From Parasitella parasitica NRRL 2501 (taxonomy: Eukaryota > Fungi > Mucoromycota): DNA of 64,000 bases. The translations under genes were made by a program, and so were the position numbers. This document shows positions 1 to 64,000 of the stretch, piece by piece (position 1 is the stretch's first letter; each line of letters opens with the position of its first letter). Under the pieces are notes generated by a model, which saw only the letters and a list, made by a program, of their open reading frames with translations, was not told where the DNA came from and searched no databases. The stretch spans positions 118,596 to 182,595 of the forward strand of contig MU619281.1 in assembly GCA_025201805.1 (NCBI GenBank), in the 5' to 3' direction.

Positions 1-660
1 TAATATTCCATTTCACTAGTCCTCGTCTATCTCTCATCTGTATGCTTTTGGGACTGAGACTAATTACGCCTCTGTCTGTAACACGTATTTGTCGAACTTG
101 CTCATCTTTATGCGCTTTCCATGATGTATATCGCTGTAGTCCTTTTCCATAGTATGAACACACTCGACCCTACAGGCGGGTTGGATTATTCGATCGTTTG
201 TTTGCGATATAAGCACTTACTGAATCGTTACCAACCCACAGCAGCTCATGATAGGGATCCCAACAAACAGCAGAAGCTGGAGACACTTTATTCAAATTGG
301 TATCGCAGATATGCTGAACTTGGCTCCAAGAACTATCCATGGATGACTTATATGTGTGCGTATATGTGAAAAAGAGTGTTTCCGGTTTTGCTTTCTGCTT
401 TATAACAAGAGTGACGTCTTAAATCAAACTTCATCCATGACCATCCAAGCTATTCTTATGCTCTTATACATTGATCAAGTGATCCCTTAATGTCCCTTGG
501 TCCATGTATTAGAGGCTATCTTTAACAGCAAGTTTTTAAACTCTTTCATTACCGTTATGTCGATCTATGCAAGCATAACAAACGGTTTGCTGCTGCTAAG
601 ATGATCTAGCTCATTCCCATTCTGTTGTCATGGAAACCACCCATTTTGACAGCTTTGATT
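1..660 (+). mobile_element. Possible highly degenerate non-LTR retroelement fragment
   Basis: Stop-riddled coding-like sequence. The stretch [19 protein letters not shown] loosely resembles the YLGxPF..G.LD segment after the RT core. No YADD motif is visible. Confidence 0.2.
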
Positions 661-839
661 TCAAAACATTGCTATCGTTATCTAGATGATAAACATGTTA
701 CTAGGCAGCCCAATGTTCATAGTTTAAATAAGAAAAATAAAATAAATAAATAGATGAGGCCGAGAGGGGTTGATGAAAAATTAAAAACCAGGTGAAAATA
801 TATAAAACTTCTTCTCTCCCTTCTTCATACTAGAAAAAT

Positions 840-2295
840 ATGGAAAAATACTCAAGATGGAGAGTAAGCAATGATAAAACTGAGATTTAGTTTCGACGCG
901 CAAACCCATTTCCATTAAAAAAAAACCAATTTAGGATGCTGGTACTGGTATTCAACCTTTCTTGCCTCCAGTTGTAAGTAGGCATTTTGCTTCATCTCTT
1001 GGACCAAATTGACGCTTTACTCCCGCTGTAGCCTCCTCGCACAGATTCTAGTCTTTTAATTACGCTGTCAAATGTCATTCACATCATTGTTGGCCCTATT
1101 CAGGGTATCATTAAGTTAGTCTTGATCGGTTTGGTCACATTGCTATACATCTTGAGCGTACATGTTATTGGTACATTGCTGGTAAACAAGTATTATGGCC
1201 TTTTTTTATATCTTAAATTTGCCAACTAAGTCAGCATGTTAGACACCTGCAGCTCCTCTAAAGCGGATCTGGTCAAGACTGTTTTCTGCGATTTGCCTTC
1301 GACTTGTATTGTTCCTAAGCGGTTTCTTTCACATCAAGACCGAAACTGTCTCCATTCGCAAAAGGTTGGTTTTGCTCGTTTTCACATGTCAATTCTGTGT
1401 CTATATAAAACACTACTAACTCAGTTCTGTGCATTTCAGTCGTGGTTCTAAAGGGGTCGAGTCGCCAAATATCAAACATGGCGATGTGATTGTAGCTAAT
1501 TGGACTTCATACATTGATATCATCTACCTCGCATCTAGGTAATTTGGCATCATCATAAAGATAATCACATGAAGCTAAATCTTGTCCTTTCAGGTTTAAC
1601 CCTGTGTTTACTCAAGTCTTTATGGACACCAAAAAAATCAAGGTCGTCTCACTTTGGGAAGCTATACGATTAGCTGGCAAGATTCCTGAATCGAAGCCAT
1701 TAAGCCAAGATTCCTTGTTTACAGTTCAAGAACTGTCTCTGAAAGCAAAGAAGGGTAATTGGGGTCCTATCATTGTGTTTGCAGAGGTAAGTTTTGACAG
1801 ACTCCCTTAAAAACTAGTGGCGAGGATATTGACGTACGTTCAGGGCACGACCACCAACGGCCGAGCATTATTGAAATTTGCACCTGTTTTCGAGGATTAC
1901 AAATTAAATCAAAAGGATGGAAACTTTCAAATCATGGCATTCAAGTATGAATACGGCAATATGCCTCCTACATTTACGGTCGGAAATCAATTCTTCCACT
2001 TTTTCAAGCTGTGTTCTCAGGTAGCTTTGCTTAAAATGGATACATGTCTGAAATTTTCGCTAATTTATAGTAATAGTTCCACAATATACTTGTAGTCAAA
2101 TCGCTTGCTCAAGGCGAAGCACCATGCTCACCGAATTCCATCGATTCTAGCGCTTTTGATTCTCAAGATCCAGTAGGAGATTTACTCATTTCTTCGCTTG
2201 GAAATGTGTCAAAACTTAGAAAGACCAACTTGAGTATGTCTGATAAACGTGATTTCATTTCTTATTACGAGTCTCGTCAAAAGAGCAAAAAGTAG
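840..2295 (+). CDS. LOA1: Lysophosphatidic acid acyltransferase LOA1/VPS66-like, multi-exon
   Basis: Spliced N-terminus MEKYSRWR|DAGTGIQPFLPP matches yeast Loa1 (MEKYTNWRDNGTGIAPFLP). Also contains NWTSYIDIIYL and the acyltransferase motif VFAE|GTTTNGRALL. Stop TAG at 2293-2295. Confidence 0.85.
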
Positions 2296-2318
2296 AATAA
2301 TAAACCTTGTTTTAATTC

Positions 2319-3295
2319 CTAAAATTCAGTAAGGCCCTCCAAAGCCAACGCCTCCAATGTTCTACTAATAGGCTCGGCGGTAAACCGAGTGCTTTGCTCT
2401 CCGTTGTATATGTCGCCTTCACTATCTATCACTGAGGGATCATCATAGAATCTATTTGCAGAAGACTCTCCAATTGTCCTATTCATGTATTCCACTTGGT
2501 CTAGTCCATCCATCATAACGCCATCCACATCCACGTCTACGTCTACTAGATAGGGGTCTTTAGCATGATCACCTTCACTTCTTTGTCTGGTCGAGTTTTC
2601 AGCGATAGCAGTTGAGGAAGAACTAGCTGCACAAACTTCGTCTGCGACAGTTGTTGCAATAGACGATGGCAATAGAGACGAATCTATGTTGATATCGGCA
2701 TCGCTACTATTTGCTGGAGATAGTAAAGAGGGAGCATTGTTGCTGTTGCTTTTGCTGTTGCTATTGTCGTTATTGTTGTCGTTATTGTTATTATTATTGC
2801 AATTGTTGTTGCTGTTGCTGTTGCTGTTGCTGTTGTTATTGCTAATACTATTGCTATTGCTATTGCTGTTGTTACTGTCATTGTTATTGTTATTGTTATT
2901 GTTATTGTTATTGTAATTGCTATTGCTATTGCTATTGTTGTTACTGTTGTTGTTATTGTTATTGTTACTGTTATTGTTATTGTTATTGTTATTGATATTG
3001 CTATTGATATTGATATTGATATTGATATTGTTATTGCTGTTGCTGTTGCTGTTGCTATTGTTATTGTTGTTGCTATTGATATTGCTATTGTCATTGTCAT
3101 TGTTGTTGCTCTTGCTGTTGTTATTGCTATTGCTATTGTTATTGTTGTTGCTGTTATTATTGCTATTGTCGTTGTTGTTGTTATTACTATTACTATTGCT
3201 ATTGTTACTGTTATTGTTATTGTTGTTGCTGTTGTTATTGTTGTTGATGTTGCTGTTGCTGTTGTTATTGTTGTTGATGTTGCTGTTGCTGTTGC

Positions 3296-3326
<31 letters not shown>

Positions 3327-4283
3327 GCTATTAATGTTACTGTTAACGTTGCTATTGTTGTCGCTGTTGACATTGATGTTGGCGTTATTCAAATTGCTAT
3401 TACTGGAGCCTGAGCGATGTCGAGCAGCAGGTGTATTTGGATCAAACAAGTTGTCCAGCAAGTCTAGAATATACCGTTATCATTATGGCTGCAATTAACT
3501 GCGCACTTCAATACTTGCCATTTTTTCTCTTTTTATAATAATCTTCCTTTTCCTTTTCCTTTTTCTCCTTTAGGTCTTTCAGCTCTCTTTCTTCTTCAGT
3601 CATCATCTCAGGATCCAGAAACTTGAGGCGCAAACTTGTGTGCTTTCTAAAGTTCACTTGACCTCCCCACAACCAAACTGGAAGCGTCGTTGGGATGGTT
3701 ACCTCGAAGCTCTTGAAGTTTTCCACAAATTCAAATTCTTCGCTGGATATGACATTTGTATGCAGATTGCGGACAAATTCTCCCAGAGCGCTTGATATGC
3801 TCCACATTTGTAGTTTCCTCAAGCAGGCTACGACAAGTCCGGTTACGTCTGCGCCATCCAGACAGTGGATATACAGTGGATGATTTGCTGGATCGATCAT
3901 GAGCTAATTTTATTCAGTATTTGCAGATTCATAAAAAAGACGTACAACATTACCTGCAAAGCCATCAGTGTCTTGTTGTATGTCAGTGGTATATTATCCT
4001 CCTTCATCTTATCCACAGTCAGATGTAGCAGACTAATGTTGTTTTCTGTGCAGAATGCTTGCATTTCCGGCATGAATTTCTCAGGGATCAGTGAGAGTAT
4101 AGTCTTTAGTCGTAGTCTACAACATTAGGCGTTTAGCTGCATTTCTTGTTTCGATGGGACTATGTGAAAATACCTCTTTAGAAATCGCTTATTACGTGGT
4201 TTGGGATACCCTCCTCGGAATAAATTCTCTTCAACCATGGTAAATCGAAATGGTGGTATTAAATTGGGTAGTTTTACTGCCAT
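2319..4283 (-). CDS. Siw14/OCA-family (Y_phosphatase2) phosphatase-like protein, OCA6-like, with a long Asn-rich C-terminal region
   Basis: N-terminus MAVKLPNLIPPFRFTMVEENLFRGGYPKPRN, then LKTILSLIPE and YIHCLDGADVTGLVVACLRKLQMW, all typical of the OCA/Siw14 family. The last exon is ORF 2319-3461. Confidence 0.8.
2737..3375 (-). repeat. Coding low-complexity AAC/AAT/AGC trinucleotide tract (about 210 codons, mostly Asn/Ser)
   Basis: Directly visible (ttg/tta/cta/ctg)n on the + strand, in frame in the OCA6-like last exon. Confidence 0.95.
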
Positions 4284-4367
4284 TGTATACAGGTGTATTG
4301 AGGAAACAACAAGCGTAAAATTGTCTCGATTACCAAAACACCTCTGAATGTGACTTTATTATGTGTG

Positions 4368-5564
4368 TTAGAAATTAAGATAGGGCTTATGGGTTGCATT
4401 ATAGCTGTCAAGAGCATCCCAGAACTGAGAGACAGTGGCTCTGTCCATGTGTCGTTTACTTCTGTGGATCTGTGGGGAGGGGCGCAATATCAGTTGAAAA
4501 TTCCTGTTCATTGCACACAGACAACTTACATTTAGTTCAGTAACTGCCCACTCGGACGCAGGAGCATTGACCTGATCAGAATTCCACTTTGGATAGAATC
4601 CTTTGACTAGATACAAAACATGAATGCGCATCTCTCAGCAAACAGACAAAATCGCTTACCGTTGCTGAACAACTCTACTGGTTTTTCCCACTTCCAGCCC
4701 TTGAATTGCCACAGCTGACCAGCAACAAAGATACAACACACACGATCCCTACAAAATAGCGGCATCAGTATTACAGCCTTGCGGCCCAGAGTTCCATATC
4801 CTCTTTACCAGTCAGTCTGTTTGAATTGCGCTACTGAATCCACAATGTGATACGGGACAATTTGTCCATTTGCTTTTTTACGCTCCACTGTAACACGTTC
4901 AGGCTTCTTTAAGCCCTCTTCTCTCAGCACTTGCGAGTCCACATATCTGATTCAAGATTACTATTTGTTTTTTTTTTTTCAAGTCTTGAAACCCTCTCAT
5001 TTTTCTTTTTCGCAAAACTTACATCTGCTCCTCCAGGAACTTTTTGATATTGTATAGTGTGAATTTGGCTGTAGGCGCTGCAGGTACGATAACGAGGGGA
5101 ATTTTGTCTCTGCTGGAGAGTTTGGATCCCTTTGCTGCGATGGCTGATTTTGTTGGTTTGGTGGCGGCATTAGCTGATCGTTGTCCGGATGAGCCAGACT
5201 GTGCTACATGCGTATGAATGTTATACATGTTAATACTTGGCTTTTCTGTGCCCAAATATAAAAAAAAAAGTTACCTGACTTTTGTGCAGCATGGGAGCGT
5301 CCTGCTGGAGCGACCTCCTTCCCAAGGACGAGCTGTTTAGCCAAGTTGATAGCATGCGTAAAGTTCTTTGTTCCCTTCAGCACAGAAGACCGGGTCGTGA
5401 TCTCTCTTTCTCGAGCAAGGACTTCCTTGACAAGCTTTATGGAATCGTCAGACTTTAACGGCGCTACTTTTTGTTTTTTGGTCGAGCTTTCTTCCAGGAT
5501 GACATCTTCTTGCGATCGTTTTTCTGCGTTATATTAGACACGGCTGCGAATCATCGACGAGGGA

Positions 5565-5595
<31 letters not shown>

Positions 5596-5977
5596 CTTTA
5601 CCTTGTTTATTAACAGACGCTACATTGGGCGACTGATCTACTTTGCCGGTAAGGTAATCTAAAATCTTTCTTCTATCGACAATGGAGACGTGTTCGATGC
5701 CACGGGCACGGCATTCCTTGAAATAGGCAGAGTTGTCGAGCTGTGCGTTCTGAACTAGGAAAATTAATGTCTCCAAGGTATATGTTTCGTTGTCGGCTGC
5801 GTTGGTCTTTTTAAAGTTGGTGGGCGCATCGCGTGGAAAGGTTGTCTTTTCGTTAAACTGGATCGTTTTAGCGTCAGAGATGTTGGTCACTGTTTGTCCA
5901 CCTGCGTCGAGTAAAGACACGGGCTTGTTGCTGATGGTGAATTCTCGAAGAAGGGTAAGCGGATCTGCGGTGGACAT
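4368..5977 (-). CDS. CDC73: Paf1 complex subunit Cdc73/parafibromin, multi-exon
   Basis: N-terminus MSTADPLTLLREF...DRRKILDYLTG. C-terminal Cdc73_C motifs: IPLVIVPAAPTAKFTLYNIKKFLE, W|DRVCCIFVAGQLWQFKGWKWEKP and IHRSKRHMDRATVSQFW. Confidence 0.92.
5568..5596. repeat. (CT)n microsatellite within a CDC73 intron
   Basis: ctctct run located between a minus-strand GT donor (aag|gtaaagg) and a cag acceptor. Confidence 0.85.
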
Positions 5978-6320
5978 GGCTACTTGTTTTGTTTGACAAA
6001 GGTGAAAACTGCAGCTTGAGCTTTTTTTGGTTTTTTTTTTTTTTTTTTTATCATCTCAAGAACTCTCCAAGTGACGTCTGCTGCTAGCAAGATGACAGTA
6101 TGCAGCATTCGATTCTACCGAACATGCAAAACTAAGCAGCTAAAAAACGCCTTGGCCACTTTTTTTTTCTTTAGATATTCAGCTTGAGCTTGTCAAATTC
6201 TCATGTTATATAATTGTCTCTGAATTAGGGGCAGTGTTGATTGTTGCTATTTCAAGTGAGAGCTCCACGAGTCAGCCAGGCAGCTCAAAAGAAGCTCTCA
6301 TAAGAACAGAGCAACTCCTT

Positions 6321-7990
6321 TTATTTCGCCGTGTTCTTACTAATCATTGCAATCATTCTGTTGCCAATAACTGTGCTCTCGGCAAATTGGTCCTTAAAGA
6401 AAGCCGCCGTCTCCTCAAATCGCTTTCTGTAGCCTTCCATACTTCCAAGAGACACAGACTCGGCCCAGCCTCTGGCGCATGTAACAAACTCCATATCATC
6501 AGGGCGAATATCCTTGCGGTGCAAAGCCGCATTAATGGCATCGTCCAGCATTGCTTGGTTACGAAACAGATACTCTGTAATGCCCCTATGTTAGCTGTGT
6601 TAGATGCATTTCGGCCCGGCGTAACGAAACTGGTACTTTACATCCACATTCTGAATAACGGTGTTTGGCACACCAGGTGCTCGTATGGATTCAATTCCAA
6701 CTTGTGCCAACAATCTACCATGGCTAATAATGACAAATGCGAGTTTGGTGTTCGCTGCTCCTTGGGGATCTTCGACAGCGAGAACTCATCCAAGATCTTG
6801 TCGTCCAACAAGATGGGGACATGGTCTTTTTGTAGCCCGCCAAACACAAACTGGCCTGCCTCCTTTACTCGAGCACGGAATTCGTCTTCTTTCTCTTGAA
6901 TCATCAATTTAAACAGGTCGGCTACACTCAATGCATACTGTGTGATTTGCTGGTTGGCGATTGGATTCATGATGGCAAGGCCGGCGTACACGTGCCACTT
7001 GTTGCTGTAGATGCGTAGCGCCACGTTGACCTTGACATTTTCAATTCCACCTGTAAAATGAGGCAATAGCCACTATTACCCTTTGTGAATCAAGAAATCC
7101 CTCCAAAAAAAAAACTCTCTGCCTGGACTTACAGGAAACTGAGCATTGGCTCTCCATGCGCTGCCCATGGTTAAAAATGCAGCATGTGTCACTGCCTGTG
7201 TGTCTGCTGTAATACGGTCGTGCTCCTTGGCGCTAAGATGCGCAATGTTGGAATTGAAGCAAGATAAAATCTTCAAAACAAGGTCTAGTTTTTCATCGGT
7301 GGCCCGGTGTTTAATGACAATTAAAGGCTGTCCCTTGGGATCTACACCTGGTCCATGCATAGAGTGGCATGAAATAATGTGTACGTCGTCTGGCAGGTAT
7401 TTTTCCAATGCTTCCACTTCGGGTTTTTTGACAGACGTCTAGAGAAAAACAACATCAGCGTGCCTGTTTTCGTATGCGCTGATCTGCTTGCTATACCTGA
7501 CCGCCTACAATCGCTCCAATCTTTGTGGCTAAAATTAAAGAGCATGAGCCATGATTCCATGTGTTGCAGCTGTGCAAATACCTGGGCCATATTTCTTAAC
7601 AACGGCGTCAATGTATTCTGCTTCAACAGCATACATGATCCAATCACAACGTCTTGAAATATGATATCCATCAGGAAACACTTTGATACTGGTACCTTAT
7701 TTTTTTTTTACCAAGGAAAAAGGTTTAGTTCAATTCACACCAGATCATTACAAATGTTACAATACCTTCAAAATCCTTTTTTGTGCTCTCGTATTTCTCT
7801 GGAAGATCGCAAATGTTCACACTGTAATCAACGCGCACAATGCCCATCGTTAGTCTTATTCCTCAAATTAACATCATTACAGGAGTTACTTTTTCCAGCC
7901 AGCTTTGGACATGGTTTGAGCATAAAAACGGCCCATTCCACCAGCACCAATTATACCAAGCTCAATCGTTTCTTTTTCTTGTTCGTACAT
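6321..7990 (-). CDS. TYR1: Prephenate dehydrogenase (NADP+), multi-exon
   Basis: Rossmann motif ELGIIGAGGMG, plus GGQ|TSVKKPE, SCHSMHGPGV, HDRITADTQAVTH and GGIENVKVNVALRIYSNKWHVYAGLAIMNP, all matching fungal Tyr1. Confidence 0.93.
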
Positions 7991-8417
7991 GTCTGTATGT
8001 AGCAGAGGACAAGAAAAAAAAGAGAAGAAAAAGAACTCTGTGTAGTCATCTCGGGTTGTGCGGGCTGTCAAAAAGGTCATGAAAGAGTCATAACCTTGCC
8101 CAACGCTCCTTGGAATCATCAGCTTGCCATTCAGCACTGTATGCATGCTCTGAATTGTAAAGCTTCAAATGAGCTGATGCTTAAAAGCTGACTCTTGAAA
8201 AAAAAATAGAAAATAGCTGCAGCTATATAGACAGTAGAGGGAATAATCTAAAGTTTATTATCATATACATAATCTAGAGGGATGCAGGGTCATGAAGGTT
8301 GTTGTTACATATGAAAAAGTGAGTAATAAATAGTAAAATTGAAAGAGCTAGTGCCAAGCTTTTTTCTATAATTTGTGTGCATTATATACAGTTGTTTAGA
8401 TGGAAATTTTGGCTCGT

Positions 8418-9689
8418 CTATACGATTCGGATATAGCTGTCCTGTCGGATTTCATCATTGCTCGAAATTAGAGCAGAGTCGTCTCTGGGCACATCAGGGC
8501 CAGAACTGGTAATCTTGATATTTCCATGATATGCAGATAATCTTGCTGGAATTGAAGGCGACAGGTGAAAGGAGCCTATTGCTTTAGGGCTATACATACA
8601 AGTATTCAGATAATTAGTAAGAGCGTCTTATGCAATCCAACCAACGGCCTAAACTTACTTGACTATCACTGTCGTGACAACGAGCGTTGATGCCAGCGTG
8701 GTATCAAACATCAAAACAATGGTCATGGCCAGGTTCAGTTTACGGTATTGCGAAAAATACTCTCTTATAATGCTGTATAAGAATCGAATAATCGAGAATG
8801 AGAGCAAACAAGTGATGCTGATGGACATGATCATGCGGGCCTATTGTAAAAAGTTAGCAACTTGCACCCTTTTTTCTTTTGATTTTAGTATAAAGATAAC
8901 TACTTTGAAAAGCCCATTTTTGATTTTTTCTACGGCTGCCAAATTGCCCACTTCAATTTGGCTGACCAAAAGCTGTTTCAAAATCTTGATCAGTCGTAAC
9001 CCAGCAAATAAAAGCCAAGCCGTCAATATAAGCCAATACACCAACCATTGGTAGTTTCGTGCATCTTCAAACTTCTGGGCCATTTCCAAATTTCCTTGCT
9101 GTATATAAAGAGCTGTCGCAATAAAGCAAGCATTGGTCGTAATAAACGGCAGCGCAATAAATACAGTGCAAACAACGTCGACCTTGTTGACTGACATTCT
9201 GTACCACCTACTTCCAATCTGCTCATTGCTCTATTATTTGTTCCCATTAGCTTTGTTATGTTTTACGCTATAAGCAACATAAAGTATATGCTTACACTGC
9301 AGATTGTATGAACAAGGCCAAACAAGTAACATGCATACGAACATGTGCAAAATTGCCACGGTAAAACTTTTAACACTATCCATACAATGAATTAGGTTGC
9401 TATAGAACACGAATGTTTACTACGTGGACAACTTACACTCTCTAACAAAGGAATTGGGTGCTGCTGCATCGGTGAGAGTGACGATGGTGTTTAATGTTCT
9501 GACTATATGTAGCCACGTTACTATTGTGTCAAATTATTGATCGATAAGGCCATGTATATTTACGCAAATTAAAGATGATCCCGAACAGCAGCATAGATTC
9601 GATCGGTTTTGGTCGTAAAAAAAATCTATGTGGAAAATCGAATATAGGCAGCTTCATGTTGACTACTCGATGCCACAACAATCCTGAAC
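8418..9689 (-). CDS. Orphan 7-TM GPCR-like protein, paralog 1 (exon 1 presumably in the N gap)
   Basis: Exons 2-7 read in frame: GLLWHRVVNMKLPIFDFPHRFFLRPKPIESMLLFGIIFN / RTLNTIVTLTDAAAPNSFVRE / LPWQFCTCSYACYLFGLVHTICS / ...AGLRLIKILKQLL...KIKNGLFK / ARMIM...LASTLVVTTVIV / NPKAIGSF...RIV*. Confidence 0.8.
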
Positions 9690-9904
9690 NNNNNNNNNNN
9701 NNNNNNNNNNNNNNNNNNNNNNNNNNNNNNNNNNNNNNNNNNNNNNNNNNNNNNNNNNNNNNNNNNNNNNNNNNNNNNNNNNNNNNNNNNNNNNNNNNNN
9801 NNNNNNNNNNNNNNNNNNNNNNNNNNNNNNNNNNNNNNNNNNNNNNNNNNNNNNNNNNNNNNNNNNNNNNNNNNNNNNNNNNNNNNNNNNNNNNNNNNNN
9901 NNNN
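9690..9904. other. Assembly gap (215 N)
   Basis: Run of N. Confidence 1.
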
Positions 9905-11580
9905 TTTCTCTCTTTCGGTTTGAAGATGAAAAGAGAAAGGATGAAATGAAAAATAAATGAAATGAGTTAATGAAACATGATTTGTAAGGGTCAAGGAGGT
10001 GAAAACAGACATTTCATTTAGCAGATATACCCTAAAATGGTCTATCATTGTTTGCATTTCGTACAGTTTTTGATTTACATACATGCTAATGTCACAGGTA
10101 AAAATTTCAGTAAAAAAAAAAAAAAAATCGTATAAATATAGTTTATTGAATTATTCATTGTTCTAATATTGAATGTCATCTGATCTAATATCGATGAGAC
10201 AATATGCTGATGGTTTGCTAATAAAAACAATGAATTAAAGTACTGGAGTGTGAAAAAGCCAATGATTTGTACTTTCATTGTGCAGATGCAGATATGTAGA
10301 TAAAACTCTGCTTGCTTAAATTGGAAGTCAGGGTTTTTGCTGTACAAAACTAGATGCACCAGTTTTAAAAATGTCTTCTAATAGTACTCTGCTGCTTCCT
10401 TCTCAAAACAAAGAAACAAGAAGAAACACCCGCATTAGTGAGCATTCCTAGAAAAACATCTTGATGAATAGAGTTACCAAGGTTTTTATCTTGGTCCACA
10501 TCAGTTACCTACATCATTGATTGACACAGTAAAACCTGCAAAAGACAAGCCGCAAGGTAAAAAGAGTTCCATCAATCGCAAAACTCACCAAAGAGCATAA
10601 CGAATCTGTTAGACAATGACTCTCCTTGAAAATAAAGAAACGTGGGCTTTTGGTCTTCTTTGGAGCTAGCCGGCATGTACAGTTTGGATACTCATGTCTC
10701 GGGCTATCGACACATTTATAGACGGAACATGCTGTACACTGTCAAGAATGAGTTGCATAATGCTATTTTCGCGCTGAACTGAATTCAGAAAATTAGAAAC
10801 ATATGGTACTTTTTCAGTGTATACAGTACACTCTTATCTTCCGATCTTATCGTCCATATCGGAAATAGCCTTTTTTAAAAAAGGCTATAAAAAAGAGGCT
10901 CAATTTGCGCAGCAATAGCTTTTTCCTTTTCCTTTTTCTCTCTCTACAACCGTTCGCGTCCAAACCGACGAGAGAACATAAGCATATTAAGCTCTCACTC
11001 TCATTTGAAACCATCCTTCTAGTAAGGACAAGTCCCGAAAGATGATGTTGGCAATTCAAGTGTTACTGATCTTTTTGTCTCGAAGTCTTTCGCTTGATAT
11101 CAGATCTTGAGGTCTGCTATCGGGTCTAGGGTTTAGCTTACGGATTTTTTAAGCTTGCTCTTTTGCCTGATATGTTGTTAGCTTCCTCGCCAAGTTTCTA
11201 AGAAACAATATTATATAAATATATGAAAATGAAAAATAAAGCGATAAATTGTAGCAGAGCAAAAGTAAAATCGATAATGTTTTGAGTATTAAATAAATAG
11301 TTTAGTAAAGAGGTATATTATATACAAGGTTCACCGTTTTCTGTTGACCAAGTCAAAAGGGGCTATATCTGTAAAAACGTCCTCTACTCCACTATTACTA
11401 CACTATCTGCCAAAGTATCTCGCTTGCGTTCCGTCGCAGTACTTTATGGTTCAATATCTTTTATCGCGATTTTGCGGTATCCATTGCGTTGTGTTCGTCG
11501 TCATCTGCTATATGAATTCATCTATTGCTACGGTTCGTACCATACTTTCCATAGCGTCCCACCCCCTGTATATGAATGTG

Positions 11581-12590
11581 TTACTTGAGTTGCTTTCTGT
11601 CCCATTTTGTGCCCGCAGGTCTAAACCTAGTGCATTTTTTTTTTTCCAGCAACCAGCCGTATTCGCGTGCTTGCATTAGCCTCGACATGTTTGTGGTGTC
11701 CAACAAGAACCCTGATTTTTGATTCTGTTCCAATACCCTCGGCCTACAATCCAACCACCGGTAAATCAGAAGCCACATCTTCAAGCACGACCTCTCCAAA
11801 AGTCTCTGTACATGACGAGAAGGTGAAAATATCAGCCGATACATACGTAGTAGCAAGATCACCGCCTTGCAGATAACCCTGCAAAGGTGACAGGAGTCTG
11901 TCGACGTCTACCACAATCTTTTTGAATAGAGTCAAATGCAGAGCCATGGCATATGGGTGTGATTTATTTGCTTGTAGCTTGTCAGCACTAGCCCTAATTC
12001 TTTTCGTATAAACCCCTTTTTTTACATACAAGATGACGACAAAAGGAATCGTACCAATTTCCTCTGCGTCTCCTCCCTTATCTTCAATCGATCTGAATAC
12101 TGATGAAGTGAAACCATTACCGTATTAATTCCTCACGGGGCCATATCCGAAGAGGTTTGAACCTTTTTGTCGATAAGATGTGCCGTGTAGATACAAATGG
12201 ACAGGCTGTATAAGCGCAATAAGAGTAGCCGTATTGAGTGCAGTAAGTGTCTAAGTTTGTGTGATACGAGGGACGCTCTTGTTTTTGAACAAGCATGAAA
12301 ATACAGCGCAAATATGAACGGGATTGACGAGGTGGATTGACATGCGGGTCGAATTCAAGCAGTTTTTCTGTAAAACCAGGTCTCCACAGACTCAGCTTGA
12401 GCCCGGGATAAGGCAGAAGGGGAATACTGGCATAAACGTCCATGTCATGTACTTTCGGGCACAAACACGATGACTGTATGACCTGTGGCTTGAAGATGTT
12501 CCCAAAAGCCTTGTCAGCGTCCGCGTATCACCATCGATTTTTAGGCATAGGAATTCTCCGTAATGATAGCGATGCGCACTATTGTTTGAA
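11581..12590 (-). pseudogene. Degraded GT4 glycosyltransferase (SQD2/GDP-mannose mannosyltransferase-like) pseudogene
   Basis: Frameshifted pieces: VRIAIITEN..PKIDGDTRTLTRLL..HLQATGHTVIVFVPES, IPLLPYPGLKL.LWRP, SYHTNL.TYC and YVSADIFTFSSCTETFGEVVLEDVASDLPVVG (GT4 E-x7-E signature). Several stops and frame changes. Confidence 0.75.
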
Positions 12591-13354
12591 GACTTGACCC
12601 AATCGAGAAGGGCCTGTGTAATCATAACAGAAGAAAAACAACACGATCAAACAAGAGCGATTATTTCACACCCGCAATGCCGCCTTGAATTCTTGATGTT
12701 TCTTGAGTCGACGTTATCGACGGAAAGGCATCGGTCAGCAAATATCTGGCACTTTTCTTAACATATTATGGCGAAGCCCTTGAGTGTGCTTGGCGTTTGC
12801 TGCTTACCTGACCCAAGATCACATTATCGTTTTCTTTTTTATGGATCTGTAAGAGGATGACGGGGAAATTTCTACTCTTTTGTTTGCGATGTATACAGAT
12901 TGTGTTTGTGTATCGCTCATTGTGTGTAACAGATCAGTCTGTAACCGACAAGTGGCTCAACTCCCGATTATACCATCATGTTGTTCTTTTCCAGAGATTC
13001 CTGTATGCCAAGACTGCTCAGGAAATAGGAAGGCGCTTACGTAGCGAGTGCTAGCTGATTCAGGTAGTGGGTACATGTTTGGCATCAAGTGATGGGCCTT
13101 TTTCCCACTGGAGCAGTGCATTGCCGCCGAGTCAATTGAGGCTGAAGGAACAAGAGTTTGACGCTGTATTAGGCATGAGCAATGTTAGATTCGTTCATTA
13201 TAATGTACCTGGTTTATTTTTACTTTTATTTTTATTTTATTTTTTTGTTGCGGAGTTGCCCAGAACGTAAATGTGTATAAATAAGTACAACGCAATAGAA
13301 AAAGAGCCCCTCTTTCTTCTTCTTTCCACTCTGGAGTATTTTGCAACAGTATCA

Positions 13355-16300
13355 ATGAAATACATCTGTAGCCTTTTGTCTACAATCCTTCTTTTTTCCA
13401 TTGTGCAGTGTAAGTGCCCTCTTTGTTCTCTGTCTAGGTCTGATCTATTTACATCTGAATCAAACAGGTCACAGTGTGAACAACAAACAGCTACTGTGGG
13501 TCGAGCCGGTTTCAGCGATAAAACTGGACATAACACCACGCCCTGACCATTTCTTTGCAAAAAGAGACATATCGAAAAACAGCAACTACCAGCCCAATGC
13601 TCGCTCCCTACAGTACGACGACGTGCTTCGACTGTCCGTCAGCGCCTACAACAAAACAATGTTCCTCCATTTGGCCCCTAATCTCGACTTATTCCACCCC
13701 AACGCCGTTTTCCACAGCAACGGCGTCTCCACAAGAGTCAACCCTGCTGATTTCAGAGTGTATCGAGGCTACGTTATTGACGACATATACTCTGATCACT
13801 GGTGGATTTCTGGCTTACTGCAGGATGAAAAGGAAATGGAAAATCAACCAGGTGTGTTGGGCTGGGCTAGAATTGTGGTCAGAAATGATATAAAGTAAAT
13901 GGGTAAAAAAAAAAGCACGCAACCAAAATGCTGTATTAACCGCATAAAGTAGACATGATTTGGAACATCCTCTGTTCGAAGGCGCATTCACTGTCTATGG
14001 AGACACTCACCATATCAAACTGAGGGACAACTATCAGCTAACAAAGCGATCGGACGACGCTGAGCTTGCACACCGAGACGCAGATATGGTCATGTACCGT
14101 GATTCTGACACGGTCCTCAAACAATTGGCTGAGGATTCACATAGTGGTGGCGAATGTGGTTTCGATAGCTTGACTCATATCTCTAAGCGCTCGTACAATC
14201 CGCTCACCCTCGATTTTGACACAAGCAGCAATTTTGCAGTAAAGAACTCTTACCGCAATATTTTCGGCAACAGCGGTAAAACGCTATCCAAACGAGCTCC
14301 AGCTGGCTGTCCGACTTCCCAAAGAGGTAAAAATACATATAAACATTACACTCATAGACACACAAACAATTAACAGCGTAACTACCAGTGCTTTATATGG
14401 GCGCAGCCGCAGATTGCACCTATGTAAAATACTACCAATCGGCCGATAATGCTCGTATGCAGATTATCAACGACTGGAATTCTGTGAGCTCGGTTTATTC
14501 ATCTACATTTAATGTCGGTATCGGCTTGATCAACATTACCATTATGGATTCGTCTTGTCCCACCACACCCGTCACTGCGACAAACTGGAACCAAGCTTGC
14601 TCTACCGGCTATTCGATATCATCCAGGCTGAGCGATTTTAGCCAATGGAGAGGACGCATCGGTGATGATGGTGCTGGTTTGTGGCATTTGATGACCAACT
14701 GCGCGTAAGTAACAACACACTGCTTTTTAGCCGAAAACAAGCCCTCTAACTCGTTTTGGAAACAACAAAGCACTGGTGCCGAAGTAGGAATCGCATGGAT
14801 GAGCCAGGTGTGTAATACAGGTTCGATTAGGTCGAGCTCGACAGGCGAGTATACGTCAGGAACAGGTGTCTCGTCTATCAGTAAGTTTGCTTTCGTCAAT
14901 GTAGGCATGATTCGCTGACCAATGGATCCATAGTTCGGGATGAATGGAAGGTTGTTGCCCATGAAATAGGGCATGGCTTTGGTAAGAAATGGATGAAATA
15001 TTTAATTGATAACAGATAACCAACTTTTTTTTTTTTTTTTTTTAAAAAAAAATTTGTAGGAGCCATTCATGATTGCACTTCTCAGAGTTGCCCATGCTCG
15101 GGGTCAAGTTGCGGATGCTGTCCCTACAGTTCAAGTCAATGTGACGCAGGAGGAAAATACTTTATGAACCCCACCAGCAATGCTTCGTCTGACGCTTTCA
15201 GTCCTTGCAGCATTTCTACTATTTGCTCCAGCATGTCTGATTTTACAAGTTGTTTGGAAGGTATGCAATTTCCAAGCGGCACATGTATATTTTATAAGCG
15301 TCTAACAATATTACGTCTGTAGCCCCTGGATCAAGAAATACCACCTCTTTACAACAATGCGGCAACGGCATCAAAGAATCTGGCGAAGATTGTGACACTG
15401 GTGGACAAGAAAGTGCTTGCTGTGATCCTAAAACTTGTAAATTCAAAGCTGGCGCTGTGTGCGAGTACGTTGTTTTCATATCAGAGACTATTATCGCATA
15501 TTAATTTCCATGAACAGTGATTTCAACGACCTTTGTTGCAACAATTGTCAGATTAGACCCGCCAATTACACATGCCGTCCTGCCTCCACCGAATGTGATA
15601 TTGCAGAAGTATGCTCAGGTACTTCTGGTGATTGCCCTGAAGACAAGTACAAACCCGACCTCACGGACTGTGGAAATGGCTTAAAGTGTGCTGCTGGTCA
15701 ATGTACTTCTCGTGATAGGCAATGCGTGTCTCGTGGCTCTAGTATGAACATTTCAAAGGCATGCAGCGCTGACAGCAGCTGTGCTGTCATTTGCCAATCG
15801 CCTGGGTCTGCCATGAGCTGCTATCACTTCCCTGGTTACTTTGTTGATGGCACGCCTTGTGGTCTTGGCGGTACCTGTAAATCCGGATCTTGCGATAGCA
15901 GCAACTTTGCTAGCAATGCCAAGAACTGGATTGACAGCCATCTGCAGATTTTCATTCCTGTCGCCATCGTCGTTGGCCTGCTGTTGCTGCTTTGCTTGTT
16001 CCGTTGTTGCTGTTACGGTGGCAGAGGAGGCTATAACAACATTGCAAAGACTACAACCTATGTCATCCCAGCACAGCAGTCGCAGCATTATCCCGCTCAA
16101 TACAGCAACACGCAGCCACCTTACTATCCTCCTCCTACTGGACAGCAACCCTACTACCCTCCTAATTCCGGCTGGGTGGATCCAGCACAGTACAATGGCA
16201 GAGACGCAAACTATAGCCCTCAGCAACCTCTTCCGGTTTATACGCAAACTGACAATCACTCTAACGCCTACGAACTCAATAATGCAAATCAATGGCAAAG

Positions 16301-16460
16301 CAATAATCGTGGCATGGCAAGTCCTCCTATTCCTAGCTCTCCAGCACCAGGATATCAACAAATGCCCTCCAGTCCATCACCAGCGCCTGTAAATTCGCCT
16401 CCCGCTCCTCCGACGCACAACAACGGTGGCGCGAGACCATATAATGAGGGGGTCATCTAA
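13355..16460 (+). CDS. Fungal ADAM-type metalloprotease (M12B reprolysin, disintegrin, TM, cytoplasmic tail), multi-exon
   Basis: Signal peptide MKYICSLLSTILLFSIVQC. Prodomain with CGFD cysteine switch. Zinc motif HEIGHGFG|AIHD and Met-turn YFMNP. Disintegrin segments CGNGIKESGEDCD..CCDPKTC and ECDIAEVC. TM IFIPVAIVVGLLLLLCLF. Confidence 0.92.
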
Positions 16461-17322
16461 AATTTCTTATATATAGATTTCCACCACCCAAACCCCTAGA
16501 GCAACTTTATGCTTGTTGTTTTTCATTTCCTTGTATTTTTAGCTTATTTATTTATGCAACTATTCCCTCACTCTTATAAAAAGAAAGAAATACTCTGTAC
16601 AATGCAATGTATAATAAACGTGTACTTATGCGAAGGCAGACTCGCAACAGTTAAAACTTCTGATTGCTAGAAAGCAAATATTAGAGATACAATAAAAATT
16701 GCTATCTGCATCATTCTAAAATTGATATTTTAAAGGTATAAAGTTTGTTAAGAATTCAAACAGTGATGAAATCATACAAAAACAAAATGGTGGTATGCTT
16801 GAACTCATAACGTAGACTTATTAGCGACGTCTTGGATTTGACGCAAAAAAAAAAAAAAAAAAAAAAAAAAATGAATCGAAAACAAGTTTTGACTTGATAA
16901 CTTATTTGCTAAAAGTACGGCCAGAAAGGTGTATACAGGTAGTTTTTATACAATGGCATTTCTCAGTGATACATGATAAAAATGTATATTTTTCGAATGG
17001 TCAGGACCCCAAGGATTTATAAAGAGCGCACATTAATGCAATATATAATTATTTATTATCATTTTTTGGCCGTTTATTGTAGATAATACAGTGTTATAGC
17101 AATAGTCTGATGAGTATGATGGCCATTGTTGTATCATTAGATGCGCTTTTTAATAAAGTCGTATCGGGTACTCTTATGTTTCCTGTTTTTTTTACAAGAC
17201 ACAAAGAATGGCGCATCATAAATACTGTAGGGTCCCCGTTTGTTTTGAAGAATGACACCCAGGTATATATATGTACATTAGAATCATTCAAGTTGTCAAG
17301 CACTTGATTATGTCCATTGCAC

Positions 17323-17340
17323 AAACAATGAAACTTCAAG
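17323..17340 (+). promoter_or_regulatory. Conserved upstream element of 7-TM paralog 2 (aaacaatgaaacttcaag)
   Basis: Variant of the motif shared upstream of paralogs 2-6, about 435 bp before the ATG. Confidence 0.5.
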
Positions 17341-17759
17341 CGGCGTTTCCCTTTTAGGTTTTGCATTTTAGCTTCAAGATCAGCGTTATATCTTATAATA
17401 TACCGTAGTAATGGATCAAGATTAATAGAAGAGCCGAGTGTATAGAAACGGTTATTCCTATAATAGTGCGAATACTATGCAATTATATCACGAAGCTTAT
17501 TGAGACAATAGATAATTTACTATTTCCTTTCGTTCACGCATCGGTTATTTGATTTACATATAAAGAAGGATGGCCTCGTCCAAGCGACTCGCTTGACATT
17601 CGCGTGATATATTATGTGTATGCAGACAAAGGGAAAAAGCATTATTGTCATATGAGGGGTTCATTGGAAAGTCGTTTTCTCTATTTAATGCCAAAGTCTA
17701 TTCTGTTTCTACTATCTTCTTCATTTATTCACTCTTTTCCCTTCCTGAACATAAAAATT

Positions 17760-19122
17760 ATGAACCAAAATGACAACAGTGCATCGCATAGCTGCCCCTT
17801 GCAATTGAATACACTGGGTTGCATAAACGATGCACCTTTGCTACACATTTATATTACAAACATAGCATGGTCGTCAGCAAACGCATTGATAGGTAAGTGA
17901 ATTTTCTATATATATAGTAAACACGGTGGGACATGGAGTAAGTGATTGACATTTCATTTACAGGCCTTGCTGTGCTATTCTACGGAGTGTTTAAAAAGAA
18001 ACTTCCCATCTTTGGCAGTAGAGCTGCCTGTTCTATCAGACCAAGGCCAATTGAGTCTATGCTACTGTTTGGGTCGATTTATAACATGCGTAAATACGAA
18101 TATAGTATCAAATGGGTAGAGATACCAGCATACTAATGCGACTACTTATTTAGTCAAAGCTATAGCTCAAGTTTTAACCATCACAAACAGTTACCCAGAT
18201 CCTATCTTCAAATCATGTATGTGCGTATATATAACTGTATTCACACATATGACCTAATAACATTTTACAGTCTTTGAAAACTTACCATGGCAGTTTTGCT
18301 ATTATTCATTTGCATGTTATCTGTTTGGCGTTGCTCATACAGTCTGCAATGTAAGTCTGAAATGTGTATGTTTGTGCAGACTTAGTAACAAAAAAAAACA
18401 TTTAGAGCAAAGAAATTATTGGTGATAAACACCGTACATTGCCAGTGATCATCGACATTTTTTTCATCATGTTCACAATATTCCCATTCGTAATCACCAA
18501 TACCTGCTCCATTGCAATAGGTGCTTTGAACAAACAGGGCAACTTGGGAACTTCAAAATATACTGACGCACTAAATTACTCATGGTTGCTGTATTCTGCT
18601 ATATTAGCTTTGTGGATCCCATATGCTGGATATTTATTGATTAAGGTTTTGAAACAGCAGATAGCTAAAAATGAAAATAGACCCGCATTTGTCCAGAATG
18701 TCAAAGCTGCCATGTTTAAAGTAAGTACCATACGTAACGGCTAATTTAAGAACGATAAAAGTACTTACTATTCCTCACACAGATTCTCATGACTATGCTA
18801 ATTGCCATCGCTACCTTAATGACATCTATAATATTCGAAGTGCTCACGATATTAAAAGTGAATACTTCTCAAAACTACCACTTGACCTTGGCAATGTATA
18901 TCATCAACGCCTTTAATAGTACGTTGGCTTCTACACTAGTTATTTTGGCTATTCTATTCAAGTACGATTTATCACATTGTTTGAACTGTGCTGTTTACTA
19001 AATCTTTTGATTATAGCCCAAAATTATTGACTCCTTTCGGCTTGCCATCCCCAAGCCGAGAAGAATCTGCTGAACATACTATGGGACTTGACAGTGGCAC
19101 TGGAATGCAAAAAGGCCCATAA
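17760..19122 (+). CDS. Orphan 7-TM GPCR-like protein, paralog 2 (7 exons, most divergent)
   Basis: MNQNDNSASHSCPLQLNTLGCINDAPLL.. / ..IRPRPIESMLLFGSIYNM / KAIAQVLTITNSYPDPIFKS / LPWQFCYYSFACYLFGVAHTVCN / ..AGYLLIKVLKQQI..AAMFK / ILMTM..LASTLVILAILF / NPKLLTPF..GP*. Confidence 0.82.
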
Positions 19123-19707
19123 ATCATCTGCAGATATAACTCACGAAATGTTATTATTGATCTTCTCATCTCCAATATGTATTATAATTCGCACAAAGAG
19201 TTAATGCATGTTAGCTGTAAAGCTATTGCTTCAATTGCACCAACAACACAGATACATAGTTCACCTTGATCAATACATCCATCATGTCTATATACTCGAG
19301 GTAGTATTCAATATTCTCTGATCCACCACTCTGCTAGTGCCTCAATCTCTTGAGATAACATAGTATAGAACACTTGTAAATATGATGTTTCGGACTCGAC
19401 GTCTAAATATTTTTCCCGTAGGTTAGTTTCGAATCATTATTTGTAAAAAGAAAATTAATATAGTATAATAAAATTCATAATGAGCTTTAATTAATGAACA
19501 TGAGGTTCAGGGTTCTTTTTCCTCGATGTATAAAATAAAAAGGGATTGTCCTCACCGACTACTAATTCGACAACCACAAATCAATTATCCTTGTGTTGTA
19601 AATAATGAAATTATTTAATGGTGGTGAGAGACGATTGATTAATCATGCGGGCTTCTTTATTAACCATATCTACTATTTTTTTTATTTATTTTTTTACTAC
19701 AAACGAG

Positions 19708-19920
19708 CTGGTCACCCTGCCCATTTTGGTGACTTTTGCACCTTCGCTATGCTGCGGTAAAAATCGACCATTGTTTACGCGGGGTCCATCTCGCTCTGCG
19801 AGGCAGCCAGTCTTTAAAATAAATAAGACTTATTGTTTTCAAGTGTATATGTTGTATCTATAAAATCCCATGGTTACCGCTCAGTTGTCATGGCAACTGT
19901 TCCTGATCGGATCCAAGGTT
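19708..19920 (+). repeat. Dispersed non-coding repeat, copy A (probable TE relic)
   Basis: ggtcaccc..ttttgcacctt.gcta.gct.c.gtaaaaa.cgacc..gtttacgcggg.tccatc..gctctgc.aggc..cagtct.taaaat...ctgatcggatc.aagg, also present at 55203-55483. Confidence 0.8.
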
Positions 19921-20293
19921 ATAAGATATTTTATTTTCGACTCAGCTACAGCATTCTTCAAAACTATCAACCGCTCCTTACCACAGGCTGTTCATTTGCT
20001 GTCTTGGATGTTAGCTTACATCCATTCAAGGATTGGATTAAAAAATAAAGTATTTATAATAAGAAAATAGTATCATATCTATAACAATATGCGATCCTCT
20101 TAGCTTATTTAGTAAAAACGTTTTGTCCACCGTTTTTATTATTATTATTATTATTACTGTTTATCAAGTAAATCAATCATCATCAAGCTTTAGAAGTTCA
20201 TTTACATTTTAGTTTGTGCCACATGTAAAATTAATTGTACTCGTTATAATCGTTTTATGATTGCGTGGCGATCGCCTGATTAGTTCTGCTCCA

Positions 20294-20316
20294 GAAATAA
20301 TGAAATTGGAAAGGGG
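20294..20316 (+). promoter_or_regulatory. Conserved upstream element of 7-TM paralog 3 (gaaataatgaaattggaaagggg)
   Basis: Motif variant about 630 bp before the ATG. A second gaaacaatg occurs at about 20783. Confidence 0.5.
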
Positions 20317-20923
20317 ATGCAAAGGGACTTTTTTTAAAGCAGGCTTTAGCACTGAGAAAACGTTGAGTGATTGCAATTAATTTCTGTAAACCTTGTCCAT
20401 ATTTCTTTATCTATTACATTTGAGCAGTGTAAGATCTACCAGGAGCATCTCCATTTTATCGACGTCTGTTTGAAAGCTTTACCCAAAAACAGGAAACAAG
20501 GAACTGTCTTTGTTCAAGAATTGCTGTTAGCTTGTACGCAAACGTGGTTTAGTACTAGAATTACGTGCATAGATCAAAAGTTGATTCATTCATTCGAAAC
20601 TTTGTTTATTTACTATTATAAGCTTACGGTAAAGAGAGTGGAACATACATTCATCAGAAAAACGCGACACCTCTGCTTTCTTAAATTGAAATAAGTATTT
20701 ACAAAGGATTCCCTATACTTTGCTACAAAGAATTTGCAAACTTATTATACTTGCAGTAATCATATTCGCACTGTTAGGCTAAGAAACAATGCACGCCATT
20801 TAAATGAAGCTTGCATTTATGCTCGAGGTTTCTCTTGCCTCCTTCCTTCCTCTTCTCTCTTTATCTTATTCTTTTTCCTTCTTCCAGCATATCCATTTGT
20901 TTTTTCTCTCGTACAAGGCTAGC

Positions 20924-22388
20924 ATGAATACTACTGAAGACGCCCAAAACAATGATTGCCGTCTATTAGTGGGTATTGTAGGCTGCGTAGACAGAGAACC
21001 CATGGTGTACATATTTATTTCGAGTATTATCTGGGCATTTTTGCTGGCATTCACAGGTGTGTGTGTGTACAATTTTGATTGTTGATAGTAGTAATACAAC
21101 ATGGATTAGCAATAAATTAATCCTTCATTAATACCAAACTATCAATAGGTTTCGCACTGCTATGGCAAAGAGTTGTTATCAAGAAACTACCGATTTTTGA
21201 TTTTAGCTCATCACATATGTTTATCATCAGACCAAAGCCGATTGAATCTATGCTATTATTTGGATCAATCTATAATGCGCGTAAATACTCTATAATCAAA
21301 TAGCAATTTTGACGGCATTTTAACATTACTATAGTCAGAGTTATAAATACAATATTGCTTCTTACTTGCGGCGCACCCGAGTCCGTTATTAGAACATGTA
21401 AATATATAGTAGACTTGTTCACATATTTAGACTCTAACCGCAATATACAGTTTTGGACTCACTGCCATGGCAGTTTGGTATTTGTGCTTTTTCATGCTAT
21501 TTGTTTGGCATCGCTCATACAATCTGCAGTGTACGTATGTCTCTCATTATTTGACATAATATGCAGAAAAAAACTAACGCATATATATATATAGAGCAAC
21601 CAACTCATTGGGAAAAGCTGGTACAGGAAATCATTCAAAATGGACGTAATTTGTACCCTCTTCATTGGAGTGCCCTTTATCATCCACAACATCTGCTCGA
21701 TTGGATCAGCCGCAATTGCCGAACATGAAGTAGCTAAAGCTCTAAAAAATGCAGGGTATTATATCCTGTCAATTCATCTCTGCATACTGGCTTTTTGGGT
21801 TTTCGTTGCTGGGTTACAGTTGATCAAAATTTTAAAACAACATTTACACAATCAAATCGACGCTGGCGATAACGCAGCTATTGAAAAGGTCAAAAATGGC
21901 TTATTCAAAGTAATTAAATTCACGGTAAATCAATGAATATTGAAAATACTCACTGTATATCCCCACAGGTTCGCATGACAATGACCATTTGCATCGTTTC
22001 GTTGTTCATATTCGTACTTCTCAGATTCCTTTATTCCTTCCTAAATACGTATTTCTCACAAAACTACGCCTTAAACCTGGCCATGTCAATTTTGTTGACC
22101 TATGACGGCATACTGGCATCAACACTGGTTGTCCTGACAGTAGTGTTCAAGTAAGTTTAAGTCTCTGATAAAACCCAATCGCTAGCTAACCTTTCAAATA
22201 TTTAGTCCTAAAGCTTTGAGCTCTTTTAATTTAACTTCCTCAAATCAGAATATGTCTGACGAATCTCAAATTGACAAAAGTGCTTTTACCACGACCACAG
22301 ATGACTTGACACTAATAACAAGTCGTTCTGAAACGCAAAAAGATAGTTGTAATTATAACAGACGATCATTCGATTATTCAAAATCACC

Positions 22389-22395
<7 letters not shown>
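20924..22395 (+). CDS. Orphan 7-TM GPCR-like protein, paralog 3 (7 exons)
   Basis: MNTTEDAQNNDCRLLVGIVGCVDREPMVYIF.. / ..IIRPKPIESMLLFGSIYNA / RVINTILLLTCGAPESVIRT / LPWQFGICAFSCYLFGIAHTICS / ..AGLQLIKILKQHL..KVKNGLFK / VRMTM..LASTLVVLTVVF / NPKALSSF..SPV*. Seven hydrophobic segments. Confidence 0.85.
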
Positions 22396-22419
<24 letters not shown>

Positions 22420-23169
22420 CCCTTAATTGTACACATAGAGTTTAATCACATAGTTTGATGCCATCAGAACAGTGCCATTTAACGACTCCGTTTCATTAGG
22501 CACCTTGCACCGCAGCTCACATCAGATGGTGATGAAGTGCTGCATATTAAAGTGAAACTCTGCTGCCCCTGATGAGGTTCGACCGACATTTTGGAATTTA
22601 TTATTCAAAATCAATAAACATATCTTAAATATTAGCGTAGTATTGTGGAAAATTTATATTCTTCGCCGAAAATCCATGAGTAGTTAGACCTTAGGGGTTT
22701 CGCCTTTAATCCCATATTTTGTATGAATATGCATTGAGTTTCGAGTAGTCCCTGCATGCATCTCGCCTATTTGCAAACTTTGATTCCTTACACCACGCAT
22801 AACGCTCAATCGCGCTTTCTTAGACACAAAATTATTTTCTATCACGAATCTATACGAAAAACGTTATCGAAGCCTGGCCATATATTTATATTCAAAAATC
22901 TATGTGGTAGAGAGAGGGAGGGAGTATTAATTTATTTCAAATATCCAATAAGTACTGTTAACCCCCCCCCCCAGAAAGAAGCTACATGATGTGCACATAT
23001 TCCATCAGATTACATCAAGCATTGTGCTCCAAACAAGTATAGTGAAAATAACAAACCCACCATGGTCCAGTTAGCAATATACTCTTGTCACGGAAAAGTA
23101 GGAGGTGCTTTCAAAACTCGGTAAACGAGACTAAAAGCGCAGAGTATAGCCGACTATACCTTTAATTTT

Positions 23170-23192
23170 GAAACAATGAAATTAGAGGAAGG
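23170..23192 (+). promoter_or_regulatory. Conserved upstream element of 7-TM paralog 4 (gaaacaatgaaattagagg)
   Basis: About 485 bp before the ATG. With the preceding T it forms TGAAACA. Confidence 0.55.
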
Positions 23193-23654
23193 AGCCCAAG
23201 GGAGTTCCATTTTACTAAGGAGATTTGATCAACATTTCTACATATAGTCTGTTTGAATGGTATAAGTTTTATTGGTAGCAGTTGATCATTGCCATTATAA
23301 CACTTGGTTGAGTGTGAACGCGCATTATAAAATTTATTATAACACCGAAAAACACTTCGCTAACAATAAAATAAAGTGAACCATAGAATATGTATTCAAA
23401 GGACAAGATGTACGTTTGATTAGAGCAAATGTAAACTATTCAAATCAGGCATAAAAAGGATATAAAAAATTCATGCACATGCTTACAGAAAGTTTTGTGA
23501 TTGTATAATCAAAGACGCCAAGCTTTGCATTCTGATATGACAATTGCTGTACTTGCGCTGTTTAACTCAGGTCTTGCAGATCCTTATTTTAGCCAAGGTA
23601 TTACTTGTCTCCTTCACTTCATATTTTGCTTTTTTTGTTTCAATCTGAACAAAT

Positions 23655-25046
23655 ATGAATAGTACTGAAAGCGGCTCCGGCAGTGGCTGCATGCTACCAG
23701 CAGATTTTATGGGCTGTATAGATAGGGGCCCTATGCAGTACATGTTAATTTTGAAAACCATTTGGGTATATATCTGGGCAATCGCAAGTATGGGACAAAC
23801 TGAATATTTGATAGCATTAGAAACCAATGAATTGATCCCCCACCCTTGTTATCAAAAAATATAGGTTTTGGTTTGCTTTGGCAAAGAGTTACCTTTAAGA
23901 AACTACCCATTTTTGATTTCAGTTCGCCATATATGTATACTATTATACCAAAACCAATTGAATCAATGTTATTATTCATATCCATATTCAATACACGTAG
24001 ACATGCTATTAAAAACTGACACTATCTCGGCGCATTAATATATATATAATTGTGGCTAAAGACTTCCAGTACTACAGTGATCCTCAAGCATGGAAAATCT
24101 ACTTTCGTGATAAGAACATGTGAGCTTTTAACCGCTCATTTTAGAACTCATCATCTAATATATACCGATAAGTAGTGCTGAGAAACTTGTCATGACAGTT
24201 TGGCATTTGTCCATTTTTATGCCATTTAATCGGTATTGCCCATACAGTCTGCAGTGTACGCCTCAAAGCATTTACAGCAAAATATAGTGTAACTAGCGAG
24301 ATCAGACAGAGCAACCAATTAGTTGGAAATAACATGAACAAAATATCGCTCAAAATCGACCACATTTGTTGCATCTCCATTCATTTGCTGTATCATCACA
24401 GCTGTTGTATCAACTTTGTATGCTGAACAGGGCAACGTTCCAAGGGCCAGCTTGATCAAAGGAGTACGCAGTTTTATAATAATGCTGCACATCTTTATCT
24501 TGGCTTGTTTTATTTTTGTTTTAGTTTTTATTTTTTATTTTTTATTTTTTTTTTTGCTAGATTGCGATTAATCAAGATTTTGAAACGACATTTACGCAAC
24601 AAAACAGAAGCAAACGTTGAATCTGTTGATAAATCTGGATCTCGAAAGAATACAGAATACTTACTATTATATAGGTTCACATGATTATGCTACTTAGGAT
24701 CATTTGTTATTTTCTCAGAATTTTGCATATCCTGCTACTTCGCTCTTTTTCACACAATACTATTCCAACCGTAGCTGCTTGTATTTTTTTGGTCTAAGAT
24801 AGTATTATAACTACAACGCTGCCCATCTTGACTGTTACGATCAAGTAATATTGCCCCTTGATAAATCAACTAAAGTGTTAAATGCATAGTCCTAAAATAT
24901 TAAGCCCTTTTAATTTGAATTTTTTAAAACAAGAGAAGTTTTTTGATGCTAACGCTACTAGCTCTGATTTTATCTCTCGTGCAGGTGAATCCACTTTGAT
25001 TACTGGCCATTCCGGTGATCTAAAATGGCGATTACAAATTCCATAA
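23655..25046 (+). pseudogene. 7-TM GPCR-like paralog 4, pseudogene
   Basis: Exons 1-2 are intact (CMLPADFMGCIDRGP; PKPIESMLLF). The conserved PWQFG reads S*QFG (TGA at 24193-24195). Exon 5 carries deletions/frameshifts and a T-rich expansion at about 24505-24555. Confidence 0.82.
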
Positions 25047-25649
25047 ACAATCTCCAGAGTCCCTATCATCTCAAGTTTAAAAGAAATAACTAGATGTTAT
25101 TATTTAAAGCATAATTCAGTCTGAGAAAAATTACTATAAAAATTTGTGCCAAAATTCACTTAATGGCACAACTAATCTTGTATTACATTTCATCACATAG
25201 CCCTTCTGGCGCCGTGATGGCGGAAATTTTGTCTTTTTCTTTTAACGCCTTTCGATTAATACGACACTTTTGACATTCTCTATGAATTTTATCAAGTTAA
25301 TGAAAATATAACAGTTCTTTTGGTATGTTTTTAACAACTTGGGCACCTTGAACGAACCTTAATCCTAACCCTAAAAAAACCAGATAAAAATCAGGTACCG
25401 TTTTAAAATAACAGATCATTTCAAGAATAAAAAAGTAAAACAATCTGAGACTGTTGAAGAGCGTATATTATTCTACTTTGCTTTGCAATTTTGCAATTTT
25501 ATAAAAGCAATTCATAATAGTCATCAATGTATGCCGATCAAGTGAAAGAGAGGGCCACAGTAAAGGGCCTAATTTATATTGTCTAATGAATAGAAATAAT
25601 ATTGCTGAAAATCAGCTAACTGCTAGAAGCTTTGTTGCATGTAGTTCCT

Positions 25650-25900
25650 GCGGATCTCACTCCAACAAATGTTGCCGATCGAACTAATCCGGTACCAGTA
25701 AGCGGTCAATTTAAGGACGCTGCTTACTGTTACACGATCGAATTTTGAAAGCGCCGCTTTCCACAGTATTCTTTATTCTGGACAAAGGAGACAAGCTAAG
25801 AACGGTGGAGGAAATTAACAGTATTGTTTCTGAAAATAATAAATCAAACCTTTATCCTCTTGCACACGAATCAGCAACTACTAACATGGTGCACGGCCTC
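25650..25900 (+). mobile_element. Helitron RepHel (Rep domain) relic
   Basis: AAYCYTIEF*KRRFP corresponds to the Helitron Rep motif YTIEFQKRGLPH. It is followed, after a frameshift, by FFILDKGDKLRTVEEINSIVSE..LYPLAHESATTNMVHG, matching Helitron ..IDxxISAE...MxHGPC. Confidence 0.75.
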
Positions 25901-26041
25901 AAAATTGCAGTTTTTTATTCCCCTCTGAATGTTTATATAAGACCCAATACTACTACTATATGCACATTGATTAAAGTGATCTTGCTATAATTTTGTGCAA
26001 ATTTAGCGATGGTAAATCAAACATCTGACTGGATTTGCTCG

Positions 26042-26060
26042 GAAACAATGAAATTTGAAG
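26042..26060 (+). promoter_or_regulatory. Conserved upstream element of 7-TM paralog 5 (gaaacaatgaaatttgaag)
   Basis: Identical over 19 nt to the element upstream of paralog 6. Confidence 0.6.
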
Positions 26061-26411
26061 AAAAAAGTCTAGGGGGGGACCCTTCTAATGGCCTGCAGCA
26101 CTAGGACAACATTGGTGTAGCACATTTCTGTAAAGATTATCATTATTTATACATTAATTATACAAACGAACAGTGCCAGTTTTGTCAATCACAATGTATT
26201 CAAAAATACTAAATATTCAAGTATTTTCTTCAAAGAATTTAAAGTACTAAGCAATAGGGCTTTTGTTTTGTTTAGCTATTTTCTCCTATGCCAATATATG
26301 ATTTGAAAAATGAAAAAAAATGATAAAAAACAAACGTGATTTTAGTACAAATGAGGATTGTGTACATTTGCAAAAGTCTAGTATATTTGCCTTCCATTGT
26401 CATGTCGCCAT

Positions 26412-26414
<3 letters not shown>

Positions 26415-26480
<66 letters not shown>
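26415..26480. repeat. Poly(A) tract, 66 nt
   Basis: Homopolymer about 315 bp upstream of the paralog 5 ATG. Confidence 0.9.
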
Positions 26481-26481
<1 letters not shown>

Positions 26482-26794
26482 CAAAGCAAAGCTTTGAAAT
26501 GGAATACATGTGTATTTTTTAATGAGCAACCATGAGTGAATGTAAAAAGAGTTGAAGAGAAGTATGAGGATGTCCATATTCCGTTACACGCTATAATTCT
26601 CTAGTTTTGTAAAATTTAAAGCAAGATGGAAATGCATTGTATTGTAACCACACTTTGCATTGTTAGATTAAGAAAGAGTGTATCCCAATTAGAATAAATA
26701 TTGTTTTTATTTTCGAGATATGTCTTGCCTCCTTCCTCTTTATCCCATCCTTTTCTTTCTTTTTCCAACTTTTATCAAAACTTATATACACTAC

Positions 26795-28236
26795 ATGAAT
26801 CATACTGACCCCAATCAAAGCAGTAGCTGTGGAATATCAGTAGGCTTTATAGGCTGCGTGGACGAAAAGCCTATGGTGTATCTATTTATATCAAATGCTA
26901 TCTGGGAAATTATTCTAGCGATCATAGGTGTGTAAGCAATTTTGATGTTGAGATGATAAACTAACATTTTTGCTGCTACAAAAAAAGGCTGGGGATTGTT
27001 ATGGCATAGGGTTATCATCAAGAAAATGCCTATTTTTGACTATAGTTCGCCGTACATATTCATTATCAGGCCAAAGCCAATTGAATCTATGATTCTGTTT
27101 GGAAGCATTTACAACATTTGTAAGCTTGGTTTTTTTGAATAATACTTTGACAACGTGTTCACATAGTTTGCAGGCAGAGTTTTGAATACCATTCTCTTTC
27201 TCACTCATGCACCCGAAAATCTCATCAAAGCATGTAAATATTGCTCATGCACTCATCCAAATACATCCAAATATATAACTTACTGACTACAATCTCAAGT
27301 TTTAAAAGAGTTACCATGGCAATTTGGTTGTTGTTCATTTGCGTGCTACCTATTCGGCATCGCCCATACAGTCTGCAGCGTAGGGTTATATTGTCTGTAA
27401 ATAGTATGCGCTATACTGACAAGTTTACCCAGAGCAACCAAATTTTTAAGGATAACTGGTACAAACAAGCACTAAAAATCGATATTATTTGCACCATGTT
27501 TATTGCATTGCCATTTATCACCAACAACATCTGTTCTATTAGTAAATTTGTATACACCCAGCAAGGCAACCTCAAGAAAGCTATATTATTTGATAATGTA
27601 CTATCGATATTGTGGGCAACGCACATCTTCATATTGTCTTGTTGGATCTTCTTTGCGGGATTACGATTAATCAAGATTTTGAAGCAGCATCTTCGCAACC
27701 AAATCGAGGCCGAGAATGCCGCAGCTATTGACAAGATCAGAAATGGCCTATTTAAAGTAGATCTACGTCGACATAAAGGGCTATGAAAAATACTCATCCA
27801 CTATTGTACAGGTTCGCATGACCATGGCAATTTCCATATCTTGCATGTTGTCATTTATACTTATCAAATGCCTGCACGTCGTTTTGATCAAGCATTTCGC
27901 ACATAACCGTAGCTTGACCATGGCCATGTCTACTATCCTGTTGCTAAATGGCACAGTAGCCTCAACGCTGGTAATCTTGACTATGCTAATCAAGTAAGTT
28001 TGAGCCCAGTTAAATTAAATCACTTGCTGACATGTCAAATATACAGCCCCAAAGCGCTGAGTTCTTTTAATTTTTTTTCCTCTGCCCAAGAAAGTTCTTG
28101 TGAATCTAACGCTGATAGCTCTTTCTTGTCCTCTCAGGCAGCAGATGAGTGCACCTTGATTGCAAGCCGAAAAGACAATTACAATATTCAAGTAGAGCTA
28201 GTGGACCAAACCGAAGAAAAGAAAGAACCCTGCTAA
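26795..28236 (+). CDS. Orphan 7-TM GPCR-like protein, paralog 5 (7 exons)
   Basis: MNHTDPNQSSSCGISVGFIGCVDEKPMVYLF.. / ..IIRPKPIESMILFGSIYNI / RVLNTILFLTHAPENLIKA / LPWQFGCCSFACYLFGIAHTVCS / ..AGLRLIKILKQHL..KIRNGLFK / VRMTM..VASTLVILTMLI / NPKALSSF..EPC*. Confidence 0.85.
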
Positions 28237-28470
28237 GAGGATTTCCTCTACCTAATTTTAACTCGACAAAAAACACGGCCTGCAACCAGCACAACCTACC
28301 CTGATAACCTAATTCATAATTTCCTAATAATACATATGGAAGTGAAGCTCGACGAAAAATCGTGGTGGATACTCCCAGCTAATACCGTGCACTTACTATA
28401 ACAATCCAGCCACAAAAGGGTCACATTTATAAAATAAAACAATCCCTATTCCTTTTTTCTTTTCTCAAAG

Positions 28471-29919
28471 ATGAATCGTACACCACTGTTAAAAACTCTG
28501 TTTTTATCAATCTCTACAGGTAAAAGTATAACTCCATCTAAGCTACGGTCGTTGATGACTAAATTTCCTGCTACAGAATGCTTTCAACAGCGATCATATG
28601 CAATTATGAGCCGAGCAAAACATCGAGCAGGCCTCCCTGTTGCACCAGTAACCTCTACCAGTACAAAGGCACCCAAAAAAGCAACAAGCAGGAATGCGAA
28701 AGCGGCCAAGGATGCTCTGAAATGGCGCACTACAGGATACTTTAACAAACAGCATGAGCATGCAGACGAAAAAACCACGCGGGCTTTATTGAAAAATCGA
28801 TTAGAGAATTTGAATTTTCGAAAACCTGCAGACATCAGCGAACGATTGATCAAAGTGCAACCACAAAGCGAGATTGTTCAGCCTGAAAATCCACATTTAC
28901 TCAAAGTTGCTGTCATTGGAGCTGCCAATGCTGGAAAATCAACCTTGATTAACAAAATCGTAGGAGAAGAGGTAAGTCATTTTGACAGCTTCGGATAGGC
29001 AATTAACTGGTATGACAGGTGACGGGCGTATCACCCAAGGCACATACAACAAGAGAAAGGATTTTAGCTGTATATTCTCATGGTAATTATCAGATTGTAT
29101 TTCTAGACACTCCAGGTGTCATTCCTGACCACAATCATGCCAAGATGAATCGAACATTAGCTACTACTTCATGGAGATCTTTGGATGAGGCAGATCACGG
29201 TATGTTTGCGCAGTGTAGGTCTATTTATGTCCCTGACGAGCTTTTTCCCCTTAGTGATGATTGTTGTGGATGCTGGTCGGTCTATTCAGCCTCAATCTCG
29301 TGCAGCTAAAGATTTCATATTGGATAGAATCAAGGATCTGAAAATTCCAGCTACGTTGGTTTTCAACAAGATGGATCTACTGCACGAGGATCGCAGTTTA
29401 TTAGAGCAAGTCGCAGAAGAATACACTAACGGGTATCCTCGCTTCAAAAAGACATTGTATATATCAGCAGTCTATGAAGAAGGAATAGAAAAAGTCAAGG
29501 TAGTATATGTGTACATGGCCATAGCTAAAGACTAGCGATTCTTACTTGGATGATAGGACGTGTTATGCGAGCAATCACCTAAAAAGAAATGGTTATATCC
29601 AGCAGACCAAAAAACAGAAACGCCTACTTTGAAGCGAGTCGAAGAGCTGATTCGAGTTCAATTTTTCAAGAGATTGCATCAGTACATTCCCTACATGCTG
29701 AAGCTGGAAAATGTTGGCTGGACAGAAATGAAAGACGGTACTTTGCGCATAGATCAAAATGTCTATGTGGAAAGAGATAGTCAGCAAAAGATTGTCATTG
29801 GCTTTCAGGGCAGAATCATCAACAGTGTAGTCGAAGAAGCTACAAAGCAGATCAGCAAAGCTCTCAAAAGGCCTGTCAAACTATTTATTCAAATCAAGAC
29901 AAGAAAACCAAACGTGTAG
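28471..29919 (+). CDS. Era-family GTPase, probably mitochondrial (ERAL1-like), 4 exons
   Basis: Basic N-terminal presequence-like region, G1 GAANAGKS, VSPKAHTTR, G3 DTPG, G4 NKMD, ISA, and a C-terminal KH domain (SQQKIVIGFQG). Confidence 0.9.
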
Positions 29920-29935
29920 AATTTATTGTAGATTA

Positions 29936-32017
29936 TTAAACTGCTTGCTGCTGTTGCTGTTTCATAGATAAAAGTTCATCGATTTTGCTCATTCCATCTA
30001 TAAACGCATGTTTATCCAATAAGCCCTTGTGATCAGGATCACATTCTTTCCAAATTCTGGCTAAATCTTCGTTCGATAGTCTACTCTTGAGCCATACAAA
30101 ATGTGCTGTTTCTCCATCCACATAGCCATCATCATGAATTGATTCAAACAGGGTTTCATAACGCTGTTTCTTCTTGCTATGATTACCAAAAGTTGTATTT
30201 TTGCTTTTCGGAGGCCGGGAGGGTGGAGGGGGTGGTGGGTCGGCTTTCTTTTTAGCAGGTTCTATCGTTGCAGTCGTCGCAGACGGCGCTTGCGACAGAG
30301 ATACAGGGTGAGTAATAGGTGAAGTAGGTCTTTCATGAAAACCAGATTTGGTCGTAGTTGGCGCTTTTGGCCTAAGTGCTGCCATCCAATCTGGCGGTGC
30401 CGTTGAAGATGAGGAAGAGACAGGATTCGTAGCTGATCTAGCTCTATTGTTCTTCAATACAGCAGATGGCTTGACATTAACATCTTGAGGTTGATTTTTG
30501 GTGTTGTCTGCAGATTGCCAACTATCTAAACTAGGTCTGACAATAAATTTGGCTCCAACTGTAGGTTTTGCAGTGGACACAGCGGGTTTTGTGGCTGCAT
30601 TGCGAGGAGGTGGTGCAGTGGTGGGTTTGGAGGATACTGTCACATTTGGTATTGTTGCTGCAGGTGCAGACTCATTTTTGTTGCTTTTGCTGAGCAAAAT
30701 CTCAATACATGACATGGCAGGTTTGGGTTGAATAGGTGGGGGATTTGATGTACTACGAAGTTTAGGTCTTGGAGGTAGAGAGGGCTGTTTTGCTGTTGTT
30801 GTGCTATTGATTTGGGGTTTAGGTTTCAAAATAGGAGGAGGTGTTGCTTTCTCGGTTGGTTCTCTGACAGCTGTTAAATTAAAATTTGGTGCGTTCGACA
30901 CTGTCTTGTTGGAGGTAGTAATAGGCGATAAATTAAGAGACGATGAAGATGAGTTTCTGCTGTTTCGGGATCTTCTAGTCGCTGTAGATATTGGTCGAGA
31001 TGGCAAACGAGGCATAGGACTACTTGAAGGAGCAGTAATTAACTTGAAAGAAGATATGGATTCTGAAGAAGCTGATTTATCACCGCTAATCTTATAACCA
31101 GACGCCTTCGTGTCAGCCGTTTTCTTCCAAGAAGGAGTGGTAGCTGTAGTAGACTTTGCAAAAGAAGTCGATTGAGACGCAAAGGGTCTGATGGAAGAAG
31201 TTGCGGTTTGGTTTTTACGCAGTTGTGAAGGTTTGATCATTTGAAATCCATCTTCTTCTTTGTCATTATTACTGTTGCTGCTATTTGGTTTAATGCTGCT
31301 CATACCATGTAGAGCAATTCCAGCAGTATTGTTCTTTAAAAATGTATTATTGGATTTCCGGTTGGAGGATGATGATTTAGGCGATCCTTTACTTAAAGCA
31401 AGCTCCAAAGCACTTTTTGTTCCCTTTCCATTCAATAGCTGAGACGGTCTCAATGTTTTTTCGGCTTGTATTGGCTCCTTTTCGGCTTCATTCAATATCG
31501 CAGATGTAGAATATGATCGAGAACGAGTAGGTGAGTAGGCCGTTGACTTCATGCTGCCGACAGGCTTTAATTTAGGTTTCGTAAATGAGTTTGCGTTGCT
31601 ATTGTCTCCATAGAGCTTGACACCCAATCCGATAGTGTTGCTATTTGATATAGAGGATGTTGCAGGTAGTTTTGCTTTACTATCGGCTGTAAAAGCGCTA
31701 GGAATACTGTTCACATTGTTATTGCTCGATTTAGAGATCTTTCCAGAAGTTATGGCAGCTTCAAAAGCATCAATAGGAGGGAATTTGGATAAAGGCCTTT
31801 CATCCATGTAGTTTTGAGATTGAGCAGCAGTTACTTGAACCACATAATTATACGGAAATAAGCCTGTTTCTGAAGTGTTTTGTATTCTGCCGGTATACCA
31901 GCCTTCTTCGCCTGACTCCTCCACGTCTACAAGTATGTCGCCTTCCCTGAATGATAGCTCTCCAGCTTCATCAGCTGAACAGTCAAACACTGCCTTCATG
32001 CTCTTTTTCGTTGTCAT
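29936..32017 (-). CDS. SH3 - Pro/Ser-rich - EH domain adaptor protein (single exon, 693 aa)
   Basis: N-terminal SH3 (AVFDC..ELSFREGD..EGWY.G..GLFPYNYV), many PxxP motifs, and a C-terminal EH domain (WLKSRLSNEDLARIWKECDPDHKGLLDKHAF). Confidence 0.85.
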   Translation of the reverse strand: MTTKKSMKAVFDCSADEAGELSFREGDILVDVEESGEEGWYTGRIQNTSETGLFPYNYVVQVTAAQSQNYMDERPLSKFPPIDAFEAAITSGKISKSSNNNVNSIPSAFTADSKAKLPATSSISNSNTIGLGVKLYGDNSNANSFTKPKLKPVGSMKSTAYSPTRSRSYSTSAILNEAEKEPIQAEKTLRPSQLLNGKGTKSALELALSKGSPKSSSSNRKSNNTFLKNNTAGIALHGMSSIKPNSSNSNNDKEEDGFQMIKPSQLRKNQTATSSIRPFASQSTSFAKSTTATTPSWKKTADTKASGYKISGDKSASSESISSFKLITAPSSSPMPRLPSRPISTATRRSRNSRNSSSSSLNLSPITTSNKTVSNAPNFNLTAVREPTEKATPPPILKPKPQINSTTTAKQPSLPPRPKLRSTSNPPPIQPKPAMSCIEILLSKSNKNESAPAATIPNVTVSSKPTTAPPPRNAATKPAVSTAKPTVGAKFIVRPSLDSWQSADNTKNQPQDVNVKPSAVLKNNRARSATNPVSSSSSTAPPDWMAALRPKAPTTTKSGFHERPTSPITHPVSLSQAPSATTATIEPAKKKADPPPPPPSRPPKSKNTTFGNHSKKKQRYETLFESIHDDGYVDGETAHFVWLKSRLSNEDLARIWKECDPDHKGLLDKHAFIDGMSKIDELLSMKQQQQQAV

Positions 32018-32167
32018 GGTTATGTAGATAAAGGATTCAAAAGAACACGAAAATTATTTTGCCACATAGACATGAGCTAATTTTGTGTGTATTTTTTCGG
32101 AAAATGAATGAAAACCCTCGCCATGCCGTTAAAACACTCAACTTTGGTAAATTCAACACAATTGCAT

Positions 32168-33003
32168 TTATTTATTGACATCTTCTACAGTTAAACCAGT
32201 TAGGCCTTTGCCATTCATCATTGCCAATACATAATCTGATATATATTTTGATTCCGCCATTGCGCCAAGGCCTACGCAGACATTCATGAAAGGTTTATAT
32301 TTTTGAAAACATTTTGAGAAAAGGCAGCTTACCTGTGTCTCCACAAGCTAATTTTTTGCTGATCGGCTGAATAACGTTGTATTTCAATACGCTTTCGAGT
32401 ATTTCTAAATGTTTTGAGGTGAAGGGGTGATCCCACATGCTTGTATTCATGGCAGGACATGCGACGACAGGTTTACATACATTCCAAGCACGAAGCACGC
32501 AGGTCTTTTTTTACGAACATGAATATGAAATTAATTAATCTTTCATGCATGGACTTCTTCATCTCTACCACTCTCGCATGCTCATTACCAATAAATTATC
32601 GCATAACCCATTTGCTATTTTACCAAGAGTATTCGCATCTAAAGGAGCAATGACCATGATGTCAGCCCAATTACGCAACTATGCAAATTGAGTATTGGAT
32701 TGCAAATTGTTGCCTATAATGTAAACATACCTCTATATGCAAGATTGGATCAGTTATTTTCTGCCATCCCTACATAGATTCTTCATGAGTCTAGTGCAAT
32801 CAATTGCTCTTGTTACATACGTTCCATTCATCTTGTTCTCTATATACTTCACAATCAATGGTCATATCCTTGACAAAAAAGTATGCTGACTCTGTCAAAA
32901 TTACTTTAACATGAATATTGGGGTCTTTTTTCAAGAAATCGACAAGCAAAGGCACTTTGATGGTTGCAATACTGCCAGTGGCACCGATAAGAATATTAGT
33001 CAT
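32168..33003 (-). CDS. Phosphopantothenoylcysteine decarboxylase / HAL3-type flavoprotein, multi-exon
   Basis: NILIGATGSIATIK, PILHIE|LRNWADIMVIAPLDANTLGKIANGLCDNL, PAMNTSMWDHP and KKLACGDTG|LGAM. Confidence 0.9.
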
Positions 33004-33884
33004 CGTGTAATAAAAATACACAAGAGACAAAAAAAAACAAATCAAGACCACCCGTGAATGAGCTTATCATTGGCCATATTTCGAAATAGGATACTGCCAA
33101 ATTTTGCCTGCTACAAGTTTGATTTTCATGACTTTCCATTAAAGATACTGGTACGTATGGATACCAATTTTCTCGCTGTACTAAAGGATGTACTCTGTGA
33201 GATTGTGAAAAATTTTGTCAAGTCTAGCAGTCAGCTGGTGTTCGATGGTCTTATTCGACCAGATGATGTTATCTGATCCAGTTCAACAAAACCGAACACA
33301 TGCGATAACTTATATATGTTTAACAATAAATTATTTTATTGCATAAATACAAATTTATGAAAAGCTGCATACAATACCCGAAGTTGCAAAAATATTTGTC
33401 ATCATATGTGCACATTTACTATAGTAATTTAGTGAATTTAGGTCAATAATTCATCCAACTCTAAGTAAATAGTAGTTTAAGAATTGATGTACACATCAAT
33501 AAACAAGCTCAACACTCGCTTAATTTTCAAAAAGAGTCGAATTTCGATTATTCTAGTCAATATTAGAGTAACATTATATCATGATTCAAAAGAAAATTGG
33601 GGAAAAATTTTAAGCAGTAACTACAAACCAAGAGAAGCTATCCAGTGCACAGAAAACCGATGTGTTGACGGCTGTTGTGATCAGAAGTATTATAAGAAAG
33701 GCTAGTTTATGTTGTGAAAAAATATCTTGCCAATATCATTTGACGTATGCAATTGATAGCATATTCTAATAAATGAAGGATTCAAGTATATACAATTTCA
33801 TTGTAATTGCTGCATTGACTATAATTAGACAACTGAAATGAGTTTTTTAATTAGTAGTTTGAAAAGCTAAAGAGTGTGATCACT

Positions 33885-33920
33885 GAAACAATGAAATTTG
33901 AAGGGGGAATGCTTCCCCCT
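33885..33920 (+). promoter_or_regulatory. Conserved upstream element of 7-TM paralog 6 (tgaaacaatgaaatttgaag) with adjacent G/C inverted repeat
   Basis: 19-nt identity with 26042-26060. Followed by ggggaa-tgc-ttcccc. About 495 bp before the ATG. Confidence 0.6.
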
Positions 33921-34321
33921 CTCGGATGCATCACGAGTGCATCAAGAATATTATTTGCGTAAGCAGTTTACTTGAAGGATGAAGCAGAAACAAAATATTG
34001 CTCTAATCTGTATAATTTTTTTTATAAAGTATACACATGTATTGGTATGCACACGATAGTCAGAACTTACATTTAACGGCGCAGAAGAAATTTACTTCAA
34101 TTTTTTTTTTTTTTTTTTCCTATTTTTTGCTTGAATCATAGATACACGTCAAGTTCATTCAGGTTTGAAGTAGTATGTTCAGTATGAATTGTCCATAAAA
34201 TTCAGACAAATGTATTCATTAGTTTATCAAGAAAAAATTGCAAATGTTTTAGTTCTTGGGTGTTGAATATATATCTATCAGCAGGCCTTTTTTTTTTTTT
34301 TTTTACTTATTTTTGATTCTC

Positions 34322-34322
<1 letters not shown>

Positions 34323-34352
<30 letters not shown>
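34323..34352. repeat. (TTTC)n microsatellite immediately 5' of the paralog 6 ATG
   Basis: tttctttctttc run. Confidence 0.85.
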
Positions 34353-34355
<3 letters not shown>

Positions 34356-34380
34356 CCCTTCCCTTCTTCTTTCTTCCAAG

Positions 34381-35871
34381 ATGTATGGACAATCTGACAA
34401 TTATGATTTCTCAAGATGCCTAAACCAGGGTGTTGCAGGCTGTGTAAACGAAGCGCCTTTGTTGTACATTTATATTTCGAACGCAATTTGGGCATTAGTA
34501 GTTGGGGTGATAGGTGTGAGCGATTTCAGTAATCATGCATAAATGAATTAACACAATGCTAAACTCAACAGGATTTGGGTTGTTATGGCATAGAACCTTT
34601 GTGAGGAAATTTCGCATTTTTGATTTCAACTCTCCCATACCTTTCATTATCAGGCCAAAGCCAATTGAATCCATGCTGTTATTTGGATCGATCTCTAATT
34701 TTCGTAGGTTTAACCTAGCATCCTGAATAGTATTTTGACAGCATATTAATCATGTTGATAGTCGACGCACTTCATTGTATTGTGACTATAACTAATCCAG
34801 ACGCCTTAGAATTAGTTGCTGAAGAGGTTCCTAAAGTTTGTAAATATACAGTAATAATACGAAAATAATTAAACGATCTAATAACTATTCATAGTCCTTG
34901 CTCATTTACCTTGGCAGTTCGGTATTTGCTCGTTTTCATGCTATCTATTTGGTATTGCTCATACAGTTTGCAATGTATATGTTATAGCATAAATTTATGA
35001 CATATTTTCAATAACTAACAATGCAAATAGAGCAATCAACTCGTTGGAAAAAACTGGTATAGAATGTCATTAAGGATTGACATTATTTGCACAGTCTTCA
35101 TCATATTACCATTCATTACCACCAATGTCTGTTCTATTGCTGTTATTGCTTCGTATTTACAGTTTCACATTGAAGCAGGCTTAATTTTTCAAGGTGTGCT
35201 ATATTATCAATGGATGGTGTATTGGTCCATACTAGCTGCCATGATTTTTATTGCTGGATTGCGGTTAATCAAGATCTTGAAAGAACATCTTCGCAATCAA
35301 ATCGAAGCTGGCAATGAAACACATGTTCAAAAGATTAAAAATGGGTTGCTCAAAGTAACTGTCTCTCAAAACAAAGAAAGATATAATATACTTACTGTCA
35401 GATAGGTTCGCATGACCATGGCGATCAGCATCAGTTCCATGCTGCTATTCATATTTATTAGATATTCTTACGATTTAATGAGAGAACAACTGGAGAATAA
35501 TTATGGAGTAACTCTGGGCTTTACTATTGTAATACTATACCACAGGACTTTAGCTACAACTCTCGTCGTCATGACTGTGTTGCTCAAGTAAGTTTTGTAT
35601 AATGACTAGAGTATACCGTCACTAACTTGTAAAGTATAGTCCTACTGCATTAGGGGCATTCATCATGATGTCTTCCAACAAAGAGAATTCACCTGAAACA
35701 AAATTTGATAGTGCCGCTAATAAATCTAATATCACCGTTCCCACAGACGAAGTGACCCTACTAGCAAGCAATATCGAAAAGGGGAAAGACAGCCACGATC
35801 TTCACAGACAGTCGATAGATGCTCTATCCCAAGATCAGAAAACTGCCATGGCGCCTCTCCAGATAGTTTAA
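34381..35871 (+). CDS. Orphan 7-TM GPCR-like protein, paralog 6 (7 exons)
   Basis: MYGQSDNYDFSRCLNQGVAGCVNEAPLLYIY.. / ..IIRPKPIESMLLFGSISNF / DALHCIVTITNPDALELVAEEVPKV / LPWQFGICSFSCYLFGIAHTVCN / ..AGLRLIKILKEHL..KIKNGLLK / VRMTM..LATTLVVMTVLL / NPTALGAF..QIV*. Confidence 0.85.
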
Positions 35872-38479
35872 TCAGCTTTGAATGTAATCAAGACAATAAC
35901 TTTGTACGTGTATCCCTAGCAGCATCAACTCACCAGAAATACTACTAATAATCCTCATTTATAAGCTCTACATAATAATATAATAATATACCTCTCTCTT
36001 TTAGTTACATTTACCTTTAATGCAATAAATATTCCATTTTTCTCGAAGTTCAAGAGAAAAGTTGAACAGTATTGTAATAGTTTATGTGCTTTGCTGCAAG
36101 TCGCGCAATCGCCACTATATTATATGAATCTATTTTCAAACAATACAGGTTACATTTAACGGTATCGGATTTGAGAAGATTAAAAACACATTCAACACAC
36201 AGCAATTTTGGATTGGCCCCTATTATATTATAATTAGGACAAAAAGCCAACCTAACAGTGCCTTTGACCCTACTCTGCACTACTTTAAATTAATGTTTTA
36301 ATATTTGATAGATACATCAAATTCTTCGTATGGCTCGGATTTATCAACTTGACGATTTAGTGAAGTTTATTGATTTCACAGCATATGGGCCTGATGCGAG
36401 TACCAAAGTTTGCAAGTAAACCATATTCAAAATTTTCAAGTACGCATAGAAAGCACGTTTGACGCGTCTACTGGTATATAACATATGCTCACCAAGGCCT
36501 GATTCTATGAAACCAGGGCCAATTTAATCTTTCTATATTAAAATTTATCGGCACCACCAAGGCAATTAGACTTAATTTATTATTGAAATACGTTTGTACT
36601 TTAATTTTCTACTAGAAGCCCAAGTTTTATATGGGTATAAACAAAACTATTTTTTCATATATTTTTGGCAGACTTGAATTATCTTATTCAATTTCAATGC
36701 AATAAATACTCAACATCCACTTTTTAGTAGCCAGTGCCACGCCCCTTTCATGCCATTGTCATCCTGATCACATTGACTTTTGAACGCACTATATTGGTCT
36801 TTTGATCGGTTCTGGCGTTTCTACTAACTTGTCGTGTCAAGAGCTGGCTTTTGCCATTCGGAAATGACTTCTGTCATAAACAGCCTCCCCCCCCCCCCAC
36901 CTTGATGATGCGAGAGTCGTTTTTCCTTCTTCTGGTCATCGAATATCGGAAAATGTAGTAAGCTACAATTACAATATGTGGAACCAGCCATATAGTACAC
37001 CTTCTTCTTTGCTTGTGAGCATGCTTCTGACAAACATTGGCTTACATCAGGAGGAAATTTGATGTTAACTTTAGCGTAAGGATATTTTTTCTATATTAGT
37101 CCCACACATGAAGGAGTTCACCAGTTATTTTTTCTTGGTTTGTTATTGTTGACTTTATTTTTTTACAACATCCATCCCATCATGTGGAGTAATCTTCACT
37201 TGAATTATGATATGGTCATATCACTCTATCAAAGCATACGATACAGCAGTGCAGATCTAATAGAACAGCAGTAAATGATTGTCTTGTGTACTTGAAAGCT
37301 TCAAATTGTATTGATTGTTTGATTGTTGTTTTAGCGTTACTAAATGATCTGTGATCCACAAACGCCAAAAAAAAAAAAAAAACTCGTTATGCTTAATAGA
37401 ATATCCTTGCTTGCTAGAAAACGAATCATTGACATGTCTCTACTTTCTAACGCCATTACCGCAAAGTCAAAAAGTTATCGGTGCCACCACCCCTGGTGAG
37501 ATGCCGAATTCATCAAAAGGAGCAACATGACGTTGTATGCGTCTTTTTTATCTCATGAGATGCCAAACATTTAAGCACATATTTGTTTGTATTTTTTCCT
37601 GAAACATTTATATACGGGTCCAAAAAGTTTGTTAAAATGACAAGTGCGTAGGACCAAGTGACAAAAGTTTCCCAAATAAAAAATAAGGATATCTTTTACG
37701 AGATCATGATTAGTCGTATGGTTATTCAATTTTGTGTGAGGCTTTATGTTTATATTTTCTGCGAAATCAGGATAATTGCGCCAATAGAAAAATTTTCCGC
37801 ATAGTTTTTCTTGAGAGTTATTGATGATCCTTTTTTTTTCATCCTGAAATGTCTATCTGAAACAGAAAACAAAGAACGGTATATGATATTAAAACAAGAT
37901 GGAAACATTACCAAAATAGCCCACAGATGCACTTCCTGAAGAAAAAGTAGTAAGATGGCGGTTTAGTATACATGGAATATTCGACAACCCAATTGAGGAT
38001 AAATCTACTTGTGATAATTATTAATACCATTATGCAACAATTTATATTTATCAAATCATTGAGTTCGCTGAACTGAAAATGATGTTTCCGGCTAATGCCA
38101 AGATATACCATGTTACATGGATTTGTTAGTAGCAATATGTAGCGAAAATATACCGAGAGTACGGTATAATGTTACACTTGGTATTTAATAATAAAAAAAA
38201 GTTGGTTTCTGTGATATGTTTATTTTCTTTTTATTGATTGTATAGAGGCATATATAACATAGTATATAGTAAGTTTTTTTTTTTTTTTCTTTTTTCTTTT
38301 TTACATTTTTTTTTCAAAAAAGAAAAAGGAAAAAAAAAAAGAGGCATAATTACACAAATATAATGAGTGAAAAAAGAATCAAAGAGAAAGAATGAGGGAG
38401 GGAGAAGAAGAGAATTACACAATTAAGAAGATATTAATATAGAAGGAAAGAAAGATTGGAAGTGAGAATATGTTTACAA

Positions 38480-40481
38480 TTAAGCACCTTCGCTTTTCAC
38501 AGTGCTGGGAGAAGAAGCTGCATTTTCATCGATTGATTCAAGCTGCTTGTCGTTGTTTGTAGCTGATCCCGTAGAGGAAGATGAGCTCAACCTTGTATTT
38601 GTTCGTCTGACTGATTTGCCCTTGTTATTGCTCATTGCTTCAAAGTTTTGCCAAATGTAATTCTTGCATTTATCGGCGTTGGGTAGATCTTGAATCATTT
38701 TGGCAATGGTGTTTTTACGAAGGCCAAAAAAATCAGGCCCAACAGGATTATGGCCATAATCCATGTTGCGGATAGCAAATGCTCTCCTCACGGCAATTGT
38801 CCAGACAGTAGTAGGAGTAGGCCCTCTCCAGCATTCGGAAGGATTATCATCAGCATTTAATTGAAACTATGCGTTTGTTAGGGCAGTTGTTTATCTAATC
38901 ATTGCCAGAACTTACAATAGGTTCGTCGCCACCATCCAGAATCTCACATGTATATTGGGTATCACTATGAGGATCAACCATGCTTCTGTACCATCTGTCA
39001 GAAAAAAAAATTTAAGGAAAGTTAGCTTGCATCAAACAATATGTGAATTCAATTACTTTTTGACCCTATATCCAACAGGATAGATGTATCTTTGATTATG
39101 AAAAGCTGCTTTATCCCAAACAACAGTTCCTAGGCTAAGAACTGTCCAGGAATCTACTTCAGCAGGCAAAATGTAACTGCCGTCTTTTGCTCTTTCAACT
39201 TCGACGAAAGGTCGAATGTCATTAGCATTTGGTGGTTTTGTGTCTCTTTTCTTTCTTCTTGATTGATGGTAATATGTATCTGTGGTAGGATTTATACGTG
39301 TAGTTGTTATTGCACTACTGCTACTGCTGCTACTGTTACTACCAGTTAGGATAGAAGAAGCCTTCACAGAAGAAGGTGTACGGCGATGCATATTATGATG
39401 GTTGTTCATTAATTTCGTATTACCATCATGATGACGATATTGCTGCTGAGAAGGCGAAGAAGAAGACGGAAGGGGCTGTTGTGGTGGCTGCGGATGATGA
39501 GGAGGAGGGGATAGTTTTCTTCGCTTAATTACTTCCTGATCAAAACTGCTTGAATCATATCGACAGCCAGGCCAATTTGGGTCTAAAGCAGGAGGATACA
39601 CTGGGTGATGAAGTTCTTCCTTTGAAATTTCTCGAGGCAAAGAAGAGGAAGTAATCGATGGCAAGCGTTGCGTATCGTCTCTTTGCAAAGGAAACTGTAA
39701 TCCGTTTAGTTGACGATGAGGGGGTGAAGAAGTCAACTGATGATGGTGTTGGCGATTCTGTTGTTGCATTGTAGGCGACATGTTGTTATTATTGTGAGGA
39801 GGAGAACTAGTAATAGAAGAAGACGAATAGTCATTGTTGTTCCAGATAGAGCGCATGGGAGGGAGATAATGCTGATTCTCGCTCTTGGTCTGTGCAGCAT
39901 GGTGTATAATAGGATGAAGTTGTATAAGCACTTCAATATAGCAATCATACTGACCACCTTGTTCAGATTGTGTTAGTTTGCCTGTCACTTGTGCATCGTT
40001 GCTATCATCGTTTAAGATAGTATTCAAAGTTCCATGGCCTTCCCAGATTATATTTGATCGAGAATCGTGAAGAGGAGACCAATTTTCAACGGTGATGCTT
40101 TCCTCAAAATTGGCGCTGTAGACAGCCGTGTTACTGCTCATCAACTGATCAGGGCTACCGATAAACATAAATAAATTAGATGCAGAATCGTATATGAATA
40201 GATGTAGCGAAATACCATGAAGAGCAGAGAGAAATTAGGCATTTTTTTAATGGAACGCTGATCCATTTTCTATCTTTGAAATCATCTAATTTGAAATCAA
40301 ATGTACATAAACAATGTGTGTCGGATCCTTTGAATGTATAAAATATTTTAACTTGAGAAGGGTTAAAATCAGAGTATTGAAACACGTAACAATTGCTCTT
40401 ACCTTTGCTTGTTAGCCTGCTCTCTATTGTGATTTCATTTGGTTGCAACATTTGATTGATTGACATTGATTGATGGCTCAT
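38480..40481 (-). CDS. FYRN/FYRC domain chromatin-associated protein (TBRG1-like C-terminus), multi-exon
   Basis: FYRN: WTVLSLGTVV..FHNQRYIYPVGY..|WYRSMVDP..YTCEILDGG. FYRC: WRGPTPTTVW..VGPDFFGL..IQDLPNADKCKNY. The start and 5' exon structure are less certain. Confidence 0.82.
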
Positions 40482-40727
40482 TTTGTATCTTATTTTGTAT
40501 TAATATTTGATATTGGCGTGAGAAATAACAATCTAGAAAATGAACAGCATTATCTAGCTACTAAATATATATATTGTGATTTTTTATATATACGATTGTA
40601 TATATATTATGTGCTTTAATTGCTGCTTTACTGTCGCGGTTCCTTGATTTTTTTTTCTTTTTGTGGAATGTTTATTCTTAGGAACGAACGATATATCAAG
40701 TAGATGGTAATAGGATGAAGATAAAAA

Positions 40728-40729
<2 letters not shown>

Positions 40730-40814
<85 letters not shown>
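40730..40814. repeat. Poly(A) tract, 85 nt (poly-T upstream of the FYR gene)
   Basis: Homopolymer. Confidence 0.9.
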
Positions 40815-40815
<1 letters not shown>

Positions 40816-42651
40816 GCAAATTAGGACCCAATTAATGTACCCGAAACAACAACAACGACCAGCGGGATAAATGTTTGAAATGTGGAAGGTACAATTGAGA
40901 TACATTGAGTAGGAATAAATGATACATGTGTCGATTTCTAGTTTTTCATTATACATTGCCCTTGAATTAGATCCAAAAGATAATGCTTTAGCAGGAGTAA
41001 ATGAACTAATCTTTTTTCCTTTCATCCTATCAGGTACATGATTGAAATTAAAATGTTTTCAACTATTCTAGAACAATAAGGCATTATATCTCATTAGGTC
41101 TAGTAAGTCATGACATCGTCGCCTTCTGAGGAATAAGAAGAAAAATGGAAAACTTGGCAACATCGGTATGTGTAAAACATGCTTGTTGTTAATATGCTAT
41201 TACCATGCTTACGAAAAACGATCGATATTCCAGCAATTTAGTACATGGTACATTAACATGATAGCATATTTGATTGGGTACAAATACATGTATGTCTTTT
41301 TTTCAACTCAAAATATTTTAATCTTTTTTTTTATATATTTATTTTGGGCAAACTAACAAAATCAATGTTTCCCTGAATACCATTACATTGTATTTGTTTA
41401 ATTGGGCAAAGATGTCCATAGAATAAGTTCCTATCACCACCTATTTATAAACTCCTACTGTACATGAATGTGTGTTTAATACCGCGGGGGAGTCAAGTTT
41501 TTCCGTTAGAACAAGTTAAATGAAAGGATGAGCACGTCATTTGAAATTCTTTCCATTTCTTAACTATATGTGTAACTCAATGTTTGACAGTGTATTGTAT
41601 TGTGAATTTAGTGTAACATTGAATTGTGTATTATGTTCCCATTCTACGGGCTAATTAAAGCTTAAAAACTTACCACGATCTAGGAATTGTACAAATCAAT
41701 TACACATATTGCTTTTAACTTGATTTATTGACATCAAAATTTACTGCTTCTGTTCCATTGACACTTTTTGTGATGGTCGTAATATGGACCTGACATGTCT
41801 CTTATATTATTGGCTTGATCATGGAACCATCTGTTTCTTTTTAACCCTATGCTATCATTGCGCATTCACATTTCACCTTGAAAGACCGACAAAAATTGGC
41901 CGTGCTGTCCTAATGATGTGTCCATTGCAATATTGTAAGGACACATCAAGCAGAAAACACTTTTAATTTTTTGAAATTCGCATATGTTATCATTAACACT
42001 TGGCTACTATTCGTTTAATAAATGCAATACGCGATCAATAAATGAAGTGCGCCATTTCGACAATATAGGAAAACATCTAAAAATCATGATGTGCCGGGCT
42101 TGACCGAATATAAGATGAAAAGAAAGAAAGAAAGAAATCAATCACTTATTTGTAAAGGTGTTAGGATACATGAAAGACTTTATGAGCTTGATAGAACAAG
42201 TATAGACTTGTTATTGTCATACGCAAATAATTTAAAAAAAAAAGTCGTATCAAATCGTTTCGTACACTGTTATCACATTTGCCTTTTACAAATTATATGT
42301 CAAATATGTATGCAATTCTTTTTTGGAAACAAATGTTAGTTATCATCGTACCATCATCAATGGAAAGAAGAAACAGAGAAAGAAGTTTATTTTGAAACTG
42401 AAACTCCGTGCTTTGTTGATCTAATGTCTAAAAAAGGATATTTCGTACATGGCTCAGCTTATCTCCGATTCATCTCCGATTCCTAATTTGTGCTTTTCAG
42501 GAACGAACAAAAATGCTTCGATTTAGCAATAAAATTTCCTTCAATAAGAAAAAAGCCCGAGATTGCTGAGCAACGAAATTAGTTTTTATTCTTTTTTCGA
42601 AATGGCATGCCATTCCAAAAACAAACATACTAATAAAAAAAAAAAAAAAAG

Positions 42652-43692
42652 TTATTCTAATATCTGCTGCTGCTGATGTTGGTTCCAGCAATGTTCCTTG
42701 GCTTCAAAGCAAGCATTCTCCCATCTCACCTTCTCTTCCCATACTTGTCTCAATTTGCTATAGGCTAATCCGCACAAAGTTTCATAGTGATCAGTTATTT
42801 CTTCCAAAGTAGCTTCTAATTTCGAATTCAAAAGCTTCTCTTGTTCCAATTCTTGCTGCACCAACATTAACGTTCCTTCTCCTCCTTGATCAAGATGATT
42901 GTAAGGCATAGTTTGAACTTGAACATGTCTTGTATTTGCCTTCCGCTTCGTGTTTTCTTCTTTTTCTTGGTGGTTATTGACCATTGAAAATACAACTTCC
43001 AATGCCATAGCGTGCTCCTGAGCCACACTTTTTGATATCAAATCACTGGGCTTTTGTAGTTGTAATTCCTTGTACTGGTTGAGCCGTTGCTTCAACCCTT
43101 TTTCAATGACATCGTCTTGCTCTTTTGTCGATGCTGGTTGAGAGGTTGGTGAAACATTCAATGCTTCTTCCTCATCTACGTCTTCTTTTTCTTGTCCTTC
43201 TCCACACCGCTGAGGCGGTTGCAAAGAGGGGCGCCCAATGCCACCTCCTTTTGCTAATAACAAAGGTGCGGGTACTAGCATGTTTGGGGTACTATTTACA
43301 CCACCGACATTGCTTTTAAGGAGAATAGTACCTTGCCTCATAGGTATCATAGGATGGGACGATGGTGGAGATGATTTACTGCTCTTGGGCTTGAAATTGA
43401 ACGGATTTGCAATGATTTCAATGTAGTTTTTGCGCTGCTTTTCACTAGTGGCCGCAACTGCTGGTTTTCTTTTTCTGAAAAACAATGCAGATGGCCTCTT
43501 TGGCGCATCCTTGTAGAATTCCTCGGGACATGTTGTATTCAAAAATTCAACCAGTGCTTGAGTACCTGTCTTTCGCTTACGTGGGTGCTGTTGATTCCAA
43601 TCAATTGACACGTCTTTTTCCTCGTCTGATTGATAATACTCTTCAAATGTAATTCTAGCATCTTTTGGCTCAAATGAAGATTTGATGGCCAT
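42652..43692 (-). CDS. Hypothetical protein with C-terminal coiled coil (346 aa, single exon)
   Basis: Long ORF with protein-like composition. Contains RKRKTGTQALVEFLNTT.PEEF, RHVQVQT and heptad-like LEQEKLLNSKLEATLEE. No family recognised. Confidence 0.7.
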   Translation of the reverse strand: MAIKSSFEPKDARITFEEYYQSDEEKDVSIDWNQQHPRKRKTGTQALVEFLNTTCPEEFYKDAPKRPSALFFRKRKPAVAATSEKQRKNYIEIIANPFNFKPKSSKSSPPSSHPMIPMRQGTILLKSNVGGVNSTPNMLVPAPLLLAKGGGIGRPSLQPPQRCGEGQEKEDVDEEEALNVSPTSQPASTKEQDDVIEKGLKQRLNQYKELQLQKPSDLISKSVAQEHAMALEVVFSMVNNHQEKEENTKRKANTRHVQVQTMPYNHLDQGGEGTLMLVQQELEQEKLLNSKLEATLEEITDHYETLCGLAYSKLRQVWEEKVRWENACFEAKEHCWNQHQQQQILE

Positions 43693-44862
43693 TTTATATT
43701 TTCATGAAGAGAAAAAATGAGAGAAAGGAGGGAGTTAATGTGATTTCTTTTAAAACATTATGACAACAACTAAAACAATAATAGACTTAATTGTGTAAAC
43801 AGCTTGAAAATGAGTTATAAGGAGGACTTCAATTTGATTTTATTGTAATGTTAGGAGACGTTCAATCAGCTTATATGCAAAATTGCAGGGTCATTTAATA
43901 AAGGTAATCCCGGCTTTTTTTTTTTGGCAAAAACACATACAAATTTTCTGTAAAATCGTTTGATAAGAGATACGATCGAAGAGAAAAACACCAGGTGAAA
44001 TCATATTTTACAATAACACTCAAGTTGAGCTTGTACCATAAAAGCTTCGCCAAAAGGAGGAGAACCCTGCAGAATATTTGTACTCCCATATTTGAAACAA
44101 AGAGGTACGCGGTTACTCAAAGAACTGCAATTTGCAAAAAGTAACAAGGCACTAGAGACATTTTTTTTACTGTTTGATCAGTGAGTAGTATGCTAAATGA
44201 TAGATGAAAACTATCGTTATCAAAGCATAATTAAAAATACAAAATTTCTCCAGAAACTATTTATAATGATGTTATATAGACATTTGACATGTAATCAGTA
44301 TTATATTCTAGACTTGAGTCAATTTAAATACATACGTTATTGTCCGTGCAAAACGCTTTTATACACGAGAGGCCCAATTATTTCCATCTTTTTGAAACAA
44401 CCATGAAAAAGACTTGAAAACCAAACTAGAAACTTATACTAATTGGGGCCTTGGTGGGGATATTGGCGTCGTTTCTAGGTACTTTGGAGCCCTACCCACC
44501 ACACAATAATGAGCATAAGCGTTAATTCAAATATGAAAGAAAGGGTTCTTCTCGCCGTAAGATCATCAGCAACAGTTACAACAGATAAAAATAGATATCT
44601 CACGCAATTGCTTCATTTTGCCTTAGTTGTGAGACATTTGCTCTCCTCCAAAACAGCTTAAACAAGAAGATAATAGGGCCTCTTTAGGATAAATGTTAAT
44701 GAAGAGTTAGCACATATAAAATTGTCTTAGAACATGGCGGGAAATTATGCCCGTCTGCACTCGGGTTTATTTGAAGACATTTGAAAGAAATTGTCGCATG
44801 TTTGGACGCATTAATAAATTAAAGCATGGCGTATGAGTTGGGTAAGACCAAAGGCGACTTTG

Positions 44863-45541
44863 TTAAATAGGCTTTTCTTTGAAGCAATCGTCAAATCTAT
44901 CGATTAAAAGCCTTTGAGATTACCGAGAAGAGCTTGATTGCAAGCCTGTGCGATTCTCACTGAAAGTATTTTTTCTTCCAAGAACCTTTTTCTTTTGCAA
45001 ACGGACCAGAATTGTTCGGTGGGATTCAGCTCTGGTGAGGAGAGAGGAAGATATCCACGGCTTTCAATGAAGCGTCTAATAGCTTTATTTGTATGAGTAG
45101 ATGAGTAGGAGCGTTATCCATGATCAAATAATGCTGGTCTACCCACTGGCTTTCCACTACTTTCTTTCCTGGCAATATATATCTGAGGATTTGCCTGATT
45201 ATCTGCATATTATCGCTGAGCAAGTGCGTGGGTTGTTTTGGAGTTTCAATGCCGCAGCTCTGGCGTTCATGCCCCTTTTGTAAATCAAGGCAAACAACTC
45301 TCTATTCCGAATCGTCATAGTGTTTGCAGATGTCAGGAGCTTTCCATTTTGATATCTCTATCTGCAGATTGCCGCGCAATTTTTTTGTTAGCTTCTCAGG
45401 CGGATTAGTGTCAATGTACAAGCCGAAAAAATTAAAATTTTCGGATGCAATCAAATCATCCAGTGATGTATTAGAAAACTTCAATTCAAAAGGTAGCCTA
45501 AACTGTACAGCGGCTTGATTGTGATACTGAAAAAGCTTCAC
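44863..45541 (-). mobile_element. Degenerate Tc1/mariner-IS630 (DDE_3) transposase relic
   Basis: HTH-like ELFALIYKRGMNARAAALKLQ, DDE core YLIMDNAPTH and ELNPTEQFWSVCK..RFLEE..LSVRIAQAC. Internal deletions and frameshifts. No TIRs found. Confidence 0.8.
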
Positions 45542-45702
45542 ATTATAAAAACATCATAGGTATAGAAGCAAGTATAAATATATGCGATTTTTATTTTTAC
45601 ATGTTAAATGCTATAAAGGGTATTGTTGTTAAGGAGGGGGGGGGGGGTTCCAAGGAAATGTGCATGTATGTTAAGAGGTGAGAGGGAAATATAAACAAAG
45701 AT

Positions 45703-48090
45703 TTAATCAACTACCGCAATACCGCTGAAGCTCTCATGGAATACAGATTTCTTGATTAAATCAAGCGCTGTGCCACTCTGGTCTTGATTGTCTTCTTGTT
45801 GGTCAGATTGACTAGAGCTTTTAGCTTTGCCATCCAAATCCTCATCAACATCACCGTCAAGGAAAGTTTTAATCATAGCAGCCGAGAAACCAGAAAGCAA
45901 AGAGACGCCAGTATCAGACTTGGTTATGGGTACAGTCATATCCTTGGAAGACGTGTAAACATTGCTATTACACAAATTCCACCAAACAAGTTCGGGGACT
46001 TTGTAGCCAGCATCCTGATACTGCTTCTTGATAAACTCATGAGTTGTGAGAAAGTTGTCCATACCGTTGTCCGCACCATCAAACTCCATATCAGTGAATA
46101 TAAACAACCGCTTGACCATATCCTCAGGTGCCAAGTTATGCTTCTTGGCCATAGGCAAAAGAACATCGGTAAATACCTTGCAGATATCTGTGTTATAGCC
46201 CACAGGCCCACTCAATAAAGTCTTGACCTGATCAGAGAATGGCTTTTCGGTATCCACTTTGAAGGCTTTAGGATCTGCTGTGAATGTAACAACAGCACCT
46301 TTGTACGGATGCTTGGCAAGATTTGTAACCACAAGAGAAAGGCCAATGGCTGCATACAAAGGCTGATTTTCAGGCTTGTCACCACCAGACATCATACTGC
46401 CAGAGACATCACAAATAGCAAGGCACTCTCCAAGATCAACCTTCTTTTTTTTGCCATTGCTTTTATCATCTTCTTCTTTAGTTTTAACCAACAGAGATGT
46501 ATCACGGATAGATTTAATCAGAGTATTCCATTGACCATTAACAAGGGTTTCTTGAGACGATATGAATTTCTGCAAAAGCTCTGGATCACTGCTGACGACC
46601 TTGGCGAGATGCTGAGGCAGATCACCACCTCTGCAAGCACTAAATGCCAGCTCATTAGGACCGAGAGTAGCACCGCTTACTTTCTTATTTCCTTTCGCGA
46701 CGTCCTTCATGTAGTCAACAACCGTATCAGGTGCATGCTTGAAGAAATGAGCAAAGTTTCGCTTGAGACAGACAGATGGAATGTGGCGAAAATCAACCTT
46801 ATCCCATTTGCCAGGGCACATGTAGTGCTCAGTAATATCCATAGCAGATCGTAGAGGAACCAAGTACTTTTTGCGATACAATTCTCTCGCCTTGTTTAAA
46901 TAATGTACACGAGTCTCATCCTTTTCTTGGTATTCAACAGGGGAAAAGAGCAATTCAGCAATAGTGGTGGCCAGCAAGGTGTTCTTATCGTAGGACATGC
47001 ACAAGGAAGGAGCCCATTTAGCAGCCATACTCAAATTGAAGCCTAAACCATGACGACCTTGCAGCTTGTCTTGCTTGTTCTTGTTTAGTTGCTTCATATC
47101 CACCTCCAGCTGATCCGCAAACAACCGAGCCACGGTAAAATGCAACGCTCTGTAGGTCTTGTCATTCTCCAAAAGGTCAGATACAACCTGATTTCGTCTC
47201 TTACGTTCTTCGAATCGCTTTTCTTTTGCATCAGCCTCTTGCTTCTTGTTGTGCTCCAAGTTCATCGTTTTGGAATTTTCCATATCCTTGGCAATATCTT
47301 CAGGTGTCATGGTTTTTCTAAGCTTGTAGCGCTCTCTACGCTGCTTGTTAGCCTTGGAGCGTAAAGAGGCATTACGAGGCGTAAGAGGCGAAACAAGAGC
47401 ATGGTATTCCTCCCCACGCGCAAGACCTCCCACCTGACCTTGACAGTAAATTGTAGGCAAAACCAAGAGATCCTTCCAGCAACCATGAGTCTTGTAATCA
47501 CGACGAACGAGCAGTTCGTGTTCCTGTTCAAGAGCTTCCCAACCATCATCCTGTGCTTTAGCCTTTTGCTCTTCTTGTTTTCGTGTATGTTCAAGTTCGG
47601 CATCAGTACGAACAGTTCCGTCAATCAAAACATGCAGATTAGCCAAAGCAGTACGAGGATGATCAAGCAGCAGCCAAGAATAAGCATTGAAGAAAGCCTT
47701 ACCCAAAGACTTACCACGATGAATAGATCGAGTGTAAAAGATGATGTGGAGGGTCATTACTGGATCTTGATCCCAAGCGGCCTTGAGCATTTCGTGTCGA
47801 GATTCAGGCGTAACCGAGTCCAATCCATAGCAAAGATCAAGCAGGTCATCGCGTGAAGAAGCATTGGTCAAAGCCCCGTTAGTGGTTCGCTTCTGATTAG
47901 CTACTTCGTCAAAAGCCTCCATAAACTTGCTGCCATTGTTCACGTCAAGACCATCTATTACAACTTCCTTCCTTGCATTATCGCCGGATCCCTCGATAGG
48001 ACGAAGCTCAGCGATCAAGTCACTCAACAAAGCTTCCTTGTGTAGCTCCTCAAAGTAAGGGAGAGCAGCGGGATAGGTGGCGAAGGACAT
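45703..48090 (-). CDS. DUF2828-family (Mimivirus L728-like) protein with C-terminal vWA domain, single exon
   Basis: TTNGALTNASS..LLDL, RSIHRGK, HGCWKDLL, SMAAKWAPS, MIDAS-type CDVSGSM, NTDICKVF..LL, RLFIFTDMEFD and PELVWWNL. The likely start is MSFATY at 48090. Confidence 0.85.
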   Translation of the reverse strand: MSFATYPAALPYFEELHKEALLSDLIAELRPIEGSGDNARKEVVIDGLDVNNGSKFMEAFDEVANQKRTTNGALTNASSRDDLLDLCYGLDSVTPESRHEMLKAAWDQDPVMTLHIIFYTRSIHRGKSLGKAFFNAYSWLLLDHPRTALANLHVLIDGTVRTDAELEHTRKQEEQKAKAQDDGWEALEQEHELLVRRDYKTHGCWKDLLVLPTIYCQGQVGGLARGEEYHALVSPLTPRNASLRSKANKQRRERYKLRKTMTPEDIAKDMENSKTMNLEHNKKQEADAKEKRFEERKRRNQVVSDLLENDKTYRALHFTVARLFADQLEVDMKQLNKNKQDKLQGRHGLGFNLSMAAKWAPSLCMSYDKNTLLATTIAELLFSPVEYQEKDETRVHYLNKARELYRKKYLVPLRSAMDITEHYMCPGKWDKVDFRHIPSVCLKRNFAHFFKHAPDTVVDYMKDVAKGNKKVSGATLGPNELAFSACRGGDLPQHLAKVVSSDPELLQKFISSQETLVNGQWNTLIKSIRDTSLLVKTKEEDDKSNGKKKKVDLGECLAICDVSGSMMSGGDKPENQPLYAAIGLSLVVTNLAKHPYKGAVVTFTADPKAFKVDTEKPFSDQVKTLLSGPVGYNTDICKVFTDVLLPMAKKHNLAPEDMVKRLFIFTDMEFDGADNGMDNFLTTHEFIKKQYQDAGYKVPELVWWNLCNSNVYTSSKDMTVPITKSDTGVSLLSGFSAAMIKTFLDGDVDEDLDGKAKSSSQSDQQEDNQDQSGTALDLIKKSVFHESFSGIAVVD

Positions 48091-48631
48091 TTTTAAGAGA
48101 TAGATAATCAAGAAAGATGAGAAACTTAGGGGGGAAAAGTAGAAAGCCTGTTTATTTGCCAACAAAATATAGGCTAAACGTCAACTTTATATATACACTA
48201 AAGTTGTAACACGCTGCGGCGACTTGAAGTAAACTGCGGTGAGGCCGTGTACTACCGCAGCTATAAAGTCAACATGCATGCACCAACATGGGAACAGTTG
48301 CGAGCGTTTCCTTATTGATAGCTTGACCGTAGATTGAATGAATGATTTGCAATGCGCGGTAAAATATTCTACGCACGATTTGCCTTGAGAGGTTACTCGG
48401 AAAGATTTGCTCTGTCAATTTGCAATTATCTGCATAATACAGTGATACAGTGATACAACGATATTCCTTTCGTAACAACAACAAACATACACTGTATACC
48501 TGTATACGGTACCATTGATCGATTATATTGAAAATAACGTCTGAAGTTGAATAAAAGCGGCTCTCAACCAGTTTGGTTGCTATTTACTCCTTTTTCTTTC
48601 CTTTTTCTGTACAACTTTTTTCATCTCTAAA

Positions 48632-50261
48632 ATGAGTCAAGCGCCATTGCAAGAGCAGTCTGATAGCGAAATAGACTATGATCATGAAATAAATCATGAG
48701 GAAGATGAGGAAGATTGGCAAGACGCTGAAGAAGAACATCCTGTTCAAGCATCCTTGGTCGCTGTGCCGATTACGACAACAGCAGCCCCCACAAAGGAGC
48801 CAGAACAGAACCACATTATCAATGAAACTGAGCTGAGGAAAAAAATCAAGGAAATCCAGTTGGACAAGACCTTCACTGCCAAAGACAAGGCCAGACAGAT
48901 ACAGGTAAGCCTACTGAATCAAATGCTGATTTGATAAAACAAGACTGATCTCGTTTTTGGCAGTATTTGATGTCGCATGGTACGACACATCCTCTATCTG
49001 TAGCTAGCAAAGATCAGCCAGATGCAACCGAAAGTATTTATTGCAAATCATACCACGTAAAAACAGCGCATTAATTGATATTCGCATTGTAACCGTTATT
49101 TACACACTTTGTTGTTAGAATCAAGAGCAAGAAATCCTGGGATGCAAACATTACCAAAGAAACTGCAAATTACAGGCCAATTGCTGTGAAAAGATTTACA
49201 CATGTCGGTTTTGTCATGATGAAGCCGAAGATCATACTATCGTGAGGTGCGTCTTGCGAAATTAACTCAAGCAATCATATTAAACATTCACTGCAGACAC
49301 GAAACCAAAATCATGCTCTGTATGATGTGCCTCACATTACAACCAGCTGCTCAAAATTGCAACAGCTGTGGCGAACGAGTCGCCAGCTATTATTGCGACA
49401 AATGCAAGCTTTGGGATGATGATCCCAAAAAATCCATCTATCACTGCGATGATTGTGGCATTTGTAGACAAGGAAATGGATTAGGAAAAGACTTTTTTCA
49501 TTGTGAAAAGTGTAATATATGTTTGAATATCTCAATGAAAAATCATAAATGCATTGAAAGAAATCTGGAGAGTGATTGTCCCATTTGTGGCGAATACATG
49601 TTTACCAGCACATTGACAGTAATCTTTATGGTAAGTCGATCTTTCTCCTTTTACAGCACTTCTGCTATTGACATGATTAAATGCAAAGCCCTGTGGTCAT
49701 TGCATCCACAAGCATTGCTATACCGCATATATTCAGACATCGTATCAATGCCCAACGTGTCTCAAATCATTAGGCGACATGTCAGAGTATTTCAATCGAC
49801 TTGATAAAGACTTGGAACGTCAACCCATGCCAGCAGAATATGAAAAATTCATATCGCACATTTTTTGTAATGATTGTGAAAAGAAAACACCTGCCAAATA
49901 CCATTTCTTTTACCATAAATGCGGTCATTGTGGAAGTTTTAATACTACCGTCCTTAAAACAGAAAATACAGAGGAAACTGCACAAAAGGCTGCATCTTCA
50001 ACAGTGGCAGCAGCCTTGGAGGCACCCGGCTCATCAGCTAATGCTGCCTCTGCTACTATGGAAGTATCAAACGAAACGGCTGGTTCATCTTCAAATTCAG
50101 ATCAGGATCACACTATGCAATCACAATTAGGCAATGCACCTGGCAATTCTACTACGCCTGGTTCTTTCTTGGGTATTGCTGGCTATATTAGAAATCCACC
50201 TCCATCCGCATCTAGTTCATCATCGAGAGCCAGAAATGGCACAGAATCAAACGAGGGATAA
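48632..50261 (+). CDS. RCHY1: RING finger and CHY zinc finger E3 ligase (PIRH2/RCHY1-like), multi-exon
   Basis: CHY: LGCKHYQRNCKLQANCC..CRFCHD. CTCHY: YYCDKCKLWDD..IYHCDDCGICR. RING: CPICGEYMF..PCGHCIH..CPTC. Zinc ribbon: CNDC..HKCGHCGSFNT. Confidence 0.92.
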
Positions 50262-50284
50262 TGAGAAATAAAATCTGTGATTTA

Positions 50285-52748
50285 TTAGTTGTTATTATTG
50301 TTGTTGTTTCTTTCGAATGCTTCAGCTAATGCTCTTTGTACGTCTAAATCCTCATCGCCCACAGCATTCATAATCTCCATTACCTCATCTGCTGTCATGT
50401 CTCCATTGTTGTGCCTGGTTGCCATGGTGATACTATTAGTAAATCACGAGCATGTCCCATTCGCCTTGCAAGACTTACATTTCATGTTGGATCTGTCCTA
50501 AATCATCATTATCTTCCGTACCATCATCATACACTTCTTCGTTGTCGTTTTCGTCTGCATCAAAGTCTTCTACGTCAAGTGGGAACGCACCTGGTGCTTG
50601 GTTGGCGTTTTCTCTTCGTAATCGTTCCAGTTCTCCCAAGAGTTGTCTAACCTGTTCCTGGTCGCCAGCCGGTAGTTGATTAGCGCCCAACATGTTTCTC
50701 ATCATATCCATCAATCCTCTTGCATCAGTCGGAATTCTACCAAAAGAAGTAGAACTAGAACGCATGCGCTCATTGATGTCGTACATGGTCTCTGAATCAG
50801 CTGGAGGCAGAGGATCGTACATCTGATAGCTGGAGGAGGTGATGTTGGGAGGCAAATATGACAATAATTTTTGGATATCGATCAAGACAATGTATCGGCA
50901 GACACTCAGTGGAACATTTTCTTTTTCATCGCATAATAACTTTTGTTGGATCTTTTTAGGCTGACTAACGACCATTGGTAATGTGGATGATCCTACGCCC
51001 TTAAGCCATTCCAACACCTCTGGTTCCTTCCACATTTCAAAAGTACGTTCTATATAAGATAGCTGCATAATATCCATGTATTCATTAGGAATACTGAACG
51101 CTGTGTCAGTACGACCGTATTGCGTCGTGTTGCATTGTATTGGTTTCTCAACCCGACTTACTATTGAGTCAATTGAACGATTTCATCTGCTTCAGGTTCT
51201 CCGAGTTTCTCCAAGAGTCGGCAATAAACCAAAGGGTATTTTTGGATAGCTTCCCTCATTATTTTGGTGCCTTGAATAACATCTTGGGAGTTCTTGCTTT
51301 TTTCGCCCATCTTGAACTTGGCATAGGCAGAGGAATAAGCGAAATTAGGCATGTTGTTAAGATCAGAAGGATAGAGGTTGCCGTCTGTCTTCCATTGAGA
51401 TTGCATCTTAATTACATAGTCGTAGTCTTTGGAAGAGAGTGCATGGTAATCTAATGAAAGCAAAGCGCCCAGTGGATCAGATGTAGGGTCAAGGCTGAAA
51501 AGCAGTTTGTTGAACTCGAACGCAGTCTTCCAACATCCACGGCGAGTCAAGAATTGAATGTGACGAAAAACAGCCAGGAAAAAAGAGCGATTTTCTGATC
51601 TTTTGTAGGATAACCTTGCCGAACCATTGCTTAGAGAGAATTGGGGATGAAGAGCTCTTTCGCAAGCATACAGGGCTCGTTCTGGGGTAGAAGAAATCAA
51701 TTGAGATGCGACTATTATAAATCGAGAATATGAATTACCTATGAAATCACCAGCTGCAGTCCAGTCCCCACTATCTTTTGCTATTTCTGACAACTGGAGT
51801 AAACTGTCTACATGATAAGGGTGTCTTCTCGTCAAAAACAAGAGTGCTTCAGCGTTATGAGTAGCGATAGCGTTCAAGAATTCCAATTGAACATCCTGAT
51901 ATTGCTCAGAGTGTCTGAAGGCATAGTAAGAATTACCATCCTTGGTTTCGACAACTTCCATAGACAAGCCGTTTCTTTTGTAGGGTGGCCAATCGCTCTT
52001 TGGTGTTGTGAATTTAGACTTTTTCAACACTCTTCCTTGGGAAGATCGGTTTTCACTATTCACAACGTGCGAACCAAATAGGCGCTTCATTTCAGCTTGT
52101 GCGTCTAGATTACGATAGTTGACAGATAACAACTGACGGCTTTCCTCAGTATTCAGGCTTTGTTTGTCAGTGGCTCCTTTAGGTGACCTATACAATAAGC
52201 AGCACATTTTAGTATTTTTTTCGTTTGCTTCCTTGCTCATTGTAATATATACGTTTTGCCAAGCTGTTTCAATACTTTGTCTAATTCCTTCATACTGATG
52301 TCGTCATTGCCAGTAGTACTATTCTCGTTCTTATTGCCTCTCTTCTTGGTCTTCTTTTTGCTTTTCCTAGCTTTATTATGGTTCTTGATAAATGTTAGTC
52401 TTTTTGTCACGTCAAATCTATACCCGTCCAAGCGTCAATTTTACCTTTTCAATAATAGGCTCGAGCTCTTTGATGTCTTTTTTGTCTTCATCATCTTCCT
52501 CGACCTCTTCTATACCATCATCGCTCTCGTTGAGCTATAATTGATAAATAAGTAATTGGCATATTTGAACACTACGAAATGATTTTTTTTACCAAGTCAA
52601 AAGGATTAATCTGTTTGATGAGAACGTCTTGGACATCTTCCTCATCTACTTCAGAATTTGAAGGTTCCTCGTCAGTCTCTTGATCTTTTTTGGGAACAAT
52701 GTCTTGTATCTGCTCCTTTTGAAGCCTTCTCAGTGCTCTAGATGACAT
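50285..52748 (-). CDS. TCF25: Ribosome quality control factor Rqc1/TCF25, multi-exon
   Basis: MSSRALRRLQ, NPFDL, RNLDAQAEMKRLFG, HPYHVDSLLQLS, ERALY, ENRSFFLAVFRHI..RRGCWKTAFEFNKLLFSLDP..DPLG and YDPLPP. Confidence 0.92.
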
Positions 52749-52892
52749 GATTATAAATGAGAAAAAAAAAACAATTTTTTTTTACGTCAAGCCAAACTAA
52801 AATCTTCGATCGCTGAATCTGAATAAACTATCTTGCTCGCGTCTTTATGCCTGCAAAGCGCAAACTGATTAGATACATTCTTGACTTGAACC

Positions 52893-53538
52893 ATGAAGAA
52901 AGCATTTTGTTTCTTATTAGCAATGCTAATACATATTAAAACTGTTTATGCAAATACAGAGAAACTGATTCTTCGAGTTAATTCACAAGATGCGATGCCT
53001 TGCGACCCACAATTTGAAGCATTGAACAATGCACAAGCAGCAACATCACTGAAGCCACCATTTTCACAAGTGCAAAGCAGTTTAATACCACAAAACGATT
53101 TTCAATGGTATAATTTAGATGAATTAAAGGATAGTGCCAGCTACGAAATAAGAATATCGTATCCTGCAATTGTAAATATGCTACATGCTGAATATAGTCT
53201 GTTGTTTGCGTTAACAGTTTTTTTCATTTTATTTTTTATTTTGATAACAGACACCAGCAGATTTTCGATTAAATATCATCAATAGCTGTAAAAGAGCAGA
53301 TGGTAGTTTGTCTTACACACTTCAAGTCTCTGCTAAATACACAGGCGTATCTCAAATCAAGGAAATGGCGAATCAGCCAGTGATTTACGACTTGGTCCTC
53401 GAGAATTTGTACCTTGGATTCCTTTTTTATCAAGTCTACAAGATTGCCATTGCCATTATTGTAGTTTTATTGATTGGCTACCTCTTGTGGATGCCATATA
53501 TAAGACATCTAATCACTGAAAAGCCAAAAATTGAGTAA
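52893..53538 (+). CDS. Small type-I membrane protein, Pga1-like (GPI mannosyltransferase II coactivator), 2 exons
   Basis: Signal peptide followed by ANTE (as in Pga1), YEIRISYPAI|TPADF and a C-terminal TM helix. Confidence 0.55.
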
Positions 53539-53678
53539 AAAAATGATCTGTTTACTACCATACAAATTGTTTGATTTTGAGGCTCTTTTTTAAATTATCA
53601 CAGAAGGGAGGGGACGATTTCTGTTTTACTTTCTTTTATCACTCTCTTTCTATTTTTTCCATTATTTTTGATATAAAA

Positions 53679-54777
53679 ATGGGGGGAGCACAGAGTTCTG
53701 AACAAGGACAATATGGTTTTCATGTGTTGAAGGTAATTTACACACTGTAATAAAGGAAAATGAGAAGATTTAATGCGAATTTCGCGTGTTTTATTAGGTA
53801 AAGGAGAATTCTCCCGCATTTCACGCAGGAATTGAGCAATTCTTTGATTACATTGTCAACATCAACGGCATCCCACTTGTAAGAAATTGAAATGGAGGCA
53901 TGAATATAGTACTTATACTCGATTATAGAACAACGGCGACAGCCAAACGTTGCTTAAAACATTGCAAGAATACGAAGGAAAGCCTCTACCTATGGGAGTC
54001 TATTCAAGCAAAGAACAAACATTTCGAGGTATATCAATAACATATTGAATTTTTTGCCTGATTAATCAACCAGTAAGCTAGAAATCACTTTAACTCCCAG
54101 TAGAGATTGGCATTCTGATGATCCTAATGAAAAGAGTTTAATTGGTAATAAAAGAATACACAAAGAGGCGTAAAAGAAGGCTTAAAAATGACTGATTAGG
54201 CTGCTCAATAAGGTTCTGTTCTTTCGAACGTGCTGGAGAAAATGTATGGCACGTGCTGGATGTTTCTCCCAACTCTCCTGCTGAAATGGCCGGCATCATT
54301 CCTCATTCTGATTACATTATAGGTAGCCCACATATGACCTTAAGGAATGAAGATGACTTTTACGACTTAGTTGAACAATACCTCGGAAAACCTCTTCGAC
54401 TATATTTGTACAATTCTGAATGGGATAGCTGCAGAGAATGTATAATTGTGCCTAACCATGAGTGGGGAGGTAATGGCTCGTTAGGCTGCGATGTTGGATA
54501 TGGTCTATTGCATAGAATTCCTCGAAGAAAGAGTGAAAGAGAACAAATTACGGATCGAGAGCGTTCAGACTCAGTGACTTATAGCGATACAATCTTCAAT
54601 GCACCAGAGTTACCTGTCTCAGACGAAGAAGAACAAATCTTGAAAGAAGCAAAACAAGTTTCGCTTCCACTTTCTCCTACAACTGATCAATCATCATCGT
54701 CAACGTCATTGCCACCACCACAGTCATCATCTCCTACAGCATCAGTAGCTACATCAGCAGCAACAACAACTCCATAA
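53679..54777 (+). CDS. GRH1: GRASP55/65 Golgi reassembly stacking protein, multi-exon
   Basis: [18 protein letters not shown]|[20 protein letters not shown]|[30 protein letters not shown] and [20 protein letters not shown]. Confidence 0.93.
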
Positions 54778-55202
54778 GCACATGCAATTCCCTGATACTT
54801 ATAAAAACTCATTTCTTTCTGCAATCATCAAGTTAAAATATGCCCATGTCAATGAATTTGACGGCAAAATGACTTCAACAATGCTAAAAACACACGTTAT
54901 TCTGCGTTTATATTAACGATAAGATATTGAATTTTGGGCACATTTTTCTCGATGAGTTAAAAGGAAAAACACCATCAAAACGGGCAGTTGAATTTTAGGC
55001 TAAGAATAAAAGTTACTTTTTTATGCAAAATCGTTTGATTTCGACTTGTGTGCATTCGTTTGAAAGGAAAATTGACTTCAGGTTTTTGCTCTTTACCTCC
55101 TTAGAAAATGAATAAAACAATGTTTAAATGGTACCATTTGATAAGCCAATTATTTTCCAGATTGAAGCTTTATACAGTGTATTCATTGTACACGCATATG
55201 AG

Positions 55203-55483
55203 GAGGTCACCCCACCCACTCTGGTCATTTTTGCACCTTAGCTACGCTACAGTAAAAACCGACCTTCGTTTACGCGGGATCCATCGTGCTCTGCAAGGCT
55301 GTCAGTCTCTAAAATGACAAGTGTATTTGTTGTGTCCATAGAATTCCACTGTCCCTGATCGAACCCTAGATTAAATATCACAAAAAAAAATAGAAGTGAT
55401 CATGTTGTATCCATAGAATATCCACGGTTACCGTAATATTTCAATTCTTGTCATAGCGACCCGTTTCTGATCGGATCTAAGGC
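55203..55483 (+). repeat. Dispersed non-coding repeat, copy B
   Basis: Homologous to 19708-19920, with an internal partial duplication of the tgttgt.tccatagaat unit. Confidence 0.8.
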
Positions 55484-56539
55484 TAAATGTCGCCGTATTT
55501 TCTATTACACAGAAAACATGTAACATCGACTACAAAACAATGTATTCATATATTGTTTTAATATACTAAATTTAGGGTAACGTAAAACATACTCGGGTTG
55601 ATCGGTTCATAGGGCAATCGTAGTGAATTCTTCTTCTATGACCCTCTCTTTTACAAGATGAACATCTAACAACTACTTGATCTAAGGGTTATTTATTAAT
55701 GTGTATTGATTGACAAATTAAAAAATTTACTATCGTAGTCTAATCCATTATCTCCCATGAGGTAGTTTCTAATATAAATCTCTTTCAAGATAACAGTAAT
55801 GCGTTGTACTTTCTGCCTCGCCCTGAATGTTTGCTATTGTCTTGAGCAAATGAGACCATGATTTCTGCTTTTTAAGCACTAAAACTGCAAACTAACTTGC
55901 TAACCTGTAACTTAATAACTCCCTAATCATTTTACAAAAGTGTAATAAGTTCGATTTTAAGGCATCTGTGCACTATTTTTCGTATAAATTCATATCGTTA
56001 GGATTTTGATACCCGCTTTATGTTTTTTTTTTATTCAATGCCATGCTCGTTTTCTACGCTATTTTTAGGGATAGCTAGCAAAACAAAAAAAAATTAGATA
56101 GCAAAGCTACATGATTAGGATTGATATTGTCTTGCATTTGAAGGTTTATGTAGTCTTTTAGTATATCTAGAAAAATCTTTCAAATATCTAAAAATTTAGT
56201 TGCCTGGTCAATCAGGCTGTTGTGCAATAACCTTTTGCCATAGCGTCAAGTTATCTCACGCTTGTTAGAATGAATCAGGGATAAATATGGCCCAGCACGC
56301 ATTGCTATGACCTGTCACATGCGAAGTACTCCTTATTAATTCGTTGCACCATTTGCTGACCGTCTGCTGAACTTGGAAATAACTGTAATTGACCTAGGAG
56401 GCTATTTTGGAAGGGCAGAAATTAAAAGAGGTAAAACTAATTGAACCGGCCGGGTCGTTTCATTTCTCTTTTTCCTCTTCTTTTTTCTTATTTTACAGTT
56501 TTCATCTCAATTTCTTAATATTTAAATATACAGATAACA

Positions 56540-57811
56540 ATGAATATAAATGGCATTGAATATGAAGATGATGACAGCCAACAAGCATACACAAGAGAAT
56601 TTTGGATTGGAATCTGTGTATCAGTAGTTACCAATTTAGTTCAATCTTTTGCTATGGCCTTTCAAAGAAAATCGCATATATCAAATGATGCAGTTTTTCC
56701 AGTCGAAGCTCGGAAACATGCACTCAAGAGGCCAATGTGGGTGATTAGTTTTGCAACCTTCTTCACAGCCAATATCATTGGATCTATATTTTCCATTGGA
56801 TATCTTCCTATCGTTATCTTGGCCCCAATTGGAGCCATGGGGCTCGTTTTTAATGCAATCGCTGCGAAAATCGTCTTGGGTGACCCATTTAAGAGAAATA
56901 CAGTCATTGGCAAGTCATTGATTATACCGGATTTAGAGACGTAATACCAACCTGTTTATAAATAGGCACTTTGTTAATTGTAGTTGGTGCATTGCTCGTT
57001 GGTTTGTTTGGTGTTATTCCTGAACCAGACCATGATATCGATGACTTAATACGATTATACAAAAAGCCAGCTTTCATCGCCTATTTTAGCGTACTAGAAT
57101 TTGTGATCATCACAGGTTTACTAACAACGCATTATTTTGAACGAATGTACCATTTAATGGAATCAGCTGCTATACCTCCTACCAACATGGGTAAATTTAT
57201 CGGTAAATGGATAAGCATGGAAGACTTGAAAAAGTACTGTGGCATCAGTTATGGTGTCCTATCTGGCAATATCAGTAGTCAGAGCATCTTGTTCGCCAAG
57301 AGTGGATTGGAATTGGTAATTTTGTCCGTTGTATTTGATAAGAATCAGTTGCAGTATGCTCTTACATGGATATTGCTAGTTATGATGGTACTGACAGCCA
57401 TATTACAGGTATATCCGTACTCAAAAAAGATAATGAAACACACTCTTAGTAACACATGACATATTGTGCTTTTCGTAGTTGTATTACTTGAATAAGGGAC
57501 TGCAGCTGTGTGACACTGTCATCATGATTCCTCTTTCGTCTTGCACCTTTAATGTATCCTGTCTTTTTAATGGACTGGTCTATTATGACCAATGGAATCG
57601 GATTGTCTGGTGGCATTTACTCCTCGTTATGTTTGGTGTAGTAGTTACTATTTGTGGTGTCTTGCTTATTTCTTGGAGAGCAACTGCTAAATTAGTCGAA
57701 GAAGAGATCTACATTGTTAACAATACTATGGAAGATTCAGATGATACTTTATCTGAGCACACAAGCTTGCTTGGTCCTAACATTAAGAAGCATGTTTCTT
57801 ATAATACTTAG
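56540..57811 (+). CDS. NIPA-family (DUF803) magnesium transporter-like protein, 3 exons
   Basis: QRKSH, LKRPMW, LPIVILAPIGAMGLVFNA, GT.LIVVG, LFAKSGLEL, LQ|LYYLNKGLQLCDT and GLVYYDQ. Multi-TM. Confidence 0.88.
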
Positions 57812-58600
57812 ATTGTGAATATTTTTTATTATTTTTACAGTTAGAACAATTTTTTTTTATAGCCCACCTTTGTATACTCTGCTCTAATTAATTGCTTATC
57901 ATCATCATTTTACTACTATCAACAATTTTTTTCTGTTCTTAATTTATTCATTAATACACCTTTCCAATATTCACATAAACAGTACAATTTCTTAAGCACA
58001 TATATAACATACAAGCATTACTTATTTATAGAACTGCATTACAAAAATTCATCCATGATAAGGCCCTTGCAAAAAAATTAGTAAAATTTGATGGAAGATG
58101 AAAGAAATTCAATGGGAATCGTCATATTGTGGTGCTTATATACCTTTCAAAAATGGTTGTTGAGGTTATTTTATGCTTAAAAGAAGCTGTTCGCCGTTTC
58201 TTACTATCCAAATTCATGATAAAGCTAAACGTGCCTCAAGGATTAATTCGAAGTTCAAGTCCTTCTTAAAATTGGATTGAGTTAACTAAAATAGAGTGAG
58301 AATGAGCAAGAATCAGACTACATAAATAGGATCACGGAGCATTATAACAATCCTTTGAATGCAAACCAACAAACAATTGTCGTCCTACTATTCTCGTGAT
58401 AACACCAGCAAGATAAATTATATATCAGTTAAAAGATGATCTTCATTAATTCGACACATTAATTTGCTATTTATATCAGAGATCTCTGTTAAGTATTGGA
58501 AAAAATAACTGAGATTAGCATGAATGTCTACATAATGAACGACAGACTGCTTGAATTATAAAATGTCTACATGCACCATTTAAATGGTAGATGCAAAAAG

Positions 58601-58672
58601 TTCCCTGACGGGGAATTGAACCCCGGCCGCGTCGGTGAGAGCGACGAATCCTAGCCACTAGACCATCAAGGA
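58601..58672 (-). tRNA. tRNA-Glu (anticodon CTC), intronless
   Basis: TCCTTGATGGTCTAGTGGCTAGGATTCGTCGCT-CTC-ACCGACGCGGCCGGGGTTCAATTCCCCGTCAGGGAA. It forms a cloverleaf with A/B boxes and has a T5 terminator just downstream. Confidence 0.96.
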
Positions 58673-61600
58673 CGTCTTAAAATGTTACAGATGTAAATTT
58701 TTTTTGCTGCTAATTTACTATTATCACGTGATCAGAGTCTGAGCCAATGGAAGCTACGTTTCCTGAATCTGATGTTGAATGCTGGGAAGGTCTCACTTTA
58801 GATTATATACGAACTTATGCTTCATATTCGAAATAAATCGAACTTTCTTACGTTTAAATTCTGTCGTATAAACTTACTTGTTATTCTATCGCCGAGATAC
58901 CATAACATCTTAGATATTCGACATAATATACAAGATGATATAAGAGACTTTGATTATTAGGATAATTTTAAAATATTATTTGTTGACTTATTTTATATTT
59001 CTACTACTTGTAAACTAACTTTAGAAGTTGCCATGGTTTTGTATTCGTTCATCTTGCTTTCCAGGAATTGCTATAATCGATTATTTATATATGTATTTCT
59101 AAGCGTAACTCTTTGGCAGATTCATTTTTATAACTTATTTGACATAACACTAATTATTGTTCTGGGAGACAAATAACCCGCGAGGTGTGAATACCACATA
59201 ATATGCTTGCATTAACCAAAATAAGAGTAAAAAGTGTCTAAAAAAATTATACTCAGATGTGTACGGTAGTAGCATTTGTGAAGTTTGAAATCGACCTATT
59301 TCATTTTACGTCTAAAAATTCTACAATTTCTAGAATTCATCTATTTATATAATCTTATGAACATCTTTAAGAGTATTCTATTACTTGACTTCTGCATTTC
59401 TTGGAGATTAAAGTCTTATTTTTCTCATTTGTCTAGATCAAACATTGGTAATTTTTGCCCATTCGTGTGATGAAGTACAATTATCTAGTAGTAAGGGTAA
59501 AATGATGTACTATGTTAATGGACGGTTGGTGCATCTAATTGTTGACATTGCTTTCAGGATTATTACTTACTATATAATATATGTTGATAGCAATGCGGCG
59601 ATGTTTATATGAACTATAAACTTATATGTAAACAACGATCGGTATTGACAGATAAGTTTTGCAGTGATAAGGATGATTTATAGATAATAGATTTGCTAGT
59701 ACATGAGAAATGTTTATTGTAATAAACTATAGTAGCTATTACAGATATTTTCACTAGCGTTCCAATATCTGGTAAAAGTTGAACCTATTTATAATAATTG
59801 GATGTTTCATGCGAAATCAGACATCATGTAATGTGAATCATTACAAATCGATTGCTATTTTGTAGCTCTATGTTTTTTCTTGCAACGATTATATCTTAAA
59901 GCTATTTTTTCGCTTTGAAACTTATGAAAATAAATCAAGAAGCCTCTGCTAATAACATGTGAAGAATACTTTTTTCTTTACATTTTCATCTGAAGCTTGG
60001 TGGGTACTCACATATACTAGGAGAAAATCAAAATATAAACTAACATTATGTACGAACGTCATCATACACGACTGTAACCAAGATTTATATCCAGAGCATG
60101 CGGTGTAAATCCCTGATTTACCTACGCACATTGGCTTTAGCCCCTTGGTCTGGCTACAAGCTCTATGGCATGTTATTGATATGACAATAATATCATACAT
60201 AATATAGTCAAATGCCGCTCGTACTCCTATCAACTTGCTAAATAGTCTTGAGATATATAAACAGTCAAAAAGGTAACTAATTTAGCAATTAAGTCTTCAT
60301 ATATGCGTCTCCCTGCGGAAATCAGGTAAACATCAGTTAGCCTTAATTACGTTGGTAGTATCAGAGAGGTATAAGACATGGTTTGGACTGTTCTTTATTC
60401 AAAGGTATAACCGATTATATATATATATTTTGTTCGAGACTTGGTGTTTTCTGTAACAAAATGGGCGAAGTATGTATCATCAGATAAAAATGATGACATG
60501 CATGTTTTGTTTTGGAAAAGTGATGATTTATCAGAAATAAATTTTTGTCAGTTAAAAAAAAAAAGTAAAATTAATCAAGTAGAGTATATTGTCAGCTAAA
60601 AAGGTCCATAGTTTATTCTAAATGTACTATATGGTAAGATAATGGGTAAATACGACAACATGCCATTATTGTGGATTCACACCAGATTCACGTTGATGCT
60701 TCAATCTAATGTGGAACGGATTGACATTTGACCTCCGCGGTTTGAAAATGATACATCAGGCAGTGATGTCTTTAGCAGTAATTATGGACCACCATATCTT
60801 CTTTATATCGTAGTAGCGAAGTGAAGATACAATAAATATATCACATCACATCATTAGAATAATAAGTATTGGCTAAAGAGATCGTCATCTTCAAGCATGG
60901 CGTGATGATGAAATTGAACATCTGTGAGGCGTTACAGGCTTGCGATAATACTTGCTGAGCGCTACAAAGTGGTGCAGACCAGCTTGTTTCATTTAAAATT
61001 AGATCTATAAATCTATAGAGAGCCTTGATATAAACTTAAATTCCTATGTCGAAATAGATGTTTTGTGTCCAACAATAGCTAACTTAATCAAAGAGCGGAT
61101 ATCATTGAAATAGGTTCATGTAAGGGTAAAAAAGAGGAACTTTAAACGTAGTCATTACTTGCTGAAGGAGACAGTACATATACGAAGAATATACTTCACA
61201 GAGTTATAAGGATAATTGGTAAGTAACGCATGCTAATATGATATGATTTCTTAGTGCGAGGTGTAAAATGCAATGCGTGTAATGCATTATTTTTTTTTAT
61301 GCACTTGCGTTTTCAATGACCTTCTTTTCAATCTTTGCTTAAATATCAGTAAACCTTTTGTGCATAATAATAACAACATTTTACATGCTGTTATGTTAAT
61401 ATATATATATATATATATGTATTTTTGTAATTGATATGTATAATAAAAGGGAAAAGGGGCAATATTATTGAATAAAGATTGAGGAAATGAGGGATTAAAA
61501 AGTGTAAAAGATAAAAGGAGAGGGGTATCAAGTTGGTGCGTATATTTTTATCGCAACAACATAAAGTAAGCGATGGAAATGAGAAAAAACAAAAGTATGC

Positions 61601-61701
61601 ACCCAAATGTGTTTACCGTATATAAAGAGGGTCTTTTTTTTTTTCAGGAGTTCATATACAGTACAGATCATATAAACATTGTGATCTGAGTGTATGGTGC
61701 T

Positions 61702-62397
61702 TTAAAGCCATGGTCTCCAACTTTTATACTTCTTTGGTTGTTTTTCTTGTTCGATATGTTGCTGCTTTCTTTTCCTTTGCAATTCGTTTTCGTCCCATTG
61801 CTGAACATAGGCAGCGGCAGTTGCCAATATATCAATGGGAGTAACATCTGGATGAAAAATAAGCTCGTGTGGCAGTGAAGGCGAAGATGTCAATGAGGAA
61901 GAAGATGAAGACGAGGAATTACTGACAAGGTTATTTGAAGACCAATAGTTGAATTTTACTTTCTTATTATTAGCACAGTCCATGATTTGTTCTTCTTGTT
62001 CTTGTAGGCGGATACGATTAACCTTAGCACGACGATTTTGAAACCATACCTGATTGTATTTAAGAGTTTATTTTTCGTTTGTTACACAATTCTTGTTTTT
62101 CAAAGTACCTGAACTTCACGATTCGTCATATTCAATTTTTTTGCCAGCATTTCTCGTGAGTCATGGCTAGGTGTGTCTGTTTGCTGGAAGAGTTCAGTTA
62201 ATAAACAAAACTGTTCTGGAGTGATCCTCTTTCTTTTTGGTTTATCAATGTCTAACAAAGAGAATAAGAACGGGATGCATTAGACACATACAAACAATAA
62301 AATTACCTTCTTGGTTTGATTTCTTTTGGCGTTTCATTTTCTGTTGTAGCACTGATTCTTCGCCTATGGCATTATTTGATAACTTGAAGGTTGTCAT
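61702..62397 (-). CDS. Homeodomain transcription factor, 3 exons
   Basis: KPKRKRITPEQFCLLTELFQQTDTPSHDSREMLAKKLNMTNREVQ|VWFQNRRAK (Q50 class). Conserved intron before VWFQN. Confidence 0.9.
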
Positions 62398-63617
62398 GGT
62401 TTATTTTTTTAGTTAGTGTTTAAGAATATGTAAAAGAAAAGGGCTAAATTTTTCTTTTTCTTTAAATTTATATGATAATTCAGGAGCTGTTTTTTAATAT
62501 ATCTAGGGATATAAAGAAATTATATGAAAATGAAGAAAGTAAAGAGAAAAAGAAGGGATACAAGTATATTATATTATTATTTATTTTATCGGGATATTTG
62601 CCGAGCCCATGAAATCAGGTCCTCTTCAGTTTTCATGAATTTTGTTTACTGTGATCTGTTGCTGTGTGTCACATCATTGTGTGAATTGTCCTCTTTCATC
62701 TTCTTTGACAAGCTTTGTCTTTTTGCTTTTATTTTTTTAACAGTTGATAGTGAGATATGCTATATTTGTAGCAAAAATATTGATTGTTTGAGAATAAATT
62801 TGAAGGAGAGCGTAAAAATAAGGATGTTCAAATGCATGGTTTTCTGCTATTTAGAATCAAAGATCTTGTGTGTATCAGGTAAAACAACATCTGTTTCTAT
62901 CGGTGATTTAAACAAATTTGATGTAACAGCTAGCTTGTAATGGGTTTGGCAAGACACTAAGTTGGTTTTTATAAACGTTTTCTCATCAGGATAATTTAAC
63001 AAAAGGAATGCAAGATTTTCAGCTAGAGACTGGTTAATATTATGGACTTATGCAAATGCATCGATTTTTCTTTTCTTATTTTTTTACATCAGGTTTTTTA
63101 GACTACATTTATTATAAATATTGCGTATGTCCTTGTAGTTAAAAGAATGCAAACAAGATCAATTATTTGAATTTGAACTATAAAAGTTATTAGGTTATAG
63201 ACATGCCTATAATCCATCGAATGGGCATATAGTAATGTGAAGTTTATGTTCTAAATTAACTTTTTGATACTACATGATTAAGTTTACAAAAGACAGCATT
63301 TGATACTCTTAACAATTGACAAAAAAGAAGGGACACTAATTTAACTTCGAAAAAATTTAGCTACTGTCAGTCAAAAAAATCTATTTTGAATATTTATATC
63401 GTAATGGTACAAGCAATTGTTGTTCGACTTGATCCTTGACCTAGAGTAAGAATCATTTGCAAGCTAGATAATTTAGTTTATTTGGTCTTCTTTAGAGAAA
63501 AAGTAACTCCTAGTGGCTACAGAAGATCGCTTCCTTCTGTCTTTGATTGCTGCTCCATATCGATTTTACCCGTCTCATTTATAAAGCCTATTAATTAACA
63601 AGTTGGGATTACCCCGA

Positions 63618-63820
63618 TCGGCCCATTTGGGCCGACCCTTCCATAATAAATTCCTCCACAGAAATTGAAGATAACATGCTAAAAACTCTTTTCAATATTG
63701 AAATGGGTGTTCTTGTCAGCGATCTAATTGATTTTGTTTGAAAAAAGTGAAAATTGAGCTATCAGGGATTGATTTTCCGGAGGCTGTTTTGCCCGATTTT
63801 AATCAGCCCAAATGGGCCGA
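63618..63820. repeat. Inverted repeat pair (18 bp, self-palindromic arms), MITE-like
   Basis: tcggcccatttgggccga at 63618-63635 and tcagcccaaatgggccga at 63803-63820, reverse complements with 1 mismatch. Confidence 0.7.
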
Positions 63821-64000
63821 CTTTTCGATTATATATAATTTGTATAGTGTATAACAATTTATAAAAAAAAAATTTATAGAAATATACTTAAGCTAATGTA
63901 GAATTATTCAAGAGCTGTTGGCGAGACCAAACTTCTTGTATATGTCTGTCATGACAAGGTTTGCACATGGGCACATCTGGGTTACAAGTGCAAGATTTCT

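Follow-up and report, generated by a model that had tools for sequence, protein, structure and literature searches.

A conserved promoter motif common to a cluster of seven-helix GPCR-like genes in Parasitella parasitica

A cluster of seven-helix GPCR-like genes

The window, by which we mean the whole 64,000-nucleotide stretch of Parasitella parasitica NRRL 2501 DNA analysed here (contig MU619281.1), carries a cluster of six paralogous genes predicted to encode seven-helix, GPCR-like proteins. Five are on the plus strand: W1 (17760–18972, from the start codon at 17760 to the end of the last homology-mapped exon at about 18972), W2 (20924–22392), W3 (23655–24624), W4 (26795–28206) and W5 (34381–35871). 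The sixth, Wm, is on the minus strand with exons at about 8433–9684. W5 encodes the database protein P0001 (KAI8642375.1, 386 aa). A single RNA data set, of unstated culture condition, shows transcription and splicing of at least two genes of the array, W2 and W3. An RNA joint confirms intron 22151–22205 of W2, and a second joint (23787/23865) lies in W3, which has an in-frame TGA in exon 4 and is a possible pseudogene.

The paralog proteins are 35–56% identical in the best exon. The preliminary description took them for receptors; they are predicted seven-helix proteins whose likeness to a GPCR fold is weak. The AlphaFold2 model of P0001 (pLDDT 82.4, pTM 0.80) has seven long predicted helices, and in a Foldseek search against the PDB its top matches are all GPCRs, but weak ones (best Smoothened, E 2.5e-3; TM 0.35–0.5). 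No Pfam family is found at threshold in the single exons or in a long-ORF distant paralog, and one source labels a homologue in the second lineage, CBS 412.66, with a GPCR family-1 profile. Exons were searched singly, and all full-length proteins searched are database entries rather than exon models joined by us.

Position and layout of the motif

All five plus-strand paralogs have a copy of a 19-nt motif upstream, as the preliminary description had it, with its coordinates shifting by at most 1–2 nt. The cluster motif core is AAAYAATGAAAT and the constrained stretch, AAA[C/T]AATGAAA[T/C], is contiguous. Copy 1, CAAACAATGAAACTTCAAG, occupies 17322–17340, 438 bp 5' of the W1 start codon at 17760. 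Copy 2, GAAATAATGAAATTGGAAA, at 20294–20312, is 630 bp from the W2 start codon (20924) and carries a C>T change inside the HMG-like core. Copy 3, GAAACAATGAAATTAGAGG, at 23170–23188, is 485 bp from that of W3 (23655). Copies 4 and 5 are located at 26042–26060 and 33885–33903, 753 bp and 496 bp from the W4 (26795) and W5 (34381) start codons, and both read GAAACAATGAAATTTGAAG, so that the reported identity over 19 nt is confirmed. All five copies are on the plus strand, and the spacing (about 437–754 bp from motif start to main start codon) agrees with the 430–750 bp given before, as do the G-rich patches 3' of copies 2–5 with the G-runs noted there. The gene that precedes copy 1 encodes a reprolysin, and the intergenic region around copy 5 is divergent and adjoins a minus-strand SH3/EH gene; on this account we rejected a 3' UTR element of the preceding paralog.

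A short form of the core, ACAATGAA, recurs in both orientations within the same cluster promoters. One inverted copy is found on the minus strand at 33797–33804 in the W5 promoter, 81 bp 5' of copy 5. The Wm promoter holds an inverted pair (10227–10281), with ACAATGAA at 10227–10234 on the plus strand and TTCATTGT at 10274–10281, its minus-strand counterpart, around GCCAATGAT. A second, weaker block, CAnCTGAyT, often lies 11–18 nt 5' of the motif core. It reads CACTTGATT 12 nt 5' of copy 1 (17301–17309, plus strand), CGCCTGATT 12 nt 5' of copy 2 (20273–20281, plus) and CATCTGACT 11 nt 5' of copy 4 (26022–26030, plus), the last inside AATCAAACATCTGACT. Between the ATG of the motif and the main ATG there are 5–19 further ATGs, and CT-rich tracts typical of fungal start regions lie just 5' of the main ATGs, suggesting that the motif is upstream of the likely mRNA start.

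Statistical support and occurrence in the genome

Across the 1-kb regions upstream of W1–W5, the best ungapped five-way 19-mer block scores 68/76, compared with 56.7±0.8 (maximum 59) in 40 dinucleotide-preserving shuffles. It is the sole significant block common to these regions, about 14 SD above the shuffles, and the other top five-way blocks are all homopolymer or CT tracts. In pairwise local alignments the motif is the best or the sole alignable piece outside low-complexity sequence in most promoter pairs; the exception is W2/W4, which also have a proximal promoter block in common. The motif is an island in DNA that otherwise does not align, as the preliminary description had judged the intergenic DNA by eye. 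An unbiased search for k-mers enriched in the promoters of the six cluster genes puts motif-derived words at the head of the list after poly-A, with 8 occurrences of ACAATGAA against 0.6 expected and 25 of AATGAA against 8.3.

Genome-wide (32.8 Mb), the exact 13-mer GAAACAATGAAAT has six matches and its reversed control four; three of the six are in this cluster. The other three (C47, C49 and C151) were rejected as family sites, since no family exon is nearby and their number equals the control level. The 11-mer AAACAATGAAA is found 164 times, about 1.9-fold above its reversed control, and four of these copies lie here inside 16.6 kb, where 0.08 would be expected (P about 2e-6). Allowing one mismatch, the 11-mer shows no enrichment across the whole window (13 against 11.8 expected), so the signal resides in the longer motif and its placement. 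The degenerate 19-mer with at most one mismatch has 10 genome matches, five of them here, and the control has 3. A dispersed repeat or mobile element should have many copies, and the 13-mer and 19-mer counts reveal none such genome-wide; the motif is neither common in the genome nor part of a repeat, outcomes that the preliminary description had considered.

The motif does not occur in front of five closer dispersed paralogs from the same clade (C66, two on C193, C14 and C21) or of two distant family members (C135 and C15) in this genome. The best PWM scores at these seven members are 14 or less, compared with 24.6–29.4 for true copies. It is also absent upstream of the nearest Mucor homologues (M. 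plumbeus and M. saturninus). In a tree built from exon 4, with W3 omitted owing to its in-frame stop, M. plumbeus branches off before the entire Parasitella expansion, which makes the Mucor homologues outgroups and not orthologs. Their assignment as W5 orthologs through a neighbouring START-domain gene was rejected, as the window has no START gene. From these absences in dispersed paralogs, distant members and Mucor it follows that the motif is not required for family expression as such, a point against its reading as a regulatory site. As matters stand, the motif is a promoter element private to one gene cluster and not a signal of a genome-wide regulon.

Conservation in a second lineage

P. 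parasitica CBS 412.66 represents a lineage about 25% diverged (20–28% in genes), with about 57–63% identical positions in upstream DNA. At the orthologous W4 site the core AAACAATGAAAT is kept at 12/12 positions inside a conserved island of about 60 nt, a level that only 1.9% of 12-nt windows reach. At W5 the core is again 12/12 and AACAATGAAATTT is kept at 13/13 (0.9% of windows as good). At W1 ACAATGAA is kept and the core matches at 11/12 (8% of windows as good). A larger conserved module of 60–200 nt surrounds the motif at W4 and W5. Both halves of the Wm inverted pair are perfectly conserved, and the inverted extra copy near copy 5 is kept in part (ACAATAAA). The second block near copy 1 is conserved in the CBS P1 ortholog (CACCTGACT), and AATCAAACATCTGACT, which holds the second block of copy 4, is identical. 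The invariant positions run contiguously from −6 to +6 around the motif ATG, with no codon periodicity. The motif is therefore more conserved than its flanks, contrary to a possibility left standing in the preliminary description: the core is perfect at W4 and W5, where only 0.9–1.9% of windows are. These observations support a selectively maintained, promoter-associated motif common to the array.

Resemblance to HMG-box and Ste12 sites

The consensus of SOX and other sequence-specific HMG-box proteins is WWCAAWG, and AACAATG of the motif fits it exactly. The operator of yeast Rox1 is YYYATTGTTCTC, with reverse complement GAGAACAATRRR; GAAACAATGAAA of the motif agrees with the latter at 11/12 positions. 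The HMG-box core proposed in the preliminary description is present in copies 1, 3, 4 and 5 (4/5) and broken in copy 2, where AATAATG replaces the critical C of the SOX and Rox1 sites by T. In CBS 412.66, P2, P3 and P5 carry AACAATG and P1 has CACAATG. The constraint on the motif also runs over GAAAT, past an HMG footprint. The change in copy 2 should weaken HMG contact, and at 19 nt the motif is longer than one HMG footprint.

One of the nearest known parallels to the arrangement is in S. pombe, in which the Mat1-Mc M-box (ACAATG/ACAATA) lies near Ste11 TR-boxes upstream of the M-specific genes mfm1-3, mam1, sxa2 and others, and such M-box/TR-box composites drive mating-type-specific genes, one of them a pheromone receptor (PMC1693924). 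The core is the same (mfm2 AAACAATGGG, AAACAATGAAA here; PMC1693924 Table 3). Further points of likeness are a distance of a few hundred bp upstream, occurrence in either orientation, a small gene set under common control, presumably so in Parasitella, and a composite with a second nearby site (PMC1693924). The differences are that the Parasitella motif has no adjoining AACAAAG (TR-box), that GAAAT(T)T flanks its core where S. pombe has GG, that the phylum is another, and that its targets form a single gene cluster in contrast to dispersed mating genes. The AACAATG core, M-box-like as it is, is compatible with an HMG-box site. No HMG motif is spelled out in the text of the DAP-seq paper on R. 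microsporus.

The Ste12 pheromone response element is TGAAACA (PMC7017024). It overlaps the HMG-like core in copies 3 and 5, but the proposed Ste12-like half of the motif does not hold up, since TGAAACA is exact in 2/5 window copies and in 0/4 CBS copies. With two of nine, that half is not under constraint. Its T and G positions vary (GGAAACA, AGAAATA, ACAAACA, CAAAACA and ACAACA), so the response element is not the conserved part of the motif. The genome has three STE-domain genes (PF02200, 180–192 bits), a match that speaks for presence only and not for binding.

A candidate regulatory site and its alternatives

On balance we favour, with some reserve, a DNA-level, orientation-independent transcription-factor site private to the cluster. 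The conserved reverse-oriented ACAATGAA copies in the W5 and Wm promoters fit the orientation independence of DNA sites. On this view a transcription factor would bind the motif as a module of the distal promoter, at about −430 to −750 relative to the start codon, and the ancestral promoter of the Parasitella-specific cluster would already have had it. Purifying selection would have retained it in all the genes remaining in the cluster, with the rest of each promoter diverging past alignment. One sequence-specific factor or small complex may bind the sites and co-regulate the six cluster genes. An HMG-box protein appears the best-fitting candidate class for the AACAATG part, and a partner may contact the GAAAT flank or the block 5' of it. 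That the motif exists, is significant, is confined to the cluster, is conserved in two lineages, occurs in both orientations and shows neither coding nor RNA-structure conservation is observed; that a protein binds it, of which class, and whether it raises or lowers expression are what we infer here.

The motif contains an ATG in good context, a feature that the preliminary description had passed over and that raises the question of an upstream ORF. The strong-context AUG (AAACAAUGA) could open a minimal uORF in a long leader or upstream transcript and so hold back the receptor gene in translation or transcription. The five window and four CBS copies all have the ATG, always sense and facing the gene, with a stop within 3–26 codons. 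Its invariance and the constant orientation count against the DNA-site reading in that they fit an RNA-level role too. In three copies the third codon varies synonymously (CTT/TTG/TTA, Leu), the 1.9-fold excess of the 11-mer could reflect likeness to start-codon context, and an RNA contig (23061–23270) shows that copy 3 is transcribed unspliced. This low-level transcription of at least one site again weighs against a DNA site. At 4.5, the depth of this contig is, however, near that of W2 (3.3) and unlike that of W3 (8.8–13.9), so read-through is equally likely, which counts against the uORF. No conserved peptide, length or stop context is found: the peptides are unrelated, the CBS copies read MKSE* and MKF*, the frame varies, and the DNA past the stop is conserved whatever the frame. 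Conservation reaches 6 nt 5' of the ATG, beyond the need of a start context, conserved extra copies are in reverse orientation, and the many intervening ATGs would make an unspliced leader almost untranslatable. The sole good donor-like site, GCGTAAGC behind copy 5, is GCATGAGC in CBS 412.66. GCN4-type minimal uORFs also have an invariant upstream ATG in good context and then a very short frame; the Parasitella motif differs in its probable position upstream of the mRNA start with many ATGs between, in its reverse-oriented conserved copies and in lacking peptide or stop-context conservation. We consider a uORF unlikely. Rather less likely, the motif would mark either the start region or core promoter of an independent non-coding transcript upstream, or a distal start that the receptor genes use as an alternative. 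Intergenic RNA contigs (22700–22857 and 23061–23270) and the conserved modules around the motif at W4 and W5 favour this, but the contigs carry no strand information, and the one over copy 3 starts 108 nt 5' of the motif, which is therefore not where transcription begins. Known RNA families and tRNAs are not found in 16500–35000 (no Rfam match at E≤1). Fold z-scores (+0.8, +1.2, −0.6, +0.6, −2.2 and +1.3) point to no RNA structure in common; a hairpin 3' of the ATG was rejected because only copy 5 folds significantly (−2.2; others +1.3 to −0.6).

The motif could also have no function, as a chance similarity, an uneroded remnant of tandem duplication, a short gene-conversion tract or a piece of dispersed repeat. 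As tandem duplicates the five genes must share the site by common descent, and the identity of copies 4 and 5 might suggest recent exchange. This identity stops abruptly at 19–20 nt, though, far below conversion-tract length; the block score stands against chance, and the genome counts against a repeat. With proteins as diverged as these and flanks unalignable, a neutral relic should have decayed likewise, and the duplications predate the lineage split, yet the core is perfect at orthologous sites. A non-functional motif is strongly disfavoured, the least probable of the readings. Very doubtful as well is a composite HMG (SexM/SexP) and Ste12 site through which the array would belong to a mating or trisporoid regulon, as first proposed. 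Parasitella biology is trisporoid-dependent, which counts for this reading, as do the AACAATG core in most copies and the three STE-domain genes. The S. pombe composite is a precedent (PMC1693924). Against it, exact TGAAACA is rare among the copies, none of the four carotenoid-oxygenase genes, where a carotene-cleavage or trisporoid link had been sought, has the motif upstream, and W2 and W3 are transcribed in a single RNA run of unstated condition. The exact motif is nowhere else in the genome beyond chance, which leaves no regulon outside the cluster.

A role as first coding exon or N-terminal extension was rejected. The annotated start of P0001 is 34381, and frames from the motif ATG end after 9–26 codons. 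Joined to the AG that precedes the main ATG, the sole donor-like site of copy 5, which is not conserved, reads out of frame. Over copy 3 the RNA contig shows no splicing, and the copies have no conserved splice donor.

Biological significance

A mating or trisporoid link of the motif is speculation. One form of it, to which we give a similarly slim chance as to the composite-site regulon, makes the motif an operator for a mating-type or related HMG-box factor that activates the GPCR-like cluster, with receptors that sense trisporoids or host signals in mating or fusion mycoparasitism. If true, zygomycete communication, sexual or parasitic, would gain its first cis-element along with its first candidate receptors. 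So little of the cis-regulation of Mucorales has been charted that a site with solid statistics and a phylogenetic footprint is of use. The candidate DNA site offers a handle for finding the binding factor and for testing co-regulation of a lineage-specific, rapidly diverging GPCR-like cluster, and for asking what these orphan receptors may answer to in a fungus whose mycoparasitism is known to depend on trisporoids.

The gene cluster and its encoded proteins

The genome that carries the window comprises 32.8 Mb in 450 contigs, and the window lies on contig C45 (118596-182595). Protein entries from the window are filed under Parasitella parasitica and carry BD408DRAFT locus tags. Five paralogs of an orphan multi-exon membrane-protein family, W1-W5, occupy the plus strand between 17.7 and 35.9 kb, with start codons at 17760, 20924, 23655 (W3, 23655-24624), 26795 and 34381. 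A sixth paralog, Wm, is encoded by the minus strand, at about 8433-9684. The structure model of W5 (database entry P0001, 386 aa), based on a 42-sequence alignment, shows seven long helices (pLDDT 82.4, pTM 0.80). Its top Foldseek matches in the PDB are all GPCRs, yet weak, the best being Smoothened (E 2.5e-3), and a Pfam search of the family, with exons searched singly and by reference, gives no match. With such a predicted fold, 'receptor-like' is a reasonable label for the family, not a proven one. Across 1.84 billion proteins the family counts 182 representatives at E<=0.001; among the members looked up, the source organisms are all Mucorales.

A shared motif upstream of W1-W5

As the preliminary description had it, a related 19-mer is found upstream of each plus-strand paralog, 438-753 bp from the start codon: copy 1 at 17322-17340 (W1), copy 2 at 20294-20312 (W2), copy 3 at 23170-23188 (W3), copy 4 at 26042-26060 (W4) and copy 5 at 33885-33903 (W5). 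Copies 4 and 5 are identical over 19 nt. The motif does stand out from otherwise unalignable DNA. A seed-and-best-partner search for an ungapped 19-mer shared by the five 1-kb upstream regions scores it 68/76, against 56.7±0.8 (maximum 59) in 40 dinucleotide-preserving shuffles, and the remaining top blocks are all homopolymer or CT tracts. In pairwise local alignments it is essentially the sole alignable piece, with the exception of the W2/W4 pair, which also has a proximal block in common.

Genome-wide, the degenerate 19-mer with at most one mismatch has 10 matches, 5 of them in the window (control, 3), and the exact 13-mer has 6, of which 3 are in the window (control, 4). The 11-mer AAACAATGAAA occurs in 164 copies versus 87 for the reversed control; 4 copies fall inside 16.6 kb of the window, against an expectation of 0.08 (P about 2e-6). 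These counts rule out a repeat, which the preliminary description had raised as a concern, and the 19-mer and 13-mer counts reveal no wider regulon. Pairs of AAACAATGAAA spaced 26 nt to 2 kb apart are seen on other contigs (C10:239790-239826, C14:263399-263715, C8:236130-237685 and C47:2313-4318).

Conservation between two Parasitella lineages

The comparison assembly is P. parasitica CBS 412.66 (GCA_000938895.1, contig LN734054.1, loci L019 and L022). Its contig is syntenic with the window, with a nucleotide identity in genes of only 72-80%. Between the assemblies, both labelled Parasitella parasitica, the identity of a conserved SH3/EH protein is 74%. From the genes compared (window 8425-31806 versus L019/L022), the two look like separate species-level lineages, not strains.

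Global alignment of 900 bp upstream gives 57-63% identical positions. Against this background the 12-nt core is retained at 12/12 positions in the W4 and W5 ortholog pairs, a score equaled by 1.9% and 0.9% of 12-nt windows, respectively, and at 11/12 in the W1 pair (8%). The fourth CBS 412.66 copy, P2, is degenerate and keeps AAACAATGAAA. The W4 motif sits inside a conserved island of ~60 nt that also holds AATCAAACATCTGACT, identical in both lineages, and a related CAnCTGAyT block lies 5' of copies 1, 2 and 4 and of the CBS W1, W4 and W5 copies.

Several other features were observed. Relative to the adjoining SH3/EH gene, CBS 412.66 has W5 and the upstream region that bears its motif in inverted order, and the orientation of the motif to the W5 gene is unchanged (window 33796-36050 versus L022 reverse complement 13368-15513). 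Both lineages share two more footprints in the W4 promoter: AAACGTGATTTTAGTACAnATGAGG..GCAAAAGT, with 86% identity over 64 nt (26323-26384), and a proximal block (26640-26690), GGAAATGCATTGTA..GCATTGTTAGAT, in which two HMG-like cores lie in reverse. W2 has the mirror half of this block, GAAACAATGCA, at 20783-20793. The genomic DNA also has very long runs of poly(A), the longest about 70-85 nt, at 26410-26480, 40730-40815, 16845-16871 and 22396-22421. One of them separates motif copy 4 from the start codon of W4, and another follows the stop codon of W2 directly. The CBS 412.66 ortholog lacks the 70-nt tract.

Distribution of the motif and age of the duplications

In a position-weight scan the five window sites score 24.6-29.4 bits. 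Regions upstream of five closer dispersed paralogs (contigs C66, C193 with two, C14 and C21) and of two distant members (C135 and C15) reach <=14 bits, and the homologues in Mucor plumbeus and M. saturninus lack the motif. A tree of exon 4 only (109 columns; W3 omitted owing to an in-frame TGA) unites the cluster genes with the five dispersed paralogs in a single Parasitella-specific clade (support 92/99), with Mucor plumbeus, C135 and C15 outside. Every cluster gene in it pairs with its CBS 412.66 ortholog. This topology indicates that the duplications predate the divergence of the two Parasitella lineages from each other and postdate the split from Mucor plumbeus.

Action at the DNA or the RNA level

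The motif is probably a DNA-level site for a transcription factor. Action through an upstream ATG or otherwise at the RNA level seems unlikely. The motif does hold an ATG in good context, followed by codons that look coding (AAA, then CTT/TTG/TTA/TTT), but the frames behind it are 9, 26, 23, 18 and 23 codons long in the window and end as MKSE-stop and MKF-stop in CBS 412.66, where the DNA past the stops is conserved irrespective of frame. Past the motif ATG, another 5-19 ATGs come before the main one. The sole good donor-like site, 3' of copy 5, changes from GCGTAAGC to GCATGAGC in CBS 412.66. RNA folds of the copies have no common structure, and Rfam gives no match. The invariant positions form a single contiguous run, AAA[C/T]AATGAAA, without codon pattern, and the core also occurs in reverse orientation in the W5 and Wm promoters. 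At W5 the reverse copy (33797-33804) is 81 bp upstream of copy 5; at Wm an inverted pair (10227-10234 and 10274-10281) flanks a CCAAT-like GCCAATGAT, with both halves perfectly kept in CBS 412.66. An unbiased search for enriched k-mers in the promoters of the six cluster genes ranks ACAATGAA top after poly-A (8 observed versus 0.6 expected), with AATGAA also among the top words (25 versus 8.3). Together, the short unconserved frames, extra ATGs, lack of RNA structure, contiguous core, reverse copies and k-mers favour an orientation-independent candidate binding site in the DNA. The remaining probability is divided among a distal transcript start, a specific SexM/SexP plus Ste12 mating model and no function.

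RNA contigs, from the sole public run that covers the region, carry no strand; the stretch compared with them, 20100-26099, takes in motif copies 2-4. GT..AG joints in W2 (22150/22206) and W3 (23787/23865) identify the run as RNA and both genes as expressed. One contig (23061-23270, depth 4.5) starts 108 nt upstream of motif copy 3 and crosses it unspliced, so at least one copy of the motif shows low-level transcription. Since the contig is about as deep as those of the upstream gene W2 (3.3), a long leader over copy 3 is no more likely than read-through. This contig and a second one between W2 and W3 (22700-22857), both similar in depth to W2, could represent read-through, an extended 3' UTR or a transcript of its own. 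Contig depth in the stretch peaks at W3 (8.8-13.9); its largest exon holds the in-frame TGA, though the gene is transcribed and correctly spliced. W3 may be an expressed pseudogene, or its TGA may need a read check.

Candidate factor class and link to mating

The preliminary description proposed a composite HMG and Ste12 site. The HMG/SOX consensus is WWCAAWG; the AACAATG of the motif fits it. Copy 2 has AATAATG instead. M-box sequences found upstream of M-specific genes in S. pombe match AACAATG as well, for example AAACAATGGG of mfm2 (PMC1693924 Table 3). The Ste12 element, TGAAACA (PMC7017024), is exact in copies 3 and 5 only and in 0/4 CBS copies. The Ste12-like half is therefore not what selection preserves, despite three STE-domain genes in the genome. 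Several cluster promoters have additional AACAATG/CATTGTT sites at about -114 to -173; with the main motif excluded, 6 are observed against an estimated 2.4 or so, a modest enrichment.

The suggested mating-stage, trisporoid-receptor role found no evidence: the motif is absent upstream of all four carotenoid-oxygenase genes, and a literature search turned up no publication about the binding sites of SexM/SexP or about trisporoid receptors. Over 2.5 kb upstream of one carotenoid-oxygenase gene (L024, C2:289380-291900 of the same genome, G000) there are four AACAATG/CATTGTT sites (~1.3 expected), none with the extended motif.

The motif is a real, selectively maintained, cluster-private putative promoter element with an HMG-like core. 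Through it, an orphan cluster of receptor-like genes becomes accessible to experiment, in a fungus whose trisporoid-dependent biology is unusual.
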